The notes beneath the pieces were generated by a model, which did no database searches, had not been told where the DNA came from, and saw only the letters and a program-made list of their open reading frames with translations. Below are positions 1 to 64,000 of a DNA stretch of 64,000 bases, piece by piece (positions within the stretch are counted from its first letter, which is position 1; each line of letters starts with the position of its first letter). Source of the stretch: a virus. The stretch is taken from the IMG/VR virus record IMGVR_UViG_3300008954_000005, positions 32,001-96,000 of that record; one strand, written 5' to 3'. A program made the position numbers and the translations under genes.

Positions 1-189
1 CCTAGGCCACTAACAGTCTACCTTGGAGAAAGTGGGAACGCCCACGACAGCCAGCGAGTAGACATTCTCCCACACGGTATCTCAATTTCCGTATCGGTTG
101 ACGCAACCGGAGTACGGGTTTGTGATATCTCTGGGGGAGAACAAACAACTATTTGGAGCGTCGACTACGATGACCTACCTGTCCGATGA
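1..189 (+). CDS. hypothetical protein, 5'-truncated by the window edge
   Basis: Frame 1 is open from base 1 to TGA at 187-189 (PRPLTVYLGES...DYDDLPVR*) and overlaps the next start. Confidence 0.5.
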   Translation, partial: PRPLTVYLGESGNAHDSQRVDILPHGISISVSVDATGVRVCDISGGEQTTIWSVDYDDLPVR

Positions 190-376
190 AGAGCTTTCAG
201 CTATAGAAGAAGAACTAAAACAGACATCACCCAGCGTTCACTCGTTCACGATGTCCTTAGACCAAGCTACAGCACTAATTGCTGAGCTAATTGCGAATCG
301 AGGGGTCGCCAAAACTGCGCCCAGGGGCCAGCAAATAGACCTATTCGATACCTCGTATATCTCAGGACGACGATAA
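170..376 (+). CDS. hypothetical protein
   Basis: Part of ORF 98..376. ATG at 170 follows GGAG at 155-158, so it is the more likely start. Confidence 0.55.
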   Translation: MTYLSDEELSAIEEELKQTSPSVHSFTMSLDQATALIAELIANRGVAKTAPRGQQIDLFDTSYISGRR

Positions 377-390
377 CCTCAGGAGGTTGG

Positions 391-660
391 ATGATCGACG
401 CAAAGGAAAAAATTGAACTGGACGTGACGGAAGATACGCCAGAGACCATCATTAAGTTCTTCAAGCATTTACTAGACCTTGGGATCTTCCCACGCGCCTA
501 CGACCCAAACAGTAAGAAACTCTACGAAGCCGCTAAAGTTATACACAAGCATCTGTGTACGTTAGACACGGGCTACTACTCACCAACACGAGAAGTTAAG
601 CTAATAGAGTTCGCAAGCGCGTACGCCAAAGTCCATAGTGGGCTTAGGGAACTAGACTAG
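391..660 (+). CDS. hypothetical protein
   Basis: 89 aa ORF with a strong AGGAGG RBS. Confidence 0.7.
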   Translation: MIDAKEKIELDVTEDTPETIIKFFKHLLDLGIFPRAYDPNSKKLYEAAKVIHKHLCTLDTGYYSPTREVKLIEFASAYAKVHSGLRELD

Positions 661-670
661 TCTTGAAAAA

Positions 671-808
671 ATGAAATCAAAATTCTCGTGGCTCCTGGCT
701 TTAGCCGCTCTTTGTTTGGCAACCGCCCTATGGGTCTTTGTCCAAAAGGAAGAAACCCATGAAACGCAATCTCCCCACGTCCATCCAAGTTGGGGGCCAC
801 GAGATTAA
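671..808 (+). CDS. small membrane peptide (45 aa)
   Basis: MKSKFSWLLALAALCLATALWVFVQKEE... has one hydrophobic segment. It is below the ORF-track cut-off and fills the gap between neighbours. Confidence 0.45.
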   Translation: MKSKFSWLLALAALCLATALWVFVQKEETHETQSPHVHPSWGPRD

Positions 809-1055
809 GATCGAACGACGCGCTGGCCTTATTGATTACTGTGAGGCCTTCGGTTTGTTCGATCCTACAAGCCTGACCATAGCCATAGACGAGAGCCTAA
901 CAAATACGATGGCGTGGGAAACACTATGGCACGAAGTTGTTGAGGCTATTAACTTTTTCTCGGAAGCCGAGATGGAGCACAAGTCAATTCAAGTATTCGG
1001 CCTCTTGCTACACCAAGTGATAGACTCTATATTTATACGTAGTAAGAAACCCTAA
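759..1055 (+). CDS. small zincin-like (ImmA/IrrE-type) phage protein with HExxE
   Basis: SIQVGGHEIKIE...GLFD...IAID...TLWHEVVEAI resembles small phage metallopeptidase-like proteins. ATG at 759 follows AAGGA. Confidence 0.6.
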   Translation: MKRNLPTSIQVGGHEIKIERRAGLIDYCEAFGLFDPTSLTIAIDESLTNTMAWETLWHEVVEAINFFSEAEMEHKSIQVFGLLLHQVIDSIFIRSKKP

Positions 1056-1079
1056 CTTCCGATATTACGAGATAATATA

Positions 1080-1550
1080 ATGCCTATACCGAAAACAAAT
1101 AAGTCAGAAGAGCGGCAACGAAACAGACACCAAGCAGCCAGAGCGCTAGTTGGTGGTGGCATGATCGGAACTGGTGTCGGGGTTGGTACTGGTGTTGGCC
1201 ACTACGAGATAAACAAAGAATACTACAACACACTCACCAAGAAGCTGAAAGAGGGCTTGACTTCGGGAGAGAAGGAAGTAGTAAAGAAGCTAGAGTCCCG
1301 AGGGTGGCTTGGAAGAAGATTTGCCCGAAACATAACCCCAGGAACACTCAAGAAAAAGGTTCCTGCGTGGTCTGCTGTGTCTGGCGAAGTAGCAAAAGGA
1401 TCTAAAAGGCTTGGAAGAGCGGCCGGTATTGGCTCAGGGGCTTTAGCCGCCTTAGCCATACTCACACTAGATAAAATGAGAAGTGCTGAGCCCAAGGGCA
1501 AAAAGGCTTCCGTAGAAAGGGAGTATCTCCTAGCTGTTTTGGGCCATTAA
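1080..1550 (+). CDS. basic, glycine-rich protein with two hydrophobic glycine-zipper segments
   Basis: GGGMIGTGVGVGTGVG and AAGIGSGALAALAIL segments, K/R-rich, KKAS near the C-terminus. Resembles the - strand virion-module proteins. Confidence 0.6.
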   Translation: MPIPKTNKSEERQRNRHQAARALVGGGMIGTGVGVGTGVGHYEINKEYYNTLTKKLKEGLTSGEKEVVKKLESRGWLGRRFARNITPGTLKKKVPAWSAVSGEVAKGSKRLGRAAGIGSGALAALAILTLDKMRSAEPKGKKASVEREYLLAVLGH

Positions 1551-1578
1551 GCCCCCATGCAAAAACGTATATTACGGT

Positions 1579-1586
1579 GGTATAAG
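1579..1586 (+). promoter_or_regulatory. GGTATAAG promoter-like motif, copy 1
   Basis: The same 8-mer lies in intergenic positions at 7156, 51048 and 55124, each upstream of + strand genes. Confidence 0.6.
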
Positions 1587-1618
1587 TATTTTGCTGAGCG
1601 CTTTTAGTTTTATTTCTT

Positions 1619-1800
1619 GGGTCCCCGGTGGTGCACTACCGACATACTCTTGTGTAACTCTACTGGCGTGAAGTCACGCTTCTATACCGTGTAGCTGGCA
1701 TCTTTATAGAGATGTGCAGTGAGATAGTGTGGAATGACAGCCCGGAAAAGCCGGTCTCACCGGATGCGCATCTGGTGAGATAGTGGGGATAGGCGCACCC
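1619..1800 (+). ncRNA. putative structured non-coding RNA or leader
   Basis: Lies in a ~385 nt gap with no long ORF. Hairpins at 1626-1641, 1665-1680, 1695-1719 and 1755-1780, with possible 5'/3' closure (GGGTCCCC with GGGGA..ACCC). Sits between a promoter motif and a terminator-like element. Confidence 0.45.
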
Positions 1801-1830
1801 GAGGGTACCGATTTCTCCCAGCTAGGATAA

Positions 1831-1861
1831 GCCTTCCGCCGAAACAAGGCCTTTTTTCTTT
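1831..1861 (+). terminator. weak intrinsic terminator or attenuator
   Basis: GCCTT-loop-AAGGC followed by CTTTTTTCTTT. Confidence 0.4.
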
Positions 1862-1935
1862 ACAGGTATTGGGCGCGAGGGATAACCTTGCTGCCCTTTA
1901 CTTGTAGAGGAGCTAAGTAAAAAGAGGAATTTGCC

Positions 1936-2556
1936 GTGAACAAACAAAAACTAGTTCCATTATTTCTAGTGCTATCTGGGTGTCTATACCTTGTGCCCGC
2001 CAATGCTCAAACGTACAGCGGGTCTGGGCGAAGACCACCAAACCAGTTGACTGAAAATCAGTTGACGATGCTAGACCACGTAAATAGACAGATCCCAGCA
2101 ACAGAGGATCGCTTTGAGATACTTGCTATTATCTTGGTCGAGTCCAACCTGAACCATGAAGCGGTCAGTAGGACAGGTGACTACGGTTTGATGCAAGTTA
2201 ATTGTCGAATATGGCGGCAAACCCTTTTAAGAGAATTCGAGATTCACGACTGTGAAGCAGAAATGATGTCGGTCCAAACAAGCCTCATGGCAGGGATCTA
2301 CATCCTAAATCGATTTAAACGTTATAGAAGATGTCGAGGCTCCCGTGTTTACGCCTGTTACAACGGGGGGCAAAACTGGCGCGGCCGAGCAGAGAACTGT
2401 GAAGCTGCTTGCGCTGACGACGCTTGCAAGAGACGCTGTTGGAGACCGATGCGGTATTCAGACAGTGTCCGTCGACACATACGGTTTTTGAGAAGAAACT
2501 ACGCTGACCGTATCCAAAATATTAATACTACAGTAGGTTCTCCGCACCCTGGTTAG
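1936..2556 (+). CDS. lytic transglycosylase (SLT domain) with signal peptide
   Basis: Motif I VESN (catalytic Glu), motif II YGLMQV, motif III ACYNGG. N-terminal signal peptide ANA|Q. Cys-rich. Confidence 0.85.
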   Translation: MNKQKLVPLFLVLSGCLYLVPANAQTYSGSGRRPPNQLTENQLTMLDHVNRQIPATEDRFEILAIILVESNLNHEAVSRTGDYGLMQVNCRIWRQTLLREFEIHDCEAEMMSVQTSLMAGIYILNRFKRYRRCRGSRVYACYNGGQNWRGRAENCEAACADDACKRRCWRPMRYSDSVRRHIRFLRRNYADRIQNINTTVGSPHPG

Positions 2557-2567
2557 AAGACATTTTA

Positions 2568-2930
2568 GTGGAGACATGGATGAAGGAAAAAGGAGACACG
2601 GTAGACTTACTGCCGTTTGCTCAGCAAGTTAATGCTTCTCTCCAGAAGCAGAGCAAAGTAAAAAGTACGCTATATGAAAACTGGTTGGTGGACATCTACT
2701 TTGGGCCTAGCCCTACAGCAGATGAAGAACTACCAAGACTAGGTTTTATCGCTTGTGCATCGACACAAGACAAAGAGGCTGGTCCTCTCCCCAACTTGAG
2801 TAACTCAAGTGGGGTGCGAGTAGACTTCGACGAGAAGTCGGTTGTGTGGTGGTCCGGTGACTCACTGGACGATTTAGAATCTAAAATCACAAACGCATTC
2901 CCAGAAATTACCTGGAATAGGGAGGACTAA
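2568..2930 (+). CDS. hypothetical protein
   Basis: 120 aa ORF whose stop overlaps the Ubl start (TAATG). Confidence 0.6.
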   Translation: METWMKEKGDTVDLLPFAQQVNASLQKQSKVKSTLYENWLVDIYFGPSPTADEELPRLGFIACASTQDKEAGPLPNLSNSSGVRVDFDEKSVVWWSGDSLDDLESKITNAFPEITWNRED

Positions 2931-3361
2931 TGTCCACAGAGAATCTTCAAGAACAGCTTGATTCAGCAATCAAGACCAGAGATGAACATGTTCAAAATAT
3001 GGGAGATGAATTCAGCCAAGCCAATATGGATCGGCTGTCTGCACTCCAGAAGGCCGTTGCATCCGCAAAGACTGCCTTGGAAACCGCCGCTGCTGCAGCG
3101 GCTGCTCCTGCGGTAGAGGGAAATACCGACCTTTGTGTCGTATCTCTAATCCGAAGCGGAAAAAGCGACCGGGTCGTCGAGGTTCCTACGGATACCTCGG
3201 TGAGCGACCTTATGAATACTCTTGGTTGGCCAACCAACGACTTCACGTTTAAGCGTCGAGTCGGCCCAGGCCAAACCGTAGAGATTACCAATCTTGCAGC
3301 CACCCTCGGTACAGGTGATCACGAAATCTTCGTATCACCTCGTGTTGCAGGAGGCTTCTAG
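2930..3361 (+). CDS. ubiquitin-like (beta-grasp) protein with N-terminal coiled coil, C-terminus ...VAGGF
   Basis: Helical N-terminus, poly-Ala linker, then a ~75 aa domain (VVSLIRSG..VVEVPTDTSVSDLM..L.TGDHEIFVSPRVAGG-F) ending in di-Gly plus one residue. Directly upstream of E2, JAB and E1. Confidence 0.8.
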   Translation: MSTENLQEQLDSAIKTRDEHVQNMGDEFSQANMDRLSALQKAVASAKTALETAAAAAAAPAVEGNTDLCVVSLIRSGKSDRVVEVPTDTSVSDLMNTLGWPTNDFTFKRRVGPGQTVEITNLAATLGTGDHEIFVSPRVAGGF

Positions 3362-3390
3362 ACTCTAGTCTAACTAGAGATTCCCTCCTT

Positions 3391-3431
3391 GGGGGTGGGG
3401 CTACTTCGGTAGCTTCACCCCCTTTTTATTT
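3391..3431 (+). terminator. intrinsic terminator after the Ubl gene
   Basis: GGGGGTGGGGCTAC-TTCG-GTAGCTTCACCCCC stem with a C(UUCG)G loop, followed by TTTTTATTT. Confidence 0.85.
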
Positions 3432-3444
3432 ACGGAGAATACCC

Positions 3445-4539
3445 ATGGCTTCAACAAGCAACACACAATGGGAATGGAGAGTTGACGACGACAGCGACAA
3501 TCTCGAATTCCTTCTATCTAAAATTATTGATGACTCCGTAGCCTCCTCCAAAGTCAACACAGTTGAACTGGAAACAGAGCTAGCAAAGCTCACAGCAAAA
3601 CGCACTGCTTGGGAGAGTAAGCTAACGCGGAGAAAGTCTATAGAGCAGTCTGTGCGAGAACGCCTAGAAAAACGACAAGTCGAACTCAGAAAAGCTCAAG
3701 ACGCCTTCCATAAAGCTAGGCAAAAAACTAGAGCAGTAGGCTACAAAGTTTCTCAGGCAGTTGAAGACTCAAGGGCTCTTAGTAATACCCTCGGACAGGA
3801 AAAGCTCTTTCTAGACAACTTCGCTGGTATCTACACAGAGGACGCCTTTAAGAACAGGGCCTTTATGGTGATGTCCCTGCGCGAGCGCATTGACTCATCT
3901 ATTCCCATCTCGTTCTCTCATGATAGAGACCAAAAGAAGATGCGGCTCTCGTGGGTCACTGGAGACATCTACATAAATAACTCCTTAGAGGGCGGTGTCT
4001 GGCCATTTAACTTTGGGCAGTACCGCGTAGAGGTCACCTTCAGCTATATGAACGGACATAGAGACGCCAGAGTGCTTATCCGTGGCCACCGAAGAAATAC
4101 CATTGTTTCAGGTGAGTACTTTCACCCGCATATCCGGAGCGATGGTACGGCCTGTCTAGGCAATGTCGCCAGGATGCTAATTGAGCACATGGCTAACCAA
4201 GACGTGGCCCAAGTCATTTGCACAGTTACGGAATATCTGTGTCACTACAACGAACAAGATCCGTACAGAAAACTGATGTTCTGGGGTGTAGCTAATCCTT
4301 ACGACCTCCCACACATCAACATGTACCAGTCTCACTTAGTGTTTGACTCAGGGCCAAAGAACCCCTGTGGCCTCTCACAATCTGACTGCATGGTTCAGCA
4401 TTTGACAGATAAAGCTGGGGAGTGCTCGTCGAGGAGCCTGCCCGCAGAGGTAGTTGTGACAGCAACATCCGTATATGAAAATCTTCAATCTTTTAGGGAG
4501 CGACTTAATGGCGAAGGTAACGAAGAAACCAACGGTTAG
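3445..4539 (+). CDS. prokaryotic E2/UBC-like conjugating enzyme with N-terminal coiled coil
   Basis: YFHPHIRSDGTACLGN matches the UBC HPN/H...G.xC.L active-site signature. Residues ~40-125 form a coiled coil. Confidence 0.8.
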   Translation: MASTSNTQWEWRVDDDSDNLEFLLSKIIDDSVASSKVNTVELETELAKLTAKRTAWESKLTRRKSIEQSVRERLEKRQVELRKAQDAFHKARQKTRAVGYKVSQAVEDSRALSNTLGQEKLFLDNFAGIYTEDAFKNRAFMVMSLRERIDSSIPISFSHDRDQKKMRLSWVTGDIYINNSLEGGVWPFNFGQYRVEVTFSYMNGHRDARVLIRGHRRNTIVSGEYFHPHIRSDGTACLGNVARMLIEHMANQDVAQVICTVTEYLCHYNEQDPYRKLMFWGVANPYDLPHINMYQSHLVFDSGPKNPCGLSQSDCMVQHLTDKAGECSSRSLPAEVVVTATSVYENLQSFRERLNGEGNEETNG

Positions 4540-5506
4540 GTTCAGTCAAAAAGCCTACCAACAAATGTTTGCGTTAACGAACGCGTGTAAAATCGAAATC
4601 AGTGCTATGGGTATTGTTGCTACTGCCGAACAAAAAGAAGACGCGGGTGTAACTGAAGACTTCTATGTAACTGAGTTCTTTGTCATTGATCAGGAGTGCA
4701 CAGGCACGTCAACTGATCTAGATGATGATGCAATGGTGGACCTTCTTATGAACCTGCGTGATCAGGGAATTAAGTCGGAGCAAATGTGTGTTTGGTGGCA
4801 TAGCCACGTAAACATGGCCACTGCTCACTCAGGAACAGATGAAGCCCAAATCGAAAGATTTGATTTCGACACAGTCTGCATCTCTATTATCACTAATAAG
4901 AAGGGTGAGCTAAATCTGCGCGTGGACATGTTCCAGCCGTTTAGACACACCTTCGAGAAGTGTGATTACGTTCTAGACTTCGTAGATATCCTCCCAGATA
5001 ACTGGGCTGAGGAGATGGTCGCCACTCATGTAAATGAGAAAAAGATCATCCCGCAGAGGCTCAACGTTGTGAAATCACGATCACGCGGAGTTGTCACCGG
5101 ATACGGTGGGAACTGGGGTGGTTGGAGTCGTTGGGAAGATGACGATGACGAGCGTAACGTGCTTGGGGCATCCACCACTAGTGGTCGTGAAATCGTTAAG
5201 TCCTCCGACCTACTGAAAGAAGGCGATGACGATGACCTCCCGGCATTTGACGCCCTCGATCTCCCAAAAGAATTGGGTCATCTACAAGACGCGTGGGATC
5301 TAAATCTGCTCGACACTCAGGACGTAATGGAACTCTTTGCGAGATGGTATGCAAAAGAGTTGAGTACAGAAGAAGTTGTCCAAGAGCTAGAGGAAACCCA
5401 CAACATCCTTGTAAGCGATTTAAAAGCTGGAGACGATGAGGATCCGGCTGATGCTGTCGTGGATACTGAAGTAGATGACCTGTTAACTTTTGGAGGTACT
5501 GCATGA
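4508..5506 (+). CDS. JAB/MPN+ metalloprotease (deubiquitinase-like) with acidic tail
   Basis: EISAMG (catalytic Glu) and WWHSHVNMATAHSGTD fit the JAMM HxH-x7-S-x2-D motif. ATG 4508 follows AGGGAG. Confidence 0.88.
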   Translation: MAKVTKKPTVRFSQKAYQQMFALTNACKIEISAMGIVATAEQKEDAGVTEDFYVTEFFVIDQECTGTSTDLDDDAMVDLLMNLRDQGIKSEQMCVWWHSHVNMATAHSGTDEAQIERFDFDTVCISIITNKKGELNLRVDMFQPFRHTFEKCDYVLDFVDILPDNWAEEMVATHVNEKKIIPQRLNVVKSRSRGVVTGYGGNWGGWSRWEDDDDERNVLGASTTSGREIVKSSDLLKEGDDDDLPAFDALDLPKELGHLQDAWDLNLLDTQDVMELFARWYAKELSTEEVVQELEETHNILVSDLKAGDDEDPADAVVDTEVDDLLTFGGTA

Positions 5507-6165
5507 TTGACACCACGAGGCAGTCTGGAATTATTCCAGACGACCGCCTCTCGGACGTGTCGGTAGCGATCATCGGTGTGGGGGCCATTGGCTCTCACAC
5601 CGTTGAGTCGCTCTCAAAAATGGGAATCCGACATTTTCATATATTTGATGATGACGTTGTAGAAGAACACAACCTAGCCAACCAAGGCTATTTCCTACCC
5701 GAAATCGGGTATAAGAAAGTTGAAGCCTTAGCTAATCGTATTTCGGTTGGAACTGGGGCGGAGGTTGTTGCTGACGCATGTCGAGTAGAAGACAACCACG
5801 ACTTTACGGAACGGTACGTAATCTCTGCTGTAGACAATATGGCCTCTCGAAAAAGCATTTTCGAATCATTCCTCAACAGCACCACATCCCGTTTCTTTTT
5901 GGATGGTCGTATGGCGGCTCGGTTCGGGCAAGTCTACTTCGTAGACAAACTCAAACCAGAAACCATCGAAAAGTATGAAAACAGCCTATTCAGTGATGAG
6001 GAAGCTGTTCCCCTGCCGTGCACGGAGAAGGCCACAATCTTCTGCGCGTATGGGATTGCGTCTTTTATGTCCGCTCTTATCGCAAAGAGCATTATCGAAG
6101 AGCCCATTAAGTTTATGTCTGCGGAACTAGATTTCGCAAACATACTCCTGATGCAAGCTCTTTAA
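5503..6165 (+). CDS. E1/ThiF/MoeB-family adenylating enzyme
   Basis: TRQ arginine finger, IIGVGAIG, FDDDVVEEHNLANQ, KVEAL, AVDN, LDGRM and candidate catalytic Cys in PLPCTEKAT. Confidence 0.92.
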   Translation: MIDTTRQSGIIPDDRLSDVSVAIIGVGAIGSHTVESLSKMGIRHFHIFDDDVVEEHNLANQGYFLPEIGYKKVEALANRISVGTGAEVVADACRVEDNHDFTERYVISAVDNMASRKSIFESFLNSTTSRFFLDGRMAARFGQVYFVDKLKPETIEKYENSLFSDEEAVPLPCTEKATIFCAYGIASFMSALIAKSIIEEPIKFMSAELDFANILLMQAL

Positions 6166-6215
6166 ATCAACCAATCGGGCTACGTCCCGAACTTAGAACC
6201 CTTAAGGAGGGAATT

Positions 6216-6959
6216 ATGGCGAATGACAAGCAGAAAAGTTGGACCACCGGTCTTCCTATGGAGGGCCTCATCAGCCCGTCTCGGGCACCCGATGTGATCA
6301 GCGTGGAATTCAACGGTACTACCACCAAGCTTCTGAAGCAGGTGGTAGCGAAGGATGAGGAGGGCACCGCCGTCTCCATCCGATACGTTGGAACACCTGT
6401 TGGTCCTGACGGGCGGTCCTGCCGCTTCGCAATGTCCATTGAAACAAATGGATTCGTGCGAGGCTCTGCGGCGATGAACTTCATCGCTGCGGGTGGTTGG
6501 GGTCGTGGTACGACTAAGCCCGATGAGGCTACCAAGCGTGAGAGCCGGAACAACTTCGTTCGTGGACTCATCACTAGCGCAATCGTCCATCAGGGTATGG
6601 ACAACAGCGCGGAGATGAAGTCCGTGATCGAACGGGAAACCGGCCTCACGGTTACTGACGGTGAGATGTCCCCAGAGGACAAGAACCTGTACGCTCTGTT
6701 GGGCGTTCGGGCGTACATCGTCACCTTGGCGGAAAGCCGGAACCTCAAGTTCTCGGTGGACCTCAAGAGCTTCATGGGCAAGGTGGTTCAGCCTACCTAT
6801 GCCGCCATCGTTGAGGGGGAGTGGGATGAGGAAAGTGACGAAGTCGCTCTCACCTCTGCTCTGAGCGAGGCTCACGTTCAACTGCTCACTGGTGCAGGCC
6901 TGAAGTTCCGCAAGGTTCGGAGGGCTCGTGGGGTGCAAAGGAAGACTCAGACCTCGTAG
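6216..6959 (+). CDS. hypothetical protein, probably highly expressed
   Basis: AAGGAGG RBS, GC3-rich codons and its own terminator. Last gene of the Ubl unit. Confidence 0.75.
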   Translation: MANDKQKSWTTGLPMEGLISPSRAPDVISVEFNGTTTKLLKQVVAKDEEGTAVSIRYVGTPVGPDGRSCRFAMSIETNGFVRGSAAMNFIAAGGWGRGTTKPDEATKRESRNNFVRGLITSAIVHQGMDNSAEMKSVIERETGLTVTDGEMSPEDKNLYALLGVRAYIVTLAESRNLKFSVDLKSFMGKVVQPTYAAIVEGEWDEESDEVALTSALSEAHVQLLTGAGLKFRKVRRARGVQRKTQTS

Positions 6960-6999
6960 TCTGATCTCCCAATTGTACGCTTAGCCGTGCGGGCCTTAT

Positions 7000-7035
7000 A
7001 GAGAGAGGGGGGTTTATCCCCCCCTCTTTCTTTTT
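7000..7035 (+). terminator. intrinsic terminator
   Basis: AGAGAGAGGGGGG-TTTAT-CCCCCCCTCTTTC followed by a T-run. Confidence 0.8.
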
Positions 7036-7074
7036 ACCCCAAACCCTATTAAGGTGTAATACCGATTGATAGAA

Positions 7075-7188
7075 TGACAGAGAATACCCTGTCACTGACA
7101 AACAATAGACTGTCAGTAAAACACTAGGTTTATCCGCTAGTTACGTATTTTTTAGGGTATAAGTACCCTGACAGACAATTACTTGTCA
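7075..7188. promoter_or_regulatory. three TGACA-N10-TGTCA palindromes (7075-7094, 7096-7115, 7169-7188) around a GGTATAAG motif (7156-7163)
   Basis: Read directly from the sequence. All three have an identical 10-nt spacer length. Confidence 0.75.
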
Positions 7189-7225
7189 GTCCCTTCTATT
7201 CCCACAGTCCACAAGGAGGATTCAA

Positions 7226-8308
7226 ATGTCGATAAGGTTGATGAACACACGTGTTCCAGACCATATTCTTGTAAAAGGCGTGGTCACAAAAAGGTCTACG
7301 GCGTATTCAACCAACCTTTTCTGTGACCCAAACGACCCAGAAGAAACAGCTTACTTCGAAGATGAACTTACCCCGCTTGAAAAGGGTCACGTCTACCTTT
7401 GGAAAGAAGATGAATCTGGTGCAGTCTTAGTCCACATGCCATACAGAATTATGGATAAAGAAACTGGTTCCCTTCTGAAGGGTCTCAGTTCCTATAGGTC
7501 AATTGGGACTTTAATTGCTAGAAGCATACCCCAGAAAATGACTCTATCTCCAAAATCTTGCTTACAGGATTTTTTACTGAGCTATACCGATTTTAAAGTA
7601 TTCTCTCATAGAGTAGAGACCTTAGGGGGTACTACTGAAAAGGACTCAGTTGACCTAGAGCAGTTCCTGAAAGACATGCAGTACATCACTTCAGAAGCAA
7701 GTACCCTCCAAGCAAAAATAGGGACACTCAGGACAAAATACTGTATGTCTAGTTCAGAAGAATTATTGGACACAGAGGAAAAACTAAACGAAGTTCTTAG
7801 AGAGTTTGCCTGGGTAAGAGAAGAGATAACAGAGCTTGGTAACAAGCGGGTACTTATTGTTAAGAAGCTTGCCGCATTGAAGTGTGAAATCAATAGGACA
7901 ACTGACTATATCAGAGCTTCAGCGGAACAAGAGCAAGTACAAGAAGCCCTTAAGATGCTTAACCAAACCAACTTCGACAGAATTACCAGAGAAGCGATAC
8001 ACAAACACAATATCGATTCAGGCAGAGAACAGTCTACTGTGATACCTGCCCATATTGGTTCTCTGGCTAGCGCAATAGCGGAACTTAGAACGTACTACCC
8101 AGCCCTCACAAAGCTGACAGGTCATGGAGAGAACGTAGTCATAAGCCTCTCAGGTCTTAGGCTCATTCTTACACCAACTACCATAAAGGTAGAAGGAGAC
8201 CCATCAGTATTGAAGCCCTACATGGGTGAGGGCGCTACAGTAGACGCTTCCGGAAATGCTTCTCTTCGGAGAAGGAGGAGGAACATTGTACCAGATGTAA
8301 AGAAGTAA
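7226..8308 (+). CDS. coiled-coil hypothetical protein
   Basis: 360 aa, AAGGAGG RBS, long central heptad region. Confidence 0.75.
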   Translation: MSIRLMNTRVPDHILVKGVVTKRSTAYSTNLFCDPNDPEETAYFEDELTPLEKGHVYLWKEDESGAVLVHMPYRIMDKETGSLLKGLSSYRSIGTLIARSIPQKMTLSPKSCLQDFLLSYTDFKVFSHRVETLGGTTEKDSVDLEQFLKDMQYITSEASTLQAKIGTLRTKYCMSSSEELLDTEEKLNEVLREFAWVREEITELGNKRVLIVKKLAALKCEINRTTDYIRASAEQEQVQEALKMLNQTNFDRITREAIHKHNIDSGREQSTVIPAHIGSLASAIAELRTYYPALTKLTGHGENVVISLSGLRLILTPTTIKVEGDPSVLKPYMGEGATVDASGNASLRRRRRNIVPDVKK

Positions 8309-8315
8309 CACACAC

Positions 8316-8429
8316 CGACAGAGTATAGATTGTCAAGCCAATAGGCGGTTGATCTCGAAGTAAGTACAGGCAATTACTACGTTTTTAACGACAAAGATTA
8401 CCTTGTCAGTGACACACATTATATTGTCA
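8316..8429. promoter_or_regulatory. three YGACA-N10-TGTCA palindromes (8316-8335, 8389-8408, 8410-8429) upstream of parB
   Basis: Read directly. Same spacing as the 7075-7188 cluster. Confidence 0.75.
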
Positions 8430-8513
8430 TTTTATTCCTAATGGAGAACCTACTACCGATGAATATTTATGCAGCGGTATTGAGAACAAAACCAACAAAT
8501 GGAGGTTATTACC

Positions 8514-9413
8514 ATGCAGCTTGAGCAGCAGGTATTCCCAATTGACAGCATCGAGCGAAATGTGCTCGGTTTCCGAAACAGTCGATCCGATGTTGGAGAT
8601 ACGCGAGAACTTCGCGCCTCCATCATTTCCGATGGGCTGCTAAACCCCCCAATCGTTCACGTTACTACAGATGAAGATGGTAATGAGAGAGTCCTTCTCA
8701 TTGCGGGCTATCGACGACTCCAGGCTATTCTGGATGAGCGGCAGGCTCGAAGTGAGGGGGAGGATGAAGAGGCTTTCTTCGAAGACATCGCATGCGGTGT
8801 CCACGTTGGATCTCTTGAGTCCGCTCTCGCCCTGAACATTGCAGAGAACCTGCAGCGTGAAACGCTAAACTTCGCAGATAAGTGTGAAGCCGTATTCCGA
8901 CTTAATGAGCGCATCGGTAATCAGCAAGAAGTTGCTGATATGCTGAACATCTCTCAGCCCCAGGTGAGCGTTCTTTGCTCCACCTACAAGGGACTGAGTA
9001 CTGTTGCGTTCGATTGTCTTCGGCACGGTCGAATCACCATGGGACAGGCTAAGAAGCTTGCCAAGGTGGTGAAGGCTGACGGTACTCCAGACGCTGGTCA
9101 GCAGGATGAAATCCTTGAACAGCTTCTGGGACAGGGTAAGGATGAGGTTCCTGACACTAAGCAGCGTCAGCGAGCTAAGACCTACCGCTCGAAGAAGGAA
9201 GTCGAAGAGCTTCGTACCGCTCTTGCAAACGACGAAACCGGACTGGATCAGGAGCACAAGGACGCGGCGACCCGCTTCGTTCAGTGGTACTTCTGCGAAA
9301 TCGATACTGATGAACTCATTCATCGTATTGATGCGGTCGAAGAGGTTACGGTCGAAGATAAGCCCACCAAGAAGACGATTAAGCGTAAGCGTCGTATTCG
9401 GGTAGGTGACTAA
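8514..9413 (+). CDS. parB: ParB/Spo0J-family protein
   Basis: ELRASI..DGLLNPPIV, LIAGYRRLQA (GxRR box), ENLQRETL, and HTH QQEVADMLNISQPQVS. ATG 8514 follows GGAGG. Confidence 0.88.
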   Translation: MQLEQQVFPIDSIERNVLGFRNSRSDVGDTRELRASIISDGLLNPPIVHVTTDEDGNERVLLIAGYRRLQAILDERQARSEGEDEEAFFEDIACGVHVGSLESALALNIAENLQRETLNFADKCEAVFRLNERIGNQQEVADMLNISQPQVSVLCSTYKGLSTVAFDCLRHGRITMGQAKKLAKVVKADGTPDAGQQDEILEQLLGQGKDEVPDTKQRQRAKTYRSKKEVEELRTALANDETGLDQEHKDAATRFVQWYFCEIDTDELIHRIDAVEEVTVEDKPTKKTIKRKRRIRVGD

Positions 9414-11006
9414 ATGAACCGGAGCGTCGAAGAACTCGACGTTCTCATTAGGGCTGCGCACCCGGTGATCTTTGTGGTTAGCCATGAAGAACATCGGGTT
9501 GCGCAAGCTCTTCATGAGATTGTTGAGCGCAAAAATAAAAGTTCAGAGGCTAACGCCTCTCTGTGGACATGGTCTATGACCGATGGAGCCTACTGCGGCG
9601 ACGAAAACTTCACAGATTTAGACGGTCCTCTTGAGATTCTTGAGCATATCGGAAAGTACGAAAAATCCGGTGTCTTTATGTTGAAGGACTTCGCGTATTT
9701 CCTGAATGAAGGCCCTGCCTATCTTGTTCAAAGAAAACTACGCGACCTCACGTCAGCTATGGGGCATGGAATTTCCATCGTAATTGTGGATAGTGAGTTA
9801 AACATCCCACCCCGTCTTGAGAAGCTTATGACCGTTGTGGACTTCGACCTCCCAACAGCACAAGAACTTGAGAGCTACACGGCGTGGGTAGTTAAGGACC
9901 ACCTAGGTAAGCAGAAGGACGTACCCCAAATTCATGAGGACGCCTGTAATGCTGCCGTAGGCCTTACTGCTACAGAAGTTGAAAACGTCTTCTGTAAGTC
10001 GCTCGCTAAAAATAGCACGCTTGATCCTAAAGTGATCATGGAAGAGAAGAAGCACATCATTCGTAAGTCTGGGGTGCTTCAGTACCATGACGTAGATAGG
10101 GATATGGCTGATGTAGGTGGACTCGCAACCCTTAAGGGATGGGTCAACCAACGAGGTCGGGCGTTCACCTCCAAGGCTAGAGAGTATGGTCTTCCACACC
10201 CAAGAGGAGCCCTCATTGTGGGAATTCCGGGTACTGGTAAATCCTTGATTGCAAAGTGTATCGGCGCATCATGGAAGATGCCGGTGCTGCGTATGGATGT
10301 GGGCGCTTTGTTCGGACAGTTTGTCGGGCAGTCAGAAGCAAATATGCGGAAGGCCCTGAAGACTGCGGAAGCTCTAGCTCCCTGTGTATTGTGGATTGAT
10401 GAACTCGAAAAGGGTTTTGGTAGTGCGGGTGGTGGGGGTGCTCACGATAGCGGAACCTCTGCCCGTGTGTTTGGTAGCTTCCTATCTTGGATGCAGGAGA
10501 AAACTTCTCCTGTATTCGTAGTTGCTACCGCAAATGACGTAAGCCAACTTCCACCAGAGATGCTTAGAAAAGGAAGATTTGACGAATTGTTTTTCGTAGA
10601 CCTTCCAAATGAAGCAGACAGGAAGGAAGTATTCCGTATCCACATTAGCAGGCTGGGGAGAGACCCAGACATGTTTGATCTCGGTGATCTTGTCAAACTC
10701 ACGAACGGTTTTACCGGCGCTGAGATTGAGCAAGTGATCGTTGACGGTTTATTCTTGGCCTTTGATGAGGACAGGGAACCAACCCTAAATGATTATTCAA
10801 TTGCTGCTGCTAGGACAGTCCCAATCTCCAAAACAATGGAGAAGAAGATTGAAGCTCTTCGTGGCTGGGCAAATGGTCGTGCTCTCATGGCCAATGAGTC
10901 TGACAAGCGAAAGAACGCTCCTACAAGCAGAGCGGCCAAGCGTGAAGGACGAGTCAAGCCAACAACAGGCTCTGACTGGTCCGGTCTGAAGAAGAAGGCA
11001 AATTGA
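9414..11006 (+). CDS. Ycf46-like AAA+ ATPase (FtsH/Cdc48 clade)
   Basis: DVGGL..LK, Walker A GIPGTGKS, Walker B LWIDELEK, ATAN, LRKGRFDELFFVDLP. Degenerate N-terminal AAA domain (VSHEEHR, LKDF). Confidence 0.9.
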   Translation: MNRSVEELDVLIRAAHPVIFVVSHEEHRVAQALHEIVERKNKSSEANASLWTWSMTDGAYCGDENFTDLDGPLEILEHIGKYEKSGVFMLKDFAYFLNEGPAYLVQRKLRDLTSAMGHGISIVIVDSELNIPPRLEKLMTVVDFDLPTAQELESYTAWVVKDHLGKQKDVPQIHEDACNAAVGLTATEVENVFCKSLAKNSTLDPKVIMEEKKHIIRKSGVLQYHDVDRDMADVGGLATLKGWVNQRGRAFTSKAREYGLPHPRGALIVGIPGTGKSLIAKCIGASWKMPVLRMDVGALFGQFVGQSEANMRKALKTAEALAPCVLWIDELEKGFGSAGGGGAHDSGTSARVFGSFLSWMQEKTSPVFVVATANDVSQLPPEMLRKGRFDELFFVDLPNEADRKEVFRIHISRLGRDPDMFDLGDLVKLTNGFTGAEIEQVIVDGLFLAFDEDREPTLNDYSIAAARTVPISKTMEKKIEALRGWANGRALMANESDKRKNAPTSRAAKREGRVKPTTGSDWSGLKKKAN

Positions 11007-11875
11007 GTCGCGGGCGGCATCATACTGGAATAATCCAGCTAGACGAATTTCTTCAGGGAGGTCTTCCTTCGGGTATCTGCGAAGTTATCGGGGAAGACGC
11101 GAGTGGGAAATCTACGTTGGGGTTTAGTGTGATGAGGGAGGCCTCTTTAAGGGGCCTCCCAACCGCCTTGATTCATACGGAAGGGTATCCCGATAAAGGG
11201 TATATCCGTAGGTCCGGTCCAACCGAATGCTTAGTTAGTGTACCTACTAACGCCGAAGCAGCTATCGAATCTGCCCACGTTTCCCTCCTTAGTGGGTGTG
11301 TGATCGTAGTGATCGATTCTCTTTCGGCTGCTGAGTCTGTATGCGATCAGGCTCAAGTTGTCGGTGACCGTGTCCCTTTCGCTGCTAGGAAGATGGCTTA
11401 CCATGGCCTTAGTATCCTCCGAGAAGAAGCCTTAAAAAGAAACGCATTGGTGCTGGTCGTGAATCAGCTAAGAACGCCTATCCAATCCCTAGTGCCCACA
11501 CCCTGTTCCTCATTTGAGGGGACTATAAACAGGTTGTGTGCCGTGCGGATAAGGACCGTTAGAGAAACCACCAGAAATGAGTATGGGGAGCTTGCCTACC
11601 TAAAGGTGCGGTTCAACATCTATCGCTCATTGGTTTCTCCCCCAAGTGACAGAGCCTACGGATTTCTCTTTAATCAAAAAGGGTTTTGTCGGGGCTTCGA
11701 ACTTATGCGTGCTCTATTATCGGCTAATATACTAGACCAAAAAGGCGCATACCTTATCGGTCAAGATGGCAAATCGCTAGGCCCTGGGTATCTAGGTGCC
11801 GCAGAGCAAATCAATAAAAATTTTGAACACTATCGGAGGATCTACGATGATCGAAGTCAAAGTAGTAGTCCATGA
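11003..11875 (+). CDS. divergent RecA-like ATPase
   Basis: TGIIQLDEFL.GGLPSG, EVIGEDASGKST (Walker A), VVIDS (Walker B), VNQLR. Confidence 0.75.
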   Translation: MSRGRHHTGIIQLDEFLQGGLPSGICEVIGEDASGKSTLGFSVMREASLRGLPTALIHTEGYPDKGYIRRSGPTECLVSVPTNAEAAIESAHVSLLSGCVIVVIDSLSAAESVCDQAQVVGDRVPFAARKMAYHGLSILREEALKRNALVLVVNQLRTPIQSLVPTPCSSFEGTINRLCAVRIRTVRETTRNEYGELAYLKVRFNIYRSLVSPPSDRAYGFLFNQKGFCRGFELMRALLSANILDQKGAYLIGQDGKSLGPGYLGAAEQINKNFEHYRRIYDDRSQSSSP

Positions 11876-12032
11876 AGACGGAACCGTTGAGACCGAGGTT
11901 AATGGCGTAAAGGGAAAGGGTTGTACCCAGTACACAAACGCTGTAATCAAGGCCTTGGGCGGTGAAGTAGTCAAGGATGAAAAGAAACAAGAGTATTATG
12001 AGTCCGAGTCTACCTCTGTGAAGAGTAGATGA
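11847..12032 (+). CDS. DUF2997-family protein
   Basis: EDGTVETEVNGVKGKGC...ALGG...K.EYY signature. GGAGG RBS. Confidence 0.8.
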   Translation: MIEVKVVVHEDGTVETEVNGVKGKGCTQYTNAVIKALGGEVVKDEKKQEYYESESTSVKSR

Positions 12033-12616
12033 GGATCCATAGAGTTACCTACGGAAGTCGTGTAAACGGCCCCGGTGTAAGAACAGTTCTACATACACAG
12101 GGATGCACAATAGGCTGCGCCGGTTGTTTCAATGCACACACCTGGGATGCCGACAAAGGCGACGAACTCACGGTAGATACCGTTATTGAACTGCTTCTGT
12201 CCGACATTAAGGACGGAGTGACTATTTCTGGTGGAGAGCCCACCGAGCAATGGGAAGAGCTACACGTAGTTCTTCAAAGACTTAAAGACGTAGGCCACAG
12301 TGTGGTCCTATTTACAGGACTAACCAAAGCCCAACTAGAAGAACGTGAGATCTGGAAAGATCTTCAGAGCCTAACCGATATCCTTATCGTTGGGCCATAT
12401 GACAGAACAAAACATATACAAAGTGAACCTTTAAGAAGCTCCTCTAATCAGGAAGTCTTCTTCTTCTCAGAATACACATCTGATGATCTAGAATCCGTAC
12501 CGGAAATCGAAGTACACGTTGACGGGGATACCGTCACCATTGCTGGGTTTCCTACTAAACCAATAAGAACAACTCTCTTACGAGAGTTAAAGGAGGGCGC
12601 ATGTCGCACCTTGTAA
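12029..12616 (+). CDS. radical SAM protein, NrdG-like
   Basis: NGPGVR..L.TQGCTIGCAGCFN (CxxxCxxC), GVTISGGEP, SSNQ. Confidence 0.85.
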   Translation: MRIHRVTYGSRVNGPGVRTVLHTQGCTIGCAGCFNAHTWDADKGDELTVDTVIELLLSDIKDGVTISGGEPTEQWEELHVVLQRLKDVGHSVVLFTGLTKAQLEEREIWKDLQSLTDILIVGPYDRTKHIQSEPLRSSSNQEVFFFSEYTSDDLESVPEIEVHVDGDTVTIAGFPTKPIRTTLLRELKEGACRTL

Positions 12617-13020
12617 GTTGTAAGTCCTGTATGAAGGACAAAGATGCCGTACTCTCCGCTCTTAGTAAGCTAGGGGTTCCCGCAGAACTGATTCAAGTAG
12701 CGCAAGATGGCCAAACCCTGGACCTCCAAGGTTACATGCGTGGCCACACTGCGAAAGTGGATATCCTTGTGGATAGATCTTTTCACGGCGGATACGGACC
12801 TTTTGGTTTTTCCAAGAGTGAGGACGGAACATATCAAGTTCACGTAGACGATATGGATGACCGTGGCGCACTAGCTGCGAAGACTAAGACTAGTACATTT
12901 TCCACTGGAGTAAGTCAGTGGTACAGCGCTCTGAAAGCCCAGAGAGCCTTAAAGAAGCAAGGTCTCTCCACCAAAATCAAGCAAGAAGGGCAAAAGCTGG
13001 TGGTTTTGGCTAAGGGATAA
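12601..13020 (+). CDS. DUF1257 (Ycf35-like) protein
   Basis: MSH start, L..AL..LG, GF...DG.Y, Q.Y, and adjacency to the AAA ATPase and DUF2997. Confidence 0.75.
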   Translation: MSHLVSCKSCMKDKDAVLSALSKLGVPAELIQVAQDGQTLDLQGYMRGHTAKVDILVDRSFHGGYGPFGFSKSEDGTYQVHVDDMDDRGALAAKTKTSTFSTGVSQWYSALKAQRALKKQGLSTKIKQEGQKLVVLAKG

Positions 13021-13026
13021 TACACT

Positions 13027-13062
13027 AAATGCGGACTCCCCCGGTGGGGTCCGCATTTTTTT
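13027..13062 (+). terminator. intrinsic terminator
   Basis: AAATGCGGACTCC-loop-GGGGTCCGCATTTTTTT. Confidence 0.85.
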
Positions 13063-13083
13063 ACCTATAAATGAGGAGGATAA

Positions 13084-13443
13084 ATGTGGTTAAAAATAAC
13101 GGAGTTCTTTAGTAAGGTCTGGAGCCTCTTAAAGAAGACCCCTGGGGCAATCATTCTAGTTCTATTGGCATTGGTTGCTGTGGTCTGGTGGTTAGTGAAT
13201 CGACAACTTCTCCTTAAGAAGAAGCTACAGATCCAAAAAGAGATCACCAACATCGAGACCGACGCAGCTACGGCTCGGGCTATGGCGGAAGCCACACACA
13301 GCGCAGAGACAGCCGCCGCTACTAAAGAGTATGAAGAAGAGAAGGCTAAGCTAGAAGAACAAAAGAAGCGTATCGAGGAGGCCGAGAAAAAAGGCCCTGT
13401 AGCAATAGCTGAAGAATGGAAGAAGTTCCTGTCAGGAGGGTGA
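13084..13443 (+). CDS. membrane-anchored coiled-coil protein (i-spanin-like)
   Basis: N-terminal TM (AIILVLLALVAVVWWLV) followed by a coiled coil. GAGGAGG RBS. Confidence 0.6.
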   Translation: MWLKITEFFSKVWSLLKKTPGAIILVLLALVAVVWWLVNRQLLLKKKLQIQKEITNIETDAATARAMAEATHSAETAAATKEYEEEKAKLEEQKKRIEEAEKKGPVAIAEEWKKFLSGG

Positions 13444-13444
13444 G

Positions 13445-13879
13445 ATGAAGAATGTACTAAACTCTATTACCGTTGTAATGGTCTCCGTAGGATTGGTGTT
13501 CACACCTGTTATCGCCTACGCAGATGACCCCCCGTCAGAGGCGTGCACTGAGCCTGTGGCAGTGACCACGCCGTGTTCCGGAGTACTGCTCCCACCAGAT
13601 GCGGCGGCGGAGGGGCTACGCTGTTTGAGCGTTACCGTTCCAAGGCTTCAGTTGGATATCGACTTCCTGAACACGACTTACACAAGCCGGGAAACCCGCT
13701 ATCAATTACTGCTAGACGCAGAAAGAACCAGGGGAGACCGGCTGTTTGAACAACTACAGGACGCAGCCGGTATGACTGCCCCCAAGTGGTACGAACATCC
13801 TATCTTCTGGTTCTCTGTGGGATTCATAGTAGCTGGAGCGACCACTGTAGGGATTACCTACGCGGTGAATAACGAGTAA
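13445..13879 (+). CDS. exported protein with C-terminal TM (possible lysis accessory)
   Basis: Signal peptide AYA|D, short coiled coil, and C-terminal hydrophobic segment WFSVGFIVAGATTVGITYAV. Confidence 0.6.
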   Translation: MKNVLNSITVVMVSVGLVFTPVIAYADDPPSEACTEPVAVTTPCSGVLLPPDAAAEGLRCLSVTVPRLQLDIDFLNTTYTSRETRYQLLLDAERTRGDRLFEQLQDAAGMTAPKWYEHPIFWFSVGFIVAGATTVGITYAVNNE

Positions 13880-13880
13880 G

Positions 13881-14165
13881 CTACTGTTGTCGCCAGTCAC
13901 CAACTCGTAAGAGCGTTTTTGCCGCCTTTGCCACTCTTTGGCCCGCAGGCTGTACCCGAGGTGGTCGTATCTTCGGCGGAGCAGCACCAATACTAGCAAC
14001 GCCCTTTGGCCCGAGAACTGGAGCTTGCTTCGGTCGCCAAGAACCTGCTCGGAAGAGCGTTTTTGCCGCTCCCCCCACTCTTCCCAAGAGGCTTTGCTCC
14101 TGGGCAATCTTGGTAAGCTCTCTTACAAGAAGCTTTCTAGCAGCATGCTTTCCCAAAGCGTTCAT
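13881..14165 (-). CDS. small basic virion-module protein
   Basis: Last - strand ORF of the block. KHAA and KIAQ motifs. Confidence 0.5.
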   Translation of the reverse strand: MNALGKHAARKLLVRELTKIAQEQSLLGRVGGAAKTLFRAGSWRPKQAPVLGPKGVASIGAAPPKIRPPRVQPAGQRVAKAAKTLLRVGDWRQQ

Positions 14166-14169
14166 AAGT

Positions 14170-14913
14170 TTAACCTTTATCTCCGGCACGTTTCAGCGCC
14201 CTAATTGCCATAGCGTCTGATGATCCTATACCACCCTCATAACCAGTTCTGGCTCTTCCGCGAGCGGCTCTTGCGTGTATTGCTCGAAGAAGGGCTTGTG
14301 CACCATAACCAGCACCACCGCCCATAAGGCCCATCAAAGCGGCCCCCTTAAGGCCACCAATCGCACCACCCAATCCCGCGCCAGCAAGTCCCCCGAGGGC
14401 ACCGGTGCCGGAAGCGCTAGTAATTGCTCTTGATAGAGGATTGGTTCCGTGGGAACGGCCTTTTGACTCTGTTTCCCCGCTTGCGCGTAAAGCGCGAAGA
14501 AGCCTTTGCTCAGAACCACCAATACCTTCTTGGCCCTGTCGTGCGCGACCACGAGCAGCCCTAGCTCGAATTACACGAAGCAATGCCGATGATGCCGCAC
14601 CCGTTAAAGCGCCACCTATCATTAGTTTGGCGTAATTTGGCTTCATCTTCCCTATAAATGGTTTTGCCTTAGCAAGGATCTCCACCGCCTCTTTATTGCC
14701 CCCCGCTGCTGCTCTTTGGAGTTTATCGACACCCAGACCTCCCAAACCCGCTAGTGCGGCTCCACCGAGGCCCTTCTGTGCAGCCGCAATCGCCCCGAAC
14801 CCTCCGGGGTTTGTAAAGGTTCTGGAGATCGGGAAGGTGCGCTCATCTTTCTCAGCGAGCTTTATGATCAGACGTCGTTTTGCGGTGTGCTTTACTAAGG
14901 CGGAATATTCCAT
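14170..14913 (-). CDS. basic glycine-zipper protein with an internal duplication
   Basis: LLRVIRARAARGRARQGQEG and LLRAIHARAARGRARTGYEG repeats, plus KLAE. ATG 14913 follows GAGG. Confidence 0.7.
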   Translation of the reverse strand: MEYSALVKHTAKRRLIIKLAEKDERTFPISRTFTNPGGFGAIAAAQKGLGGAALAGLGGLGVDKLQRAAAGGNKEAVEILAKAKPFIGKMKPNYAKLMIGGALTGAASSALLRVIRARAARGRARQGQEGIGGSEQRLLRALRASGETESKGRSHGTNPLSRAITSASGTGALGGLAGAGLGGAIGGLKGAALMGLMGGGAGYGAQALLRAIHARAARGRARTGYEGGIGSSDAMAIRALKRAGDKG

Positions 14914-14921
14914 TTTGTTCC

Positions 14922-15221
14922 TCAACGGCACCGAGCGCCGGTTGCTTGGCAAATAGAGCTAATGTTTTCAGCAGCCCTGCTTTGCTCAGTACGAATAACG
15001 CGCTGTTCCATAATCATTTCGCGGGTATCCTCTTCAAGAGACTCAACACGCTCCTCAATGACCGGGTGTGCATCAAGCTTTTCATGCTCTTGGATATGGA
15101 TATCGTTGGTAGCCGCCTGTGCGGAAGTCTGGTGCTGTTGGTAGTACAGAGAACCCGAGGCAAAGATAATGGGCACCAACCACAGAGCTACCTTAAACGC
15201 GTTTTGTGTTCGAGCAGTCAT
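14922..15221 (-). CDS. single-TM coiled-coil protein
   Basis: VALWLVPIIFASGSLYY followed by a coiled coil. Confidence 0.6.
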   Translation of the reverse strand: MTARTQNAFKVALWLVPIIFASGSLYYQQHQTSAQAATNDIHIQEHEKLDAHPVIEERVESLEEDTREMIMEQRVIRTEQSRAAENISSICQATGARCR

Positions 15222-15224
15222 TGT

Positions 15225-15533
15225 TCAGCCCTTGTACGCATCGATAAGCTTCTCAATCTTCTTATATAGAAGGATTGAGAGAATACCACCAGAGGCCCCT
15301 ACGGAAACATCCCAGGGAAAAGCGTAAGGAAAAGACAATCCCACCCCTGCACCAATCAGGAGTGGGATTAGCCTAAACGCCGCTTGCCACATCCATGGGT
15401 CGGCGGAATTAACATCCCGACCAACCCACTTGCCGCAGATAAGTTTTATTATCTGCGTAATACCATAGCTAAGCACGCCCGAAATCGCGAGCAGTGCTAA
15501 AAGCTCTGGCATAGATGGCATGGAAGACTCCAC
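15225..15533 (-). CDS. holin-like membrane protein
   Basis: 102 aa with three hydrophobic segments and a basic C-terminus. Confidence 0.55.
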   Translation of the reverse strand: MESSMPSMPELLALLAISGVLSYGITQIIKLICGKWVGRDVNSADPWMWQAAFRLIPLLIGAGVGLSFPYAFPWDVSVGASGGILSILLYKKIEKLIDAYKG

Positions 15534-15535
15534 GA

Positions 15536-16300
15536 TTATACGGCCGTCTCAGAGGTGAAACCACCAGTGTCATCCGCAAGGACACCACTGATAAGCTGCA
15601 ACTGAGTAAGCTTAATCGGAACCATCTTCTCGTACTGGATTCCTACCGACTCTTGAATCAGTAGCCCCTGGGCATCTACAGCCAAAGAGTGCTGAGGTAC
15701 ATAACACTGGTCAAGGTAGACCGTTGCAATGTTGTTTTCCTCATTGTCCTTGAAGATCAACAGCAACCCAAGTGGCTGGCTGAACAGGTCAGAAGCCAGA
15801 TTGAGGAACATGTTGTCGTAGCCAGGGGGAACCTTAACGGAGTGGAGCCCCGCGCTAACGCCGTCAGCGCCAGTAACAGAGAAGGGGTTCACACCAAGTC
15901 CAGCAGATTCCATAAGAGGGCTGATCTTGTACTCATCCGATCCACCATCGGAGGTGTCATAATATGCGTATAGACATCTCAGGAGGCTCGGGCCGTGGTA
16001 AACCACGCGACCGAGGGAAAGCTGTCCAACGCTACGACCAGAGATGAAGTAGCTTCGATCTGAACCGATCTCAAAGATTCGGCTGATAGCCTTGTTCTGT
16101 GACAACGCAATGTTCTGAGTAAGTCCGATTGGGTAAACAATCGTGTTTGTCAGATCAGTGTCGCCAGAGCCTAGGGCTACTTGGCTGAAAAAGGGAGGTC
16201 CCGCGCAGATAAGGATAAACTGCCCGTTAAGGAAGTTACCTTCTCGGAGACCACCCTGTACGTGGGTCTTGTATGGTGACCAATTTTCTAAACCGGGCAT
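15536..16300 (-). CDS. tail tube protein
   Basis: IGLTQNI.LSQ......RIFEIGS..SYFI.G.....LS.GR pattern of contractile tube proteins. Lies downstream of the sheath. Confidence 0.7.
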   Translation of the reverse strand: MPGLENWSPYKTHVQGGLREGNFLNGQFILICAGPPFFSQVALGSGDTDLTNTIVYPIGLTQNIALSQNKAISRIFEIGSDRSYFISGRSVGQLSLGRVVYHGPSLLRCLYAYYDTSDGGSDEYKISPLMESAGLGVNPFSVTGADGVSAGLHSVKVPPGYDNMFLNLASDLFSQPLGLLLIFKDNEENNIATVYLDQCYVPQHSLAVDAQGLLIQESVGIQYEKMVPIKLTQLQLISGVLADDTGGFTSETAV

Positions 16301-16334
16301 GATTTCTCCTTATCCGGGCGTGGTTTCAAATGTT

Positions 16335-17126
16335 CTAGGCATCCGTTACGCGGAAGTCGCCAACACGGATAATGCTGCTTCCATACACAAGAAAAATGCC
16401 GAGTTGCCCAGCACCAACATCGGGCGGGTCAGACGTAAGAGTTGCGTTTGCACAAGAAAGTGACGAGTCAGTCCAAGAAATCGAACCAGAGGCCGGATCA
16501 AGACCGGTACCAGCGATCTCACCAATGTGAACCTGAAGGTTGGCACCCTGACCACCCGAAAGGTTGGTCTGAGAAATCAGGTCAGCCTCGGCCCAAGCCG
16601 TCCCAGCGCCCGATTCAACAGCGGCGAAAACCAAGTTGTCGGCGTCGGTGTCGGCATTGATGAGAGCGACTAACTCAGTCGTCGTCGTAGCGTCATCGCT
16701 TTCTTGTACGAGAGCGATGTCCGTACCAGAAGTGGTACAGGCGTCACCACCAGCATCTTCAGTCAGAGTAAGGGTAATATCATTACCACCTGTACCGGGG
16801 CGAAGTGCCGTTACACTGAACGAAGCTGTACCAGCAGCGTTCGAGAACGTCTTGGTTGCCGCTGCCAACTGGGTGGGGTCACCGAGGTCAGCCAGCCAGA
16901 AGTTGTCACCGGTCAAAATGACACTCACGCTGCCCGCGCCGGAACCGTTGTTAGCCGTGATAACACCGGATGCGTTGTACAGAGTTGGTGAACTAGAACC
17001 ACCCTCCATTGCCGCAAAAGCTGTTTCGATATCGGCCCGAAGGTCCGCAATCGCCTCACCGACGATACCATCACGGAATTCCTTGCCCGCGAGGTTCTTG
17101 GTGGGTCCAAAAGAATTACTTGCCAT
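16335..17126 (-). CDS. virion structural protein sharing a domain with the sheath insertion
   Basis: VTALRPGTGGNDITLTL...ELVALINAD...TNLSGG. Lies between sheath and tube. Confidence 0.6.
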   Translation of the reverse strand: MASNSFGPTKNLAGKEFRDGIVGEAIADLRADIETAFAAMEGGSSSPTLYNASGVITANNGSGAGSVSVILTGDNFWLADLGDPTQLAAATKTFSNAAGTASFSVTALRPGTGGNDITLTLTEDAGGDACTTSGTDIALVQESDDATTTTELVALINADTDADNLVFAAVESGAGTAWAEADLISQTNLSGGQGANLQVHIGEIAGTGLDPASGSISWTDSSLSCANATLTSDPPDVGAGQLGIFLVYGSSIIRVGDFRVTDA

Positions 17127-17156
17127 TGTTCAAATCCTCCTAAGATTCCTAATTGA

Positions 17157-20100
17157 TTACACGTAAATCGTGATTTTGATGTAGTTGGCCGGGTAAAACG
17201 GCACGATTGTTACTTCTGCCTGAATGGTATCAGGGTTCTCCGAGTCCTGGATAAGGGAGTCAAGACTAGCTTCGGCAACAACCGACCCAGTCACACTCGC
17301 CAATGCTCCCTGCATACCCAGGGAAACTGCTTCTAAAAGCTGCTTTGTAATGTTGTTACGTCCAATAAATTTCTTGACCTGTCCACGAAGCAGTTTAGCT
17401 ACGTAGTCTACAGCTTTAAGAATAGACAACTCCCTGGTCTTCAACGAAGAGACGTCTGTGGTCAATTGGTGTCTTGACACACAAGGAGCCCCAGGAACAT
17501 CCTGGATAACCCAATAAATACCGCCAGCGGCTGCAGTAGCCATAGCGTTCTCACTAAACAGATCATTCGAACCAATCGGACGGGTGAACCCAACCATCGG
17601 TAGGTTGGTGAACGGTTGTGACGGATTCTGTTGTCCAATCATCGCAGCAACACCAGCGGCTAGGTAGTAGCCAGGGACCAAAGTCTCTAGACCACCAACA
17701 GAAACCGCACACTGGTCAGGCTGCATCATAATCAGTCGACGATTCTGGAACCCAGTTACGCCGCCAGCGATTTCAGCAAGAGTCTCGCAAGTCTCCAACT
17801 TCCCACCAGTGGACGAGTTGTCCAGAGCGGCCTGTCGAACAAAGACACTACCCGCTTCGGGTACATCTGTGATGTCTTCAGGGGCAGCTTCGTTGTAGTA
17901 GGAATCCTCGTTACCCGATGTTGCAGGGCCGTAGACACCGGCTTGGTAAATATCATCCGTCTCTAGAATGATAGTCGTATCGGTCTCTCCATCGAGAAGA
18001 CCAACGACCAAGTACCGGAAAGCGTCACCCTCACGGTCAAAGTAAACACCGTCAGCAGGGTCAAAGGCTTGCGTCGGATCTAGTCCCTCACCAGCAGCGT
18101 TCGAAATCGAACTATCAGCAAGAGCCAAGAAGACGTTTTTACCGGAGTCTTGGAGAGTGGCCGTGTACTGGGTACCCGACTTGTGCTCGATAACCCAATC
18201 ACCAGAGATGGCTAGACCCGAAGGCTTCTCAGTGGGTAGCTCGGGACAAGTAAGGGCCATACGCTCTTTCTTAGCGGTAGGCGCAGACATGTCCGTTACA
18301 TGCTGATTGAAAACCTTGATGACTTCCATATCGTGGGTGAGGGGCGCAAGTGCGTATACCTCTTTCAACTGTAGGAAATCGAGGGCTTCAGCGTAGGCCT
18401 TGACGGTACCCATCGGGGCATCGTCAGTAGTCGCAGAGATCCCGATAGCCGAAACATTGATATTAGTCGTGTTCAAGAACGCGAGGTACATACCAAAGGC
18501 AAGCGGGTTCGCAGGGTCAATCGGACCAATCGTGGACTCAACCTCAGCAATACTATTAAAGGTTAATAATCCGGGATTGGCTGCTGCACCAGTCACGTCC
18601 TTACGGAGAGCTTTATAATCAACGTAGATGTCAGCGCTTCCGGAAGATGCGATACCAGCGGCGTCGCGGTTCAAACCACCCTTGATTGTGTAAGACTGCT
18701 CAAGATCGTTTCCAGAGCCCTCGGGCTGAATGCTGCGGTCAGTGGCGACCGTATCATCATCAAGACCCTCGGCAGTAAGATACCAAGTACTAAGGTTGTC
18801 CTTGTTATCAACAGTCAGGTCATCAAGAACCAGCATGGCTCCAGTGAACGAAGACGCTGGGGTCGACAAGTTCTCCTGACCAACGACAAGACCTAGAGCG
18901 GTCCCATTGTCATACAGCCGGTCTGCAAGAGCGGTCGAGTTACTAGCACCGTGGAAGATCCGACTCGTATAGCTAGACGCTGCAGCCTTCGCCGCAGACG
19001 CCCAAGCACGCTTGTAGGTAATATCCCAAGTAGTGGAGGTCGTGAATCGGAACACAATGGGCTCAGCGGTCTGGGAGTTTCCAGCATTTTCATCGCCAGA
19101 GAAGCACAGGCTGATTTGTCCCGTTGAGTACGCGATACGGCTCATAGCCTTACCGGTATTTGCGGTTACCCCGCCGTCAAAGCACCAATCAGTGAATGCA
19201 TCTGACGAGGGCGCGTTGACCACATGCGATAGGGAGTTGGAGATGGAGTAGATCTCCATTCCATAATCACCAGCGCCGTTGTCTTTAAGAACCACATCAA
19301 CCGCAACAGACGTTGAGGTGTTCGCCGCATCATCGGTGGCGTCGGTACCAGTATCCGACAACCCGAGCCAAGCAAGTAGCGCAGCATCGGTATCAGCAAG
19401 TACAGCGATTGCGTCACCCACAGCAGGCGCACCGTTGTGGAAGAGAACAATCTCTCCAGCGTGATTACAGGCTTCGACACCCGTTCCATCAAGAGCGCCA
19501 GGGGCATTAAGAATGGTTACACAGTCATCGATGTCGGCCTCGGCACCACCCACAGTTACTGTGAGTTCTGCAGAAGCTGCACCATCTACAGAGATGTAGA
19601 GGGAGTAGGCACCCGCTGCTGGGATGTTGGCAACCGCAGCATCCTCGCAACGAATTGCGGGAACAGCAGTGAGGCTACCAAGCGCGATGGTTTGGCCCCC
19701 AGGCTGAAGCGCCTTCTGCATGACAGAGGTTACCGCTGTGGACCCCATCATGTTGTAGTCGCTAGAATCAAGCTGCGCTCCACGACCATTGGCCATCGAA
19801 GCAGAGCCGGAGTTTACGAGGTCGGTAAGCTGACCAGCACTAAAGGTGCCCGTCTTGTTTCCTTCCAGGGCACCAGACCACAGATTGTAAATAGCAGCCG
19901 CGCTACTCATGCTCATTTCAAGCATGGAGTCAGCGCCATCGTTAGAGTCCGTCTTAATCCGTAGAGGAGCGAAGGTTTCACCAATCTCGTTAGCAAGGTT
20001 GTAGCCAAGAACACTGGCTTCACCATCATCGAGAAGAGCGGTGATTACCGTCGCAGGAACATCTGTTGCCGCGAAGGTATGGGAAACAGCCGTTCCACCA

Positions 20101-21554
20101 TCTACCGCGATAGTGATGCTTTCCCCAGTAAGGTCCAGGTCAGCAGCAGTAGCGGCTCCGATATCGATGGAACCGCAGATGTAAGCGCATCCCTGGTCTT
20201 CCGCAGCTTCTGCATTACCGACCGCTAGTGTCGCATCAGCGTCAGCAGTAAAGTCGACCGGGTCATGCCCACCGCAGAGGTTCCATTGCCCAGCGCCAGC
20301 AGCACTAATCAACCCGCCACCAAGGGCAGCGGCTCCAGTACCATCGAAGTCAAGCACCCGGACAAGAGAAGTATCCGAATCGGATACATCACTTCGGAGG
20401 TATACAGCGATTTCGTCAGAGGCCGCAGCAATCGTTGCTGACGAATCGATAGCAGACGCTAGATCAGCGAAAGTGGTCGTATCTTCCAGCGTAATGGTAA
20501 GTGTCGGGGATGCGTAAACAGCGCTTACCGCGCCTTCAGCAAGAACCACAACAATATCGTTACCCGCATCACCGATGCTTGCAGCAGCGCCCATATCAGA
20601 AGCTACGCCACTATCCTTGTAGGTAGAAAGCCCAAGAGCAACCACCTCAATGTAGTTAGCACCCTGTGGGTCGGGCCACTGTGCCGCACCAAGAAGCTCA
20701 GAAGCATCAGGAGCGATATCATGGCCGAGGGGGATCTTCACAGAAGCTTCCCCACCCATAGCGGCTAATTTATTAGTCTTTAATCCAGACGAGACAATAC
20801 CGAACAACTCACCCTTGGTATCGTGAAGTGCGGGAGAGTGCGACCGTCCAGTTACCTTTTCGGTTCCATCAGATACGTGATAACGCGTAGGCGAGACATG
20901 GTACGCGTTTACGTTGACCGCGCTATCTTCCGAGAACTCCTGCAGCGTTCCACCAAAGTATCGATACAGCTTCGTGTTGGCATCGCTGATGACAATTTCG
21001 TCCACGTCAGCCAGCGGTGAGGGGAAGCTGCTGTAAGGAATGATGTATTCGCTATTGGTGTACTGAGTTTGCCCAGAGACCTTTTGTCCCTCGACAAAAC
21101 CAAGTTCCGTGTAGGCGTCATCAGCAACCGCAACCAGTTCAAGCGACTGGCTAGAGCCGCTGGAATCAGTCTGGATAACAAGTTTCTCATTCACGAACGA
21201 CGCCGTAGCGCCGGAAAGAGCCTTGTTAATCTGGTTCTTAATAAGGTTGTGGTCCAACCCTGAGTTGGACAGGGTGGGAGGGAACGTTACAACTGTCGCC
21301 AAGTTGCCGTTAATCTTGATAGAAATGCTCTTACCCTCGATAGAGACAAGCTCTCCGAGAGCAGCACTGCTACGCAAAATCGCGGCTACATCGACAAGAG
21401 CGTCTGTATCCAGACTCCCTTCACTGTCGATTGGTGAAACAATTTGATAACAAGGCCCAACGAGGCACGGGACCAAGGTGGGGGTAAGGACTGTAGGCGC
21501 ACCGGCAGTGATTTCCTGTGCAATCTCTACGCCTGGACGAGTAAGCGTTGCCAT
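17157..21554 (-). CDS. tail sheath protein with large insertion (1465 aa)
   Basis: N-terminal RPGVEI.QE...CLVG and C-terminal RHQLTT...ELSI....DY...PFYPANYIKITIYV are typical sheath termini. Confidence 0.85.
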   Translation of the reverse strand: MATLTRPGVEIAQEITAGAPTVLTPTLVPCLVGPCYQIVSPIDSEGSLDTDALVDVAAILRSSAALGELVSIEGKSISIKINGNLATVVTFPPTLSNSGLDHNLIKNQINKALSGATASFVNEKLVIQTDSSGSSQSLELVAVADDAYTELGFVEGQKVSGQTQYTNSEYIIPYSSFPSPLADVDEIVISDANTKLYRYFGGTLQEFSEDSAVNVNAYHVSPTRYHVSDGTEKVTGRSHSPALHDTKGELFGIVSSGLKTNKLAAMGGEASVKIPLGHDIAPDASELLGAAQWPDPQGANYIEVVALGLSTYKDSGVASDMGAAASIGDAGNDIVVVLAEGAVSAVYASPTLTITLEDTTTFADLASAIDSSATIAAASDEIAVYLRSDVSDSDTSLVRVLDFDGTGAAALGGGLISAAGAGQWNLCGGHDPVDFTADADATLAVGNAEAAEDQGCAYICGSIDIGAATAADLDLTGESITIAVDGGTAVSHTFAATDVPATVITALLDDGEASVLGYNLANEIGETFAPLRIKTDSNDGADSMLEMSMSSAAAIYNLWSGALEGNKTGTFSAGQLTDLVNSGSASMANGRGAQLDSSDYNMMGSTAVTSVMQKALQPGGQTIALGSLTAVPAIRCEDAAVANIPAAGAYSLYISVDGAASAELTVTVGGAEADIDDCVTILNAPGALDGTGVEACNHAGEIVLFHNGAPAVGDAIAVLADTDAALLAWLGLSDTGTDATDDAANTSTSVAVDVVLKDNGAGDYGMEIYSISNSLSHVVNAPSSDAFTDWCFDGGVTANTGKAMSRIAYSTGQISLCFSGDENAGNSQTAEPIVFRFTTSTTWDITYKRAWASAAKAAASSYTSRIFHGASNSTALADRLYDNGTALGLVVGQENLSTPASSFTGAMLVLDDLTVDNKDNLSTWYLTAEGLDDDTVATDRSIQPEGSGNDLEQSYTIKGGLNRDAAGIASSGSADIYVDYKALRKDVTGAAANPGLLTFNSIAEVESTIGPIDPANPLAFGMYLAFLNTTNINVSAIGISATTDDAPMGTVKAYAEALDFLQLKEVYALAPLTHDMEVIKVFNQHVTDMSAPTAKKERMALTCPELPTEKPSGLAISGDWVIEHKSGTQYTATLQDSGKNVFLALADSSISNAAGEGLDPTQAFDPADGVYFDREGDAFRYLVVGLLDGETDTTIILETDDIYQAGVYGPATSGNEDSYYNEAAPEDITDVPEAGSVFVRQAALDNSSTGGKLETCETLAEIAGGVTGFQNRRLIMMQPDQCAVSVGGLETLVPGYYLAAGVAAMIGQQNPSQPFTNLPMVGFTRPIGSNDLFSENAMATAAAGGIYWVIQDVPGAPCVSRHQLTTDVSSLKTRELSILKAVDYVAKLLRGQVKKFIGRNNITKQLLEAVSLGMQGALASVTGSVVAEASLDSLIQDSENPDTIQAEVTIVPFYPANYIKITIYV

Positions 21555-21578
21555 GTCTTTTTAACTCCTGTCGGTTTG

Positions 21579-22199
21579 CTATTCCAAACCCATATGTAGG
21601 TTAACAGCTTGTACTAATGAGTAGAAGTCCTTCTCCTCAGCGGAGATTACTTCCTGTATGTAGAACGGTATAATCAGTTGGACCATTTTCCACTCTGGGG
21701 TTGATGACCCCGGCACAATCTGCCCTTGTTGGGTTTCCTGCGTCAAAGTAATATTATTACCGATAGCGTGCAATCTTCCTAACCGCATTATTTGCGGTTT
21801 GAATATAGGTATCATGCGAAAAAGGGTGTAAGCTATACTTTGTGCCTCTAAGCCTTCTCTGGCTACCACCGTGATAGTCATAGAAGTTCCCAAAAGATCA
21901 GCAACGATCCTCTTAGGTGATTGAAACACAGGTTGCATAGACTGCCCCAGAGACGTACTTGAATAAGTCGCTGGTCCACGAGCGGTACTAATAATTGGTC
22001 TCTTGTTCGTGTTTTCAACACCGGAGGGATTTTGATCAGTAATTATGATCTCAGTCTCTTCAACATTAGACGACCACTTGTAGTACCCGGAAGGCCTGCT
22101 TCTAAATAACCCTTGAATAAAAATCAACCATGCCCGAGTAGCCACAAGAAGTCTATCTTCTGGCAGGGTAAAGTTGACGTCTGGTGCTACGGCTTCCAT
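21579..22199 (-). CDS. probable tail terminator/completion protein
   Basis: Position immediately before the sheath. RPIISTARG motif. Confidence 0.5.
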   Translation of the reverse strand: MEAVAPDVNFTLPEDRLLVATRAWLIFIQGLFRSRPSGYYKWSSNVEETEIIITDQNPSGVENTNKRPIISTARGPATYSSTSLGQSMQPVFQSPKRIVADLLGTSMTITVVAREGLEAQSIAYTLFRMIPIFKPQIMRLGRLHAIGNNITLTQETQQGQIVPGSSTPEWKMVQLIIPFYIQEVISAEEKDFYSLVQAVNLHMGLE

Positions 22200-23096
22200 T
22201 TAATCTCTATTACTGAATATATCAGTCAATACATTAGATAATTTCGCTGATTCCAACGTCTGTGGGTTCGTATAGTTTCTGTCTGGCGAAGCAGACAAGT
22301 CTTTTATCTCATCGTCAGACATATTAATAGGCAGTTTATACTCAATATCCCCTTTTGGGATTCTGTGTAGTGCTGCCTGTTGCCTAACTAATGATCTAGC
22401 TTTTTTGATTTTTGACATTGTGGAAGAAACACGCCAACGAACATTCTCCGCTTCAACCACAACGTCCCCCTCAAATAATTCAGGGTAGTTGCCTAGTTGA
22501 AGGGTTGTGTTCTCGTTTTCCACGTTGCCGAAGTTAGCATGAATGGTCTGTTCATTAGGCGTAACAACTAACCCATAAGCTTCTACGGGGGCGTGGTAGC
22601 CGCCAACCCAGGAACTGTCAAAGCAGACAGCGCACTGTGATCTGAGTTTTCTCTGGGAGACCTTGTCAAAACAAACGCCGCAACGTTGGCCTGTCTTCTT
22701 TTTAGGGAAGATCCAAAGCTTACGCCCAGAGAACTCTTTTAGCTTTAAGTTATTGAGTCGGGCCATCTCTAACGCAGATAAATCAGGCTTAGCAGCTAGC
22801 TTAAAACCGCCTAATTCTGGGTAGGTAAGCGTAGCTCCGGTCTCACGATTACGGACCACTACCCGGTAGTATATTTTGTTGTAATACGAGTGACGGCCAC
22901 GAACAGAGCTATCTCTGAAGTGGTACTTGTCAACCATCGCACTACTTACAGCGACGTACAGACCAAACTCCGTGTCTGCCCTCTCGACGATAAACTCGTA
23001 TCCATTTATATCTTCAAAGGCATCTTCAAGTGTCCAGTAGATATCTAAGTAGTCGATATCAAAACTTTTAACTTGTATGTCTGCCACTTTAATCAA
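22200..23096 (-). CDS. probable neck/head-closure protein with Zn finger
   Basis: Position. RCGVC...CAVC..S.WVGGY. Confidence 0.55.
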   Translation of the reverse strand: MIKVADIQVKSFDIDYLDIYWTLEDAFEDINGYEFIVERADTEFGLYVAVSSAMVDKYHFRDSSVRGRHSYYNKIYYRVVVRNRETGATLTYPELGGFKLAAKPDLSALEMARLNNLKLKEFSGRKLWIFPKKKTGQRCGVCFDKVSQRKLRSQCAVCFDSSWVGGYHAPVEAYGLVVTPNEQTIHANFGNVENENTTLQLGNYPELFEGDVVVEAENVRWRVSSTMSKIKKARSLVRQQAALHRIPKGDIEYKLPINMSDDEIKDLSASPDRNYTNPQTLESAKLSNVLTDIFSNRD

Positions 23097-23107
23097 CGAA
23101 CTAACCC

Positions 23108-23485
23108 TCAGCTTTTAGCTTTTAGCAGTTGTTTCAGCTTTCGTTTACTTTGCGCTTTTGGGGTTTCCCCACCGGTAACCGCTTTAGCCATTGCCTTAGG
23201 TTCCGCAATTTCAGTCTGCTTAGGAACTGCTCTCGCCTTTCCGGCTGTACTTGCGGATTCGGAATGGATTTTTGAGATGCTGGGTGCCTTTTGTGTACGC
23301 CCGCCAAGAGAGGATCTCAATCTAGCAGTCGTCGTCCCCTTGCTCTTTAGGAGGTCTTTTGTTTGGTCCCTGGCAATTGCGCGAGCGGAGGACTCCTTCT
23401 TGAGGGACAAAAAGAACTCAACCCGATCCATGTAACGATCATCGGTACGCTCTGTGTCATTGAGGGCTTCGAATGGATTGTCCAT
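23108..23485 (-). CDS. basic hypothetical protein
   Basis: ORF with GGAGG RBS inside the operon. Confidence 0.6.
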   Translation of the reverse strand: MDNPFEALNDTERTDDRYMDRVEFFLSLKKESSARAIARDQTKDLLKSKGTTTARLRSSLGGRTQKAPSISKIHSESASTAGKARAVPKQTEIAEPKAMAKAVTGGETPKAQSKRKLKQLLKAKS

Positions 23486-23488
23486 TGT

Positions 23489-23854
23489 TTACTTCCTCCC
23501 CTCACTGTAGAGCGAGCCAGTCATCGTAACGGTCACGGTGACCTCGACCGACGTCCCGGCGTCGTTGTCTGTGATGCCCAACCGAACGCCCCCTTTTGCC
23601 GGGGCTCCAATATCCACGATGTTCACGCCACTAGCGTTTAGCGTCACTTGTGCGGCAGCACCCGTTTCAGTCGTGTACAGGTTACGCCAACCGCTCCCAA
23701 GATTAACCTGGATTGTGAGTCCCGTTACATTAGTGTGGACAGCATCAATAATAAACTTTGTGTAATTGCGGGCGTTAGTAATCTCTAAGTTTGCTTCACC
23801 ATTTACGCATGTATGCGTAAAGGCGATAGACTTAGTGTGTGCGATTTGAGGCAT
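23489..23854 (-). CDS. beta-rich structural protein
   Basis: AGGAG RBS and alternating beta-strand pattern. Confidence 0.65.
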   Translation of the reverse strand: MPQIAHTKSIAFTHTCVNGEANLEITNARNYTKFIIDAVHTNVTGLTIQVNLGSGWRNLYTTETGAAAQVTLNASGVNIVDIGAPAKGGVRLGITDNDAGTSVEVTVTVTMTGSLYSEGRK

Positions 23855-23863
23855 AACGTACTC

Positions 23864-24400
23864 CTATAACTCGTCAAAGTAGCCGTTAATCAAAGAGTAC
23901 TCTGAGGCTACGCCTTTTCCGTTCAACGCCGTGCCTAGATTAATAGCCTGCTTAAGACGGAATTTCTTTTGTTCGTAGTTCTGAGCGAACATGTTGATCC
24001 AGTTAGCTAATTGAGGTCCCTTGTCGGACACACTAACAGACACCCCTTGTCCGTCAGAGTACTGCATGTGATTTCTTGTCTGAAGAAGTCCTACAGATTC
24101 CAACACCATGATTATACTCCCCCTAATAAGCAGGGACATAGAGGGAAAATCCTCAATAGTATATGGGGTGATTAACGGAGGGGTGGTATTGAAATCATCA
24201 ATCGCCTCCATAACAGCGAAAGCGATCTCCCTATCCGAAGTTTCGTGCCCCTCAATGAGCCTATTTAGTTCGGGGTAATCACGCATCTTGGCCCGCACCA
24301 GTACGATAGTATCCAAAAGCTTTTTTGGAATGCCCTTCTTAACAGTTGCATCTGCGCCTGTTGTATTGGTGCTGGGCTTTTGTGCGTCATTGCTAGCCAT
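23864..24400 (-). CDS. probable head-tail adaptor
   Basis: VRAKMRDYPELNRLI...DDFNTTPP...YSDGQGVSVS. Lies downstream of the capsid gene. Confidence 0.55.
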   Translation of the reverse strand: MASNDAQKPSTNTTGADATVKKGIPKKLLDTIVLVRAKMRDYPELNRLIEGHETSDREIAFAVMEAIDDFNTTPPLITPYTIEDFPSMSLLIRGSIIMVLESVGLLQTRNHMQYSDGQGVSVSVSDKGPQLANWINMFAQNYEQKKFRLKQAINLGTALNGKGVASEYSLINGYFDEL

Positions 24401-24659
24401 CAGTCTTCGTACTCTTAGCCTTAGACTTAGAAGAAGCCTTGGCACCCTTTAGGTCTTTCTGTTTAGTTGATGCCCTTGCTCGACGACGAGAAGCTGCCTT
24501 CTTTTTTTCGTCTGGGTGGTCATCTAAAACGACGAGGTCCCCGGAGCTAAGCAGACTACGGTAATCCTTGAGTTGCTCAGCCGTGATGGGCATGACAGCG
24601 CCTTTAGTCAGGTGCTTCCCTAGGATCTTCCAAGTACGCTTTTCGCTTCGAATATACAT
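24393..24659 (-). CDS. small basic hypothetical protein
   Basis: ATG overlaps the upstream stop. K/R-rich tail. Confidence 0.55.
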   Translation of the reverse strand: MYIRSEKRTWKILGKHLTKGAVMPITAEQLKDYRSLLSSGDLVVLDDHPDEKKKAASRRRARASTKQKDLKGAKASSKSKAKSTKTDG

Positions 24660-25177
24660 TACTTGTCCTCAGCCTTTTTGCGCTTCCGACGCCTCGATTG
24701 AACCTTCTTCTTAGGCTTTTCTGCCTTCTTTGGTTCTGGCTCGGGAGCAGGTTCCGGTTCCGGTTCGGGCTCAGGTTCGGGCTCAGGTTCGGGCTCGGGT
24801 TCCGGCTCTGGCTCTGGCTCGGGTGTTGGTTCTTCAGCAGCCGCCTCAACCGGGGCTTCTTCAGCAGCAGCTTCTTCAGGTGCTGCCTCTTGTGCCTCTT
24901 CGGCCGGTGGCTCTACTGGTACGTGGATCTGTTCTGGTTCCCAGTTACTCGCTGCGCCCAGTTTGCGTAGCTCGATAATTCCAGCTTTAGCTAAGGCAGT
25001 GATTTGGGCTTCGTTTCTCTCAAACACTGTGTCGCTGATAGACACAGACTTACCGGCCTTAATGGACCGTTTTCCAATGTGGAGTCGTGCGGAATTTCTA
25101 ACAACGAAGGGGCTCCGATGCCCACGACGATTCGGATCTCTCCGCGTGCCGACCAGACTTTTAATGATGTAGGGCAT
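24659..25177 (-). CDS. protein with (Pro-Glu)n linker and basic tail
   Basis: Start reassigned to ATG 25177 (AGGAG at 25186-25190), because the longer ORF runs through the post-capsid hairpin. Confidence 0.7.
   Translation of the reverse strand: MPYIIKSLVGTRRDPNRRGHRSPFVVRNSARLHIGKRSIKAGKSVSISDTVFERNEAQITALAKAGIIELRKLGAASNWEPEQIHVPVEPPAEEAQEAAPEEAAAEEAPVEAAAEEPTPEPEPEPEPEPEPEPEPEPEPEPEPAPEPEPKKAEKPKKKVQSRRRKRKKAEDK
24732..24825 (-). repeat. degenerate 6-bp coding repeat, (PE)n
   Basis: GA(A/G)CCN units encoding PEPEPEPEPEPEPEPEPEPEPEPAPEPEP. Confidence 0.85.
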
Positions 25178-25214
25178 CCTATTAGCTCCTAATATGAATA
25201 AATGAAGGGGTGAG

Positions 25215-25242
25215 ACACCCCCCAGCCGAAGCCAGGGGGTGC
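25215..25242 (-). terminator. hairpin/terminator after the major capsid gene
   Basis: On the - strand, GCACCCCCTGGC-TTCG-GCTGGGGGGTGT with a UUCG loop. The T-tail is weak. Confidence 0.65.
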
Positions 25243-25264
25243 CCACCAGTACTACTACAAAAGG

Positions 25265-26458
25265 CTAGAAGTTCGAGATGCTGGGGAAGGTTTCGCCTTC
25301 CTCAACAAGGTTGTTCTTCGCACCAAGATCGGCCTCTGCCTTGGGCAGGTATGCGGCCCGTGTGGTCGCATTGTCAGCGGCAGTACCAACGGTCTCGACC
25401 GCACCGGCGTAAAGCTCAAGCTTACGCACACCAGCGACGTTACCAACGTACATACCAATGTCTTCCCATGCCTCAAACGAGACCCGGTTCCGTTCCTTAT
25501 CGGCAAAGAACTTGGTCTTGTTGAGAAGCAGGAAGCCACCCAAGTACTCCGGAGAGCAGAACGCGTAGATGTTACCGGGACGGAGGATGTCCGTCTTCAG
25601 GGTACGCACAAAGCGACGCCCAATGAGCGTCTTGTACTTGAACCCGTCAACGGTCGTCTCACCGACCTTCTCGCCCATATCGCTATGAGCCCACGCGTTG
25701 ATGTCTTCGAAGTCAGTGTCAGTGATCAGGAACTGATCACAACGCAAACGCGAACCACGGTTACCCGTACCAGTGAAAAGCTGGAACAGCTTAATCAGGT
25801 CATCCTTCTGGATGGGGTAGACGAGATCCTCATCAAGGCTGTCCGAAGCGTTAGCTACGGCAGTATTGTTGAGAACATCAACACCCTTGCACTTACCGAC
25901 CTCAGACAGGCTGTTATTCTCGACGTTCCATGCCGAGAAGGCAGCAGCGTCGGCGTAAGCAGCGCCAAAGGTAAGGCTCTGTGCATCCTGCTGGAGTGAC
26001 TGAACAGCCGACTCCATGTGGTTCAGGAACACCCGATCCTCGATCTCCTGGATGTCGTTAACAATGTTACGACGGATGATCTCGGTGATCGGAAGCGTGT
26101 AGGCCATAAGCTCCTGCTCGGTCTGCTCGTAACGGAGCGAACCGACCGTGTGGAACGGAACCTCAAAACGCGGGCCAGTGTAGTACTTCACCGAGGGCTG
26201 GCCTCGGAAAGACATCGACATGGCACGGCTCTGGGGTTCGACCTCTACGATCTTCACCAGGGTGTCGTGGGCAACACTGACCTGAAGGTCAGAGCGAGAA
26301 ACCGACTTCGGGGGGAGGACTTTGCGAGCAAAGCTCTCCTCACGCAGACGATCACGAATGTAATCACCACCTAGGGCAGCAATCTTTTCTTTACCAGCCT
26401 CACTATCGAGTTTCGAAACGAAAAGCTCGTTGAGGACTTCATTAGGTACACTAGACAT
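25265..26458 (-). CDS. major capsid protein (HK97 fold)
   Basis: 397 aa, IRDRLREESFARKVLPP, DIQEIEDRVFL. GC3-rich codons, position after protease/scaffold and followed by a hairpin. Confidence 0.8.
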   Translation of the reverse strand: MSSVPNEVLNELFVSKLDSEAGKEKIAALGGDYIRDRLREESFARKVLPPKSVSRSDLQVSVAHDTLVKIVEVEPQSRAMSMSFRGQPSVKYYTGPRFEVPFHTVGSLRYEQTEQELMAYTLPITEIIRRNIVNDIQEIEDRVFLNHMESAVQSLQQDAQSLTFGAAYADAAAFSAWNVENNSLSEVGKCKGVDVLNNTAVANASDSLDEDLVYPIQKDDLIKLFQLFTGTGNRGSRLRCDQFLITDTDFEDINAWAHSDMGEKVGETTVDGFKYKTLIGRRFVRTLKTDILRPGNIYAFCSPEYLGGFLLLNKTKFFADKERNRVSFEAWEDIGMYVGNVAGVRKLELYAGAVETVGTAADNATTRAAYLPKAEADLGAKNNLVEEGETFPSISNF

Positions 26459-26471
26459 GATTTAGCCCTCC

Positions 26472-27053
26472 TTAAGCTTGAGCGTTGTCTTCGATGATTC
26501 TGGGTTCGGAGTAGAGCATGACCTCAATCTCTCCAGTTCCAGAAGTGGCGGAATCGTTTACGACGCGAACGACGTATCCGACGACCCAGGCAGCTACGCC
26601 ACCCGATTCCTGCACAGGGGCAAGAAACAGGCGGTTAGCCGTACCACGGTGAGCGCCGCTAGGGGCGGCAACGGTAAGTGCGGCTCCGGCCGTGTACCCA
26701 TCAGTCGAAGGCGCATTGCCATCGGTGAGAAAGGTCTTCATCCGGAAACGACCGCCACCGTGCATGATCACCGGGCACTTCTGGTCTCCCAGAGCCTGAC
26801 GATCCGAACGGCGGGCGGAAGCCCACACCATACGCAGTGCGCCACCAAGCTCTCCTAGAGCATTGGAACTCGCTGCGTATGCAGTACAAGTAGCAGCTTC
26901 CGCACCGGGAAGCGCTACAATAAATTGGCCATCTTCGGGCATTTCGGCAAACCCACTAGCATCCATATCCTCAACAAGCATCTTGAGGGTTGACGTGGTG
27001 GGGCTGACGTTCCGCCTTTTGCTGGCCTCCATGACAGTATCATTAAATGCCAT
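26472..27053 (-). CDS. probable capsid decoration/cement protein
   Basis: Immediately upstream of the capsid gene, beta-rich, AGGAG RBS. Confidence 0.55.
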   Translation of the reverse strand: MAFNDTVMEASKRRNVSPTTSTLKMLVEDMDASGFAEMPEDGQFIVALPGAEAATCTAYAASSNALGELGGALRMVWASARRSDRQALGDQKCPVIMHGGGRFRMKTFLTDGNAPSTDGYTAGAALTVAAPSGAHRGTANRLFLAPVQESGGVAAWVVGYVVRVVNDSATSGTGEIEVMLYSEPRIIEDNAQA

Positions 27054-27078
27054 TTTGGTTCTCCTACAATTGGTTTAG

Positions 27079-27426
27079 TTAGTCTCCGAGAAGGAAATTC
27101 TCGAAGGCGGAAGTTGCATCTGTGTTTTCAGGCACATCGGAAATAGATGCAAAGGACAAGTCGGGTGCGGATAGGGCCAATGCTTCTTTGACTACTTCCA
27201 GATCCTTCTTAGAAGCTAGCAATGCAGCTACCTTCTTCTTAAAAGGAACGGCTTTGTCAGAGAATCCACGGGCATCCATCATGCTCACGATTTCTTCCGC
27301 TTTCTCCCGTTGCTCAAAATCTGCCAAAGCAGTTGCGAGCTTGGTGTTCTCTTCTACAAGCGCCCGAAGAACATCGGGAACCTGCGAGAGGACTTCCTTG
27401 GTTGAAGTTGGGTCCATTGTGCTCAT
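27079..27426 (-). CDS. probable scaffolding protein
   Basis: Helical, with C-terminal AFENFLLG. Lies upstream of the decoration and capsid genes. Confidence 0.5.
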   Translation of the reverse strand: MSTMDPTSTKEVLSQVPDVLRALVEENTKLATALADFEQREKAEEIVSMMDARGFSDKAVPFKKKVAALLASKKDLEVVKEALALSAPDLSFASISDVPENTDATSAFENFLLGD

Positions 27427-28166
27427 GACTGTGCCTCCTTACCGACAGTGGCGAGGAGTTTCTCTTTGAGAACCTCTACACCTTGTTTACGGGCTTTCGG
27501 CCCGTTGCCACCACGAACGCCAGCAGTCTTCGCATCCTCATCTGGGACACTCTCCTGAACTTGTTCGTCAGAGCTAAGTGCTGCATTCAGCACATCAGCG
27601 AGGCTTTGATCAACGCTTGCAGCCTTGACCTCTTCCTCGGATGAAGCTTCATTCGAAACTTCGGGTTCGTCGTTACTATAAGGGCTGGTTTCAAAAGCTT
27701 CCTCTAAGGGCTCAACAGAAGCCGTTTCGGGCTTCTCCTCAACCTCAGTCTCTTCTTCTGAAGAACCAGATCGTAGGGCTAGCAGTCTGCCTAATACATT
27801 TTGGGCAACCTGCGAAGCCTGCTGATCTTCTTCTACGGTTTCCGTTTCCGTCTTCTTAGCTAGCTGCGCTTGTAGGCGCTCACGCATAAGATCGGAAATT
27901 TGGGAAACGTTTTCAACCACAGGCGTTTCTTCTGTGACTTCAGAAGCAACAGGCGCTGCGGTTTCGGATACTTGCGTTTGGGGCTCTTCTTGCTGATTTG
28001 GATACTGGTCCACGATAAAGTCTACCGCAGAAGCCAATTTCTCTACGAAAACCGGATCAGTTAATGAATCAGATAAAACCGTTGCTTCTTCAACAATCGG
28101 TTCTGCCGCAGAAACAGAAGAGTTCGCCCCAGCAAGTTTTTGAATGAGTGTGTCTAAAGATGACAT
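27423..28166 (-). CDS. acidic scaffold/internal head protein
   Basis: E-rich low complexity with KLAG, KLAS, KAAS, KTAG and KEAQ motifs. Confidence 0.7.
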   Translation of the reverse strand: MSSLDTLIQKLAGANSSVSAAEPIVEEATVLSDSLTDPVFVEKLASAVDFIVDQYPNQQEEPQTQVSETAAPVASEVTEETPVVENVSQISDLMRERLQAQLAKKTETETVEEDQQASQVAQNVLGRLLALRSGSSEEETEVEEKPETASVEPLEEAFETSPYSNDEPEVSNEASSEEEVKAASVDQSLADVLNAALSSDEQVQESVPDEDAKTAGVRGGNGPKARKQGVEVLKEKLLATVGKEAQS

Positions 28167-28189
28167 TTTTCCCTATCTCCTGGGGATAA

Positions 28190-28217
28190 CCCCTGGCTGA
28201 GTTTCCCCAGCCAGGGG
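28190..28217. other. GC-rich intergenic hairpin
   Basis: CCCCTGGCTG-AGTTTCCC-CAGCCAGGGG. Confidence 0.55.
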
Positions 28218-28332
28218 GTCTCTCATTGTACTTCTGTGGCTAGGTTCAATAATATTACGGACTAATAGAGTAAGCAAACCGTATCTACCAATTAAATTAG
28301 TTAATTCTGAGTGCTTACCCAACATAGTTCGC

Positions 28333-28986
28333 TTACTGATCCCCGTAGATGGCCTGGGCGATAGCGTTGACGTCGTAGCCAGCTTCGTTAAGAAGCTCAC
28401 CGGCACGCGACATCACAGCCGTCTCAAGCTCCTCGTCGTCAAAAGCAGAGGACTGCTTCGACGTACCATCGGTATCGATGAAGTCGAGGATCTCCTGGGC
28501 GCGAGTCAGCGCAGCATCTTCAAACTGCTGCATTACTTCGGGGCTAATCTCGGGCTCACCCGCTACAGCCTCGTCGCCAGCAGTCTTCAGAAAGTGGTCG
28601 CTCTTACGAGCGCCAGCAGTCTTCTCAGTGCCATCGGTCTGAATGGACGTGAGTTCATCGTAGAACGCATGAGCCATAGTGCGGCCAAGGAAATCAGCTT
28701 CAGCCAACTTGGCCTCGCCTTCCTCTACCTCACCACCCTCAGTGGTCTCCGTGGTCTCCGTGGTCTCGTCGCCTTCAGCGGCGGCGGTCTTCTCCGTCTC
28801 ACCCATAGCCTCGGTGATGATCTCAAGAATATCGTTGTCGTCAAACTCATTAAGGTCGATACCTTCAGCGGTAGCGATCTTCTCAAGTTCTTCCAAAAGG
28901 ACGGCCTCAGCAGTCTTCTCCGTGTCACCGGAGTTGGCCTGAATGTTAGCCTCGGTTCCGTATGCCTGTGCAAGCAATTCGTTCAT
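28333..28986 (-). CDS. acidic scaffold/internal head protein
   Basis: EKTAE, EKIAT, EKTAA, AKLAE, EKTAG, LKTAG. Also contains a 9-bp x3 repeat (ETT)3 at 28742-28768. Confidence 0.75.
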   Translation of the reverse strand: MNELLAQAYGTEANIQANSGDTEKTAEAVLLEELEKIATAEGIDLNEFDDNDILEIITEAMGETEKTAAAEGDETTETTETTEGGEVEEGEAKLAEADFLGRTMAHAFYDELTSIQTDGTEKTAGARKSDHFLKTAGDEAVAGEPEISPEVMQQFEDAALTRAQEILDFIDTDGTSKQSSAFDDEELETAVMSRAGELLNEAGYDVNAIAQAIYGDQ

Positions 28987-29086
28987 TTTAGTACCCTCCT
29001 AGGGTGTTTTCAGGTTTAGTTTGCACTCGTTACTTTGCCAAGGCACCATCTTCGGCTGAATATTCGGCCTAAATACCTCATGGCGA

Positions 29087-30772
29087 TTAATCAATCTTAG
29101 CAATTGCCTTCTCCCAAGCTCTACCGAGATGACCCTTACTATGAGCCTTAAGCCCTAGACGAGTCAGCCCTACCAGTACAGAGGTTGCCAAGATTGGATG
29201 TCGCTCCACAAATCGATCAAGTGCGCTGATGTCCTGTCCGGAACCTCGCTTCTTTCGAACGTTGGCCCCGTAAAGATACATAAGTGGAAACACTCCCAAG
29301 AGAGCACTAGGTAGCCCTTTTCCCTCTTTGGTAAGTTCGTGTCCCATAAATGCGTCTTCTAGTTCCACGCCATTGTCGATTGTAGAAAGCAACTTTATAT
29401 CACCTCTGGTAATATCCTCAACTATGGAGCCTATTTTCTCCAATAATTGTTCGCGGTACCCATTGTAACCTGCTGCGATCTTACTAAGAAGAGCATTTTC
29501 TTCGTCTGTGAGATCAACATTGGTTTCTCCAAGTTTCCGCATACCCAGCATACGCTGTGCTTGGGGGTTTGTAGAAGCCCCTGTGGATTTAATGATAATT
29601 ATACGTTTGCGCAATACGGGCTCAAACATACTCCGTTGTTGTACGGAATTTAATAACAGATTTCTTATTAAAGAGGAATGGTCAGATGGAGCACCAATTC
29701 GGATGCTCTTATCCACCATTGGCGACGGATTGAATACGTGTCCTGCATTGTCGAGACGATTTGCCAAACTAGGTCTTCCGATCCTAATGAGTATTATTCT
29801 CTGATACTCCTTAGGCTTTAACACAATTCCACCAGCAGATGCAGTAGTTAATACTTTCTCTACCGGATGCCTAGCTAATCTATCAAGAAGGCTGGTCTTG
29901 AGATCTGGTTCTGTGTCGGCAACTGGCTTTATGTGCTTCGCAGACAAGGCGGGGACCTGCTTCAACAATTCAGAAGTTTTCCTCTTGTTAGCCAACTTCT
30001 CCCGAAGAGACTCAAGAGCAACCCCATCCCGAAGACCCCCAGTTTCAGCGGCTAGGGCGGAAGAACCACCGAAGACAGAAGCCACTTTAGCCATTGCATA
30101 ACTAGTTCTGTCTGCCCCTATGATGACAAAACTAATGTCAAAGAATCTAGGTCGGGGGTTGTAGACAAACACCTTTCTACCATCCGGAAAGATTTTGCCC
30201 ATCATAGTCTTGGTGTGTACGCAGTAGTCTTTTCTCGTCTTGGACTTATGCCCACAGATCGAGCAGACATCGTACTTTACCTTACACCCCATACTGACAG
30301 CGGGATGCTCACCAGCATCCAACTTTCGAACTAAATCCTCATGCCCCACTTCGGAAGCTTTTTCTCGATCAATTCGAATGATCAACTCGACTCTGTGCAT
30401 AACGGGGTTGTAACAAGCACAAACAATCTCCCCCATAGAGCGGCTGATGTCTTTGTTTTTGTGGTGCCTGTACACACCAGACTTCTTGAACGTTTTGTAC
30501 CCCGAAAGCTCAGTGTCTGTTTTGGGAGCGAGTTCGGACTCCTCAAAATAGTCCCCATTGATATTACTACCGTAATACTCACCGGCACCGAGAGCATTAA
30601 CTAGAACATACAAGTGTTTGTCTGACGGACTGATCCCATCAATGTGGCTTTTAATCGTATCGTGGAGGTCTGAGTGAGAGGCCTGCTTTACCAACCCCTC
30701 GGTTGGATTAATGGCCTGCACAAAGATGTTTCCATCTTCATCTGATCCGGGGAATGTGAGTAACTTAAGCAT
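29087..30772 (-). CDS. prohead maturation protease with C-terminal extension
   Basis: YRHHKNK (His), AVSMGC (Ser), CSICG..YCVH, N.RPRFFDISFV..GAD: HK97-type prohead protease pattern. Confidence 0.8.
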   Translation of the reverse strand: MLKLLTFPGSDEDGNIFVQAINPTEGLVKQASHSDLHDTIKSHIDGISPSDKHLYVLVNALGAGEYYGSNINGDYFEESELAPKTDTELSGYKTFKKSGVYRHHKNKDISRSMGEIVCACYNPVMHRVELIIRIDREKASEVGHEDLVRKLDAGEHPAVSMGCKVKYDVCSICGHKSKTRKDYCVHTKTMMGKIFPDGRKVFVYNPRPRFFDISFVIIGADRTSYAMAKVASVFGGSSALAAETGGLRDGVALESLREKLANKRKTSELLKQVPALSAKHIKPVADTEPDLKTSLLDRLARHPVEKVLTTASAGGIVLKPKEYQRIILIRIGRPSLANRLDNAGHVFNPSPMVDKSIRIGAPSDHSSLIRNLLLNSVQQRSMFEPVLRKRIIIIKSTGASTNPQAQRMLGMRKLGETNVDLTDEENALLSKIAAGYNGYREQLLEKIGSIVEDITRGDIKLLSTIDNGVELEDAFMGHELTKEGKGLPSALLGVFPLMYLYGANVRKKRGSGQDISALDRFVERHPILATSVLVGLTRLGLKAHSKGHLGRAWEKAIAKID

Positions 30773-31499
30773 TCGAAGCTCCCAACCCTTGGATAGTCTT
30801 AAGAAGACGGCGCTCGCTCGGGAGCAGTTTTCGCTTCTTATCTAGTCTATCACGGAGAGCCTTAGCCATAATAAACCCTCTATACTTTGTATCTGCGGCG
30901 GAAGTCGAACTGTTTAACACGGCTCCACCCGCCCTAGCCAGCGCTGATCCCGGCATTACGGCTGTAATTGCTGCTGCTGTTAAGCCCATCTTTTTGGGAG
31001 ACCAATAGATGTCTTCTGCCTTTTGGAGGCCTGTGGACTTTATCCGAGAACGCTTAGGGAATCTACGGATATCCGCCACCCGCGACAACGCCTCTTTCTC
31101 AGAGCGACTGAGTTTTTTACCGGCCTGAATCTTATGTGCCAAGTTATCGGCGTAAGCTTTCCTCTCGAACTTGGCAGTCAACCCAGAAAGTCCCGCACCA
31201 AGAGCGGTAGCAGTACCTATACTCCCCTTACTTAGAAGGCCACCAGAAGCAAGCGTCTTATTTATCGCAGCATTGGCCCTTGTAGATGGACCAAAGCCAA
31301 GCTCTAGTTGTCTGTTCCTTTTAAGGGGAAGACGGCTAGCCCGCTCAAAAACCTTGCTAGTGATGGCACGAGCCGCACGGGTGCCTAACGCCTTTCGCAT
31401 TGCGATAAGCGTTCCAGCCGTTACGGCCCCTGACGTTAAAGCCTTTCCGGGTGCCCCAGTTAGCTTTTCATACAGGGTAGTTTTACCCTCATCCGCCAC
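30765..31499 (-). CDS. basic glycine/alanine-rich virion-module protein
   Basis: Three G/A hydrophobic segments separated by K/R-rich stretches. Confidence 0.7.
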   Translation of the reverse strand: MADEGKTTLYEKLTGAPGKALTSGAVTAGTLIAMRKALGTRAARAITSKVFERASRLPLKRNRQLELGFGPSTRANAAINKTLASGGLLSKGSIGTATALGAGLSGLTAKFERKAYADNLAHKIQAGKKLSRSEKEALSRVADIRRFPKRSRIKSTGLQKAEDIYWSPKKMGLTAAAITAVMPGSALARAGGAVLNSSTSAADTKYRGFIMAKALRDRLDKKRKLLPSERRLLKTIQGLGASNA

Positions 31500-32601
31500 C
31501 GGCAGCAGCCCCCATCATTGCCTGAAGAAGAGATTCCTTACCCCTGGAGTCAGACCTCATCTTGTTGATCTCAGCTAAAGTCTTCACATCCTGCGGCTGG
31601 ATTCCTTCATCCTTGTATTGCAAGGATCGGCGCATGAACGACCCGGCTACCAGTGGATCCTTGGCCATGTCGGGGTTGAAGGTGTGCAGCGTGCGGAAGA
31701 TCTTCTTTACGTCGCCTTGGTCTTCTTTCTTGAGGTTGGGGTTCTCATCCATCATCGCATTGAAAGCCTTCCGTTGACGGATAGGCCCTCCAATCGAATC
31801 AATGGCTGCGTCAGCGCCCCTGATACCAGCAGTTAAGCCAGCAGCGCCCAGACCAAGACCCAGAACCTTTTCGCCAGTAGACAGGTCTGCTACACGGCGA
31901 GACAACATCCCACCCTGCGACGGATCAACATTGATCCCAAAACGTCTCCCAAAACCACCTACTCGACGTCCAAGTGCAGCCCTTAGTGCCTGTAGACGAC
32001 CTGCTTCTTTATCGAGCGAAGCCATCTTTGGTTGCATTTGGGCGGGCATTCCTTGAGGAGCGGCCTGGGCAGGTGCCGGGGGTTGTCCACCCTCACTGGG
32101 CTGGAATAACTTGTCGGCGGGGGCACGGGCCTGAGCCTGTTCAGCTTGAGCTTGTGCCTGAGCAGCCTGCTGCTGTTGTTGCATCATCGCTGCAAGGGCT
32201 TGGGCCTTCTCCTCTTTACGGACACCTTTCGTGCTCTGGACTTCTGCACGGAGAGACTTCAACTGCTTAGCAGCTTGGAGAGCCTTCTTACGAAGTCTAG
32301 AACCAGCCGCTGAATTACCCGCATCAAACTTGACGGCATCGGGAGCGGAGTCAGCTAAGATCTCCATCAGGGTCTTCAGCTTCTCTTCGGCACCTTCAGG
32401 ATCACCACCGGGCATATCTTCTGGTGCTTTGGGAACCATTCCCGGAGGAGGCCCTCCTTCTGGTGAAGGGGCAGCGGCTTCTGGTGGAGGTCCTGCCTGA
32501 GCCGCCGCTTCGGGGGGAGGCCCCTGTGGGGGCATTCCTTGTGGGGGCATTGGTGGCTGAGCAAGCTTCTCAAGTAATCTTATTTTGGTTGTGATGTCCA
32601 T
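31489..32601 (-). CDS. internal head protein with Pro/Gln-rich regions, an Hc1 (histone H1-like) domain and a glycine zipper
   Basis: DAVKFDAGNSAAGSRLRKKALQAAKQLKSLRAEVQ, plus EKLAQ, KMAS and DKEAG motifs. ATG at 32601. Confidence 0.7.
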   Translation of the reverse strand: MDITTKIRLLEKLAQPPMPPQGMPPQGPPPEAAAQAGPPPEAAAPSPEGGPPPGMVPKAPEDMPGGDPEGAEEKLKTLMEILADSAPDAVKFDAGNSAAGSRLRKKALQAAKQLKSLRAEVQSTKGVRKEEKAQALAAMMQQQQQAAQAQAQAEQAQARAPADKLFQPSEGGQPPAPAQAAPQGMPAQMQPKMASLDKEAGRLQALRAALGRRVGGFGRRFGINVDPSQGGMLSRRVADLSTGEKVLGLGLGAAGLTAGIRGADAAIDSIGGPIRQRKAFNAMMDENPNLKKEDQGDVKKIFRTLHTFNPDMAKDPLVAGSFMRRSLQYKDEGIQPQDVKTLAEINKMRSDSRGKESLLQAMMGAAAGGG

Positions 32602-32602
32602 T

Positions 32603-33322
32603 TTAACCCCATGCCTGTTGCTGAAGAGCAGGCCTTGCTGATTGTTGTTGTTTTGGTGCCCACTCCCGCTGGAACTCTTCTGTGGGTCCTTTTGGACCCC
32701 TGGGTACAAAGCCGCTAGCTACGCTACCAGCAGTCTGTCGAGCTTCTGGCTTCAAGAGCATGTATGCAGCAAGTGCCGCAAGGCCCATTTTGCCTGGGTT
32801 TTTCATGCCCCAACCAACAACACCCTTCGGCCTAAACTTGGTTTTGTAGTAGACGGTTTTCCCGCCCACACTTCCTTTGGTTATTTGGCCCTTCGCTCTA
32901 CCAGACAAAATCTCGTCAGCGACCTCTTTGGATACAGGTGTAATATTGCCAGCCGCTATGTCTTTAGCCGCATTACCCGTTGCTAAAGAGTGGAGACGTT
33001 TACCTGCATGGACGCCTTCCGTGGAGCGCTTTCCTAAAAGGATCTCTTTGGCTTTATCGGCCCCTCTCCTAAAAGGAGTAGCAGCTAGCTCAGAGGGGCC
33101 TGACCACAGACCTTGGTTAACCCCTTGGGTGACCGACCGAAGAGAGTGTCCTCCGATACTCCTATCGAGGATGTTTCTATTAACCCACCCCCCAGCCTGT
33201 TCACCGGGGCCAGCAACCTTTCGAAGTTCCATAGCAAGCTTGTGCTTGTTTTGCTGCTTCTCATGGGGACGTACGTTAAGTGTCGAACGCTTTGCCACGG
33301 GTAGTGTGTGCACTAAACTCAT
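32603..33322 (-). CDS. basic virion-module protein with one TM-like segment
   Basis: KLAM and RKVAG motifs, GLAALAAYMLL. Confidence 0.7.
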   Translation of the reverse strand: MSLVHTLPVAKRSTLNVRPHEKQQNKHKLAMELRKVAGPGEQAGGWVNRNILDRSIGGHSLRSVTQGVNQGLWSGPSELAATPFRRGADKAKEILLGKRSTEGVHAGKRLHSLATGNAAKDIAAGNITPVSKEVADEILSGRAKGQITKGSVGGKTVYYKTKFRPKGVVGWGMKNPGKMGLAALAAYMLLKPEARQTAGSVASGFVPRGPKGPTEEFQREWAPKQQQSARPALQQQAWG

Positions 33323-33978
33323 ACGAAACCTCTGTTTCTAGCAGAAGCGGGGATTACTGTGCCACGGAGACTAGCGTCCAACTGCCGCTGAGTCTCTTCA
33401 GCAGCGCCCCCTCTTGCGGGGCCAGGGCTGGAACCAAAACCACCACGTGCGGGAGGGGTGCTGCCACCGGGCACGACTAATCTTCTTCTTTTGTCGTTTG
33501 CCGCCCTTCTTCTAGGCCTGCCCGAACCCTGGGTTCCTATCTGATCAGGGGCTGCGGAATCAAAAAGGCTTTTCTTTAGATCCGCCGAGGCGCGAGAAGC
33601 TGGGCTTGGCATCGCGCCCATAGAAGGTGGGGCAGGTTGACCCTTCGGGTCTACAAGAGCTAGTCCTCTACTACCATGCGCGGCTGCTCCGGGTGCGTGG
33701 GTCGCAACTTGCCTAGCTGCTGGAGCCACATGGGAGAGGCCCCGCATCGCCACCGGAGCCAACGCTACACCAGCGCCCGCTATTTGTGCGCCCCGTTGTA
33801 AGACAGGCCGAGCTACTTGACGCGCAACACCCGGAACCGCTCTTAATGCGCCCCTACCACGGCCAGCAAGACGGAGGCCACCACTGACGAGCCCGCCAAT
33901 GGCGAGCTTCTCCAGATCAACCGGTGGTCCCGCATTACTCCCTAATGTTGCCCACGCTTTGGCTAAACGATCTTCCAT
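33319..33978 (-). CDS. Arg/Ala/Gly-rich virion-module protein
   Basis: EKLAIG motif. Translationally coupled at both ends. Confidence 0.65.
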   Translation of the reverse strand: MEDRLAKAWATLGSNAGPPVDLEKLAIGGLVSGGLRLAGRGRGALRAVPGVARQVARPVLQRGAQIAGAGVALAPVAMRGLSHVAPAARQVATHAPGAAAHGSRGLALVDPKGQPAPPSMGAMPSPASRASADLKKSLFDSAAPDQIGTQGSGRPRRRAANDKRRRLVVPGGSTPPARGGFGSSPGPARGGAAEETQRQLDASLRGTVIPASARNRGFV

Positions 33979-35072
33979 TACCGTTTACCCCCAAACAGTG
34001 CACCCAAGCCCTTGCCACCGGGAGCGCCTCCAGATACTGGTCCCTGGGAAGGGGGTGGCCCTCCCGCAGGTGCAGCAGCAGCCTCAGGGGGAGGAGAGGA
34101 GGGCATTCCTGCAGGAGGACCACCGGAGGGCGGCGCGGCAGGTGCTGCACCGGTAGGTGGAGGGGCGGGTTGTGAACCCATACCGCCTGGATTGAACAAT
34201 CCACTGGCCATTGTGTGGCCTGGGTCTGGCCCACGAAGAATCCCAAGAAGTTCTGTCATCGAAGTCTGTACGCGATGCATAGACTGCTGAGCAGTCACAA
34301 GCTTTCCAGAAACACCCTCTAAATCCTGGGTCAGCCCAGTAATTGGGTTCCCTGGCATAACTGCCATTCCCTGGAAGGCCAACTTCTCTTTGCATCCGAA
34401 CTCTACAAGCCTATCCCCAAAGTCAATCTCAATAACATCGAGTAGGCCCTCAGAGGGGTTGGCGTCTTCAATGGCAGCACCAATTGTGCTGGTGGAGTAC
34501 CCTTCGGCCTGCGCCTCTTTGCATAGGTCTTTTAGGGCTGAAAGTTTTACCGCAAAGGTGTCTGCCAAAATGTCCACGTCAGACGCGTGGTTTTCACGAG
34601 CCACCCTTAGGTCAAGAAACTTTACCCCTAAACGGTGTCGTTCAGAATCAGAAATACCAGAAGCCTCTGCGGCCTTCTCGAAATCCTTTGCGCCAAAGGC
34701 TTCATCTAAGTCTACGTACTCCTGCCCAGGGATATAGTGTCCCCGTGGAAGCACTTTTCTTGAAGCAACCTTAGACATGGTTTCTCCCTTCTTCTGCATA
34801 ACAATTGACGCGTCAGCCATTGGGAAGGTGATATTCTTCTCATGCCCAGCCTTGAACAAGTGTCCAAACGTGTCGTTGTTTGCGTATTCAACAATCCGCC
34901 TAACCTGCTCTAGGTTTAAGCTGCTGGTTTTAACCATCTCAAGGATGCTGTCATTCAGAGGCTTTTGTTCCTGAATGTACGCATGCGCAGCGGTCGCCCC
35001 CATTTTTCGCAACTCATGGGGCGTAACCCCTGCGTCTTCTTTTGTGGACAAGTACTGTTCAAATTCGCTCAT
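33978..35072 (-). CDS. internal head protein with Pro-rich tail
   Basis: LN.EQVRRIVEYAN...F motif, plus KTSS, KVAS, KAAE and KLAF. Confidence 0.75.
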   Translation of the reverse strand: MSEFEQYLSTKEDAGVTPHELRKMGATAAHAYIQEQKPLNDSILEMVKTSSLNLEQVRRIVEYANNDTFGHLFKAGHEKNITFPMADASIVMQKKGETMSKVASRKVLPRGHYIPGQEYVDLDEAFGAKDFEKAAEASGISDSERHRLGVKFLDLRVARENHASDVDILADTFAVKLSALKDLCKEAQAEGYSTSTIGAAIEDANPSEGLLDVIEIDFGDRLVEFGCKEKLAFQGMAVMPGNPITGLTQDLEGVSGKLVTAQQSMHRVQTSMTELLGILRGPDPGHTMASGLFNPGGMGSQPAPPPTGAAPAAPPSGGPPAGMPSSPPPEAAAAPAGGPPPSQGPVSGGAPGGKGLGALFGGKR

Positions 35073-35074
35073 GA

Positions 35075-36718
35075 CTAACCTCTATCATGCTTATCATCCC
35101 CTGACGGGCTAATAATATCAGGTCTTGGGTGTTCTATCATAGACGCCAGAAAACAGTAGGTAATTGCGTGCAAAGTATCATCTGTTGTACCCGGTGTCCT
35201 ATTAATAATAGTCGTTCTTCGCGCCTCGTTGTACTCTGTAAATACAGATAAGAGGTCGCTTCCAAAGGGTGTTTCAAAATCTTCCCATTTAGGGAAGGCT
35301 AATTCGTCCTCACGATTAATTGCGTTAATAACCGCCATCAACGCCTCCGTCCTATTAACCATAAACCTATGGAGGCTTTTGTCGAAGTAGATTCTCTTAG
35401 CATTTACGTACTGATACCTCGCAACACGGGCAATCCCAAACTGCCTTATCAGCCGGTCATTACGGTCAAATCCACCCCCGTAGTCAACCCCAGCTATGCG
35501 AACTTCGAATCTATCCATCAGCTTGGCAATGTCGTTCATAAGGTTTTCTGGACTGCCGTCTTCACCCTCATACCGTCTACAGTAGATGATAGTAAAGATG
35601 CGGCCGATATAACACCCAGCAACAAGTACGGAATAAGTATTCTCTCCTGTACCCCAATCAATCCCTAGATAGACTTTTCGATTACGGCCCTTAACGAATT
35701 TAGTCGCGAACTCCAGTGTGTTTGGTCGTTCTTGATTACAGCACTTTATCAGAGATTCCTTGTTGATAGGTTTCTCACCAGAATCGTAACCAACGCCCAA
35801 AACCTCATTAAAAAACTGAGCGCGACTGTACCGTTTCCTTTTATCGAGAATATCGTCCCAACGCACCCAAGGAGCAATTAACTGTGGGATTCTGTACCCC
35901 TCAAAAGGCGTCGTAACCGGTGGGTGCTTCAGCCATTGGGGTGACCGCATGGACGCCCATTGAGCCCTTGGATGATCCGCATGTATGGCCCTCCCGCATT
36001 TTTTACAGATCAACCCCTGGGCACCAATGTTGTCTTCTCCCAGAACATTCCAAGTGTTACAGCCCTCACATGGAACAACCCACTCATTTTGGGTGCTGAA
36101 TTGGTTCCAATAGTAGCTGATGGTGTTGTCCAAGCTCTTCGGCGTACCGGAGTAGCGAAGAATCTTGAACGGGGAGTGCGACAACGCCTCCTCAATAATT
36201 GGGATGATGTCTGTAAGGATGTCCTGAATCTCATCCAACAAAAGCATGTCAGCAGAGATACCGCGCACGCGATCTGCGTGTAAAAAGGCATACCGCATAG
36301 TGATGTCTGAGCCTGTCACATACTTCTTGTACAGAACGTTGTTCTTGGTATTCGCTCCCTCTGCAAAAGTTTGTAGTGTGGGGGAGAGTTCTATAGGTGT
36401 CTGTATCCTATCCCTTGAGAATGTTTCAGTCTGCTGCTGAGTGGGGCTTACGAACAGCGACCTAAAGTGCCTTCTCAAAGTCGAGTATGTTAGCGTAATA
36501 TTCCCTAGGGTTGTGCTCTTCTCTACCTGTCGGCCACACTGAAGAAGCAGTCTCTGGGAAGGTGTGTCATAGATAGGGATCAGGTAACGCCTGCCTTTAA
36601 ACGAAAAATGCTCCAACTCTCCCAAGCTGGGCATATTGAAGAAAGATGATACAAACTCGCTAGGAAAGAGATTATTATCCCTCTCAAAAGCTGCTGATTG
36701 TTCATCGAGTAAAGACAT
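35075..36718 (-). CDS. terL: terminase large subunit (lambda gpA-like, with Zn finger)
   Basis: GRQVEKST (Walker A), RVRGISAD.LLLDE (Walker B), SGTP, CEGC..CKKC, FFNEVLG, GIDWG, DDTLHA. Confidence 0.9.
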   Translation of the reverse strand: MSLLDEQSAAFERDNNLFPSEFVSSFFNMPSLGELEHFSFKGRRYLIPIYDTPSQRLLLQCGRQVEKSTTLGNITLTYSTLRRHFRSLFVSPTQQQTETFSRDRIQTPIELSPTLQTFAEGANTKNNVLYKKYVTGSDITMRYAFLHADRVRGISADMLLLDEIQDILTDIIPIIEEALSHSPFKILRYSGTPKSLDNTISYYWNQFSTQNEWVVPCEGCNTWNVLGEDNIGAQGLICKKCGRAIHADHPRAQWASMRSPQWLKHPPVTTPFEGYRIPQLIAPWVRWDDILDKRKRYSRAQFFNEVLGVGYDSGEKPINKESLIKCCNQERPNTLEFATKFVKGRNRKVYLGIDWGTGENTYSVLVAGCYIGRIFTIIYCRRYEGEDGSPENLMNDIAKLMDRFEVRIAGVDYGGGFDRNDRLIRQFGIARVARYQYVNAKRIYFDKSLHRFMVNRTEALMAVINAINREDELAFPKWEDFETPFGSDLLSVFTEYNEARRTTIINRTPGTTDDTLHAITYCFLASMIEHPRPDIISPSGDDKHDRG

Positions 36719-36950
36719 GATCAAAGATACCGTAACTAGTTTAGTGGGTTCCTTATCTAGGGCACTTGGAAACGACCTTGTTTCCTATAAAGAAGATGCC
36801 GAGAACACATACGTTCTTAAGCTGTGGCCCCCAATATCACAACATAATAAAAAGCTCTTAAAAGAGTTCATTGGTGAATACATACCGAGAGCCAGGGTCT
36901 CCATAAATACAAAAAGAGGGCTTGTGAAAATCACTCTGCGTCCTCGTTAA
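36717..36950 (+). CDS. small hypothetical protein, opposite strand to its neighbours
   Basis: 77 aa with protein-like alpha/beta pattern. Fills the gap between terL and the next - strand gene. Confidence 0.45.
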   Translation: MIKDTVTSLVGSLSRALGNDLVSYKEDAENTYVLKLWPPISQHNKKLLKEFIGEYIPRARVSINTKRGLVKITLRPR

Positions 36951-37152
36951 TATAGCTATCACACACAAAGTCTGCTCGCACGAACGTGCGGTACTCTGTA
37001 CACTCCCCATCCCCAGAATGGGCTCTGCCAGCCGAGTAGATGAACTGTTTACAGGTTACGCAGCGTTCATCAGCTTGCGCTAACCGCAGCCTGGGTGGCT
37101 GAGTGCTGGCTAGTTTGGCTTGGAGTTGGTCTAGAAGGCGATTTACCTCCAA
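36931..37152 (-). CDS. small 4-Cys protein (HiPIP-like spacing), start uncertain
   Basis: AKLAS...RCVTCKQF...GECTEY...V.ADFVCDSY. Overlaps the SNF2 tail. Confidence 0.55.
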   Translation of the reverse strand: MEVNRLLDQLQAKLASTQPPRLRLAQADERCVTCKQFIYSAGRAHSGDGECTEYRTFVRADFVCDSYINEDAE

Positions 37153-38857
37153 ATAATTTACTGAAGAACCCTTGTTTTGGGGCCTTTTGTTTCGGGTAAA
37201 CATAACGCATCTTCCCTGTTGTGTTGTCTCTATACTTATAGATAAATTTAGTAGGCTTTTTAAAGGCTGTGTAGAAGTCCTTCTGCTGCTTGAACTTTCG
37301 CCCAGCAACTCCGTACATCCATTCGTCTGTGGTTTGGGGGGTCTTCTTACCCATCGCTCGACCAATAAATCCTGGTCTAGCTGCCTTGGGCACAGTACTT
37401 CTGTACCGTCGAACATCTACCGCCCGGTTCTCAACGGCACGGTGTTGCTGCCCACCGAGTCTACGGGCACGGGCTTCCGCCTGAAGAATCCGTTGCGGGT
37501 TGAAGTGCCCGTCCAACGCGTAAAACGCAGTAGAGTTCTTCAGGTCGAGGCCTTCCGCACCAGCACCGCTTAGGATGATTACTTTCTTCTTGCCTGCTTG
37601 GTAGTCCTTCACTCCCTGTTGTCTTGTCAGGGCAGTGACCTTGTTCTCACCAACGGTTGTTCCTTTGCCAACAAACACGGCATGATCGATACCGCGAGCT
37701 TTTAGGCCAGCAGATAGGACGTCCACACCACCACGTACCAAGTTGCTGTACAGGACAACCTTGTTGTCGGGCTTCTCTGTGAGATGCTGCGCCGTGTCAT
37801 CCAGTACCTTTTTAGCCTTTGGTGTCTGCTGAGCGGATTGCGCTGCAGTCACGTCTGATCTTCCGGTGTGCACAGAGTTAGCAACCTGTCGAGCCGCCGC
37901 GATCTGGGCGAAGATGAACTTCGCATCCTTGACGGTGATGTTCTTGTCTCTACGCATAAGCATCTCTTTAATCGCTGGATGCTTATCCAGAGCTAGCTGG
38001 TATAGATCGTACTGTGCGGGGGACATCTCCACGTCCACATTCCGCACATCCTTCCGGGGCATCGTTTTGCCCTTAAGATCACCCGTCTCAATGTAGTCTA
38101 TTCTCGGTTGTGTCCGGGCCTTTAGCTCCTCAACCCGCTGGTAGCCGCGAATCTTCTTCTTCCCACCACCAAAACCCTTTGCTGTCCCAACAGTCTTGGT
38201 GAACCTTCGTCTGAATTGCTGGGGCGTCATCTCTCGGTTGTTCTCGGAGATGGTCATCAACGAGGCAATTTCAGAAGGGCGGTTGTTGATCAAAGAGGCT
38301 GTCAGCCCCATGAAGTTGACCGCGTACCTTCGAGCCTCTACTGCCGCTTTAAACGTTGATGCGGATTCATTTCTAGTCTTGTGGAACTCATCTAAAATCA
38401 GAGTGTCAGCCCCGGTTCGCTCCATGAACCCTTTTGGGTCCTTCCGAAACTGGGCGTAGCTTATGATTGTGTAATCAGCGTTGCCCTCGCTACCTGGGCG
38501 TACGTAGCCGTCCTTCTTCCGAACTTCAGCAGGCGAGCCAACAATCTGAACGCTGCTAGTGGTGAACTTTCGAACACCGCCATCCGCAAAGTTGGCCCGT
38601 AAGCCAGAGGGAACAACTACTAGCGCCTTCTTTGCTTTCCCATCGTGACGTAGCTTCTCAAATCCGTAAATGCTTGTAGCGGTTTTCCCCGTGCCCATCT
38701 CGTGGGCGAGAATCATTTTTCCCTTATTTGCGTACAGACGCTCTATCGCTTTTGCTTGGTGCTCATACGGTTTAAACCACTCTTTAAGCGCGGGAATACC
38801 CGTACCGTGTTGCACTTCCTGAGCGACCTCGGCGGCGCATTTAAGGAAAAACCTCAC
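37070..38857 (-). CDS. SNF2-family helicase/ATPase
   Basis: YEHQ, HEMGTGKT, VVVP, ILDEFH, LTAS..NN, K....VLYSN, AGAEGLDL, FNP....QAEARARRLG. Confidence 0.9.
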   Translation of the reverse strand: MRFFLKCAAEVAQEVQHGTGIPALKEWFKPYEHQAKAIERLYANKGKMILAHEMGTGKTATSIYGFEKLRHDGKAKKALVVVPSGLRANFADGGVRKFTTSSVQIVGSPAEVRKKDGYVRPGSEGNADYTIISYAQFRKDPKGFMERTGADTLILDEFHKTRNESASTFKAAVEARRYAVNFMGLTASLINNRPSEIASLMTISENNREMTPQQFRRRFTKTVGTAKGFGGGKKKIRGYQRVEELKARTQPRIDYIETGDLKGKTMPRKDVRNVDVEMSPAQYDLYQLALDKHPAIKEMLMRRDKNITVKDAKFIFAQIAAARQVANSVHTGRSDVTAAQSAQQTPKAKKVLDDTAQHLTEKPDNKVVLYSNLVRGGVDVLSAGLKARGIDHAVFVGKGTTVGENKVTALTRQQGVKDYQAGKKKVIILSGAGAEGLDLKNSTAFYALDGHFNPQRILQAEARARRLGGQQHRAVENRAVDVRRYRSTVPKAARPGFIGRAMGKKTPQTTDEWMYGVAGRKFKQQKDFYTAFKKPTKFIYKYRDNTTGKMRYVYPKQKAPKQGFFSKLFGGKSPSRPTPSQTSQHSATQAAVSAS

Positions 38858-39645
38858 TTCTTCTTACCACCGGACAAGGACTTGTTCGCTGCAGAAATCG
38901 CTTTGGATAGGACTAGCCCACCGAGCGCCCCTGCTGCTGCACCGCCTACACCACCCGCCATCATCTTCTTGCCGAAGATGCCTGGGTTGAACTTGTACGC
39001 CTTGCTGGTTGACTTCGCGGTAAGTTCCTTAATGATGGTATCGCCCGCACGGCTAAGCGCACCAGCCCCAGCCCCGCCCAAGGCAGCGGACATAAGAGCT
39101 TTATTCTTCTTACCCTTGCCTTTGCCGCCACCGCTTGTGAGGCCCTTCGCCATAATCAAAGCGGAAGGGATCTTATAGGAGAGCCTGCCCACCCCAAGAC
39201 CGAGGGCCTTCTTCAAAGAAGTGCCAGAAGCTTTAGCAGGGAGGCGACTAACTCGGCGTCGAATAGCTTTCGAGATTCCACCCTGCTCACCGATGCTCTC
39301 AAGCATCCCCTTCTGTACTGTGAAAGTGCTCGTAACCCCTACTAGGAGGGCCAGCCCCTTCTTGCGGTCGCTCTTCTTCTTAGACTTTAAGAGGCTAAGA
39401 CTCTTTAGGTATAGGGGAGCAGTGACAATTCCGCTCATTGCCCCAATCGCACGGCCAGAGCCCCTACCAGAAATCCCCTTCATGAAGCCCTTCCGTAGGG
39501 GTACCTTCTTGGGACCTAGTTTCAACTCGATTGCTTTCTCAATCCCACCTTTTGGAAGATCTCCCAAAACGGACTTAGCAAGAAAAAAGGGAGCGGCTTT
39601 GCCTAAGGTTGTCAGATACCCAGGGGCCTCTTGTCGTTTAGCCAT
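38854..39645 (-). CDS. basic glycine-zipper protein
   Basis: ATG 39645 follows AGGAGG. GGVGGAAAGALGGLVL, ALGGAGAGAL, K-rich. Confidence 0.7.
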   Translation of the reverse strand: MAKRQEAPGYLTTLGKAAPFFLAKSVLGDLPKGGIEKAIELKLGPKKVPLRKGFMKGISGRGSGRAIGAMSGIVTAPLYLKSLSLLKSKKKSDRKKGLALLVGVTSTFTVQKGMLESIGEQGGISKAIRRRVSRLPAKASGTSLKKALGLGVGRLSYKIPSALIMAKGLTSGGGKGKGKKNKALMSAALGGAGAGALSRAGDTIIKELTAKSTSKAYKFNPGIFGKKMMAGGVGGAAAGALGGLVLSKAISAANKSLSGGKKK

Positions 39646-39958
39646 GTTTGGATACCTCCTTAGCAACCTTAGCGATAAGGCTTTCTGCAAGCACGTCAGA
39701 TATGCCAACAGTAATATTCTTCAATTCCCCGTACCAGCTATCTACTTCTGGCACGTACTCTGCAATCACAGACTTTTCCGGGAATTTAGACCATGCTTCT
39801 TTTATACAGGACTCAAGACAGTCAGGGAACTCGGGGTCAGCCCAAATATGAAACTTTACCCCGCTCTCGTAGATGTAGTACTCCACCCGAACACCTGGAA
39901 CCTTGGTCTTGGATTCCGTGAAAATCACGGGTTCAATTATAACGTTACTTGGGATCAT
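39638..39958 (-). CDS. hypothetical protein
   Basis: 106 aa coupled ORF with EYVPEVDSW and AKVAK. Confidence 0.65.
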   Translation of the reverse strand: MIPSNVIIEPVIFTESKTKVPGVRVEYYIYESGVKFHIWADPEFPDCLESCIKEAWSKFPEKSVIAEYVPEVDSWYGELKNITVGISDVLAESLIAKVAKEVSKHG

Positions 39959-40757
39959 CAGTACCACCTTCGGTAACGTCGCCAAGCTCTTCTACGCTGG
40001 AGATTTCCCGCTTACCTAGTTTAATTGCAATGTCTCTTAGCCCGTCAATTACTTGACTGACTGCGTCACCTGTCCGGTTCATCTCCTCTGTAGCTCTAAA
40101 AATGTTCTCTGCCCACAGCTTTGCTGTCATGGCCGTTTCTTTACCGTTGGGCATTTCAGAGGTCTCGAAAAAGCGCATCGATGACTCATGGAATAGGTCA
40201 CGAATAACGTCCTGCTGAGATAGTTCTAACTTGTAGCCAAGCTTCCATAAAGCAAAAGCCTCACCACGGTTGTAGCAAGACCTGAGCATGCGCCCATTAT
40301 CATGGCCCCTCAAGTACTCATACCACTGGCTAGTGGACAGGAGCGACCGATTCCAAAAGTAATGCGCGTACATGTTCAGTACGCGCTTTGAAACAACCTG
40401 ACCGGTAAGACTCTTTATATACTCAGGGATCTGGGCAATTGGTGTATCCGCAGTAAGAAGGGCTTCGAGGACAGGGCGAACTTTTGTATTTCCAAGTATG
40501 TCCCTAGCTTGCACTGCGTACTTGTCTTCTTTAGCCAAAGACATGATGCGCTGCCTACGGACCCACTTTCGTGTGTCCGAAAAGTCCATGCGAAATGGGC
40601 TCGGCTTTGTCCGCTCTAGCTGGTTCCGTATTTCCAACAAATAATCAGAATCCGGTTCCTGCATTTCATATAGAACAGCCGCTTCGCATACCTGCTCTAT
40701 GGACAAATCCGAGAACACCAGCATGTATCTAAGCCAATACTCGTTCGGATGCTTCAT
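39945..40757 (-). CDS. hypothetical helical protein (possible small terminase or regulator)
   Basis: 270 aa ORF in the operon, YAHYFWN motif. Function not recognised. Confidence 0.65.
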   Translation of the reverse strand: MKHPNEYWLRYMLVFSDLSIEQVCEAAVLYEMQEPDSDYLLEIRNQLERTKPSPFRMDFSDTRKWVRRQRIMSLAKEDKYAVQARDILGNTKVRPVLEALLTADTPIAQIPEYIKSLTGQVVSKRVLNMYAHYFWNRSLLSTSQWYEYLRGHDNGRMLRSCYNRGEAFALWKLGYKLELSQQDVIRDLFHESSMRFFETSEMPNGKETAMTAKLWAENIFRATEEMNRTGDAVSQVIDGLRDIAIKLGKREISSVEELGDVTEGGTDDPK

Positions 40758-40762
40758 AATAA

Positions 40763-42733
40763 TTACATAGTATTAGACCTGATCTGCAGCTTCTTAAGCC
40801 CAGTAATCGCACGCTCCATGCCAGAAAGGGATGACGCTACCGCAGGCTCAGGAATATCTGACAAACCAAGTCGAACGCCAACAAGTAGCTCAGCCAGCTT
40901 AGAGGCAGATTCCTCAAAAACAGGTAGAGCATCCAAGTATCCTTGGACGTTTTCTGGCGTAATAAAGTTAAGTGATAATACGGAGTCAACTGTCTCCGAG
41001 TTGTTTAGAACCGCAGCCTCCTTGACCAAATCCATCCTAATCACCGACGCAATTTGCGCGGCTTCGTCATTCGAGCCCAACTCAATCGTTGGCGCTAGAA
41101 TCCTACGACTAGCGACGAAAACCTCTTCTCCCTTATCAGCCGCATGAGCTAACTTAGTCATAGCTCCTTCTGAAGAATCTCCGAGAACACCCAGTACCAG
41201 AAGCGCCTCATCCAACTTCAAGAAGGCCCTCTTCTCTAGATCTTTTACCGGGGCTCCCTCAAAGCTAAATTCTGTCCCATCGCTAATGATTTTAACTTTA
41301 TTGATATAGTCGGTTCTGGCCGAAATCTTCTCAATCTGCGTGGTGTCTGACCGGTAGCTCCCGTTAAAGGTCATAGGCACAAACACACTGTCTTCGGGAA
41401 TTAGGAAATCACGCCCACCAAGGCCGACAGGAATCCGCACCGACGCCAGCTTGAGCGTTCCCCGTCCCTGTAGGGGGGTTTCGTAGATGTACGAAGTCTC
41501 CCCGTTCGCATCCGTCACCGCGTGGTTTACGGTCAATGGTTCCGAAACCTTACCTGCCGTCTTAAACACAAAGACTCCCTCCCCTATTGGGGCCGAGCCT
41601 TCGAGAGCGTTTAGGTCAAGATCCCCACAACGAACACCAGCTACCTTAGCCTGAAAAGCGGCTCCGCTAGACCCAACAACCAGACGAAGGTCGGATTCCC
41701 GCCCGTCCAGGGTGAGAACATCGGTGATCACTGCGGCTCGTCGCGCACTGCCGTACTTATCTAGGACAGAGAACACACCGGTTTCATCAATAACCTCTAG
41801 ATCTTTGGTCACCTCGATTTTAGGTAGCGCTTCAGTATTATCAGCTAATAATACGGATCCTGTCTTCACCACACTATTTCGAACCTCCCTGGGAAGGGTC
41901 GCCGCGTCCTTGTTGCGGAGCTTGTGTGTAGAAACCTCAAACCCGTTAGAGCTTGCGGTTTTAATCAGGTAGCCGCCGCCAACTTTACAGACAACCGCTG
42001 CCTCAAAATCAGAGGTTGTGGGCGCACTCTCAACGGGCTGGTTTTCTACGGAGTGTGCCAACTTGGACAACACTGATGAAAACGCGGGATTTAGATCAGC
42101 CGCATCAACAAGACGCTCACTAGCCGCAATCTTGTTGAAGAACTTCTCAACCACCTCTTTGCCCAATGACACACCAGCAAATGCAGAAGCCTGCTTAACT
42201 GACTGGTTTGGGGAAAGGGGACCACCACCACTCATACCCTCGGGCTCAGCGGGGTTAACGTTCTGGTTAGCCGACGCCCCTAGTGCTTTGGGAACAGGAG
42301 CGATGGAGTACGGACCCGCATCAAACATCGCCGCTGCAACGCGCATCTCGTTTAGGGGCAAGAACCTACCATCGGGAGTGATGAAAACGTCGTAGGAGTA
42401 CGCCTTCTTATTCTCCACAATGATCGGGATACGAACACTATTGTTCGGATCTGGCTCTGGTTGACCCTGACTAATCATCTGTCCCATCTGCTGTGTTCCC
42501 TCTGGGGGTGGAACATCGCTGGGCTGGCTGACGAGGAATACACCATACATGTATCCTTGGCTCTCATCCTGCCCTTGGACAGAGATGTTCACCTGATACT
42601 TACCCAGGTAGGGGTGCTGCTTGTACAGATGAGCGATCAACTCACTGGGGTAAGTGGACGGGTTATCCCCGAGAAGGAACTTGGCAGCTACCTTCTCGAA
42701 GTGTGGTCCTTTTAATTTTCTGGTAAGTTCCAT
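40763..42733 (-). CDS. large virion (probable internal head) protein
   Basis: About ten K-x-A motifs (EKVAA, VKQAS, NKIAA, SKLAH, IKTAS, FKTAG, LKLAS, EKRAF, TKLAH, VKEAA). TVDSVLSLNFITPEN. Confidence 0.75.
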   Translation of the reverse strand: MELTRKLKGPHFEKVAAKFLLGDNPSTYPSELIAHLYKQHPYLGKYQVNISVQGQDESQGYMYGVFLVSQPSDVPPPEGTQQMGQMISQGQPEPDPNNSVRIPIIVENKKAYSYDVFITPDGRFLPLNEMRVAAAMFDAGPYSIAPVPKALGASANQNVNPAEPEGMSGGGPLSPNQSVKQASAFAGVSLGKEVVEKFFNKIAASERLVDAADLNPAFSSVLSKLAHSVENQPVESAPTTSDFEAAVVCKVGGGYLIKTASSNGFEVSTHKLRNKDAATLPREVRNSVVKTGSVLLADNTEALPKIEVTKDLEVIDETGVFSVLDKYGSARRAAVITDVLTLDGRESDLRLVVGSSGAAFQAKVAGVRCGDLDLNALEGSAPIGEGVFVFKTAGKVSEPLTVNHAVTDANGETSYIYETPLQGRGTLKLASVRIPVGLGGRDFLIPEDSVFVPMTFNGSYRSDTTQIEKISARTDYINKVKIISDGTEFSFEGAPVKDLEKRAFLKLDEALLVLGVLGDSSEGAMTKLAHAADKGEEVFVASRRILAPTIELGSNDEAAQIASVIRMDLVKEAAVLNNSETVDSVLSLNFITPENVQGYLDALPVFEESASKLAELLVGVRLGLSDIPEPAVASSLSGMERAITGLKKLQIRSNTM

Positions 42734-42820
42734 GTTATATACTCCTACGACCTGTGCGATGAGCGTCGGCTTGGTCTAATAATACATTGTTAGTATCAAG
42801 TGTTGAAGGCATTAGCTACT

Positions 42821-43321
42821 CTAGCTCCAAGGGGTTGTGGGTACTGGACCACCGGGAGTGGTCACAGAAACCAACCCCGTCGCAGCCCATGTAAGTAGTT
42901 TCGGGTGTATTTCAGCTATTATCGGTGCGTGAGAATCACTAGCAGGGCTAGTTATCACAGTAATCACCGGTGGGGCGGGGGGAGGCGTGATGGGGATAAG
43001 CTGCCCAGCGATGCCCGGTGCAGCGTTTACTGGTATAGAGGCCAGCGCCCCAAAAGCTTGAAACCCGTTCTGCAGGGCAGTAGCGAGCGTCGCCCCGGCT
43101 GGGTCGGGGGCAACAGTGGCCCCGAACGCTGCTGCGAAAGCCGCCTTACCGGCCTCTAGCCCAACCGGTGTCCACGTCGGGTTCAAGCCGTTCTCAAAAA
43201 AGGCTTCGCCCACAACCGCCCACTCTTGTCCTGCGTGAGTACTTTCATCGCCTTCATTCATGGCGGAAACTACGCCTTCCAGGGCGTCGGTCATTGCTGA
43301 TAGGGCTGCTGCTAATGGCAT
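42821..43321 (-). CDS. Ala/Pro-rich baseplate-associated protein
   Basis: Follows the spike gene. Typical small protein ending in PW. Confidence 0.55.
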   Translation of the reverse strand: MPLAAALSAMTDALEGVVSAMNEGDESTHAGQEWAVVGEAFFENGLNPTWTPVGLEAGKAAFAAAFGATVAPDPAGATLATALQNGFQAFGALASIPVNAAPGIAGQLIPITPPPAPPVITVITSPASDSHAPIIAEIHPKLLTWAATGLVSVTTPGGPVPTTPWS

Positions 43322-43322
43322 T

Positions 43323-44780
43323 TTACTTTTTAGCCTTTACTGTCTTAGACGCTACATCATCTTCAAACGTAACTGTCGCGCTAGGGAGGACGGGTCCGCT
43401 AGGACCAGCCGGGGTAGCGCATGAGAACTTGCTCTCTAGCCAAGTCTTTAAATCCTGCCAACGAACCACCCCTTGTAGTTCGTCACTGTTGGTTCCCAAC
43501 TGAATATTTGCCTCTCCCTGAATAAGGACATCGCCCTTAACCTGGAAATCCATCTCTTCCAGCACCTTGAATAATACTGATTTTACTTGAGCTTCAAACT
43601 CATTAGTGTCTAATAATTCAAGGATACTCTGCTTATTTTCCTTGGTATCTTCGCTCCCACCGTCACCACCGTAAACAACCTTGATACCTTTATTAACACG
43701 CGCATATAGTGTCTGGTCTATCTCAGCGTGTATATGCCCCTTTGTGAAAACAAGTGCATCCCCTTCTCGATTTAGTTGGAAGGCGTAGCAAACGGAATCC
43801 TTGGTCTCGGTGTTCGTATCCTTCTCGGGGTCATGGTTGTAGATGGTAAGGCTGAGGATGCCCTTGGACTCTTTTCTAATACCTTTAGCTTTGTGGCTAC
43901 CCGTTAACCGTACTGGCTGATCAACTCGATCCTTGGTGGCTTTGTGCCCCAAATAACCAAACTCATGTTCAGCATCCTCCTCGGTATCTAAGACCTCTGG
44001 AGTTAAACGACCAATACGAAGCTCTACAGTGTACTTGCCTTCCTTAACGTCCTCTTGGCACAAATCTTTTATGTTGTACCGAACCATCACCGGCGTCTCT
44101 GCTGCCGCGCTCAGAGCCTTGCTCTTATCGGCCTCCTCCAACAAATCAGAAGACAAGTAGCCTAGAACCTCTGTGGGCGTTTCGCCCTCAACTAGTTGTG
44201 CGTGGCCCCATTCAATCTCTCCAACGGGGCTGTAGGCTTGGTATCTCTGGAAGTAGTCGCGTACTAAATTCTCGATGGGCAGGTAGACGCGCTGCGCTAA
44301 CCCAGTAGCGCCGATTTGTACCATCCCACCACGCCGAACAATGACATGATTACCGTCAATAGCACCCATGTAAATGTCGCCGGGTTCTAGGTTCTCCCGC
44401 ATTGCCCGGAAGTTCGGCCCAGCATCAGCGGACTCTTCAATCAATTCTGCGCTTGGGCCGTCCAACTCAGCCATGTGCTCCGGGACAACGGCTGGCTGTG
44501 CGTTTATGATGAACGAGAGGATAAAGGACGTCCCATCGGCACACTCACACACATAACAGTGTGAGTTCACTTCCGGCATCCAGTACAACCCACCAACATG
44601 ATCTTGATGACAATACCCAGCAGCAAAAGGAACATCCACCAATGCCTTATGCGTGTAAATCGTCATCAAGTCACAAGTAAACTCTTGCACGTTCACACTC
44701 TGTACCAGAGCTAGGTGCACCTTCGCGGGCCTGTCAGCAAACCCAGGAGTTTGCCCCATACCATCTTGAAATTCAGACAT
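43323..44780 (-). CDS. baseplate spike (gpV/gp5-like OB fold)
   Basis: V.SVN...FTCD...GG...MPEV.S.C.V OB-fold pattern, LEPGD, beta-repeat C-terminus ending TPAGPSGP...SKTV. Confidence 0.7.
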   Translation of the reverse strand: MSEFQDGMGQTPGFADRPAKVHLALVQSVNVQEFTCDLMTIYTHKALVDVPFAAGYCHQDHVGGLYWMPEVNSHCYVCECADGTSFILSFIINAQPAVVPEHMAELDGPSAELIEESADAGPNFRAMRENLEPGDIYMGAIDGNHVIVRRGGMVQIGATGLAQRVYLPIENLVRDYFQRYQAYSPVGEIEWGHAQLVEGETPTEVLGYLSSDLLEEADKSKALSAAAETPVMVRYNIKDLCQEDVKEGKYTVELRIGRLTPEVLDTEEDAEHEFGYLGHKATKDRVDQPVRLTGSHKAKGIRKESKGILSLTIYNHDPEKDTNTETKDSVCYAFQLNREGDALVFTKGHIHAEIDQTLYARVNKGIKVVYGGDGGSEDTKENKQSILELLDTNEFEAQVKSVLFKVLEEMDFQVKGDVLIQGEANIQLGTNSDELQGVVRWQDLKTWLESKFSCATPAGPSGPVLPSATVTFEDDVASKTVKAKK

Positions 44781-47700
44781 TAATAAGGGCCTCCGCTATC
44801 TTTAGGCTTACCGAATTCAGCGGAATAAGCGATGCCTGGGGCGGGGTGTGTTCCGTGAAGATCAGACTCCCATCCCTCATTCGCAGCCCTAATAAAGGTT
44901 TCTTTAAGTTTTCGGTACTGAAGCCTAGCGATCCAGTCTGTACTCTGATCCAGAGGAAGTGTCTCGATACCACGGAGCATCGGCTGCACTCTGATCGGGG
45001 CTTTCATTTTGCCAGAACGATTGAGGGCAGCAGCGTGTGATAAAGAGATGTAGTCATTCTTGATAAACGAGGAGTCTCCAGGGTCAGTGACCCGCCCGAG
45101 GTTGGTTACCGCCTTGGTGACCACCTCAATGTTCCTTCGTTTAATCCCTTCGCTCTTATACACCTTGTTGATCTCGTCAGCGATGTACGCCTGGACTGTG
45201 TCTACGTTGGTCTTTGCCAATAGGTCTCGGGGCTCAATTACACCACTTGAAATCTGCTGGCCCTTCCTAACCTTGTCCCCAACACCGATACTGATCGTTC
45301 GCCCAGCCGGAACATAGATGTCCTCGTTACCAATAGAGATATCAAAACCACCGACAGGGCTCTTAGTCACCTTGCTTACCTCAGCGGTAGCTGGAGAAAG
45401 TACTGCTGCGTTAGGTAGCGTTGCGGGCATCTTCAGAAGTTGGCTAATCCGGTCAATGCCACCAACGACACCCGCAGAAGACCCGGCCACACCGCCCGTA
45501 TGGAATGTCTTCATAGACAACTGTGTGCCGCGTTCCCCCAATGCGGTTCCGGCAATAAGCCCGATATTGGTCCCCACCTCAACAGGCCTTCCACCATCCA
45601 TGAGCCCATAGCAGTGAGAACACAGCCCCTTCTTGGACTCACATTTCATAGGCGATCTAGCCACAACTTTAGAGACCTTTGAGGCCTTTAGCTTAGAAAG
45701 CAGCGCAGGGGTTATGGCCGTACCTGCGGGGACCGTGGATCCCCCAGCCTTAAAGGCTTTAGCAGTAAACCGATCAACTAAATCTGAGTCGCCAATATCT
45801 AGGGCAATCCCCCGCTTCGTACCACAATTATTCTGTGTAACTACGTAGCTAATAGCCGTGTTGGCTATTTGTTTATTCAGTGCCCCCGGAACAGATACAG
45901 ACTGTACCTTCTCAATGAGGCCCTTACGCGCACCAGATGAAGCGACCCAGTAATCAGAAGAACGCAGACCTTCGGAATATGACCTGTCTACAGGCACAGG
46001 AATAACCCGACCGCTCGCATTCTCTAGAAGCATGGGTCCGATAAGCATCTGCTGTAGCTGCGACCAAGCGGGTTTGACTCCTGCGTTGTTCATAGCTCTG
46101 AGTTTGTTTCCATCTTTGTCTAGAATCTTCTTAGCTTCTGACGACAGGTCTTCTGTCACCTTGGTATACAGGTCGATAATTTGAGCTTCGGCGGCGCTAG
46201 GAGAGATGAGCTTCATCTTCTCCTTTTTCCTGATGGCTGTTTCCTTAGCCCGCGCAACTTTCATCCTGCTATTGCGAAGCTCTGTGAGAGTGTTGAAGTC
46301 ATCCAAATCAAACGAGAACCCGGTGTCGTACGCATGACCAAAGCCAAGATTCTTTATCTTGTCTGCTGTGGCTTGGAACTCTGCGGGGCTTTTCACAGCT
46401 ACTTGGCGCAAGATGTTTTGGAGGACACCCTTCCCCATAATCAGCTTAGGGTCTGTGAGGATTTCTTCAGATTGAACCTTTTTCGGCAAGGCATTATTGA
46501 ATAATATTCTTCCCGCCGTTGTTCGTAATCCCCCAACAGACACAACATCAGTAGCTAGAATATCTCCAGCCTCTGCGGCGGCTAATGCTTCTTTAGCATC
46601 GGCAAACTTAGTTCTCGTCTTCTTCCCCATTTGGGTAAGCAGGTAGAGCCCTAACTGGCCCTCTAGGCTCGGCTGGTACATCACCCTCCCAGTAGCAGGG
46701 TTGAACAGGTTCTTTGAGGGCAGCATTTTATGCGCCTCATCGACGGCCTCTTGGGATACGGGCACAAAGATGGCCATTGTGTCCCCGTCAAAGTCAGCAT
46801 TGAACCCACCGGTCACCAGAGGGTGGATGTGGATGGACTTCTCATCGTGAAGTTTTGGCTTAAAGGCCATGATCCCAAACTTATGTAGAACTGGGTCACG
46901 CTTAAAAAGTACCGGGCGCTTGTTAACAGCAACCTCAAGGGCTCTATTCGCCAAAGAACTATTCTTCTCGATTTCTTCCCTAGCCTTGAGGGGCGTATAC
47001 CCCATGTTTACAAGCTCCTTCACCACAAAGGGCCTGTAGATCTTCATAGCCCCCTTCCTCGGAAGACCTAACTCGTCGAGGTGCAGATCCATATCGGGAA
47101 CAATGACCGACCGCATGGAGATGTCCTGCTTACGATCCAGAATTCGTTTGTGGAAAAAGCTCTGCTTTGGCGATTGACGGCCAGAGAGAATGGTGAGTAT
47201 TCCGGGGGGTCTTGCTTGACCATCCATAGTCATGGCCCCCTCTGTAGGGGTAGACACGCCCATCAAAGCATCCACAGCATTGTATAGGTCGCCCCGGAGC
47301 TTCGCGGTTGCGGACTCGGGCAAAACCCCATCGGCCTCCTTTAGCTTTTGGTTGAGCATGGCGATATCGCGGTACAACATGTTTGTACCATCGATGTTTA
47401 GATCCCCGCCCTCCATAGCGGTAATGGGCCTAAAGATAGGGGGCAGGACTGGCACATTGCTTATTCCGTACGCCTTGTCAGCGGAAAGGCCCTCCTTCTT
47501 GAGCATCAGCAGGTACTTAATCTTCTTGTTCAGCTTATCTAGCTCACCCCGTCTAGCGGTCTTTATCTGTTCCTTAGCCGAGGCAAGCTCTTCATCCACA
47601 TTTAGTGCAGCTAGGGCAGCAATGATTCCTTGAGGACCGACTATGTCTTTATGCGTTCCCGCAATAGCACTGTCGTACTCTTTCCCAGTCAGTCCCAGCA

Positions 47701-50700
47701 AAGACCGAACACCCTTTTCAAACATGGGGTTCGGCATAGAGGTTCCAAGAGCGATGTGCCCCCAATGATTACCGCCTGGGCCACCGGTCACGTCCTCATC
47801 AAATAGACCGCCCTTTTCTGGCTTTAGATCCTTGCCGCGAATTACGCGACTACCATCGGTAATCTCACCGTTAGAGGTCTCAAGAATTTGTTTATCCGTG
47901 AGAGGTGAGACAACAAGACCATTCCCCTCCTTCTCCACGTTAAGACCAAGAGCCCCCATGTACGCCAAGAATTTTTCATATGCGAACGATGGTTTTGGGT
48001 TGGGGAGGATCTGGCCTGTTTGGACTGCTGTCCAAATCTCATCCTGTTGCTTATCGCTTTTGTAGGTCAGTGCGTCCCGAATATTGGCTGTAGCTCCGTG
48101 GGCAAGCATGGCGTAAAGACCTAGTTCGCCAAACCGCTGTGCGCCTCCGGTTTCCCCACCGCCCTTGGGAACCAAGTTTGCGTCGTAGTCGTGTCCGTAA
48201 CCATGTGCCCTAGCACGGAGCTTCTTATCAATCTGATGTAGCAGCTTAAGCGTGTACTGCTTACCTACCAGTACTTGCCCCAGACTCTTCCCTGTGACCG
48301 GATCGAACAACTCCGTGGTTTCAGAGACGCCCTCTGCGGCAAGAACCTTCTTTACCTGCTCTTGGTAGCCGACTTCACGGTCGTGGGCCTTAATCGTTAT
48401 TTGCTTAGGGCCTTCTTTTGTCTGGATAGTGCGGGTGTGCTCCTTAACCCGGACAATCTTTTTCCCTCCGCTAGCCTGAAAGTTATCGACTGCGTAAGGC
48501 TCGCCCCGCTTGTCAGCAACCTTAGCCAAACTGGTCTCTAGGACCTGCCCTAGATTGATTCGGCCCGGAACACCAGAAGGATTCAGAATCAACTGGAGTG
48601 GGTTCCCTTCCGCATCTCTGGGCATCTCCTCATCAGGTATTACGGCAGTAATAACACCTTTATTGCCATGCCTACCTGTGAGTTTATCTCCTACGTCTGC
48701 GGGTTCTTCGGTCTTTACGTAGACCATTATCTCTCGACCATTACGAACAACATCCGTAACGACTCCGGCGTAAGGCTTCTCCCAGGTGACAGAGCGGTCC
48801 TTGAAGGGGCGTACCAGGGATTTATGGATTCCCTTCAACATCGCCTGCTCTTTTGAGGGCTCTGTCTTTTGGAGAACCGTCATCAAAGTGTCGCCTGGGT
48901 CAACCCGCTGGCCCTTCTTAATGACACCATCCTCATCCAGCTTGGCAGCGTTATCGTCCGTTACTGAGCCTGGGAAATTTGCCCGGAACTTGCGTAGCCC
49001 AACCTGCATATTTTTTTCAACGTACGCCCTATTTTTGTGCAGATGCTCGCTAGTCAGCTTCTTTGACGCCGTTTCAGAGATGACGATGCCGTCCTCAAAC
49101 ACCAAACCTTTGTAGGGGATGTAGCCAACCCTAAGGTTCGTGCCCATCGACAGCGTCCCGTCTTTTGTGAAGTTGGTGTCCGCGAGTGTCTGGCCAGCTT
49201 TGACGGTGTCCCCCTTCTTAACCAAGGGGGTGCTGCTGACAAAGGCCTTCTTGTCGTTCAGGGGAAAGTTGTCGTAGAGGGGCATCTCTACCTTGCTACC
49301 GTCCTTCGCCTGTAGAACGATTTTGGTGGCCCCAACAGACAGAACAGTCCCAGAGATTGGGCTGTTGTGACTAGTGAAGGAACCTACAATGTTTTCCCAC
49401 GTTTTAAACCGTTTGCTCGGGTTGCCGGAGACTACCTGCACAAGTGGTTGTTCTCGATCTTTTAGGGCTACCGCTTGTTCCATGTGGCGGGTAGCCATTC
49501 CAGCGCGATTAGCCTGATCCGTAGGGAGGAACGGGATCAGATTTGCTGTGATGGAGAACATGCCTTTGGGGGACCGAAGGATGTAATCGACCTCATTAGG
49601 CGCAACCTTCTCTGGATCCCCACCGTCTTTTCGGACAACCGTTACTAAGCTGTCAACGGCCTTAGGCTTCTTTCCAGAAAAGTCGTACTGGTCCGGGAAA
49701 GCGATGGCGGCATTAGCTAGGTCTGCTGGGCTTTTATCCACGTACGCCCCAGACTTGGTGTCGTACACAGTGATTAACGGCGTCGTCCCATCCTTCTTAA
49801 CACCCAAAGCAAGATGCCCGCTGATACCAGAACGCTTGCCCTCTGGTGTGTGCACCGGATCGATAAACCCTAGGAAGCTAGAGTCAATAAGCTTTGCATC
49901 ATCTGAAACAGCCTGCTCATTAGAAATACCACCCTGCCCCATAATGGTCGTTCGTAGGAACCCACCAATCATATCTACCGGGTTAACTTGGCTTGTTTGC
50001 TGGGACAGCGACGTTGACGTAAAGAAGGTTTTGATAGGGATGTTGAAGACATCCGGTGTAACGATGGCGCGAACGCTATCCTTCCTATCGATATTGTTCC
50101 CTAGCTTATACTGGATTCTTCTAGCTGAATTACCAATCCGCTCGGGAATGTGGTTGTCAATGGACCAAAGCTCCTTAAACCGAAGGGAGTCCCGATTATC
50201 AACCTCAGCCTCCCCCCTATTAATGGCTAATAACTTTCTAGAAGAGGCTAGCAGCGCACCACCGGAGACTTTATCGAAGCCTTCACCCAGGGTAATCGCT
50301 GTTGTATCTTTGAGTAACGCTGTTTTGTCGTACGCTTCTTTGACGATTGCCGCAGCCTCAGTATCGTTTGCTGGGGCGGCACCGCGTACAAGAGCCTTGG
50401 CGAGCTTAACGACCTCCCCCCGCTTTTTATCAGAGACGCTCCGTGCGTATAGCTCAGCCCCCCAAGCAGCACGGATGTCCTCATCCGGAATTCCCAAAGC
50501 TTGTAGAACGGGCAGTAGTTGAACGTTTGACGTTCCATACCCCATTAAGAATCTTCGTCTTGCGGGGTCGAATCCCAAACGGAAACCCCGCCCAGCCGCT
50601 AGGTTGAACTGGCTCTCAAGCTCTCCGTTGGCTTTACGTCTGGCGTACACCCCGGATTTTAGCCGCCACTGGTTGTCTACCTGATACTCCGTACCATCGA

Positions 50701-51013
50701 CAATGTAGCTATATCTTCTTGTGATTTTCGGGACAGCGGCAACTTTAACCTTAGCCACCTTATCTATGACTTTGCCGGTCTCGTTATCGACTAACTCAAA
50801 GTCACCATAGACTCCCTGAGCCCATGTTCGTCCACGTAATCTAGCTTTTTTCTGCGAAGGAATATCATCTAAATCAGTATCGCCCGTGGTGTAGATATTA
50901 CGAGCTACTAATGTTTGCTTCTTGCCTACTAGTGGAAAAAAACTATTTATTTTTTCTACGGTCCCGTCTTCGAGAGCTTTCATAACTCTCTGGGGATCTA
51001 GAACGTTTGCCAT
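44780..51013 (-). CDS. rpoBC: DNA-directed RNA polymerase, beta and beta' fused in one 2077 aa chain
   Basis: beta motifs: DPVHTPEG, LIPFL..DQANRA, FEDGIVIS, GDKLTGRHGNKG, LNPSGVPGRINLGQ, GAQRFGE, LTYKSD. beta' motifs: PVLPP.FRP, RSVIV, RDPVLH, NADFDGD, GARKGL, RSPMKC..CSHCYG, GERGTQLSMKTFHTGG. Confidence 0.95.
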   Translation of the reverse strand: MANVLDPQRVMKALEDGTVEKINSFFPLVGKKQTLVARNIYTTGDTDLDDIPSQKKARLRGRTWAQGVYGDFELVDNETGKVIDKVAKVKVAAVPKITRRYSYIVDGTEYQVDNQWRLKSGVYARRKANGELESQFNLAAGRGFRLGFDPARRRFLMGYGTSNVQLLPVLQALGIPDEDIRAAWGAELYARSVSDKKRGEVVKLAKALVRGAAPANDTEAAAIVKEAYDKTALLKDTTAITLGEGFDKVSGGALLASSRKLLAINRGEAEVDNRDSLRFKELWSIDNHIPERIGNSARRIQYKLGNNIDRKDSVRAIVTPDVFNIPIKTFFTSTSLSQQTSQVNPVDMIGGFLRTTIMGQGGISNEQAVSDDAKLIDSSFLGFIDPVHTPEGKRSGISGHLALGVKKDGTTPLITVYDTKSGAYVDKSPADLANAAIAFPDQYDFSGKKPKAVDSLVTVVRKDGGDPEKVAPNEVDYILRSPKGMFSITANLIPFLPTDQANRAGMATRHMEQAVALKDREQPLVQVVSGNPSKRFKTWENIVGSFTSHNSPISGTVLSVGATKIVLQAKDGSKVEMPLYDNFPLNDKKAFVSSTPLVKKGDTVKAGQTLADTNFTKDGTLSMGTNLRVGYIPYKGLVFEDGIVISETASKKLTSEHLHKNRAYVEKNMQVGLRKFRANFPGSVTDDNAAKLDEDGVIKKGQRVDPGDTLMTVLQKTEPSKEQAMLKGIHKSLVRPFKDRSVTWEKPYAGVVTDVVRNGREIMVYVKTEEPADVGDKLTGRHGNKGVITAVIPDEEMPRDAEGNPLQLILNPSGVPGRINLGQVLETSLAKVADKRGEPYAVDNFQASGGKKIVRVKEHTRTIQTKEGPKQITIKAHDREVGYQEQVKKVLAAEGVSETTELFDPVTGKSLGQVLVGKQYTLKLLHQIDKKLRARAHGYGHDYDANLVPKGGGETGGAQRFGELGLYAMLAHGATANIRDALTYKSDKQQDEIWTAVQTGQILPNPKPSFAYEKFLAYMGALGLNVEKEGNGLVVSPLTDKQILETSNGEITDGSRVIRGKDLKPEKGGLFDEDVTGGPGGNHWGHIALGTSMPNPMFEKGVRSLLGLTGKEYDSAIAGTHKDIVGPQGIIAALAALNVDEELASAKEQIKTARRGELDKLNKKIKYLLMLKKEGLSADKAYGISNVPVLPPIFRPITAMEGGDLNIDGTNMLYRDIAMLNQKLKEADGVLPESATAKLRGDLYNAVDALMGVSTPTEGAMTMDGQARPPGILTILSGRQSPKQSFFHKRILDRKQDISMRSVIVPDMDLHLDELGLPRKGAMKIYRPFVVKELVNMGYTPLKAREEIEKNSSLANRALEVAVNKRPVLFKRDPVLHKFGIMAFKPKLHDEKSIHIHPLVTGGFNADFDGDTMAIFVPVSQEAVDEAHKMLPSKNLFNPATGRVMYQPSLEGQLGLYLLTQMGKKTRTKFADAKEALAAAEAGDILATDVVSVGGLRTTAGRILFNNALPKKVQSEEILTDPKLIMGKGVLQNILRQVAVKSPAEFQATADKIKNLGFGHAYDTGFSFDLDDFNTLTELRNSRMKVARAKETAIRKKEKMKLISPSAAEAQIIDLYTKVTEDLSSEAKKILDKDGNKLRAMNNAGVKPAWSQLQQMLIGPMLLENASGRVIPVPVDRSYSEGLRSSDYWVASSGARKGLIEKVQSVSVPGALNKQIANTAISYVVTQNNCGTKRGIALDIGDSDLVDRFTAKAFKAGGSTVPAGTAITPALLSKLKASKVSKVVARSPMKCESKKGLCSHCYGLMDGGRPVEVGTNIGLIAGTALGERGTQLSMKTFHTGGVAGSSAGVVGGIDRISQLLKMPATLPNAAVLSPATAEVSKVTKSPVGGFDISIGNEDIYVPAGRTISIGVGDKVRKGQQISSGVIEPRDLLAKTNVDTVQAYIADEINKVYKSEGIKRRNIEVVTKAVTNLGRVTDPGDSSFIKNDYISLSHAAALNRSGKMKAPIRVQPMLRGIETLPLDQSTDWIARLQYRKLKETFIRAANEGWESDLHGTHPAPGIAYSAEFGKPKDSGGPY

Positions 51014-51047
51014 TGGGTGCCTCCGCGCTAACTACGCTCCCGTTTTA

Positions 51048-51055
51048 GGTATAAG
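51048..51055 (+). promoter_or_regulatory. GGTATAAG promoter-like motif
   Basis: Intergenic, upstream of the + strand Cys-rich gene. Confidence 0.55.
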
Positions 51056-51166
51056 AACTATGGAGCAATGTAGCTCCCAACCAAATAAGAGGAGTATACC
51101 AGCGTGTATCTTTCTAACAATCATGGAACAATAGTCAAAGAGGTGCTTTATGTGGTGTCTTAACAC

Positions 51167-51445
51167 ATGCGAACTATTCGCGTCAGCCGTAGAATCATCG
51201 CTGATGATCGTCGGATAGCGATGTCTACTCGCGCCCCCAAACCTATTGCTTGTGACGTTGCCGGAATCTGGTGCTACGAACCCAAGAATTGCGGGGCGTG
51301 TGCTCATTTCATTGAGAACACTGGTTGCGTTAGATGGGTTTGCTCTGCATGTGTCGTTAAAGCTGATAAGGCCTCCCCGTACTATCAACGGGGCGTTTGC
51401 GACAGATGCGATAACCCCTCGGCAATACTAATTCTTGTCCATTAA
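51167..51445 (+). CDS. small Cys-rich Zn-binding protein
   Basis: CGAC, CSAC and CDRC plus further Cys. Fills the RNAP-portal gap and has an upstream promoter motif. Confidence 0.65.
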   Translation: MRTIRVSRRIIADDRRIAMSTRAPKPIACDVAGIWCYEPKNCGACAHFIENTGCVRWVCSACVVKADKASPYYQRGVCDRCDNPSAILILVH

Positions 51446-53445
51446 ACCTGCGCTCTATCTGGGTCTGCGCGTGAAGGTAGTTTCTCCGGTAGGGGATTCA
51501 TGGACTTCACGCCAGCCCCAGATAGGGCATTATTCACCAACATGTAGAGATCAGGGTTGCTTGCACGGATTTGGGACATGGCCCGATACCTGTCCACCTC
51601 ATTCATCTTTTTTAGCTCTGAGGTGAGTTGCTTGGCCTGTGCAAACATATCTACCATGCCGCCGTTTTGTTGAGCCTGAACCGGACTCTGCTCCACCCCT
51701 TGGACAGGCCCGCCTTCTTGTTGCGGCGGCTGTTGTTGCTGTTGCTCCATTCCGGGAGGCGGTGCCCCCTGTTGTTGAGCGGCGGCTGGATCACCGCCGC
51801 CTTGCTGTGGCGGAGCGCCTCCTTGTTGCGGAGCACCACCGCCCTGTTGAGCGGCTGCTTGTTGCTGGGCCATTTCCGGGAATGCCTGTTGCAACTCCTG
51901 CTGAGACTCTGCCTGTAGGAATTGAGCCTGTCCCTGATACCGAGTATTGATGAGCATTGCTTCGCCCTGAGCGCTCGCCTGTGCGATCATTTGCTCACGC
52001 TGCTGCTTATTCATCTTCGTCAGTTCAGTGCTGATAAGTTCCTGCTCGCTCTCAAAGTTAAAGTCTCGGGACTCCAAGAAGGTTCTGCGACTAATCATGT
52101 TTGAGCCAGCAAGCTGCATATCAAACTGTGCTCGCTGGATGTCGTCAGCCATCTTGAATGGCTTGAACTTCAGTTTGATTTTAGGAAGATCCAAGAAAGC
52201 GCACACACGATCACGGATAAACTCAACGAGACGAAGCATATCCTGCCGATTTCCCAAAAACTCATTCTCTAGCGCCCTAAGATTCACTGAGGCCCCTGAG
52301 TACTGCTGCTCTCCGTAAAAGAACCCAGTGGGAACACCCATTCCAGCGATTATTTGATCATTATAAATTCGGAGTTCTTGGTGGAGGAGTAGTGACCGCC
52401 CTTGCCCGCCAATCATCTGGTAGCCAACGGGGACAGGCATCACCGGGATATGGTTGTTGTCCTGCCGCCACTTCTTAATCTGACTAGAGACCTCTTCCTG
52501 CCAATCCTGAAGATTGATGTGTGCGTAAGGGTTGTTCCCGTCTGTAGTTACCTGTGGAAACATGACCCGCATGGGGACGATGTGCTCCATGGCGACAGCT
52601 TCCTGAGCTTTCCTCAAGACCTGTAGAAAGAAAATATCCTTAAGCACTGGGAGGATGAGTGGAGCACCCCAGCCACTATCGGAGGGGGCTCTTGAGATTG
52701 ATGCACGTTTCGCGTGAAACAGTTTAGAGCTTTCGAGAAGGATGCTCTTCTTCTTCCGCATTGCCTCGATAAAAGCCTGCGGCACCGTTTCGATGATTGA
52801 GGGTTTACCGAGGGTGATATCGTTTTTGATATAGCGAGGAACCTCGTAGTAATACTCGCTTTTCCCGGTAATTTCGTTGTAGTTGATTTTGATGTTCTTC
52901 GGATTCCAACGAATAAGCCGAATCTGTAGGCCAGCCTTTACTGGCTCATCCTTTACACCAGCAATCCCTTCGTGCCCGCACGAGTCGCAAGTGATGTGGA
53001 ATTGATAGCTCTTCCACTTGTACTTGATCTTCCTTGCCTCGTAGTCTGCCTTGCACTCCTTACAAGTAAGAACCTTTGTAAAGGGGAAGGATACGGAGAC
53101 AAAAGCATTGCCGTACGTGTACCTATCTAGATTCGTTTCTACGAGGAACTGCCGCAGCAAAAACTGCTTTTCGAAGATCTCTTTGTATCGCTCTGTGACG
53201 CCTTCGTTATCGTCCTCATAGATAAGGTCGGTAATGGCGTAAGTTGCGAGCTTCTGCGTAATGCTGCTGACCAGGGGATTAGTAAGCTGGTAGTACAAGC
53301 ACCAGTCAAAAGTATCTTTGATCGTTTTGGGTAGATAGTTTTGTGCAACGTCAAAAAAGGGACTCGGGTAGAACTTTTCTGGTCTGCCCACCGTGGATGC
53401 GCGGGCTCTACCGCCTGAAACGTAACGACCAATATTACTAGACAT
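51442..53445 (-). CDS. portal protein with Zn-ribbon insertion and Gln/Pro-rich tail
   Basis: YTYGNAFVS, IRWNP..I, GWGAPLI, IIAGMGVP..F..G...YSG..V.LR.LEN. CKEC..CDSC insertion. Confidence 0.85.
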   Translation of the reverse strand: MSSNIGRYVSGGRARASTVGRPEKFYPSPFFDVAQNYLPKTIKDTFDWCLYYQLTNPLVSSITQKLATYAITDLIYEDDNEGVTERYKEIFEKQFLLRQFLVETNLDRYTYGNAFVSVSFPFTKVLTCKECKADYEARKIKYKWKSYQFHITCDSCGHEGIAGVKDEPVKAGLQIRLIRWNPKNIKINYNEITGKSEYYYEVPRYIKNDITLGKPSIIETVPQAFIEAMRKKKSILLESSKLFHAKRASISRAPSDSGWGAPLILPVLKDIFFLQVLRKAQEAVAMEHIVPMRVMFPQVTTDGNNPYAHINLQDWQEEVSSQIKKWRQDNNHIPVMPVPVGYQMIGGQGRSLLLHQELRIYNDQIIAGMGVPTGFFYGEQQYSGASVNLRALENEFLGNRQDMLRLVEFIRDRVCAFLDLPKIKLKFKPFKMADDIQRAQFDMQLAGSNMISRRTFLESRDFNFESEQELISTELTKMNKQQREQMIAQASAQGEAMLINTRYQGQAQFLQAESQQELQQAFPEMAQQQAAAQQGGGAPQQGGAPPQQGGGDPAAAQQQGAPPPGMEQQQQQPPQQEGGPVQGVEQSPVQAQQNGGMVDMFAQAKQLTSELKKMNEVDRYRAMSQIRASNPDLYMLVNNALSGAGVKSMNPLPEKLPSRADPDRAQV

Positions 53446-53454
53446 AATAATCCC

Positions 53455-54114
53455 CTACGGAAGAAGCCGTTTTAACTGAATAAGAAGCATTCTGGAAGAA
53501 CTCTCCAAGAAGTCTTGCACAGTAATGCACTTCATAATTTGTACGTCATCCTCGTTCACACCATCAAACGTGGGGACATATTTCCGGTCCAAAGCCGCCT
53601 TTACTCGCAACTGCTGCTCCCGAGAAACAAACTTAAGTAGGTGTTCGTTGCACGGACCCAGCGGACCCGGCCCGTAGGCCAAGCCGTAATCCATCATGCA
53701 CGCGGCGGTGTACTTGTACACCTCATCCGAAATCTTTGTGCCCTCTTTTACTTGGCTTAGCACATCTAATGCAAAGGCCGCTCTGTGTGGAGAGGGCTTC
53801 TGTATCAAGTCGAACTTGGGTGGTGTCCCTAAAAGCCCAGAGCAAACAAGATCGAATACTTCCCAACGCTCGTAGGGCTGGTCCGTTGTGTGGCAAGTCC
53901 GGATAGCCTGGATTTTATTTCTGTTTACTTCAGAAACGGTTGTTCCCCATGTACGGGAAATCTCAAGCCAACAAGTTTCCGGTTCCCAACCAAGGTACTC
54001 AGGACCAAACTCCTTAACCAAGAGAAGGTTCAGTACAAGTGGGTGCGCAGACTTATTCGTGAACGCGTGTTTGGGGGAGCCCAAACCACTATTAGCCTTA
54101 ATGGGCTTCATCAA
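53455..54114 (-). CDS. virion-module hypothetical protein
   Basis: FGPEYLGWEPET...NKIQAI...WEVF. Lies upstream of the portal. Confidence 0.7.
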   Translation of the reverse strand: MMKPIKANSGLGSPKHAFTNKSAHPLVLNLLLVKEFGPEYLGWEPETCWLEISRTWGTTVSEVNRNKIQAIRTCHTTDQPYERWEVFDLVCSGLLGTPPKFDLIQKPSPHRAAFALDVLSQVKEGTKISDEVYKYTAACMMDYGLAYGPGPLGPCNEHLLKFVSREQQLRVKAALDRKYVPTFDGVNEDDVQIMKCITVQDFLESSSRMLLIQLKRLLP

Positions 54115-55105
54115 TCATCCGAGCGATTGCTTGCTTGTGGGTAGTCGGTAGGCTGGACAACACCGTGGCTGGGTCAGCCTGGAATTGCTCCTTGAAGTCC
54201 TCACCAAAAGCATCTTCTAGTTGTGAGGCTCCGCCACCTGTAACCCAAGAAGCGATCCTGTCGGATGTATATTCGTTTCCACCAATCTCTACCGGGCGCT
54301 CTACGTTTGCGGCCTTCTCAATAGTAGAGCCAAATACGGATGCGTACGGATCCAATATTACGTTGTTATAATGGTGGGTAATCTTGTACTTCTCATCAAA
54401 CTCTGTGAGGGCTTCGGCCAAAGGCTCCCCAACAAACCCAGCGGACGCCTTTTTCTGAAGCTCTTCTAATTCGATGATGGCGTCGGCCTCCATAAGAACG
54501 AGTCTTCTTGTATCGAGAGCAAGATTGAAGTCACTTCCGATATCATCAGCAGCATAATTAGCCAGCTTTTCGGAGAACTCTGCGCCTGCCTCTTTAACCT
54601 GAAGAGCCAAGCGACGTTTTCCTCTTGGGGAGAGGCCGCTGAATGCATCCTCAACCAACTCCATGTTGTCCTCGTCTGAGCCGGTAAACCCAAACAGGGT
54701 CTCAAGAGACATATCCTCGCCCTCACCACTGTAACCAACCTCAATTGCGGCAGTCTTAGTGAGTTCTTCAGGGGGCGTAAAGCCAAAAGAGACTAGGGCC
54801 TCATTCAGCTTCTTCGCAGCTTCCTTGCGGAGGTCTCCAGGCAGAGAATCCCCGTACTCAGCGAAGTAAATCGCTGATGCAACGGTGTTCCCAGCGTCAC
54901 ACACAGGATAACGGTATTCCGTACCATGCTCAGTTTCAGCAACTAGAGCGTAATCTTCAGCATGCTTAATCGTTGCTTCCGACAAGTTTGCGGCAACTTT
55001 AATAATTGCAGGAACGCCCTTGTCAGAAAGCTCCCTTCGAAGGAAGCGTCCTTCATCGTCATACTGGTCGTAAACATTTGAAAAGCTTGGCATTTCTATC
55101 TCCAC
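54098..55105 (-). CDS. virion-module protein rich in K-x-A motifs
   Basis: DYALV...YRYP...SAIYF, plus KVAA, KHAE, KTAA, KEAG, KLAN, KKAS and KAAN. First gene of the - strand block. Confidence 0.75.
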   Translation of the reverse strand: MEIEMPSFSNVYDQYDDEGRFLRRELSDKGVPAIIKVAANLSEATIKHAEDYALVAETEHGTEYRYPVCDAGNTVASAIYFAEYGDSLPGDLRKEAAKKLNEALVSFGFTPPEELTKTAAIEVGYSGEGEDMSLETLFGFTGSDEDNMELVEDAFSGLSPRGKRRLALQVKEAGAEFSEKLANYAADDIGSDFNLALDTRRLVLMEADAIIELEELQKKASAGFVGEPLAEALTEFDEKYKITHHYNNVILDPYASVFGSTIEKAANVERPVEIGGNEYTSDRIASWVTGGGASQLEDAFGEDFKEQFQADPATVLSSLPTTHKQAIARMIDEAH

Positions 55106-55123
55106 AATGGTTGAGCCCTTTTT

Positions 55124-55131
55124 GGTATAAG
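55124..55131 (+). promoter_or_regulatory. GGTATAAG promoter-like motif at the structural/replication divergence point
   Basis: Lies in the 74 nt divergent intergenic region. Confidence 0.6.
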
Positions 55132-55179
55132 CACTTTGTTAGCTACCTTACCTACACCCTAACTCGGAGGTTAGTGATC

Positions 55180-55452
55180 ATGTCAAATGATAAACCGTAT
55201 ACCATTAATGTAGAAGTGCCAACTGATTCTATAACAACAGATGAACCCAGAGAAGTTCCTGAAATTTTAGTAACTGGTTTGATGGACTTATTCAATAGGA
55301 TCTCCCGCAGTCTCCGCAAACCACCCTCTCAAGATACCACAGGGACTGCGCTTGAAACCGGTGGAACCATCATAGATATCGACTTTGACGAAGTATCTGC
55401 TTGTGACAAAGAAGATTCTGTCATATATCATGATAGCGATCAAGACAACTAG
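55180..55452 (+). CDS. small acidic hypothetical protein
   Basis: ATG 55180 follows GGAGG. Confidence 0.6.
   Translation: MSNDKPYTINVEVPTDSITTDEPREVPEILVTGLMDLFNRISRSLRKPPSQDTTGTALETGGTIIDIDFDEVSACDKEDSVIYHDSDQDN
55403..55431 (+). promoter_or_regulatory. TGACA-N10-TGTCA palindrome (55404-55423) overlapping a sigma70-like promoter GTGACA-N17-TATCAT
   Basis: Read directly. Lies 33 nt upstream of the XRE gene. Confidence 0.6.
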
Positions 55453-55463
55453 CAGAGGACTCT

Positions 55464-55901
55464 ATGAAAACAAAATCTCGTTTCGGCACGGTTTTGTCAA
55501 CCATGCGAACCAGCCGCAGACTGTCCTCTCGTAAATTTGCAGAATTGTGTGGATTAAATAGAGAGACGTACCGTCAGTACGAAACGGGCAAAGTTTTACC
55601 GCCAAACCAGAGTTTGGAGAAGATTCTTAAGGCACTCGACCTTGACCCCAGTAAAGACGAAGAGGCTAAACGGCTGATAGCGGCTCTATACGAAGAACGA
55701 AGTAAAAGAGAGCCCGCAGCTAAACGAGCTTTTGGTGCCGCCGCTAACGCGGAACTTCGGAAATATATTAAAAAGGACTCCATCTCAGAAGACAAGACCG
55801 CCCGAATAGTGGACTTGTTCTTTGAGCACCTCCCAACAGAACGAACGGAGAGTATGGAACATTTTATCTCGGGGGCAATAACCCGGATATTGGAGAAGTA
55901 A
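55464..55901 (+). CDS. XRE/Cro-family HTH regulator
   Basis: FG..L...R....LS...FAELCGLNRETYRQYETGKVLP....LEKILKAL. Confidence 0.88.
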   Translation: MKTKSRFGTVLSTMRTSRRLSSRKFAELCGLNRETYRQYETGKVLPPNQSLEKILKALDLDPSKDEEAKRLIAALYEERSKREPAAKRAFGAAANAELRKYIKKDSISEDKTARIVDLFFEHLPTERTESMEHFISGAITRILEK

Positions 55902-55902
55902 C

Positions 55903-57306
55903 TTGAAACCCTACCTACCAGAAAGTGACCAGGGTGCGTCGCTTGAAGGTCTAGTTTGTTGTTCTGCTTCCGTTTGGGTTCCCTCTGAGCGGTTGACCAA
56001 CAAGCAAGCCTTCATACGAGCAGCCACGATCAATGTGGTAAACGACCGGACTGGGGATGTAACCTCAGTACCGCTAGCCGCAGAAGTAGGGGATTACGTT
56101 GTAATAGCTAGACACTTTTTCACTAAAGAGGTCTGGTTAGAGAAGGTAGAGTCTTGGGAACAAGTCTCTCTTTCCTACGAATCTTTTGACTTCGGTGACA
56201 AGATCACACCTAGAGACGCTGACCAGCTTGCTGCTTGGGAAGCCTTCTCTGAAAGAAATCACGGCGTCTTGAACCTAGCCTGCGGAAAAGGCAAAACCGT
56301 CCTAGCACTAAAAAAGATTGCTCAGCGCGGACATCCCGCCGTCGTTGTGGTGAACAACAGTGGCCTTATGGATCAATGGAAAGAGCGTGCATTAGAGTTT
56401 TTGGACATCTCAGAAGATGACATCGGTATCGTGCAAGGCCCAAAGGCTGAGTGGGATAAACCTCTTGTCATCGCCATGATTCACACCCTCGCAAAACGAG
56501 CAGACTCTATCCCCTTGGATATCCGAACCCGTTTTGGAACTGTTGTGTTTGATGAAGTACACCACCTCTCGGCCACAACCTTTAGCCAGACAGCCCCATT
56601 ATTTTTCGGTAATAGGTTCGGCTTAACCGCTACACCTTGCCGGGAAGATGGCTTAGAAGATGTGTACTACTCTCATGTAGGGCGCATTTTCTATAGTGAT
56701 TTAGCTGGTGACATAGAGGCGGAGATATACTTCAAGAAGGTGTCCACCCCAATGCCAAAAGACACCTCGGTGATTAAAGACATCACCGGAGAGTTCTCGG
56801 CGGGGAAGATGTACAAATACTTTGCGGAGCACGACGCCCGCAACGTCGCCCTTTTAAAGACGGTCGAGTCCGCGTTGGACAGTGGAAGAAAAGTCCTTGT
56901 CCTCACGCACAGTAAGGATCATCCAGCCATCATGGTTGAGAAGTTTCTGGACAGCCCGTGTAAGGAAAGGTATACAGCAGGGGCGGTTTCAGGGGATACC
57001 CCCGGAGACCTCCGAACGAAAATAATTGAAGATAACAACGTGACTTTCGCCACTTTTGGGGTTGCCCGTGAGGGGCTGGATGTCGCAGCACTGGACACGC
57101 TTATTTTTGCTAGTCCATTTAAGGCTTGGGGGGCGTTTCAACAAGGGAAGGGGAGAATTGAACGCCGCCACAAAGACAAGAAACCCCCAGTGGTTATCGT
57201 TTTAGACGACTATAACTTTGGCCCAGCCAGGGCAATGTGTAAACACCTAAGGAAGAGTATTAGAGCCAATGGATTTAGACACAGTGACATCGGAAGAGAA
57301 GATTGA
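55903..57306 (+). CDS. superfamily 2 DEAD/H helicase (UvsW/Rad25-like)
   Basis: Q motif, ACGKGKT, FDEVHH, GLTATP.REDG, EGLDV, QGKGRIER. Confidence 0.9.
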   Translation: MKPYLPESDQGASLEGLVCCSASVWVPSERLTNKQAFIRAATINVVNDRTGDVTSVPLAAEVGDYVVIARHFFTKEVWLEKVESWEQVSLSYESFDFGDKITPRDADQLAAWEAFSERNHGVLNLACGKGKTVLALKKIAQRGHPAVVVVNNSGLMDQWKERALEFLDISEDDIGIVQGPKAEWDKPLVIAMIHTLAKRADSIPLDIRTRFGTVVFDEVHHLSATTFSQTAPLFFGNRFGLTATPCREDGLEDVYYSHVGRIFYSDLAGDIEAEIYFKKVSTPMPKDTSVIKDITGEFSAGKMYKYFAEHDARNVALLKTVESALDSGRKVLVLTHSKDHPAIMVEKFLDSPCKERYTAGAVSGDTPGDLRTKIIEDNNVTFATFGVAREGLDVAALDTLIFASPFKAWGAFQQGKGRIERRHKDKKPPVVIVLDDYNFGPARAMCKHLRKSIRANGFRHSDIGRED

Positions 57307-57937
57307 GAACTTACTGTTCGAACAACGCTCTTGCACCTCATGTGGTCTCCACAGAAACCGCAAAGTTCTTCTTTGTGGAAAAGGCAGTCCTAGTACCCAC
57401 CTTGTAGCTGTAATTGATCGCGTCGGCCCAAGGGCCGCTGTGACAGGCGATATTCTCTCAAGCGGTGAAGGCCGGTTCCTGAACACTCTGTTCAAGAGAG
57501 CCGGAATGAGTCCAGCGGCTATTTGGGTTACCCCAGTAGTATCTTGCCCGACAGGGGGGCTTAGGCCACAACCACGTCGAATAGAGATGCTTCCGGCACC
57601 GAAAAAGTCAGAAGTAGAAGCATGTAATACACGGCTCCACCAAGAGATTCATCTAATTGAGCCTTGCCTTATATTTGCCTTCGGCTCCGCTTCAGTGAAC
57701 GCGCTTGTTCCAAACGTAAAGGTTCAAGAAGTACAAGGGCGGGTAGTAGAGGCCTTCATTCAGGGAGACCTAATTAAATACCCAGTGCCTACTATGGCAC
57801 TCCCATCTGTCAACCAACTGTATAGAAACCCGTCACAAAAAGTCGGGGGTATATGGAATAAGACACTAGATAACATACGCGTGGGTTTAGATATAGCCCA
57901 CAGAATCAAATCCTTAAGGAGGAATCAACATGGCTAG
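57269..57937 (+). CDS. uracil-DNA glycosylase family 4-like protein with degenerate motifs
   Basis: CTSCGLH..R....G.G, V.SC.., P...EVEAC...L..EI.LI.P, FG. GEAPG is replaced by IDRVG and the HP motif is absent. Confidence 0.75.
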   Translation: MDLDTVTSEEKIENLLFEQRSCTSCGLHRNRKVLLCGKGSPSTHLVAVIDRVGPRAAVTGDILSSGEGRFLNTLFKRAGMSPAAIWVTPVVSCPTGGLRPQPRRIEMLPAPKKSEVEACNTRLHQEIHLIEPCLIFAFGSASVNALVPNVKVQEVQGRVVEAFIQGDLIKYPVPTMALPSVNQLYRNPSQKVGGIWNKTLDNIRVGLDIAHRIKSLRRNQHG

Positions 57938-58352
57938 TGAACGAGAAGTACGGAAGCTTGAGAAAGCTTTCGCAAACAAAAGAGATCAATTGTTGGAATT
58001 TATGGCTGACCACGAGCAAGTGTTTGACCAGTTCCATCAACTTGTACAGGAGTACAACGTTTCTCGCAGTAATGCGATTGACGCATTTAGAAGTCGTCCC
58101 GGAACGGACCCCATGTCTATCGGGATTATGGACCGCTCACGGGCACCAGAAACCTGGGCCTACGAGCCCCATGAACTTCCGTCTTCATATCTGAAGACCC
58201 CTGGCGTCGTTAAATCCGTTGATAACCGTGTAATCGAGCAAGGTATTGTTGCAGGTACCTTCGACGCCGACTTGATTAACGGTGCTAGAACCAAAAAGCA
58301 CGGCACCCCACGGGTCTCGGCCCCGAAGGAAGTCGTTATTAAGGTCGCATAA
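57930..58352 (+). CDS. hypothetical protein
   Basis: AAGGAGG RBS, coupled to neighbours. Confidence 0.7.
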   Translation: MASEREVRKLEKAFANKRDQLLEFMADHEQVFDQFHQLVQEYNVSRSNAIDAFRSRPGTDPMSIGIMDRSRAPETWAYEPHELPSSYLKTPGVVKSVDNRVIEQGIVAGTFDADLINGARTKKHGTPRVSAPKEVVIKVA

Positions 58353-58786
58353 TGCGTGCTCGCATGCACGACGGGGAGGGTGCTTACGGCACCCTCTCCG
58401 TCTTTATACGAAAAACGTGGAAAGATGGACCATCTAAAAAAGATAAGGAGTACGAAATGGCCGAAAGACTTGAAGATCGAATCCCCGTTCGAGACTTAGT
58501 ATTTGAACGAGACGATGGATACGCTGCTGTTACAGCCAGCGTATCCACAAAAGTATCAGACTCAGTACATTACGCAGAAGGGACCTGGGATAAGATCCCA
58601 TACAGCGTTGAGGTTTTCTCAAGTGTCACGCTTCAGTGTGACCAGAACGCCGACACTATCCGTGCTGCGCACAACATGGCATATGACTTGGCTTGGGAGG
58701 CTTCTCGTGAGCATCTCGGTAAAGCCATGATGGGCCATGTTACAGACATTAGAACACGGTTGTATGAGGAACGATTCAATGATTGA
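58352..58786 (+). CDS. hypothetical protein
   Basis: TAATG coupling with the upstream gene. Confidence 0.65.
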   Translation: MRARMHDGEGAYGTLSVFIRKTWKDGPSKKDKEYEMAERLEDRIPVRDLVFERDDGYAAVTASVSTKVSDSVHYAEGTWDKIPYSVEVFSSVTLQCDQNADTIRAAHNMAYDLAWEASREHLGKAMMGHVTDIRTRLYEERFND

Positions 58787-59081
58787 ATTTAACAGCAACC
58801 GAATAAACGGCCTCAAGTGTTTTGAGGTTACGGTGTCCTGGCACCACCATGGGACCAATGTGCGTCCTACGGTGGAGGCCAGTATCGCGTACTTAACGGA
58901 GGGAAAAGCCGCAGGTATGGCGACGTCTAATGAGTTCTCTGAAGAAGTTCTGACAAAAGCACAACAGCTTGTTGAGGCGATTGAGTCAGAATTTCTGAAG
59001 GGCGTTGGCGGTAGTGAGGATGACACCAGTGAAGAGGCAGTACGTACAACCATCAAAGGCTTAGTAGACAGGGAGTTCTAA
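58779..59081 (+). CDS. hypothetical protein
   Basis: ATG 58779 follows GAGGA and the stop is coupled to dnaB. Confidence 0.6.
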   Translation: MIEFNSNRINGLKCFEVTVSWHHHGTNVRPTVEASIAYLTEGKAAGMATSNEFSEEVLTKAQQLVEAIESEFLKGVGGSEDDTSEEAVRTTIKGLVDREF

Positions 59082-60505
59082 TGGCTAATTGGGAACTGCA
59101 AGTAATCTCTTCTGTGATTCGCGCAGAAGACCCCTCAACGGCTTGGGAGACTATCCTTAAAGAAGGATTGCAGTTCCGTACGTTTGGTAACATGGAGGCT
59201 AAGTCACTGTTTTCGGCAGTAGACGCGCATTACCGAAGACCAAACAATTTCGGGCATATCCCTAGTGAGGAATCTTTAACTGAACAATTTCCGGGTCTGG
59301 ACCTACCTAGGCCCCTAGAAAACCTTGTTGACCTTTGTGAAAAGGTTAAGCACCAACACGTAAAAAGAGAGTCCGAAAAACTCATCAATACCTTTATGGA
59401 GCAGACCGGCACTAACCCTATTGGGGCCATGACCGATCTGTACGACTCTCTAGGACAACTCCAAGAAAAGGTCCAAACATCAGATGATGTGGTCTTTACC
59501 CAAGTTGCCTTAGAGGAAACTATAGAGGAACTCAATCGTCATAGAGAGGCTGATGGGATTACCGGAATCCCTTGGCCCTGGGCACGATTAAACCGAGCAA
59601 CCAACGGTATTCAAGAAGGGGACTACATCATGGTGTGGGCGTTGCCCAAGTCCATGAAAACGTGGTTCGGTCTTGTTGTCGCTGCTCATGTCTTGTCCAC
59701 GGGAAGACGAGTACTTGTATATAGCAAGGAAATGACGTGGACCGCCGTTAGACGAAGAGTGAGTAGCATTATGAGTAAGGTGAACTACACCAGACTTAAG
59801 AATGCGTCGCTCTCTCGTGCCGAGATATCTCACCTACTGGAGACACAAGAGCAGCTTGCTTCTGATGATTTCCCCGGAGAGCTATTCTTCACTAACTGCG
59901 ACAGACCAGATGGGTCACCCGGTGGGCCTGCCGAAGTTCGGCGTAAAATCGAAATCTACAGGCCACACTTTGTGTTGCTTGATTCGTCATACATGTTGGA
60001 ACTTCCCGGTTCTGGGAATTCAAATGCTCTTGATTGGAAGGTCTTGTCCTCAATCAATAGACAGCTAAAGCAAATCGCAAAATCAACCGGAATACCGGTT
60101 CTTTCAATTCTGCAAGAAAATGAGCGGTCTGCATATAAATATTCAAAGTCTAGGGGCACAGCGTCATTAGCTATGAATACTGGTGCCGTAATGGACTGTG
60201 ACGTAGGTATTCGTCTTGTCTACCATCCACGAAAACAGGAACTAAGTATCCACCTAGCTGCCGCTAGGGAGACTACAGACCCTGGGTTCACGATTCATGC
60301 GCTTGCCTCGGAAAACTTCGGGTACGCGCACGATACGTTGTACTCGTTGACGGACACACAAGATGAAGAGGAAAGGATGCACGATCAGGAAGAAGTTCCT
60401 GAGGATGCCTTTGAGATCCAACCCGCTGTTACCAGCCCTTTAATGGATCAGGCTCGAAACCAACAAGAACCTGACGAGATAGATGAGGATACAGCAACGG
60501 GGTAA
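59081..60505 (+). CDS. dnaB: replicative DNA helicase (DnaB-like)
   Basis: ITGIPWPW..LN..TNG, ALPKSMKT (Walker A variant), YSKEM, VLLDS.Y, LKQIA...IPV....Q.N, MDCD. Confidence 0.85.
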   Translation: MANWELQVISSVIRAEDPSTAWETILKEGLQFRTFGNMEAKSLFSAVDAHYRRPNNFGHIPSEESLTEQFPGLDLPRPLENLVDLCEKVKHQHVKRESEKLINTFMEQTGTNPIGAMTDLYDSLGQLQEKVQTSDDVVFTQVALEETIEELNRHREADGITGIPWPWARLNRATNGIQEGDYIMVWALPKSMKTWFGLVVAAHVLSTGRRVLVYSKEMTWTAVRRRVSSIMSKVNYTRLKNASLSRAEISHLLETQEQLASDDFPGELFFTNCDRPDGSPGGPAEVRRKIEIYRPHFVLLDSSYMLELPGSGNSNALDWKVLSSINRQLKQIAKSTGIPVLSILQENERSAYKYSKSRGTASLAMNTGAVMDCDVGIRLVYHPRKQELSIHLAAARETTDPGFTIHALASENFGYAHDTLYSLTDTQDEEERMHDQEEVPEDAFEIQPAVTSPLMDQARNQQEPDEIDEDTATG

Positions 60506-60507
60506 GG

Positions 60508-61494
60508 ATGTTTTCAAAAGAAGAGGTAGTCGATTTATTATCGAATTATATAACGTTTGATAAACACGATACCCCTGGTGATAACCTCCCAGCTTTTTGC
60601 CCCTTCCATAAGGAGGGCAAAGAGAGCCGTCCATCCCTTTATGTTTACATAGGTAATCAGTCCATATCCCGACATGTAGGTATGGCTTTCTGCCACACAT
60701 GCAACAAGGGGTGGACCCTAACGGGATTGCTTAAAGACCTAAAGGTTGGTCCACAGATTGTGGATACCTTCAAAAAGGTTCTTGAGGAGCAGGCACCGAA
60801 AGTAAAGGTAGATCCGTTTCGGACCCTAGACTTTTCGGTGCCTATTCTTCCCGAAGCCATCTTGGGAGTCTTTGAGTACATGCCCAAAGCACTCATAGCT
60901 GAGGGATTCTCCCCTAAACTTCTTCGGGAGTACGACATAGGTTTCGACCGAGGACGTAAGCGGATAACCTTCGCTCTTAGGGATCATCAGGGAAATTTAG
61001 TGGGCATCTCAGGACGAACCGTCCGTGGAGAGATGCCAAGATACAAAATATACCGCTCAGAGTTCCACGAAGTTTCTCGTAACTATGAGTTTAAGAAGGG
61101 CCGCATTCTGTACGGACTAGACAAGTTTTATCCAAGGAGAATGTATACAAGTATTGACATGCCGGTTATACTGTGTGAAGGCTTTAAAGCCTGCCTATGG
61201 TGTGTTCAGTCTGGGTATACCGATTCGGTTGCCATGTTGGGTTCATTTCTCAGCAGGGAACAGAAGACGTTACTCCAAAGAGTCACCAACAAGGTGGTCA
61301 TTTTTCTAGACAACGATGAAGCAGGGAGGAGAGCAACGCACCAAGTTATTAAACAATTATGCGGTATTGAGGTGCGGGTCGCCAACTATGGAACCAACGA
61401 CCCTATATCACCAGACGATCTAACAAAAACACAGACACAATTATCAATCGAAACGGCGCTTAAGCCGTATGAATGGAGTAGTCAAAATGGCTAA
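60508..61494 (+). CDS. dnaG: DNA primase (DnaG-like)
   Basis: CPFHKE...PS...CHTC Zn finger, RITF, GISGR, TOPRIM ILCEG and FLDNDEAG. Confidence 0.9.
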   Translation: MFSKEEVVDLLSNYITFDKHDTPGDNLPAFCPFHKEGKESRPSLYVYIGNQSISRHVGMAFCHTCNKGWTLTGLLKDLKVGPQIVDTFKKVLEEQAPKVKVDPFRTLDFSVPILPEAILGVFEYMPKALIAEGFSPKLLREYDIGFDRGRKRITFALRDHQGNLVGISGRTVRGEMPRYKIYRSEFHEVSRNYEFKKGRILYGLDKFYPRRMYTSIDMPVILCEGFKACLWCVQSGYTDSVAMLGSFLSREQKTLLQRVTNKVVIFLDNDEAGRRATHQVIKQLCGIEVRVANYGTNDPISPDDLTKTQTQLSIETALKPYEWSSQNG

Positions 61495-62665
61495 AGAAGA
61501 AGAAGCAGTAAACTGGAAATCCTTTCGCGACCAACAGCGAGGAGACTTCAGAAAGAAAATGCTTGCCGGTAAAAAGGGCAAGTTCTCGGCGGGTAGGAAA
61601 CCCCCCGCCAGCAACTCTTTTGCAGAAAAGAAGATGCCCCCTGCGTGGAAGCTTCGTCACCGGGACAGTAAGTTTAAGCCCGACGAGACCCCAACGCGGA
61701 TTCGCATCATCCCGACTACAGAAGAGAAGCCCTTCTATAAGTTCTATACGAAGTGGATTAAGACCCCAGAAGGACAAAACCGAAACCTCATTTCAAATGC
61801 TTGGAATGGTGAACGGGATGTCCCCTGTGTTCTTTACTACTACTGCGAGAAAGAAGAGAGCGAAAACTATTGGGCAGATGAAAAGCTCGCTGTGACCGTT
61901 CTCGTTCTTGAGGACTTCTATAAGATTCCCCATACCTCAAAGAATGGTTTTGAGTATTTCACTTACGAGCGGGTTCCCGCTGCCGACCGTCACGGTCGGA
62001 TTGTCCACCCATCTTCTGCTCACGAGGAATACGACATCGTATTCGGTCGCAAGCTTTGGTGGGAAATGTGGGACTCTCAGAAGAGAGACTTTGAGTCAAA
62101 GCTAGACGGAATCGGTGAAAGCTGTTCCAGTTGCGGTGAGGGCGAAATCAGTACTTATGCGTATGCGTGCGCTAAGTGTGACAATGAGTTCGCAAACCAT
62201 AGAGAAGACGCTATCGACGTTGACACCGAAGAGCAGCTTCGGACTATGGAAGTTGAGTGCGAAGAGTGCAAGCACTACGCTAAAGCTAAGCAGCTTATCG
62301 ACTGCGTGCACGTTAAAGGCGTCGGAAGCCGAAAGCAATACGTTGAGGGGTGCGGTAATCCTGCCCAGCTTGACTGGTCTGCCTGTGACGTAACCGTCTC
62401 AGCCATTTCAGTCGGCAACAGGACCGCTGTAAACATCGACGAGTTTTCCGTATCCGAGGAACTGGATGTTCCTAGCTGGATGACTGAACCCATGGACTTC
62501 GATTATTTTCTTGGTCGTCAGGACCTTGATGACCAAGCGAAGGCGATGGGCCGACGAAATCCGTTTGACGCGAGTGCCCAGCGAGCACTAGACAAGTACT
62601 TCGAAACTCCCCGCAACAGGGAAGACAACGATAGTACGCCTGTCTCCGACAACGACGTATTCTAA
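61487..62665 (+). CDS. probable single-stranded DNA-binding protein with multiple CxxC motifs
   Basis: TRIRIIP start of a gp32-like OB fold, acidic C-terminal tail ending in Phe, position between primase and polymerase. Confidence 0.55.
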   Translation: MAKEEEAVNWKSFRDQQRGDFRKKMLAGKKGKFSAGRKPPASNSFAEKKMPPAWKLRHRDSKFKPDETPTRIRIIPTTEEKPFYKFYTKWIKTPEGQNRNLISNAWNGERDVPCVLYYYCEKEESENYWADEKLAVTVLVLEDFYKIPHTSKNGFEYFTYERVPAADRHGRIVHPSSAHEEYDIVFGRKLWWEMWDSQKRDFESKLDGIGESCSSCGEGEISTYAYACAKCDNEFANHREDAIDVDTEEQLRTMEVECEECKHYAKAKQLIDCVHVKGVGSRKQYVEGCGNPAQLDWSACDVTVSAISVGNRTAVNIDEFSVSEELDVPSWMTEPMDFDYFLGRQDLDDQAKAMGRRNPFDASAQRALDKYFETPRNREDNDSTPVSDNDVF

Positions 62666-62687
62666 TAAATTCAACGTCATTTGGTAC

Positions 62688-62725
62688 GGGGTGGGCCAGG
62701 GGAAATAACTCCTCTGGTCCACCCA
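62688..62725 (+). other. hairpin between SSB and polymerase genes
   Basis: GGGTGGGCCAGGGGA-AATAAC-TCCTCTGGTCCACCC. No T-tail. Confidence 0.55.
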
Positions 62726-62747
62726 ACCTAGCTAACGGAGGTCAGCT

Positions 62748-64000
62748 ATGGGTATGTTTACCCTATTGCCGGATGCTATCCGGATTCAAGAGCCTGAACA
62801 GGCTATTGCCCTAGCAGAAACCCTGCAGGACAAAAAGATATTAGCCGTTGATACAGAGACTACAGGACTCTCCAGAATCCGTGACCGGACTATCATCCTC
62901 GCAATCAGCGATGGTGAAGAAAGGTTTGCTATCTGGCCTGAGGTGCTCCCGTACTTCAAAGGGCTGCTAGAAAATCCAGAGTTGAAGCTCATCATGCATA
63001 ACGCGAACTTTGACACTTGGATGCTTCGTAATGTGGGAATAGACATCTACAAGTATTGCAACCGAGACCACTACCGTGTCTATGACACGATGGTCATGCA
63101 CGCTCTCGTAGATGACACCCTTCCCCATGACCTAAAGTTCTTAACAAAGCACTACACGGGAATCGAAATGGTCCCGTTCAAATCCGTGTTTGGTACTCAG
63201 CTTCGAAAGCGCCCCCTGCACGAAGTTCTTCTAGACCCAGACAATGAAGACATCGTATCGAACTACGCCTCCCTGGATGCGTATGCAACATACAAGCTTT
63301 TCTTCAAAGTAAGGGACGAGATGCGAGATATCTGGGTCTTCCCAGAGAGGGCCAAAGCAGATGCTCCCTACCCAACCATGTGGGACTACTACCTGAAAAC
63401 AGAACTCCCCTTCACAAAGATTCTGTACATGCTTGAACGAGAGGGGATCACAATTGACAAAATTGCCCTTCTTGAACAGGCCCCTGTTATCGAAGAGCAG
63501 CTTCTGGCTATTCAGAAATGGTTTGGCCGAGAAACCGGTCGAATGTACATCAATCTGAAGTCGAACAAAGAGATGGGTGGGCTGTTCTTCGAAGGGTTGG
63601 ACAGAAAAGCAGTTAGCTACACGGACAAGGGACAACCACAACTAAACAAGGATGTTCTTACCATGTGGGCTCGTGCGGGGTGTGAGTTTGCAACGAAGCT
63701 TCTTCTCTACCGAGACTTAGATAAAAAGCTTGGAACCTACATCAGTAACCTTCTTGAGAAGATCCACATCGATGAAAAAATCCATGCGTCGTTCAACCAA
63801 ACCGGTGCCCGCACTGGTCGGTTGAGTTCTTCGGACCCAAACCTACAGAACCAGCCCCCATACATTCGCTCAGCGTATGTCCCATCACAGGGTAATAAGC
63901 TAATGGCGGCTGACTATGCTCAACTAGAGATGCGTATCTTGGCGCACTTCTCCAATGACGAAACACTCATTGACGCCATCCAAGCAGGCATGGACGTTCA
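62748..64000 (+). CDS. polA: family A DNA polymerase with 3'-5' exonuclease, 3'-truncated by the window edge
   Basis: Not in the ORF track because it has no stop in the window. AVDTETTG (ExoI), HNANFD (ExoII), YASLDA (ExoIII), TGRLSSSDPNLQN, ADYAQLEMRILAHFS (motif A). GGAGG RBS. Confidence 0.93.
   Translation, partial: MGMFTLLPDAIRIQEPEQAIALAETLQDKKILAVDTETTGLSRIRDRTIILAISDGEERFAIWPEVLPYFKGLLENPELKLIMHNANFDTWMLRNVGIDIYKYCNRDHYRVYDTMVMHALVDDTLPHDLKFLTKHYTGIEMVPFKSVFGTQLRKRPLHEVLLDPDNEDIVSNYASLDAYATYKLFFKVRDEMRDIWVFPERAKADAPYPTMWDYYLKTELPFTKILYMLEREGITIDKIALLEQAPVIEEQLLAIQKWFGRETGRMYINLKSNKEMGGLFFEGLDRKAVSYTDKGQPQLNKDVLTMWARAGCEFATKLLLYRDLDKKLGTYISNLLEKIHIDEKIHASFNQTGARTGRLSSSDPNLQNQPPYIRSAYVPSQGNKLMAADYAQLEMRILAHFSNDETLIDAIQAGMDV

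What the first reader, a model, noticed from the sequence alone, without database searches (positions are those of the whole stretch)
2930..6165. Complete phage-encoded ubiquitin-like conjugation cassette (Ubl, E2, JAB, E1)
Seen in sequence: four adjacent genes, all with apparently intact catalytic residues. They are a beta-grasp protein ending VAGG-F, an E2 with HPH..G..C, a JAMM protease and an E1/ThiF with a candidate catalytic Cys. The single Phe after GG means the Ubl needs trimming before activation, which is a job for the neighbouring JAB. Established: bacterial Ubl/E1/E2/JAB operons exist, and some conjugate Ubl to phage virion proteins as defence. No ThiS/MoaD sulfur-transfer partners (ThiG, MoaE, rhodanese) are in the window, and an E2 argues for protein conjugation. 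Inference: here the phage carries the pathway among its early genes. It may tag host or phage proteins, jam or reverse host Ubl-based immunity, or exclude competing phages.
Basis: partly seen in the sequence, partly recalled or inferred. Interest (0 to 1): 0.92.

Follow-up and report, generated by a model that had tools for sequence, protein, structure and literature searches.

The report
Phage-encoded ubiquitin-like tagging cassette
A large uncultured tailed phage carries four adjacent genes for a ubiquitin-like tag, a protease that trims it, an enzyme that activates it and a classical-type enzyme that transfers it; the same kit recurs in dozens of phages, what it tags is unknown, and such machinery has so far been studied only as a bacterial defence against phages.

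Summary
The window is part of a 155.7-kb myovirus-like IMG/VR record. At 2930-6165 it encodes four proteins.
- Ubl (143 aa): the beta-grasp fold is confirmed, and the family profile matches the archaeal modifier SAMP2 at E 9e-11. It ends VAGG-F.
- E2-like protein: carries HPHIxxxGxxC. A trimmed 53-sequence profile hits only eukaryotic UBC E2s in the PDB.
- JAMM protease: has the full E...HSHx7SxxD motif.
- Minimal 220-aa ThiF-type E1: has an invariant PCT cysteine.

The cassette is syntenic in relatives. GG is invariant and the residues after it vary (0-5). An E1-anchored survey found E2+JAB+E1 together in 49 of 70 viral loci and 14 of 16 MAG loci. GG-tailed small ORFs are about 20-fold enriched just upstream of the E2. 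The whole phage record holds no sulfur-transfer partner, integrase or resolvase.

The most likely reading is a phage-run Ubl-protein conjugation cascade. Its targets and role are unknown.

It fails the membership tests for Bil, PRTRC, Bub and CBASS, so I class it as a new variant of a known kind. No paper describing it was found. This scan has noted similar cassettes on other DNA before. The E2 3D model was poor and the complex predictor was closed, so biochemistry remains untested.

The parts
2568..2930 (+). 120-aa protein of unknown function. Its stop overlaps the Ubl start (TAATG). It is conserved upstream of the Ubl in the close phage clade. It may be associated with the cassette but is not part of the universal core.
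   Evidence: overlap, AGGGAGGA Shine-Dalgarno. Synteny in L002-L009. No Pfam, PHROG or NCBIfam hit.
2930..3361 (+). Ubl precursor. It has an N-terminal two-helix hairpin (res 3-57), an Ala-rich linker, and a beta-grasp domain (res 68-137). It ends V-A-G141-G142-F143.
   Evidence: AlphaFold model, with pLDDT about 85 in the beta-grasp. The Foldseek top hits are all Ubl domains, SUMO, ubiquitin or MoaD. The family profile A12 matches SAMP2 5lda_B at E 8.9e-11 end to end. GG is invariant and the tails vary.
3391..3432 (+). Intrinsic-terminator-like hairpin between the Ubl and E2 genes: 14-bp GC-rich stem, UUCG loop, T-run. It is read as an attenuator that gives more tag than enzymes.
   Evidence: It is conserved, with sequence changes, in 4 of 4 close relatives at z -3.8 to -6.5. 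Hairpin plus T-run passes a strict rule in 9 of 31 distinct Ubl-E2 gaps, and more pass by eye.
3445..4539 (+). E2-like conjugating enzyme. It has an N-terminal coiled coil of about 125 aa, a UBC-like core (about res 135-300) with H227-P-H229 and candidate catalytic C237, and a C-terminal C308/C315/H319/C327 cluster.
   Evidence: Motif is invariant in 56 relatives. The trimmed profile A10 hits only UBC E2s in the PDB, best E 0.0036, with alignments up to profile positions 3-136 against Ubc13 residues 17-142. Pfam UQ_con is sub-threshold at the motif and appears in 9 of 56 relatives. ESM Atlas structural neighbours include Prok-E2_D and UQ_con clusters. The 3D model was poor, pLDDT 52.
4508..5506 (+). 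JAB/JAMM (MPN+) metalloprotease. The N-terminal catalytic domain is about 190 aa, followed by an acidic, variable C-terminal half. The longest ORF starts at 4475, but the probable start is 4508.
   Evidence: The E41, H109-S-H111, S119 and D122 motif is invariant. PDB Rpn11 scores E 4e-4 over the motif region. Pfam Prok-JAB is sub-threshold. Start site.
5503..6165 (+). Minimal single-domain ThiF-type E1 (220 aa). It has G25xG27xxG30, D49, K72, D111 and R116, and candidate catalytic Cys173 in an invariant P-C-T motif. Its start overlaps the JAB stop.
   Evidence: Pfam ThiF at 9.8e-22. PDB UBA5, MccB, TcdA and Cap2. Residue census in 86 relatives.
6216..6959 (+). 247-aa protein of unknown function directly after the E1. 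It is conserved in that position in the close clade and, weakly, in L010. It could be a partner or a target.
   Evidence: Alignment A7. HMM hits in 18 loci. The only ESM Atlas neighbours are unnamed Uroviricota clusters. No family hit.

Best explanation
This is a virus-owned ubiquitin-like protein-conjugation pathway.

Inferred mechanism:
1. The Ubl is made as a precursor. It is probably made in excess, because a conserved terminator hairpin separates its gene from the enzyme genes.
2. The JAMM protease removes Phe143 and exposes Gly142.
3. The minimal ThiF-type E1, presumably a homodimer like MoeB/ThiF, adenylates Gly142 and takes the Ubl onto Cys173 as a thioester.
4. The Ubl passes to Cys237 of the E2. 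This E2 keeps the classical HP(N/H)-x-x-x-x-G-x-x-C active-site loop.
5. The E2 has no separate E3. It probably selects targets through its own coiled-coil N-terminus and Cys/His-rich tail, and transfers the Ubl to target lysines.
6. The JAMM enzyme can probably also reverse the mark.

What is shown here: gene content, folds and motifs, conservation, and genomic distribution. Every chemical step is inferred from the families involved.

Biological role. The cassette sits in the non-structural arm with replication and recombination genes, in a phage with no integrase or resolvase in 87% of its genome. The same E2-JAB-E1 block is fixed in many unrelated phage lineages. I therefore think the phage uses it during its own infection cycle to modify host or phage proteins, for takeover or counter-defence. 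I do not think it is defence cargo. That part is a guess, at about 50% within this explanation.
For: - All four ORFs are intact with catalytic residues.
- Ubl beta-grasp model and Foldseek hits.
- The Ubl family profile matches SAMP2, a proven protein modifier, at E 8.9e-11. SAMP2 was solved bound to a JAMM protease (5lda).
- GG is invariant, with variable 0-5-residue tails after it. One relative ends exactly at GG.
- The E2 core profile hits only UBC enzymes, with the HPN/Cys loop and the downstream NP..P motif aligned. H-P-H...C is invariant in 56 relatives and present in nearly all E2-like neighbours of JAB-E1.
- E1 and JAB catalytic residues are kept in 83-86 of 86 and 75 of 75 relatives.
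- E2+JAB+E1 co-occur in 49 of 70 viral and 14 of 16 MAG loci anchored on the E1.
- GG-tailed small ORFs are enriched about 20-fold upstream of the E2, p = 8e-18.
- The whole 155.7-kb record has no rhodanese, MoaE, ThiG, PP-loop ATPase or cysteine desulfurase, while the controls were positive.
- No integrase or resolvase.
- The gene order Ubl-E2-DUB-E1 equals that of BilABCD, for which conjugation was shown biochemically (10.1101/2023.09.26.559546).
Against: - No biochemistry exists.
- The AlphaFold model of the E2 is poor in the catalytic region (pLDDT below 50 for res 223-323). The UBC fold therefore rests on modest E-values (0.004-0.04), though the hit list is exclusively E2s.
- E2 and JAB fall below Pfam gathering scores.
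- The E1 is much smaller than Bil or eukaryotic E1s. It lacks the CxxC zinc site and any separate Cys domain, so thioester formation at C173 is an assumption.
- SAMP2/ThiS-type Ubls also serve as sulfur carriers in cells. The host could supply the sulfur enzymes.
- crAss001 and FpV4 have the JAB-E1 pair, but the gene beside it is not recognisably an E2. An E2 may therefore not be essential to the wider system.
- Targets and timing of expression are unknown.
Confidence: 0.7

Rival explanations
1. The chemistry is the same, but the role is the opposite. The cassette is defence cargo: a Bil-like system carried by the phage to tag virion proteins of competing phages, giving superinfection exclusion or protecting a carrier-state host.
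For: The only bacterial Ubl-E2-JAB-E1 operons with a shown function, Bil, are anti-phage and tag a tail protein (10.1101/2023.09.04.556158). The gene order is the same. Phages often carry defence systems. A ParB gene lies 2.3 kb downstream and could fit a plasmid-like carrier state.
Against: There is no integrase or resolvase in 87% of the genome. The module is fixed at one position beside replication genes across deep phage lineages rather than sitting in variable islands. No PADLOC defence model hits the Ubl, E2 or JAB. The E1 and E2 differ in architecture from Bil.
Confidence: 0.13
2. The Ubl is activated by the E1 without a working E2. In one version it acts as a sulfur carrier, thiocarboxylated for tRNA or cofactor thiolation as ThiS, MoaD and SAMP2 can be. 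In another it is conjugated E2-independently as in archaeal sampylation. The 'E2' would then be an adaptor or have another role.
For: The Ubl profile is closest to SAMP2, MoaD and ThiS. The best curated E1 hit is ThiF. Archaeal SAMPs need only an E1 and a JAMM protease. crAss001 and FpV4 carry JAB-E1 beside a protein that my E2 profile does not recognise.
Against: The Cys and HPH loop of the E2-like protein are invariant across about 60 diverged relatives, which indicates a catalytic function. The phage record has no rhodanese, cysteine desulfurase, PP-loop thiolase, MoaE or ThiG. In the Xanthomonas jumbo phage PhiXhv-16 the E2 domain is kept next to a GG-ended Ubl and the E1, although no JAB was seen.
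Confidence: 0.1
3. It is the phage counterpart of the plasmid/ICE PRTRC cassette (ParB-related, ThiF-related). It would work with the nearby ParB in establishing or maintaining the incoming DNA, with the Ubl chemistry serving that task.
For: Among plasmids, almost all tblastn hits of the E1 are 'PRTRC system ThiF family protein'. PRTRC in pMOL28 reads ParB-E-C(74 aa)-F-B-A-ThiF. Protein A carries HSHx7SxxD, and protein B carries an ...HGRICIG... segment that aligns weakly with the E2 Cys loop. A ParB gene is syntenic with the cassette in the close phage clade. A Bacteroidetes copy lies in an ICE-like context (TraG/VirD4, methylase, DUF932).
Against: NCBIfam PRTRC models are far below cut-off: ThiF 60.5 against 144.75 bits, and ParB 33.3 against 278.6. 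There are no hits at all to PRTRC proteins A, B, C, E or F. ParB is near the E1 only in the close clade, 10 of 86 loci. PRTRC itself has no known function, so this reading names a relative rather than a mechanism.
Confidence: 0.07

Closest known systems
Bil (BilABCD, Types I and II), bacterial anti-phage Ubl conjugation (Hor et al. 10.1101/2023.09.04.556158; Chambers et al. 10.1101/2023.09.26.559546)
   Same: Four separate genes in the order Ubl-E2-JAB-E1. In some systems the Ubl is made with a short tail after the C-terminal Gly and is trimmed by the JAB. A Cys-based E1-to-E2 relay is expected. A few Bil and Bub Ubls also carry an N-terminal coiled coil (PMC11601603).
   Different: BilD is a multidomain E1 of about 500 aa (IAD+AAD+CYS, with a zinc site). 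Here the E1 is one 220-aa ThiF domain. Type II BilB is a 'CEHH' E2 without the HPN loop, whereas this E2 keeps HPH/HPN and matches eukaryotic UBCs best. This cassette is encoded by a phage, not by a defence island. No PADLOC hit to the Ubl, E2 or JAB.
PRTRC cassette of plasmids and ICEs (NCBIfam TIGR03734-TIGR03742), function unknown
   Same: A small protein C, an E2-like protein B, a JAB protein A and a ThiF in the same relative order, with a ParB-family gene in the neighbourhood. The ThiF is the nearest plasmid relative of this E1. Both are carried by mobile elements.
   Different: All PRTRC models fail their cut-offs or do not hit. PRTRC protein B lacks the HPH motif. Protein C does not end in GG plus a short tail. 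There are no protein E or F equivalents here. The ParB link is clade-specific.
Archaeal sampylation (SAMP1/2, E1 UbaA, JAMM1)
   Same: The Ubl family profile matches SAMP2 end to end at E 8.9e-11 (5lda, SAMP2 bound to a JAMM protease). It also matches SAMP1, MoaD and ThiS. Both use a single-domain ThiF-type E1 and a JAMM protease that acts on the Ubl.
   Different: Sampylation has no E2, and this cassette has one with an invariant Cys. SAMPs double as sulfur carriers with cellular partners that are absent from this phage.
Eukaryote-type and Caldiarchaeum-type E1/E2/(RING) cascades (PMC5654768)
   Same: The E2 active-site loop has the same spacing, (Y/F)-H-P-N/H-(I/V)-x3-G-x2-C-L, and the same downstream (Y/P)N-x-x-(D)P motif. 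Eukaryotic UBCs are the only PDB hits of the E2 profile. The JAB matches Rpn11 best.
   Different: No RING E3 was found; the Cys-rich E2 tails match no RING model consistently. The E1 has no Cys or UFD domains. The Ubl is SAMP2/ThiS-like rather than ubiquitin-like in sequence.
Bub operons (Types I/II; PMC11601596) and Type II CBASS Cap2/Cap3
   Same: They share E1, E2, JAB and Ubl-like logic in prokaryotic conflict systems. The E1 Rossmann part hits Cap2 models.
   Different: Bub works through Ser oxyesters, has an E1 without a catalytic Cys, uses fused BubAB/BubCD proteins and includes a DUF6527 protease. Cap2 is an E2-E1 fusion that conjugates a CD-NTase rather than a Ubl. Here the genes are separate, Cys is conserved in both enzymes, and there is a dedicated GG-ended Ubl.
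Lambda/T1 tail assembly proteins I and K (Ubl plus JAB-NlpC/P60; Iyer et al. 2006, PMC1779556)
   Same: This is the only previously described phage-encoded pairing of a Ubl that ends in Gly with a JAB peptidase.
   Different: It has no E1 and no E2. It lies in the tail module and has an assembly role. The present cassette lies in the non-structural arm and has the full activation and transfer set.

Membership tests
Ubiquitin-like beta-grasp modifiers (ThiS/MoaD/SAMP clade) | beta-grasp fold | tested here: met
   AlphaFold model with strand and helix order b-b-a-b-b-b and pLDDT about 85. 75 Foldseek PDB hits at E<=1e-3; all the listed top hits are Ubl, SUMO, ubiquitin or MoaD.
Ubiquitin-like beta-grasp modifiers (ThiS/MoaD/SAMP clade) | C-terminal Gly-Gly at or near the end, conserved | tested here: met
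   G141 and G142 are the only invariant columns in 29 family members. Tails after GG are 0-5 residues.
Ubiquitin-like beta-grasp modifiers (ThiS/MoaD/SAMP clade) | Sequence-family membership (Pfam ThiS/SAMP2) | tested here: inconclusive
   The window protein alone gives no Pfam hit. 8 of 29 relatives hit ThiS and 5 of 29 hit SAMP2. One relative is above the ThiS cut-off. The family profile hits SAMP2 at E 8.9e-11.
UBC/E2 superfamily | Catalytic Cys 7-8 residues after an HPN-type loop | tested here: met
   The motif HPHIRSDGTAC is present. P228, H229, C237 and G239 are invariant in 56 relatives. The motif occurs in nearly all E2-like neighbours of JAB-E1, once as HPN.
UBC/E2 superfamily | UBC fold / homology to known E2s | tested here: inconclusive
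   For: the trimmed profile A10 hits only E2s among the best 60 PDB sequences, at E 0.0036-0.04, covering up to the whole core. Against firm proof: Pfam UQ_con scores 14.5 bits against a cut-off of 27. The AlphaFold model has pLDDT 52. The structure search was swamped by the coiled coil.
ThiF/MoeB/E1 adenylating enzymes | Pfam ThiF above cut-off, with the nucleotide-binding GxGxxG and the Asp/Arg/Lys of the adenylation site | tested here: met
   77.7 bits against 28.1. G25, G27, G30, D49, K72, D111 and R116 are kept in 85-86 of 86 relatives.
ThiF/MoeB/E1 adenylating enzymes | Catalytic cysteine that forms the E1~Ubl thioester | not testable with these tools
   The candidate is C173, in a P-C-T motif kept in 83 of 86 relatives. 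It lies in the region after the last Rossmann strand, where MoeB, ThiF and UBA5 carry their loop cysteine (placement from my own knowledge of those proteins). Chemistry is untested.
JAMM/MPN+ metalloproteases | E...HxHx7SxxD zinc site | tested here: met
   E41, H109, H111, S119 and D122 are present. The four motif residues are kept in 75 of 75 relatives. Rpn11 scores E 4e-4. Pfam Prok-JAB is below cut-off, 15.3 against 25 bits.
Bil (BilABCD) | Gene order Ubl-E2-JAB-E1 as separate genes | tested here: met
   compared with the order given by Chambers et al..
Bil (BilABCD) | Multidomain E1 (inactive plus active adenylation domains and a mobile Cys domain) | tested here: not met
   The E1 is 220 aa, a single ThiF domain covering residues 14-208. 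BilD architecture comes from 10.1101/2023.09.26.559546.
Bil (BilABCD) | Recognition by defence-system models | tested here: inconclusive
   PADLOC-DB v2 gave no hit for the Ubl, E2 or JAB. It gave only CBASS E1-E2 models for the Rossmann part of the E1. I did not verify which Bil models that release holds.
PRTRC cassette | NCBIfam PRTRC ThiF (TIGR03736) and ParB (TIGR03734) above cut-off | tested here: not met
   60.5 against 144.75 bits, and 33.3 against 278.6 bits.
PRTRC cassette | PRTRC proteins A, B, C, E and F present | tested here: not met
   No NCBIfam hit on any neighbour at E<=1. My profiles against the pMOL28 proteins gave only JAB against protein A at E 0.006, and a weak local match of the E2 Cys loop to protein B.
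Bub operons | Ubl-E2 and JAB-E1 (or E2-E1) fusions, an E1 without a catalytic Cys, and Ser-based E2 chemistry | tested here: not met
   The genes are separate, and Cys is conserved in both the E1 and the E2. Bub features come from PMC11601596 and PMC11601603.
Type II CBASS Cap2/Cap3 | E2-E1 fusion protein acting on a CD-NTase | tested here: not met
   The E2 and E1 are separate genes, with a dedicated Ubl upstream. The presence of a CD-NTase elsewhere in the genome was not searched.

The most novel reading that the evidence does not exclude
Tailed phages of many lineages run their own ubiquitin-like protein-conjugation system during infection. The lineages include 175-182-kb myoviruses such as this one, a Xanthomonas jumbo phage and, in reduced JAB-E1 form, crAss-like and Flavobacterium phages. 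The system is built from a SAMP2-like tag, a minimal E1, a JAMM protease and an E2 with the classical eukaryote-type active site. It tags host or phage proteins to take over the cell or disarm immunity. This would be a viral counterpart of, and possibly an evolutionary source or sink for, cellular ubiquitin-type signalling.
Probability: 0.45. Interest if true: 0.9.

Novelty: new variant of a known kind. Interest (0 to 1): 0.74.

Why it matters
Ubiquitin-like conjugation in bacteria has only recently been shown, and only as host defence against phages (Bil, CBASS Cap2, Bub). A complete cascade owned by the virus reverses that picture. Phages, like eukaryotic viruses, may write post-translational marks on host or viral proteins.

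The family is large. There are 600 E2-like relatives at E<=1e-3 in 1.8 billion representative proteins, and dozens of phage contigs carry the full set. Cultured phages carry reduced versions annotated only as 'thiamine biosynthesis protein' or 'hypothetical'.

The E2 is closer to classical eukaryotic UBCs than the characterised bacterial E2s are. It is paired with the smallest kind of E1. This makes it a compact model for the minimal requirements of E1-E2 transfer, and it bears on how ubiquitin-type cascades were assembled from ThiS/SAMP-type parts.

Cultured relatives make the question experimentally tractable: Xanthomonas phage PhiXhv-16, crAss001 and FpV4.

Tried and rejected
- Nucleotide search of 50,697 GenBank phages with the cassette found no match. 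tblastn with the E2 also found none.
- The search for related loci with the single E2 found nothing.
- Full-length E2 profiles against the PDB returned only coiled-coil proteins. This was solved by trimming to the core.
- The AlphaFold model of the full E2 was poor (pLDDT 52). A VIA-align wide search with it matched only long helices, so it says nothing about the core.
- Ten distant E2-profile hits were scanned against Pfam in the hope of a transitive link to named E2 families. None gave one.
- I tested whether the Cys-rich tails of the E2 family are RING E3 domains. One weak Prok-RING_1 hit appeared among 56. No family recurred among 39 tails. The idea is not supported, and the tails are only 'probably zinc-binding'.
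- I tested whether ParB is a general partner, as in PRTRC. ParB lies within 6 kb of the E1 in only 10 of 86 loci, all from the close clade.
- crAss001 gp78 and FpV4 gp52, the genes upstream of JAB-E1, are not recognised by the E2 profiles and lack the HPH..C motif.
- Four to five literature searches for a described phage-encoded Ubl cascade found none in the held library. Subscription-only papers are not covered.

Full report
**Where the window lies.** The window is bases 32001-96000 of a 155,722-base linear IMG/VR virus record that CheckV estimates as 87% complete. It encodes a large terminase, a major head protein, a head protease and a protein with a tail-sheath domain on the minus strand. 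Helicases and a DnaB-like helicase lie on the plus strand. It is therefore a large myovirus-like phage. No tRNA lies in the window. The whole record has no tyrosine integrase or serine recombinase.

**The observation.**
- Ubl: 2930-3361, 143 aa, ending SPRVAGGF.
- E2-like: 3445-4539, 364 aa, with YFHPHIRSDGTACLGN.
- JAB: ORF 4475-5506. Orthologues begin at MAKV and an AGGGAG ribosome-binding site precedes the ATG at 4508, so 4508 is the likely start.
- E1: 5503-6165, 220 aa.

The Ubl start overlaps the stop of an upstream 120-aa gene (TAATG). The JAB overlaps the E2 end, and the E1 start overlaps the JAB stop.

**The E1.** Pfam ThiF scores 77.7 bits against a cut-off of 28.1. The closest solved relatives are UBA5, MccB, TcdA and Cap2. 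The best curated families are ThiF, PRTRC ThiF and the 6A-MBL Cap2-like protein, all below their cut-offs. It is one Rossmann-type domain with no CxxC zinc site and no extra Cys or UFD domain. In 86 relatives the following are kept in 83-86 cases: GxGxxG, D49, N57, Q61, K72, D111, R116, R136 and a cysteine in a P-C-T motif (C173). A second cysteine, C181, is not kept. C173 is therefore the candidate thioester site. Its equivalence to the loop cysteine of MoeB, ThiF and UBA5 is inferred from position and from my knowledge of those enzymes, and was not tested.

**The JAB.** The full JAMM signature is present: E41, H109-S-H111, S119, D122. It is invariant in 75 relatives, apart from E41 where ORF starts are cut. 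A four-sequence profile hits Rpn11 at E 4e-4 across the motif region. Pfam Prok-JAB is sub-threshold. The C-terminal half is acidic and variable.

**The Ubl.**
- An AlphaFold model built on four orthologues gives two N-terminal helices (3-23, 30-57), a disordered Ala-rich linker, and a beta-beta-alpha-beta-beta-beta domain (68-137) with pLDDT about 85.
- Foldseek against the PDB returns 75 hits at E<=1e-3. The listed top hits are Ubl domains of TBCE and USP7, SUMO, ubiquitin, Caldiarchaeum ubiquitin and MoaD.
- In seven phages of the clade, V-x-G-G is invariant. What follows is F, SD, SLQ, NR, N, C or nothing.
- A wider alignment of 29 Ubls found next to E2-JAB-E1 sets has only two invariant columns, the two glycines.
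- That profile matches SAMP2 of Pyrococcus end to end, including the terminal GG. The structure is 5lda chain B, solved with its JAMM protease, at E 8.9e-11. It then matches PF1061, Haloferax SAMP2, MoaD, SAMP1 and ThiS.
- Eight of the 29 hit Pfam ThiS and five hit SAMP2.
- The N-terminal helical extension is specific to the window's clade. Most family members are 65-90 aa.

**The E2.**
- The single sequence gives only a weak Pfam UQ_con hit (E 0.027), exactly at the active-site region: residues 224-276 against model positions 69-119.
- A word-based search found just eight close relatives. A full HMM search of 1.84 billion representative proteins with their profile found 600 at E<=1e-3 and 74 at E<=1e-10.
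- In 56 of these, down to 18% identity, P228, H229, C237, G239 and Y268 are invariant and H227 is nearly so.
- The full-length AlphaFold model was poor (mean pLDDT 52, below 50 for 223-323). Its secondary-structure order (helix, strands, loop, helices) fits a UBC core. Structure search with it saw only the coiled coil.
- I therefore cut the core domain out of 53 phage and MGE homologues by reference and searched the PDB. All 60 best sequences shown are ubiquitin-conjugating enzymes (UbcH5, UbcH7, Ubc13, Rad6-type and others), with best E 0.0036.
- The alignments put Y-d-H-P-H-i-x3-G-x-p-C-l-G on Y-H-P-N-I-x3-G-x-I-C-L, and the later L-x-s-Y-N-p-e-d-P-Y on L-x-d-P-N-p-d-D-P. They reach the whole core in some cases, for example profile positions 3-136 against Ubc13 residues 17-142.
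- ESM Atlas structural neighbours of the Atlas's own model are three Uroviricota clusters, then a Prok-E2_D cluster and a UQ_con-bearing cluster. These are leads only.
- I take the E2 assignment as well supported by sequence and unproven by structure.
- The protein also has an N-terminal coiled coil of about 125 aa and a clade-invariant C308/C315/H319/C327 cluster. Half of the family (33 of 67) have tails with four or more cysteines. These tails match no Pfam zinc-finger family consistently.

**Conservation and distribution.**
- Orthologous cassettes lie in the same place in metagenomic phage contigs of 148-184 kb, with E2 identity of 46-53%. The order is SLT lysozyme, 120 aa, Ubl, E2, JAB, E1, 247 aa, 360 aa, ParB, AAA ATPase, RecA-like, DUF2997, radical SAM.
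- The same holds in more distant contigs where E2 identity falls to about 20%.
- Anchoring on the E1 instead, IMG/VR gave 70 loci and the species-genome collection gave 16. With my own HMMs on six-frame ORFs, 49 of 70 viral loci and 14 of 16 MAG loci have E2-like, JAB and E1 together. They are mostly in the order E2-JAB-E1 and sometimes E2-E1-JAB. Eleven viral loci and one MAG locus have JAB+E1 only.
- In 30 of 63 loci with an E2, a small ORF (median 78 aa) with GG in its last six residues ends within 250 nt upstream of the E2. Such ORFs are 25 of 59 there against 30 of 843 elsewhere (Fisher p = 8e-18). The tails after GG are 0 to 3 residues.
- One MAG copy lies in a 4.5-Mb Bacteroidetes chromosome next to a TraG/VirD4-type coupling protein, a DNA methylase and DUF932. 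This is an ICE-like setting. Its 72-aa Ubl passes the Pfam ThiS cut-off.

**Cultured relatives.**
- tblastn with the E1 finds 84 GenBank phage records. They include crAss-like phages (crAss001, DAC15/17, PhiCrAssBcn), Flavobacterium psychrophilum phages (FpV1-4 and others), and 227-229-kb Xanthomonas and Erwinia phages. All are annotated 'thiamine biosynthesis protein' or hypothetical.
- crAss001 has gp77 (JAB, HSHNNMATFFSGTD) next to gp76 (E1 with a 150-aa N-terminal extension). FpV4 has gp51 (JAB) next to gp50 (E1). In both, the upstream gene is not recognised by my E2 profiles.
- Xanthomonas phage PhiXhv-16 has a 140-aa protein ending ...KASGG. It is followed by an 892-aa protein with an E2 core (A10 profile E 1.2e-9, IHPHM...GSLCLG) and a very Cys-rich tail, then the E1. 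No JAMM motif was seen in the adjacent genes I translated.

**Regulation.** A 14-bp GC-rich hairpin with a UUCG loop and a T-run lies between the Ubl and E2 genes, 13 nt before the E2 start. No promoter-like site follows it. Equivalent hairpins, with different loop and stem sequences, occur in all four close relatives at z-scores of -3.8 to -6.5. They also occur in at least 9 of 31 distinct Ubl-E2 gaps by a strict rule, and in more by eye. This fits partial termination, giving much more tag than enzymes. That is an inference.

**Against a sulfur-carrier role.** The whole 155.7-kb record has no rhodanese, MoaE, ThiG, PP-loop ATP_bind_3 or class-V aminotransferase. Each search was positive in 11-14 of 14 control genomes. 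Host enzymes could still be used, and SAMP2-type proteins do both jobs in archaea. This rival therefore keeps some weight. The invariant Cys and HPH loop of the E2 argue for transfer to protein.

**Comparison with known systems.**
- The gene order is that of BilABCD. However, BilD is a multidomain E1, the Type II BilB E2 lacks the HPN loop, and PADLOC models do not hit.
PRTRC ThiF and ParB models hit at 60.5 and 33.3 bits, far under their cut-offs of 144.75 and 278.6. Proteins A-F do not hit.
- Even so, nearly all plasmid tblastn hits of the E1 are PRTRC ThiF at 25-31% identity. The pMOL28 operon reads ParB-E-C-F-B-A-ThiF, with a JAMM motif in protein A and an E2-like Cys segment in protein B.
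- PRTRC is therefore a distant analogue and probably a distant relative. This cassette is not a member of it. The ParB link holds only in the window's own clade.
- Bub (oxyester chemistry, fused proteins) and CBASS Cap2/Cap3 (E2-E1 fusion, no Ubl) differ in defining features.
- The Ubl, E1 and JAMM trio is closest to archaeal sampylation, and the E2 is closest to classical UBCs.

**Literature and earlier notes.** Searches of the held library found Bil, Bub, CBASS, the 2006 survey (which reports only the lambda/T1 tail Ubl plus JAB in phages) and ThiF homologues in Asgard viruses. They found no description of a phage-encoded Ubl-E2-JAB-E1 cascade. Other agents of this scan have reported similar cassettes on other genomes. 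Those are unchecked notes, and I did not count them as evidence.

**Verdict.** The cassette is a new variant of a known kind. It is an MGE- and phage-borne lineage of ubiquitin-like conjugation systems that combines a SAMP2-like tag, a minimal E1, a JAMM protease and a classical-motif E2. Its targets and purpose are open.

Noticed in passing
window 3391-3432: A strong terminator-like hairpin (14 bp, UUCG loop, T-run) lies between the Ubl and E2 genes. It is conserved with compensatory sequence differences in relatives and recurs in many distant Ubl-E2 gaps. It probably sets a high tag-to-enzyme ratio.
   Followed up: yes
window 4475-4510: The longest JAB ORF starts at 4475. Orthologues start at the residue encoded at 4508, which has an AGGGAG ribosome-binding site 7 nt upstream. 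The JAB then overlaps the E2 3' end by 32 nt.
   Followed up: yes
window 4366-4425 (E2 residues 308-327): A clade-invariant C-x6-C-x3-H-x7-C cluster follows the UBC-like core. Half of the wider E2 family carries much richer Cys tails (8-25 Cys, many CxxC) that match no known zinc-finger family consistently.
   Followed up: partly
window 6216-6959 and 7226-8308: Two proteins of unknown function follow the E1 in fixed order in the whole clade: 247 aa, and 360 aa with a coiled-coil middle. The 247-aa protein has only unnamed Uroviricota neighbours in the ESM Atlas. They could be partners or targets of the cassette.
   Followed up: partly
window 8499-13020: A tightly packed block lies directly downstream and is syntenic with the cassette in related phages: ParB-family protein, AAA ATPase (530 aa), RecA-like protein, DUF2997 and a radical-SAM protein. 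The ParB gives weak sub-threshold hits to the PRTRC ParB model.
   Followed up: partly
window 17157-21554 (minus strand): A 1465-aa protein whose last 175 or so residues match a tail-sheath PHROG. This is unusually long for a sheath protein.
   Followed up: no
L044:60-6663 (IMGVR_UViG_3300033150_000701): Three to four tandem E2-like paralogues, at least three with the H-P-H...C motif, precede a single JAB-E1 pair. This looks like diversification of the conjugating enzyme within one phage. L035 carries two JAB-E1 sets, and L094 carries two E2-like genes.
   Followed up: no
L099:1236-5112 (Xanthomonas phage PhiXhv-16, PV764603.1): A cultured 229-kb phage has a 140-aa protein ending exactly in GG, an 892-aa protein with an E2 core and a Cys-rich tail, and the minimal E1. 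No JAMM motif was seen in the adjacent genes. This is a natural case where no trimming would be needed.
   Followed up: partly
L097:2028-5699 (crAss001 gp78-gp76) and L098:2051-5121 (FpV4 gp52-gp50): crAss-like and Flavobacterium phages keep a JAB-E1 pair in their replication modules, annotated 'metalloprotease' and 'thiamine biosynthesis protein'. The 420-444-aa gene upstream is not recognisably an E2.
   Followed up: partly
L084:3834-6633 (Bacteroidetes chromosome OY969888.1): The same Ubl-E2-JAB-E1 set sits beside a TraG/VirD4-type coupling protein, a DNA methylase and DUF932. The module therefore also travels on conjugative elements. DUF932 and a methylase also flank PRTRC in pMOL28.
   Followed up: partly

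What the first reader, a model, noticed from the sequence alone, without database searches (positions are those of the whole stretch)
7075..8429. Six YGACA-N10-TGTCA palindromes bracket one gene and precede parB
Seen: sites at 7075, 7096, 7169, 8316, 8389 and 8410, all with exactly 10-nt spacers. Each cluster has a tandem pair at a 21-bp period (two helical turns) plus a single site 73 bp from the nearer pair member. The two clusters are mirror images (pair+single, then single+pair). A 10-base pattern is expected well under once in 64 kb by chance. One site lies just downstream of the GGTATAAG motif. Inference: binding sites of a dimeric HTH protein, acting as parS-like loading sites, as operators allowing a DNA loop around 7226..8308, or as origin iterons.
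Basis: partly seen in the sequence, partly recalled or inferred. Interest (0 to 1): 0.75.

Follow-up and report, generated by a model that had tools for sequence, protein, structure and literature searches.

The report
Conserved six-operator array around phage gene
Six 20-base palindromes, arranged as two mirror-image triplets around one unknown gene just before a ParB-like gene, are real and are kept almost letter for letter in every known relative of this uncultured marine phage, so they are almost certainly binding sites of a phage regulator that controls this gene block, probably by looping the DNA.

Summary
All six YGACA-N10-TGTCA sites are present, against 0.2 expected by chance. The 21/73 | 73/21 bp mirror layout is exact.

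Eight diverged lineages keep the 3+3 array, although the bracketed gene falls to 37% protein identity. Spacings are 21-22, 72-73 | 72-75, 20-21 bp. Of 470 half-site positions, 462 match the consensus, while the spacers drift freely. In five related records (three complete), exact sites occur nowhere else.

Site 3 starts 5 nt after the lineage's GGTATAAG promoter box. I read the array as operators of a dimeric helix-turn-helix regulator. The layout resembles lambda OL/OR and probably forms a repression complex that loops out the 360-aa gene.

The binder is unresolved. The two recognisable HTH proteins I found are the neighbouring ParB-like protein and a distant XRE-type protein.
- One lineage (G007) keeps the geometry but relaxes the outer half-site bases to TRRCA. 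There the XRE recognition helix carries R33A and ParB is unchanged. This slightly favours XRE, but it is a single event.
- A ParB/parS-like role remains a serious rival.
- Origin, recombination and RNA readings are not supported.

I rate this a new variant of a known kind, of moderate interest.

The parts
7007..7023 (+). Intrinsic terminator closing the upstream operon (the gene ending at 6959)
   Evidence: G-rich hairpin followed by a T-tract. Equivalent hairpins precede the array in relatives.
7075..7094 (.). Site s1, TGACA-N10-TGTCA, outer member of the upstream tandem pair
   Evidence: present at the same relative place in 8 lineages.
7096..7115 (.). Site s2, inner member of the upstream pair, 21 bp from s1
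7136..7163 (+). Phage-type promoter: GCTAGTTA (7136-7143), a 12-nt spacer, then GGTATAAG (7156-7163)
   Evidence: both boxes are invariant islands in the MAFFT alignment of six lineages, and the 12-nt spacer is the same in all. Searches show GGTATAAG heading other plus-strand units. That it is a promoter is inferred, following earlier notes e1-5881908 and e1-5881909.
7169..7188 (.). Site s3, single operator 73 bp from s2, starting 5 nt after GGTATAAG and so over the predicted transcription start
7226..8308 (+). orf360, the bracketed gene. Family of unknown function, RBS AAGGAGG at 7213-7219, Arg-rich C-terminal tail
   Evidence: No Pfam, PHROG or NCBIfam hit beyond weak coiled-coil-type hits to Rad50/SMC models, far below cut-off. 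102 representative clusters. AF2 model at pLDDT 91.2 with only a generic three-helix bundle matched.
8316..8335 (.). Site s4, single operator 8 nt after the orf360 stop codon
8389..8408 (.). Site s5, 73 bp from s4, inner member of the downstream pair
8410..8429 (.). Site s6, 21 bp from s5, outer member of the downstream pair
8514..9413 (+). ParB/Spo0J-family gene (candidate binder 2). Carries AGYRR and ENLQRE boxes and the HTH NISQPQVSVLCSTYKGL
   Evidence: TIGR00180 residues 4-184, E 1e-11, below cut-off. ParB PHROGs. Aligns to Spo0J 1vz0. HTH conserved in all TGACA lineages.
55464..55901 (+). XRE/Cro-type HTH gene (candidate binder 1), near the head of the replication operon, 47 kb away
   Evidence: HTH_31/HTH_3, E 1e-9. 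The only HTH_3 match over cut-off in the genome. Orthologues in all relatives. R33A in the one lineage with relaxed sites.

Best explanation
The six palindromes are operators of a dimeric helix-turn-helix regulator. They form two mirror-image triplets, one on each side of orf360. The refined motif is TGACAR-N2-WNWW-N2-YTGTCA.

Shown: the half-sites and the spacings between sites are under strong purifying selection, while the spacer letters are not. The sites are confined to this one locus of the genome. Site s3 abuts a conserved phage-type promoter.

Inferred: a dimer on s3 blocks the phage RNA polymerase at the start of the orf360 transcript. Dimers on s1 and s2, two and nine helical turns upstream on the same face of the DNA, bind cooperatively with it. 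No terminator separates orf360 from the ParB-like gene, so the downstream triplet s4-s6 controls transcription entering the ParB / AAA ATPase / RecA-like operon. Because the two arms have the same spacing in mirror order, they can pair in register (s3 with s4, s2 with s5, s1 with s6). This would loop out the 1.1-kb orf360 gene, much as lambda CI joins OL1-3 with OR1-3.

The protein is most likely the XRE-type product of 55464-55901. It would be made with the replication genes and so would switch this block off after an early burst. That identification rests on one comparative event, so the neighbouring ParB-like protein is nearly as likely.
For: The sites are real and non-random.

The 3+3 array recurs in eight diverged lineages, with orf360 at 69% down to 37% identity. 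Spacings are 21-22, 72-73 | 72-75, 20-21 bp. Of 470 half-site positions, 462 match the consensus. The spacers are free apart from an A/T-rich centre and R/Y next to the half-sites.

In five related records, three of them complete, exact sites occur only at this locus, and the control pattern gives 0.

GCTASTTA-N12-GGTATAAG-N5-s3 is invariant in the alignments. There is no terminator between orf360 and parB.

Lineage L014 has a canonical GGTATAAG in front of parB, with an extra seventh site over its upstream region. That is operator-like placement.

HTH_3 is matched over its cut-off only by the XRE gene, and the ParB HTH gives only weak matches.

G007 keeps the geometry but relaxes its half-sites to T-R-R-C-A. 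All 14 changes fall in positions 1-3 and none in the 24 'CA' positions. Its XRE has R33A at the start of the recognition helix, while its ParB has no change at any position invariant elsewhere.

In the distant relative G006, which lacks TGACA sites, a 162-aa HTH protein aligning to the XRE profile (hhalign probability 94%) is encoded between orf360 and parB, beside three other palindromes.
Against: No binding, transcription-start or expression data exist for this uncultured phage.

The XRE link rests on a single lineage. With two lineage-specific changes among roughly 35 conserved positions, one landing on a base-contacting residue is not rare (about 1 in 4).

The XRE gene lies 47 kb away and has no conserved site of this kind at its own promoter.

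The downstream triplet has no conserved promoter in mirror orientation, so its regulatory target is unclear.

The half-site centres are 14-15 bp apart, which is wider than in classic Cro/CI operators. By my recollection, HipB (N8 spacer) and lux-box-type sites show that such spacing is possible.

The loop is pure inference from the geometry.
Confidence: 0.45

Rival explanations
1. The sites are parS-like sites of the neighbouring ParB-family protein. ParB dimers bind the palindromes, probably close as CTP-dependent clamps, and spread or bridge the two clusters. They would then autoregulate the operon in the manner of KorB, or organise or position the phage DNA without a ParA partner.
For: The ParB-like gene follows the array in all nine lineages.

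The protein has the ParB N-terminal boxes (AGYRR, ENLQRE) and a canonical HTH.

No other recurrent palindrome exists in the genome that could serve as its site.

Its recognition helix is conserved wherever TGACA sites occur and differs in G006, where they are absent.

From my own knowledge, not checked here: clusters flanking par genes, and ParB-mediated pairing, are known from pB171 parC1/parC2 and from the mycobacteriophage RedRock parS-L/parS-R.
Against: In G007 the outer half-site bases are relaxed, yet ParB has no substitution at any otherwise invariant position.

Short 5-6-bp half-sites split by a free 10-bp spacer are unlike the contiguous 13-16-bp parS, OB or NBS sites.

No ParA-type ATPase was found in the window's genome or in three complete relatives.

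Site placement on a promoter start fits an ordinary operator equally well.
Confidence: 0.33
2. The bracketed gene orf360 encodes the binder, as cI does between OL and OR in lambda. It would autoregulate through the two flanking triplets.
For: The layout matches the lambda immunity region. orf360 always lies between the triplets. It has an Arg-rich C-terminal tail. G007 carries two lineage-specific changes in it, L187K and R224N.
Against: The high-confidence model (pLDDT 91.2) shows no helix-turn-helix, winged-helix or ribbon-helix-helix element. Only a spectrin-like three-helix bundle finds matches. The distant homologue in G006 has no array upstream.
Confidence: 0.08
3. The sites are origin iterons. 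orf360 would be an initiator flanked by its binding sites, like the repA or repE genes of P1 and F, which lie between iteron sets next to par genes.
For: The gene order (sites, gene, sites, parB) recalls the P1 and F replicons. By recollection, the lambda origin iterons are also palindromic at about a 21-bp period.
Against: orf360 shows no initiator-like fold or family.

The most AT-rich 40-nt stretch is only 0.70-0.72, and the spacers hold no DnaA boxes.

Cumulative GC skew turns only where gene orientation turns.

The helicase, primase and polymerase genes lie 47 kb away.

Site s3 sits on a promoter.
Confidence: 0.04
4. The sites are recombination or inversion sites (res- or hix-like triplets), or RNA hairpins acting in the transcript.
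For: Three subsites per cluster in mirror order resemble accessory-site architectures. Sites s3-s6 are probably transcribed.
Against: No tyrosine or serine recombinase was found in this genome.

orf360 has the same orientation relative to its flanks in every lineage.

Sites s1 and s2 lie upstream of the promoter.

The RNA fold of 8300-8520 is no better than shuffles (z -0.86), and no Rfam family matches.

The 21/73-bp phasing is a property of double-stranded DNA.
Confidence: 0.03

Closest known systems
Lambda immunity region: OL1-3 and OR1-3 flanking cI-rexAB, joined by CI octamer/dodecamer looping (own knowledge)
   Same: Both have two clusters of three palindromic operators in mirror order. 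Both bracket one short gene block 1-2.4 kb long, have neighbouring sites about two helical turns apart, and have operators overlapping promoters.
   Different: Here the triplet is a pair plus a single site 73 bp away, with the promoter between them. The half-sites are split by a free 10-bp spacer. The bracketed gene shows no DNA-binding fold. The promoter is read by a phage-encoded sigma and RNA polymerase. No lysogeny genes were found.
ParB-parS, KorB-OB and centromere clusters flanking par genes (pB171 parC1/parC2, mycobacteriophage RedRock parS-L/parS-R; own knowledge)
   Same: Clustered palindromes lie next to a ParB-family gene and are confined to that locus, on both sides of a gene. ParB-family proteins autoregulate and bridge DNA.
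   Different: There is no ParA. The site type (5-6-bp half-sites with an N10 spacer) is unlike known parS or OB sites. The gene between the clusters is not a partition NTPase. The G007 comparison argues against ParB reading the outer bases.
HipB operators (TATCC-N8-GGATA, four phased copies) and other XRE/Cro-type multi-operator promoters; ArgR ARG-box pairs at a 21-bp period (own knowledge)
   Same: All have short half-sites separated by a long non-specific, A/T-rich spacer, with several copies phased on one face of the helix around a promoter. HipB is an XRE-family dimer.
   Different: The motif is different, the spacer is longer, and there is a second mirror-image cluster 1.1 kb away. The candidate regulator is encoded far from its target.
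gal (OE/OI) and lac (O1/O3) repression loops of about 90-115 bp enclosing a promoter (own knowledge)
   Same: Auxiliary operators lie an integral number of turns (73 and 94 bp) from a primary operator at the transcription start, with the promoter in between.
   Different: The loop would be shorter. No bending-protein site was identified. The polymerase is phage-encoded.

Membership tests
ParB-parS partition or loading site | A ParB/Spo0J-family protein with an HTH is encoded next to the sites | tested here: met
   TIGR00180 E 1e-11 (below its cut-off), ParB PHROGs, and an alignment to Spo0J 1vz0 with GxRR and ENLQRE boxes. The gene is adjacent in nine lineages.
ParB-parS partition or loading site | The site is a contiguous palindrome of about 13-16 bp read over 7-8 bp per half | tested here: not met
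   The logo of 47 sites shows information only in TGACAR and YTGTCA, separated by a variable spacer of 8-10 bp.
ParB-parS partition or loading site | A partner ParA-type (or other) partition NTPase is present | tested here: not met
   PF13614 finds no match in the window's genome or in three complete relatives, and PF01656 finds none in the window's genome, while the controls are positive. orf360 has no NTPase motif or fold.
ParB-parS partition or loading site | ParB binds the sites specifically and CTP-dependent clamping occurs | not testable with these tools
   This needs EMSA or footprinting and CTP assays. The indirect G007 test shows the sites changed while ParB did not.
Operator array of a dimeric HTH repressor (lambda OL/OR-like) | Palindromic sites overlap or flank a promoter | tested here: met
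   Site s3 starts 5 nt after the conserved GGTATAAG box in all lineages, and s1-s2 lie 20 nt upstream of the GCTASTTA box. The promoter itself is inferred, not mapped.
Operator array of a dimeric HTH repressor (lambda OL/OR-like) | Sites are phased by integral helical turns, and the phasing is conserved | tested here: met
   Spacings of 21-22 and 72-75 bp in eight lineages.
Operator array of a dimeric HTH repressor (lambda OL/OR-like) | A cognate repressor is identified | tested here: inconclusive
   There are two HTH candidates. XRE R33A coincides with relaxed outer half-site bases in G007, but this is a single event.
Iteron-type replication origin | An initiator gene, an AT-rich unwinding element, host DnaA or IHF sites, and a skew switch | tested here: not met
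   No initiator family or fold was recognised, and fold searches for the orf360 end domains are inconclusive. The maximum AT in 40 nt is 0.72, with no DnaA boxes in the spacers. The skew follows gene strand.
Site-specific recombination sites (res/hix) | A recombinase is encoded, and both orientations or excision are seen | tested here: not met
   PF00589 and PF00239 are absent from the 87%-complete genome. The orientation is fixed in all lineages.

The most novel reading that the evidence does not exclude
The array is the anchoring platform of a ParA-less ParB system in a virulent-type phage. ParB-CTP clamps load on the six sites and zip the two mirror-image arms together. With the unknown orf360 protein (new fold combination, Arg-rich docking tail like that of ParB) and the downstream Cdc48-like ATPase, they would form a new kind of phage DNA-organising or silencing machine.
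Probability: 0.12. Interest if true: 0.75.

Novelty: new variant of a known kind. Interest (0 to 1): 0.5.

Why it matters
This phage lineage is uncultured. According to earlier notes of this scan, it brings its own bacterial-type RNA polymerase and sigma factor. Almost nothing is known about how such phages time their genes.

The array is a sharply defined, deeply conserved control element on one of their own promoters. There are only two plausible readers, so a handful of gel-shift and reporter experiments with synthetic DNA could settle the circuit.

The natural TRRCA / R33A variant offers a ready-made specificity test.

Tried and rejected
- **Nucleotide and protein searches.** blastn of the region and tblastn of orf360, and of two distant family members, against cultured phages found nothing. 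ParB gave only remote hits there.
- **Scans for more relatives.** Pattern-based scans with P0014 and P0022 found nothing. Two wide alignments were too diverse to scan with. The last viral scan, using the promoter pattern, gave no new lineage.
- **Unrelated pattern hits.** Promoter-plus-site matches L015, L017, L018 and L021 lie inside a coding region. L001, L004-L007 and L010 from the tandem-pair scan show no homology to the module genes.
- **Fold searches of orf360.** PDB Foldseek, BFVD and VIA-align wide returned only generic helical bundles. The protein atlas gave nothing.
- **Extra window sites.** The 55404 site as an XRE auto-operator is rejected: it is coding sequence and is not conserved. 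The palindrome inside parB at 8920 is rejected as a parS candidate because it merely encodes NQQEVAD.
- **Mirror similarity of the inter-site spacers.** It is weak (z 0.8-4.0) and is not relied on.
- **Sigma-70 promoters.** None are found in the region.
- **Literature.** Searches found no described TGACA-N10-TGTCA system and no work on this gene module.

Full report
**1. The observation**

The window holds YGACA-N10-TGTCR at 7075, 7096, 7169, 8316, 8389 and 8410, and also at 49237 and 55404. That is 8 matches against 0.20 expected, and no shuffle out of 100 reaches 8.

In the whole 155.7-kb record, GACA-N10-TGTC occurs 11 times, against 0-1 times with spacers of 8, 9, 11 or 12. Start-to-start distances are 21, 73, 1147, 73 and 21 bp, so the two clusters are exact mirror images.

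The anatomy, read, runs in this order:
- terminator, 7007-7023
- s1 and s2
- GCTAGTTA (7136-7143), 12 nt, then GGTATAAG (7156-7163)
- 5 nt, then s3 (7169-7188)
- RBS, then orf360 (7226-8308)
- s4, 8 nt after the stop codon
- s5 and s6
- a ParB-like gene, 8514-9413

No terminator lies between orf360 and that gene.

The two extra sites are inside coding sequence. 49237 is in the RNA polymerase gene. 55404 is in a small ORF, where the half-sites spell Cys-Asp and Val codons.

**2. Context**

The record is an uncultured marine phage, about 87% complete. According to earlier notes of this scan, it encodes a single-chain bacterial-type RNA polymerase and its own sigma factor. The same notes report a GGTATAAG promoter class.

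Upstream of the array lie a ThiF-type E1 gene of a ubiquitin-like cassette and an unknown 247-aa gene. Downstream lie the ParB-like gene, a Cdc48/Ycf46-type AAA ATPase, a RecA-like protein, a radical-SAM protein and a DUF1257 protein. The replication genes (helicases, primase, family A polymerase) begin at 55.9 kb, behind an XRE-type HTH gene at 55464-55901.

**3. Conservation**

A scan of viral contigs for the tandem pair, together with protein-based scans, recovered relatives of the module.

In eight lineages, orf360 identity to the window ranges from 69% down to 37%, and ParB identity from 90% to about 50%. The same 3+3 array is present in all of them. d(s1,s2) is 21-22 bp, d(s2,s3) is 72-73, d(s3,s4) is 1118-1150, d(s4,s5) is 72-75, and d(s5,s6) is 20-21.

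In a logo of 47 sites, 462 of 470 half-site positions match TGACA/TGTCA. The base next to each half-site is R (46 of 47) or Y. Positions 9, 11 and 12 are A/T. The rest of the spacer is free, and it is G+C-rich in one lineage.

MAFFT alignments of the two intergenic regions show the half-sites, GCTASTTA and GGTATAAG as the only invariant islands.

In five related records, three of them complete at 173-181 kb, exact sites occur only at this locus. There are 4-6 per record, against 0 for the control pattern.

The element is therefore functional, acts as double-stranded DNA (helical phasing is conserved), and has a single target locus. An RNA role is not supported: s1 and s2 lie upstream of the promoter, the RNA fold has z -0.86, and there is no Rfam match.

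**4. What it does**

Site s3 begins 5 nt after the conserved -10-like box, so it covers the predicted transcription start. Sites s2 and s1 are centred about 65 and 86 bp upstream, on the same face of the helix. This is the classical layout of a primary operator with phased auxiliary operators.

One lineage (L014) has a canonical GGTATAAG in front of parB, with a seventh site over its upstream region. That is again operator placement.

The downstream triplet has no conserved promoter in mirror orientation. I infer that it controls passage of transcription into the parB operon, serves as the second arm of a loop, or does both.

Because the sites are palindromic and the arms have equal spacing in mirror order, the arms can align in register (s3:s4, s2:s5, s1:s6) with orf360 as a 1.1-kb loop. 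The closest known architecture is lambda OL1-3/OR1-3 around cI. Looping is inference only.

**5. Who binds**

orf360 belongs to a family of about 100 representative clusters. A model at pLDDT 91.2 has three parts: an N-terminal alpha/beta domain, a spectrin-like three-helix bundle and a small C-terminal beta domain. It shows no recognisable DNA-binding element and no informative structural match.

In family scans of the whole genome, HTH_3 is matched over its cut-off only by the XRE gene. The ParB HTH gives only weak matches to HTH_3 and HTH_17, and GerE finds nothing.

*The case for ParB.* The gene is adjacent in every lineage. The family habitually binds clustered palindromes near its own gene. 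No other recurrent palindrome exists in the genome. The recognition helix is conserved wherever TGACA sites occur and differs in the distant relative G006, which lacks them.

*The case against ParB.* The site type is unlike parS. No ParA is found in the genome or in complete relatives. The G007 test below also counts against it.

*The G007 test.* The complete relative G007 keeps the 21/73 | 73/21 geometry, but its twelve half-sites read T-R-R-C-A. There are fourteen departures from TGACA. All fall in positions 1-3 and none in the 24 'CA' positions. The chance of that under uniform decay is about 8e-4. Specificity for the outer bases was therefore relaxed while binding was retained.
- G007's ParB has no substitution at any position invariant in the other seven lineages.
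- Its XRE protein has two, one of which is R33A, at the first turn of the recognition helix (S-R-E-T-x-R).
- orf360 has two, L187K and R224N.

From my memory of the 434 repressor-operator complex, the residue at this helix position reads the outermost base pairs of the half-site. That would fit.

*The G006 comparison.* In G006, a 162-aa HTH protein aligning to the XRE profile (probability 94%, residues 7-81) is encoded between orf360 and parB. It lies next to three CTCTACCAAC-N2-GTTGGTAGAG palindromes.

*Weighing.* These two observations tip me slightly towards XRE. However, they amount to a single evolutionary event plus an analogy. My odds are XRE-type or another non-ParB repressor 0.45, ParB 0.33, orf360 0.08, origin 0.04, and recombination or RNA 0.03, with the remainder unassigned.

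**6. Rejected readings**

*Origin.* No initiator-like protein was recognised. The maximum AT in 40 nt is 0.72, and the spacers hold no DnaA boxes. The skew turns only with gene strand. The replication genes are far away.

*Recombination.* No tyrosine or serine recombinase was found. The orientation of orf360 is fixed in all lineages.

**7. Limits**

The promoter and transcription start are inferred.

**8. Verdict**

The operator and loop reading is favoured, the parS reading is still open, and the origin reading is not supported. This is a new variant of a known kind: a lambda-like two-triplet operator system, or a split-site ParB platform, on a phage-polymerase promoter. It is conserved across a whole uncultured lineage and is readily testable.

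Noticed in passing
window 8260-8308 and 9370-9413; family tails: orf360 and the ParB-like protein both end in a disordered Arg-rich tail followed by a hydrophobic-x-hydrophobic motif (…RRRRRNIV…, …KRKRRIRVGD). Across the orf360 family the tail motif is R-rich plus [FI]-x-x-[IVL], for example SRFSAI. This may be a shared docking peptide, perhaps for the downstream AAA ATPase.
   Followed up: partly
L056:1970-3300 (record G006): In a distant relative the orf360-parB spacer holds three 22-bp palindromes (CTCTACCAAC-N2-GTTGGTAGAG), two TTACTAGTAA palindromes and two small HTH genes in place of the TGACA array. There is no array upstream of orf360.
   Followed up: partly
L014:1440-1500: One lineage has a seventh TGACA-N10-TGTCA site 20 nt upstream of a canonical GGTATAAG box in front of the ParB-like gene. 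Other lineages have only GGTATT- or GGTTATAA-like boxes there, at varying distances.
   Followed up: partly
window 2930-9413: A ubiquitin-like / E2 / JAB / ThiF-E1 cassette lies two genes upstream of the ParB-like gene. The ParB gives a weak hit to the PRTRC (ParB-related, ThiF-related cassette) ParB model TIGR03734, at 33 bits and far below its cut-off. The neighbourhood may be a phage version of that uncharacterised cassette.
   Followed up: no
window 7116-7168 versus reverse complement of 8336-8388: The 30 nt next to each tandem pair share a weak mirror-image similarity (…AAAAC-TAG…sTACTTAC). A GTAAGT-like word is kept in the downstream spacer of most lineages. Alignment z-scores are only 0.8-4.0.
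   Followed up: partly
L051:1775-1885 and 2995-3108 (record G007): This complete relative has six sites that keep the geometry but read TRRCA…TGYYA. It is a natural specificity variant, useful for binding tests.
   Followed up: yes
window 55181-55452: A small acidic ORF lies between the GGTATAAG box at 55124 and the XRE gene. It contains the chance TGACA-N10-TGTCA match at 55404, and a one-mismatch copy in G001 arises from the same Cys-Asp…Val codons.
   Followed up: yes
L006:5164-5730: An unrelated 59-kb viral contig carries five identical copies of GACACAGAGGTTGGTGTC, partly at a 21-bp period. This is a different repeated palindromic element, picked up by the pair pattern.
   Followed up: no

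What the first reader, a model, noticed from the sequence alone, without database searches (positions are those of the whole stretch)
44780..51013. Compact single-chain beta-beta' RNA polymerase in the structural operon
Seen: all core beta motifs followed by all core beta' motifs in one uninterrupted 2077 aa ORF, several hundred residues shorter than bacterial beta plus beta'. Catalytic NADFDGD, bridge helix and trigger loop are intact. No alpha, omega or sigma gene is recognisable in the window. Its stop overlaps the spike start. Established: phiKZ-like phages split these subunits, crAss-like phages use very divergent single chains, and uncultured phages with cellular-like multi-subunit RNAP genes have been reported from metagenomes but remain poorly characterised. 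Inference: a late-expressed, virion-packaged enzyme for host-independent early transcription, possibly needing neither alpha nor sigma.
Basis: partly seen in the sequence, partly recalled or inferred. Interest (0 to 1): 0.85.

Follow-up and report, generated by a model that had tools for sequence, protein, structure and literature searches.

The report
Single-chain phage RNA polymerase with sigma
An uncultured ~180-kb marine phage encodes the two large catalytic subunits of a bacterial-type RNA polymerase as one compact 2,077-residue protein, between its portal and tail-spike genes. It belongs to a large, barely studied phage family that also carries its own sigma factor, so it may be a natural minimal transcription machine.

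Summary
Window 44780-51013 (minus strand) is one 2077-aa ORF with beta domains followed by beta' domains and no linker. NADFDGD, the bridge helix, the trigger loop (no SI3) and the second Zn site are intact. The beta' N-terminal Zn-binding domain is deleted.

It is not a recent bacterial capture. Every bacterial match is 26-31% identical, and 27 bacteria from at least 12 phyla form one side of a tree branch.

At least 70 IMG/VR contigs and 120 protein clusters carry the same fused gene in the order portal, RNAP, spike, terminase. The nearest cultured relatives are Salmonella phage Arash and Vibrio phages D69, D148 and D181 (about 31% identity). In these, beta is fused to the N-terminal part of beta' and the rest of beta' is a separate gene.

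- Published Arash virion proteomics found the RNAP pieces and a sigma factor in particles.
- No alpha or omega gene was found in the window's genome, and no alpha gene in four complete relatives or in Arash.
- "No sigma needed" is not supported. The genome encodes one sigma70-family factor 57 kb beyond the window. It is homologous to the Arash virion sigma, conserved across the clade, and predicted to dock on the retained clamp helices.

The scan has met this family in about 10 genomes. One earlier follow-up reached the same reading.

The parts
44780..51013 (-). Fused beta-beta' RNA polymerase gene, 2077 aa (P0001)
   Evidence: ORF list and translation. Pfam Rpb2 then Rpb1 domains. 26-31% identity to bacterial rpoB-rpoC.
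47921..51013 (-). Beta module, residues 1-1031. Includes the fork and Rif-pocket region, the GDK...GRHGNKG beta barrel and the flap with its tip helix (about residues 720-735).
   Evidence: BLASTP: residues 247-1029 align to RpoB 412-1340, without the 940-1050 insert. Motif alignment. Invariant columns.
49901..50041 (-). Rifampicin-pocket cluster I equivalent (residues 325-371). E. coli positions D516, H526 and S531 read S, G and T.
   Evidence: Alignment with Salmonella RpoB and family members. V146 reads D and I572 reads S in the same alignment.
47915..47926 (-). Beta/beta' junction. The beta C-terminus (...NVEKEGN) runs straight into beta' (GLVVSPLTDKQ...) with no linker, and the first ~30 beta' residues are trimmed.
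   Evidence: Alignment to the Salmonella RpoB C-terminus and RpoC N-terminus.
44783..47920 (-). Beta' module, residues 1032-2077
   Evidence: BLASTP: residues 1110-1841 align to RpoC 173-939 and residues 1843-2054 to RpoC 1128-1346, so SI3 is absent. PDB beta' chains match at E 2e-116.
47768..47776 (-). Site of the deleted beta' Zn-binding domain (RpoC 68-99). It is replaced by GGPGG after residue ~1081.
   Evidence: This is the only deletion of 12 or more columns shared by the whole clade against at least 70% of bacteria. It is also absent in Arash and D69.
47276..47380 (-). Beta' clamp helices (residues 1212-1246), the predicted sigma region 2 docking site
   Evidence: They align to RpoC 255-320. 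These residues form the interface in the complex prediction.
46781..46801 (-). Catalytic NADFDGD (residues 1405-1411)
   Evidence: Invariant in 10 diverse family members.
45836..45973 (-). Bridge helix region (residues 1681-1726)
   Evidence: Alignment to RpoC 765-810.
45419..45565 (-). Trigger loop without an SI3 insert (residues ~1817-1865)
43323..44780 (-). Downstream gene (485 aa), gp5/VgrG-like central spike or baseplate hub family. Its start overlaps the RNAP stop (TAATG).
   Evidence: Overlap seen. Homologues found in 59 of 70 related loci directly after the RNAP. Family members hit Gp5_C 5e-6, Gp5_trimer_C 2e-5, phrog_430 1e-7, and phrog_9992 in 6 of 11. The window's own copy gave no direct hit.
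51442..53445 (-). Portal protein gene (667 aa), upstream of the RNAP
   Evidence: 34% identity, E 2e-83, to the annotated portal Gp204 of phage Arash. Conserved in 61 of 70 loci.
51221..51445 (+). Conserved small gene on the opposite strand (74 aa, eight invariant Cys) between portal and RNAP. The minus-strand 118-aa ORF at 51032-51388 is probably spurious.
   Evidence: Homologues at 33-73% identity in 11 related loci. Cys at positions 11, 18, 24, 27, 41, 44, 60 and 63 are invariant.
51048..51055 (+). GGTATAAG motif, an extended -10-like T-G-G-TATAAG. It points away from the RNAP gene towards the small Cys-rich gene.
   Evidence: Five copies in the window against 1.4 expected. Ten in the genome with shared flanks. 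The block is invariant in 10 loci.
37070..38857 (-). SNF2-family helicase in the same gene block
   Evidence: Pfam SNF2-rel_dom 5e-17. Homologous to Arash Gp217, which directly follows the beta' C-terminal gene there.
35075..36724 (-). Terminase large subunit, at the end of the conserved block
   Evidence: Pfam GpA_ATPase 3e-12. Conserved in 50 of 70 loci.

Best explanation
The ORF encodes the complete catalytic core of a multisubunit-type (two double-psi-barrel) DNA-dependent RNA polymerase as a single chain.

Shown:
- All catalytic elements are intact.
- The gene is fused throughout a large clade of ~170-195-kb phages.
- It branches outside all sampled bacteria.
- Each complete genome has only one such enzyme.
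- No alpha gene was found in this genome or in four complete relatives, and no omega gene was found in this genome.
- The genome encodes one sigma70-family factor that is conserved with the enzyme.

Inferred mechanism:
- The single chain folds without an alpha-dimer scaffold, as the alpha-less phiKZ and AR9 enzymes do.
- It binds the phage sigma through the retained clamp helices and flap tip.
- The resulting two-polypeptide holoenzyme starts transcription at phage promoters. The extended -10-like T-G-G-TATAAG motif is a candidate.
- Because the gene lies between portal and spike, the enzyme and its sigma are made with the virion proteins and packaged. They are then delivered with the DNA, so the first phage genes are transcribed independently of host RNAP. 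The homologous proteins were found in Arash virions.
- Substitutions at five classical rifampicin-resistance positions suggest the enzyme is not inhibited by rifampicin.
For: Catalytic core:
- Domain order and motifs.
- Invariant NADFDGD, GRHGNKG and four Zn-site cysteines across members at 41-67% identity.
- PDB beta' chains match at 2e-116.

Clade and position:
- 120 listed protein clusters at 42-85% identity, all with Rpb2 plus Rpb1 domains.
- 70 IMG/VR loci, each with one ORF where the contig allows.
- Synteny portal, RNAP, spike, terminase.

Not bacterial:
- The best 80 bacterial loci are all 26-31% identical.
- Bacteria form one side of a branch, SH-aLRT 100 and 99.

Subunit content:
- One RNAP locus per complete genome.
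- No alpha and no omega.

Sigma:
- Sigma70_r3 27.2 bits, above its cut-off.
- RpoS structures 4e-5.
- TIGR02937 3e-6 over regions 2-4.
- Homologue of Arash Gp10, E 1.5e-21.
- Present in 4 of 5 distant clade genomes.
- Single copy in this genome.

Docking:
- Clamp helices and flap-tip helix are retained.
- Complex prediction: ipSAE 0.74, best of 3 controls 0.00. That mark was reached by 58 of 80 solved complexes and 2 of 110 mismatched pairs.
- The runs share at least 45% of their contacts, and the partner's pLDDT is at least 71.
- The interface is beta' 1212-1246 against sigma 87-129 and 160-164.
- This is a textbook pair, so the pass may only reflect likeness to solved holoenzymes.

Packaging:
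- In the Arash virion MS, Gp206 had the most spectra (3516), Gp216 had 1210, and sigma Gp10 had 100% coverage (PMC10585845).

Rifampicin pocket.
Against: - There are no direct data for this phage. Packaging rests on a relative at 31% identity.
- That relative's 'virion' proteome lists 116 of 272 proteins, including ribonucleotide reductase and kinases. Its authors themselves allow for carry-over.
- Alpha-independence is inferred only from the absence of a gene. Host alpha and omega could be recruited.
- The promoter of the RNAP gene was not found. The one sigma70-like site upstream is not conserved, and such sites are no more frequent than chance.
- An opposite-strand gene separates the portal from the RNAP, so co-expression with the portal is not established.
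- The GGTATAAG motif could equally be read by the host sigma70 holoenzyme.
Confidence: 0.6

Rival explanations
1. The enzyme is a non-virion polymerase. It is made during infection and, with the phage sigma, transcribes middle or late genes. It is not packaged, and host RNAP transcribes the early genes.
For: The Arash 'virion' proteome holds 116 of 272 gene products, including metabolic enzymes, so abundant intracellular proteins may be carry-over. There is only one RNAP per genome, whereas phiKZ and AR9 keep separate virion and non-virion sets. The extended -10-like GGTATAAG promoters would suit host sigma70.
Against: The gene position between portal and spike, with its stop overlapping the spike start, is conserved down to 37% identity. 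In Arash the RNAP piece gave more spectra than the major capsid protein. The sigma gene lies among virion-protein genes in Arash.
Confidence: 0.3
2. The single chain is a hybrid-enzyme core. It still needs host alpha2, and perhaps omega, for assembly or activator contacts. It would then be host-dependent even if it carries its own sigma.
For: The enzyme is much closer to cellular beta/beta' than the phiKZ or crAss enzymes are. A fusion alone does not remove the alpha requirement in E. coli (from memory: Severinov et al. 1997, not checked here). No phage-encoded replacement scaffold was identified.
Against: Alpha-less phage multisubunit RNAPs exist (phiKZ and AR9; review PMC7598289 appears, and PMC7824862 was read). 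The alpha-contact surfaces were not examined here, so this rival is largely untested.
Confidence: 0.3
3. The gene is a recent capture of bacterial rpoB-rpoC that fused in the phage.
For: Its overall architecture and motifs are of bacterial type. Fused rpoBC also occurs in bacteria, for example a 2284-aa ORF in a Paceibacterota MAG.
Against: Identity to every bacterial phylum sampled is a uniform 26-31%. All 27 bacteria form one side of a branch of length greater than 2 substitutions per site. The Zn-binding-domain deletion is shared by the whole phage clade.
Confidence: 0.02

Closest known systems
RNAP of Salmonella phage Arash (Gp206 + Gp216, with sigma Gp10) and of Vibrio phages D69, D148 and D181
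   Same: They are sister group to the fused clade in the tree (100). Beta is fused to the N-terminal part of beta'. The gene lies just after the portal gene. The Zn-binding domain is absent. They have homologous sigma, portal and SNF2 helicase genes. Arash virion MS detected all three transcription proteins.
   Different: Identity is only about 31%. Beta' is split near residues 1467-1499 of the window protein, with homing-endonuclease or other genes in the gap. The C-terminal piece is a separate gene. The papers and records annotate the pieces simply as 'beta' and 'beta'' and do not note the fusion.
mReC, the multisubunit-RNAP-encoding Caudovirales (Weinheimer & Aylward 2020, PMC7481178)
   Same: These are tailed phages from metagenomes, including IMG/VR, with cellular-like beta and beta' that branch outside cellular lineages.
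   Different: All contigs listed in the part of their table that I read have separate beta (1000-1487 aa) and beta' (887-1391 aa) genes. The text mentions fusion only for crAssphage. Whether the fused clade falls inside mReC was not tested.
phiKZ / AR9 virion and non-virion RNAPs
   Same: These are phage multisubunit RNAPs that lack alpha and omega. One set is packaged and injected for early transcription (PMC7824862).
   Different: Their beta and beta' are split into four or five polypeptides. There are two paralogous sets per genome. They have no sigma70-family factor, and they are far more divergent. Here there is one chain, one set and a sigma70-type factor.
crAss-like phage single-chain RNAP (phi14:2 gp66)
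   Same: One polypeptide carries both barrels. From memory, it is virion-packaged.
   Different: It has no sequence similarity to cellular beta/beta' that COG models can detect. The present protein hits seven Pfam RNAP domains.
Cobetia phage Carin-5 sigma-beta-beta' cluster
   Same: A cultured marine phage (155 kb) with compact beta (1083 aa), compact beta' (927 aa) and an adjacent sigma gene.
   Different: The genes are separate and lie among replication genes, not virion genes. Identity is 26%, and it sits on a very long separate branch.
Cellular fused rpoBC (a Paceibacterota MAG here; Helicobacter and Wolbachia from memory)
   Same: A natural in-frame beta-beta' fusion.
   Different: These are ordinary bacterial enzymes that branch with their phylum, and they are larger (2284 aa or more).

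Membership tests
Multisubunit (two double-psi beta-barrel) DNA-dependent RNAP, beta/beta' type | Beta barrel with conserved lysines (GDK...GRHGNKG) and Rpb2 domains 3, 6 and 7 | tested here: met
   Pfam Rpb2_6 1e-55, Rpb2_3 and Rpb2_7. Invariant G775-D776-K777 and G780...G786.
Multisubunit (two double-psi beta-barrel) DNA-dependent RNAP, beta/beta' type | Beta' barrel with the Mg-binding NADFDGD, a bridge helix and a trigger loop | tested here: met
   These are invariant across the family.
Bacterial core enzyme alpha2-beta-beta'-omega | Alpha subunit (N-terminal dimerisation domain) encoded or required | tested here: not met
   PF01000 and PF01193 gave no match in this genome, in four complete clade genomes or in Arash, while all 14 controls were positive. 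Use of host alpha is not testable here.
Bacterial core enzyme alpha2-beta-beta'-omega | Beta' N-terminal Zn-binding domain (four Cys, RpoC 70-88) | tested here: not met
   It is deleted in every clade member and in Arash and D69.
Bacterial core enzyme alpha2-beta-beta'-omega | Branches within Bacteria | tested here: not met
   27 bacteria form one side of a branch, SH-aLRT 100 and 99.
Sigma70-dependent holoenzyme | A sigma70-family factor with regions 2-4 is available | tested here: met
   A 299-aa ORF at contig positions 153079-153978. Sigma70_r3 scored above its cut-off. RpoS chains matched at 4e-5. TIGR02937 matched over residues 125-298.
Sigma70-dependent holoenzyme | Core docking sites for sigma: beta' clamp helices and beta flap-tip helix | tested here: met
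   Both align with the Salmonella elements. The predicted interface uses beta' residues 1212-1246.
Sigma70-dependent holoenzyme | Physical binding and sigma-dependent promoter initiation | not testable with these tools
   There is only a model: ipSAE 0.74 against 0.00 in controls. The pair resembles solved complexes.
Virion-packaged phage RNAP | Protein present in purified particles | not testable with these tools
   Homologues were detected in Arash virion MS. No particles of this uncultured phage exist.
Virion-packaged phage RNAP | Gene embedded in and co-oriented with virion morphogenesis genes | tested here: met
   The order portal, RNAP, spike ... terminase is conserved in most of the 70 loci.
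mReC clade (PMC7481178) | RNAP falls in the monophyletic phage clade defined there | not tested
   No mReC sequences were at hand. Their listed contigs carry separate genes.

The most novel reading that the evidence does not exclude
The fused chain plus the phage sigma is a complete, self-assembling two-polypeptide holoenzyme. It would need no alpha, no omega and no beta' zinc finger. It would be packaged in the virion and would be the phage's only polymerase. That would make it the smallest natural sigma70-dependent multisubunit-type transcription machine, in a phage lineage that separated from bacterial RNAP very early.
Probability: 0.35. Interest if true: 0.75.

Novelty: new variant of a known kind. 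Interest (0 to 1): 0.6.

Why it matters
Bacterial RNAP assembly is taught as alpha2, then alpha2-beta, then alpha2-beta-beta'. The known alpha-less phage enzymes (phiKZ, AR9, crAss) are so divergent that they say little about the cellular enzyme.

This enzyme still aligns residue by residue with bacterial beta and beta'. It keeps both sigma docking sites and comes with a sigma70-type factor. Yet it lacks alpha, omega, the beta' zinc finger and all lineage-specific inserts, and it is a single chain.

If it works alone, it gives a tractable minimal system: one ORF of about 6.2 kb and one of about 0.9 kb. Such a system could be used to:
- study sigma-dependent initiation and alpha-independent folding;
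- build orthogonal, probably rifampicin-insensitive expression systems.

It would also mark a widespread group of marine and sewage phages that may start infection independently of host RNAP.

Cultured cousins exist (Arash and the Vibrio phages D69, D148 and D181), so all of this is directly testable.

Tried and rejected
- Fold of the downstream 'spike' protein from an 11-row alignment: mean pLDDT 38, unusable, so no fold search was run.
- Fold of the 74-aa Cys-rich protein: mean pLDDT 52, unusable.
- The window's own spike copy, the 118-aa ORF, the 656-aa, 270-aa and 166-aa neighbours, and the two ORFs upstream of the portal gave no Pfam, PHROG or NCBIfam hits.
- The minus-strand 118-aa ORF between portal and RNAP was considered as a small RNAP subunit. 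It was rejected because it is poorly conserved (6 loci, 45-56 aa), while the opposite-strand ORF is well conserved.
- A sigma70-like promoter just upstream of the RNAP (TTGTTA, 16 nt, TATACT with TG) is not conserved in relatives, and such sites are no more frequent than in shuffles.
- The Sigma70_r2 model found nothing in the genome. The sigma was recognised only through region 3 and whole-protein models.
- The T7-type RNAP model search was uninformative because its controls were also empty.
- MT836236, 'Acinetobacter phage MD-2021a' and several 'phage' records that matched at 27-32% are bacterial rpoBC contamination, so they were left out of the comparison.
- A second, profile-based scan for sigma relatives in IMG/VR returned the same five loci.
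- Sequencing runs: no RNA holder was listed, so no reads were laid.
- Literature searches for a prior description of the fused form found none, but the library is limited.
- Two tool calls failed on term syntax and one on a length limit.
Full report
**Observation**

The window holds a single minus-strand ORF at 44780..51013 of 2077 aa. It has an ATG start preceded by GGAGG.

Pfam finds Rpb2 domains 3, 6 and 7 at residues 340-996, followed by Rpb1 domains 1, 2, 3 and 5 at residues 1141-1863. PHROGs gives two strong 'unknown function' families that are beta and beta' of other phages, plus the annotated phage RNAP families. PDB beta' chains match at 2e-116.

The window is positions 32001-96000 of a 155,722-bp IMG/VR phage contig estimated 87% complete. 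The identical protein also occurs on a 184,334-bp contig.

**Anatomy**

Against Salmonella RpoB and RpoC, which share E. coli numbering:

| Window protein | Bacterial counterpart | Note |
|---|---|---|
| 247-761 | RpoB 412-940 | |
| 762-1029 | RpoB 1050-1340 | the 940-1050 insert is missing |
| 1110-1841 | RpoC 173-939 | |
| 1843-2054 | RpoC 1128-1346 | SI3 is missing |

- tblastn matches to actinobacterial and CPR genes extend to residues 14-53, so the N-terminal lobes are homologous too.
- The beta C-terminus runs directly into beta' at residues 1031/1032 with no linker.
- Only one deletion of 12 or more columns is shared by the whole clade against at least 70% of bacteria. It is RpoC 68-99, the N-terminal Zn-binding domain, and it is also absent in Arash and D69.
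- The second Zn site is kept. Its four cysteines are invariant.
- NADFDGD, the bridge helix, the trigger loop, the clamp helices and the flap-tip helix are all retained.
- At classical rifampicin-resistance positions the protein reads V146D, D516S, H526G, S531T and I572S. Rifampicin insensitivity is therefore an inference, not a result.
- The chain is 672 aa shorter than the Salmonella pair, and about 200 aa shorter than the smallest bacterial pairs sampled.
- Most of the saving comes from missing lineage-specific inserts and trimmed loops.

**Distribution**

- A protein search lists 120 clusters at 42-85% identity. All carry both Rpb2 and Rpb1 domains. Most are 2030-2120 aa and sit on contigs of up to 199 kb, many from marine surveys. 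The longer ones carry intein or homing-endonuclease domains.
- IMG/VR holds 70 related loci. Each has a single ORF of 2054-2217 aa, or 2515-3008 aa in the longest, presumably intein-bearing, forms. The exceptions are cut by contig ends.
- The gene order is conserved down to 37% RNAP identity:
  - two upstream genes, then the portal and a variable stretch;
  - the RNAP, then the 485-aa gene, whose start often overlaps the RNAP stop;
  - the 656-aa gene and further genes, ending with the terminase.
- Shorter hits are mostly fragments or intein-split pieces.

**Neighbours**

- The upstream 667-aa gene is the portal. It is 34% identical (E 2e-83) to the annotated Arash portal.
- The downstream 485-aa gene shares one base with the RNAP stop, TAATG.
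- That copy has no direct family hit. Its syntenic homologues match Gp5_C, Gp5_trimer_C, a baseplate-hub PHROG and a baseplate-assembly PHROG.
- A fold of the 485-aa protein failed.
- An SNF2 helicase lies further down the block. It is homologous to the helicase that directly follows the beta' C-terminal gene in Arash.

**Origin**

- A scan of one genome per species for 185,579 species returned 600 or more bacterial rpoBC loci. The best 80, from many phyla, were all 26-31% identical.
- In a tree of 44 rows by 1990 columns (LG+C20 PMSF, quick search), the groups were:
  - 27 bacteria from at least 12 phyla, one side of a branch (SH-aLRT 100);
  - the 15 fused sequences, one group (99);
  - Arash plus D69, another group (100).
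- With the very divergent Cobetia phage Carin-5 added, the fused clade plus Arash and D69 is one side of a starred branch (100).
- Long branches and uneven amino-acid composition were flagged. The tree is unrooted and has no archaeal outgroup. Even so, recent capture from bacteria is excluded.

**Partners**

- Alpha and omega models find nothing in this genome. Alpha models find nothing in four complete clade genomes, two of which have terminal repeats, or in Arash. All 14 control genomes were positive.
- Each complete genome has one RNAP locus only.
  - Sigma70_r3 scores above its cut-off.
  - RpoS structures match at 4e-5 over regions 2.2-3.0.
  - TIGR02937 matches over residues 125-298.
- It is the only such gene in the contig.
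- It is homologous to Arash Gp10, annotated as a sigma factor (E 1.5e-21), and to a D69 gene.
- It is present in 4 of 5 distant clade genomes.
- A complex prediction of sigma 60-299 with beta' 1032-1480 gave ipSAE 0.74 against 0.00 for the best of three controls.
  - That mark was reached by 58 of 80 solved complexes and 2 of 110 mismatched pairs.
  - The runs share at least 45% of their contacts, and the partner's pLDDT is at least 71.
  - The interface pairs the clamp helices (1212-1246) with sigma 87-129 and 160-164.
  - Sigma with clamp helices is a textbook interface, so this pass shows likeness and not proof of binding.

**Packaging**

The Arash paper (PMC10585845) reports a virion proteome:

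| Arash protein | Identity | Result |
|---|---|---|
| Gp206 | beta fused to the N-terminal part of beta' | 3516 spectra, the most of any protein |
| Gp216 | C-terminal part of beta' | 1210 spectra |
| Gp10 | sigma factor | 100% coverage, 467 spectra |

The authors note that abundant intracellular proteins might be carried over, and 116 proteins were called 'virion'. Packaging in the present phage is therefore an inference from homology and gene position.

**Transcription signals**

- GGTATAAG occurs five times in the window, all on the plus strand, against 1.4 expected.
- It occurs ten times in the contig, within a T-G-G-TATAAG extended -10-like context.
- The copy at 51048 points away from the RNAP gene. 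It is invariant in ten loci.
- That copy precedes a conserved 74-aa gene with eight invariant cysteines on the opposite strand.
- The block is therefore not one uninterrupted operon, and the RNAP gene's own promoter remains unidentified.

**Comparison with what is known**

- The mReC paper (PMC7481178) describes metagenomic tailed phages with deep-branching beta and beta'. It mentions fusion only for crAssphage. The part of its table that I read lists separate genes.
- The jumbo-phage overview (PMC7824862) states that phiKZ-like phages have split subunits, two RNAP sets and no sigma, and that the other jumbo groups lack RNAPs.
- I found no paper that describes the fused form.
- This scan has met the same family in about ten genomes. 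One earlier follow-up reached the same reading.

**Verdict**

This is a real and widespread, but uncharacterised, variant of phage multisubunit RNAP: a single chain of cellular type, with no alpha or omega gene found, without the beta' zinc finger, and paired with its own sigma. The packaging idea is plausible but indirect.

Noticed in passing
window 51221-51445 (+), with motif at 51048-51055 (+): A conserved 74-aa protein with eight invariant cysteines (probably two Zn sites) is encoded on the opposite strand between the portal and RNAP genes. It lies downstream of an invariant GGTATAAG block and a covarying hairpin. It sits next to a polymerase that has lost its own N-terminal zinc finger, so a role in transcription is worth testing. 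The fold attempt failed.
   Followed up: partly
contig positions 3306-87124 (window 1579, 5708, 7156, 51048, 55124): There are ten copies of GGTATAAG with shared flanks (T-rich upstream, T-G-G-TATAAG, then a/t-rich ending in TTTG). The pattern looks like an extended -10 promoter without a -35 element. No copy lies in the sense orientation within the part of the minus-strand virion gene block that holds the RNAP, window 14170-55105.
   Followed up: partly
window 37070-38857 (-); L003:19127-20455: An SNF2-family helicase is linked to the RNAP both here and in Arash, where its start overlaps the end of the beta' C-terminal gene. This recalls the RNAP-linked Swi2/Snf2 helicase noted for phiKZ-like phages in PMC7824862. 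It may be a RapA-like partner.
   Followed up: partly
window 31489-32709 (-): A 406-aa protein in the virion block carries a histone H1-like Hc1 domain (Pfam 3.8e-9, residues 109-160). It may be a DNA-condensing or packaged protein.
   Followed up: no
proteins P0029, P0040, P0053, P0063, P0066 and others; loci L043, L054, L059, L064, L078: Many family members carry one to three inteins or homing endonucleases (LAGLIDADG, Hom_end and Intein_splicing domains), reaching lengths of up to 3258 aa. In Vibrio phages D181 and D148 a homing endonuclease sits in the gap of the split beta'. Mobile elements may explain the Arash-type split.
   Followed up: no
L103:163-7014 (Candidatus Paceibacterota MAG): A CPR bacterium has rpoB and rpoC fused in one 2284-aa open frame. 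It branches with the other CPR bacteria, so this is an independent cellular fusion.
   Followed up: no
L081 (CAKLQH020000005.1), L175 (MT836236.1), hits H8-H18: Several records filed as phages are bacterial contigs carrying rplL-rpoB-rpoC. They include 'Acinetobacter phage MD-2021a', Staphylococcus, Listeria and Enterococcus 'phage' contigs, and an unverified faecal 'Bacteriophage sp.'. They can mislead searches for phage RNAPs.
   Followed up: partly
L004:13079-13978 (-) and alignment A4, columns 1-60: The sigma factor has an N-terminal extension of about 65 aa with a conserved D-P-x-x-D-F-L-K-F-A motif that the shorter Arash and D69 sigmas lack. Another reader suggested this is a capsid-targeting or protease signal. 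I did not test that.
   Followed up: no
L176:1520-8345 (Cobetia phage Carin-5): A cultured 155-kb marine phage carries a sigma, beta (1083 aa) and beta' (927 aa) cluster among replication genes. It is a second and very divergent type of compact phage RNAP with its own sigma.
   Followed up: partly
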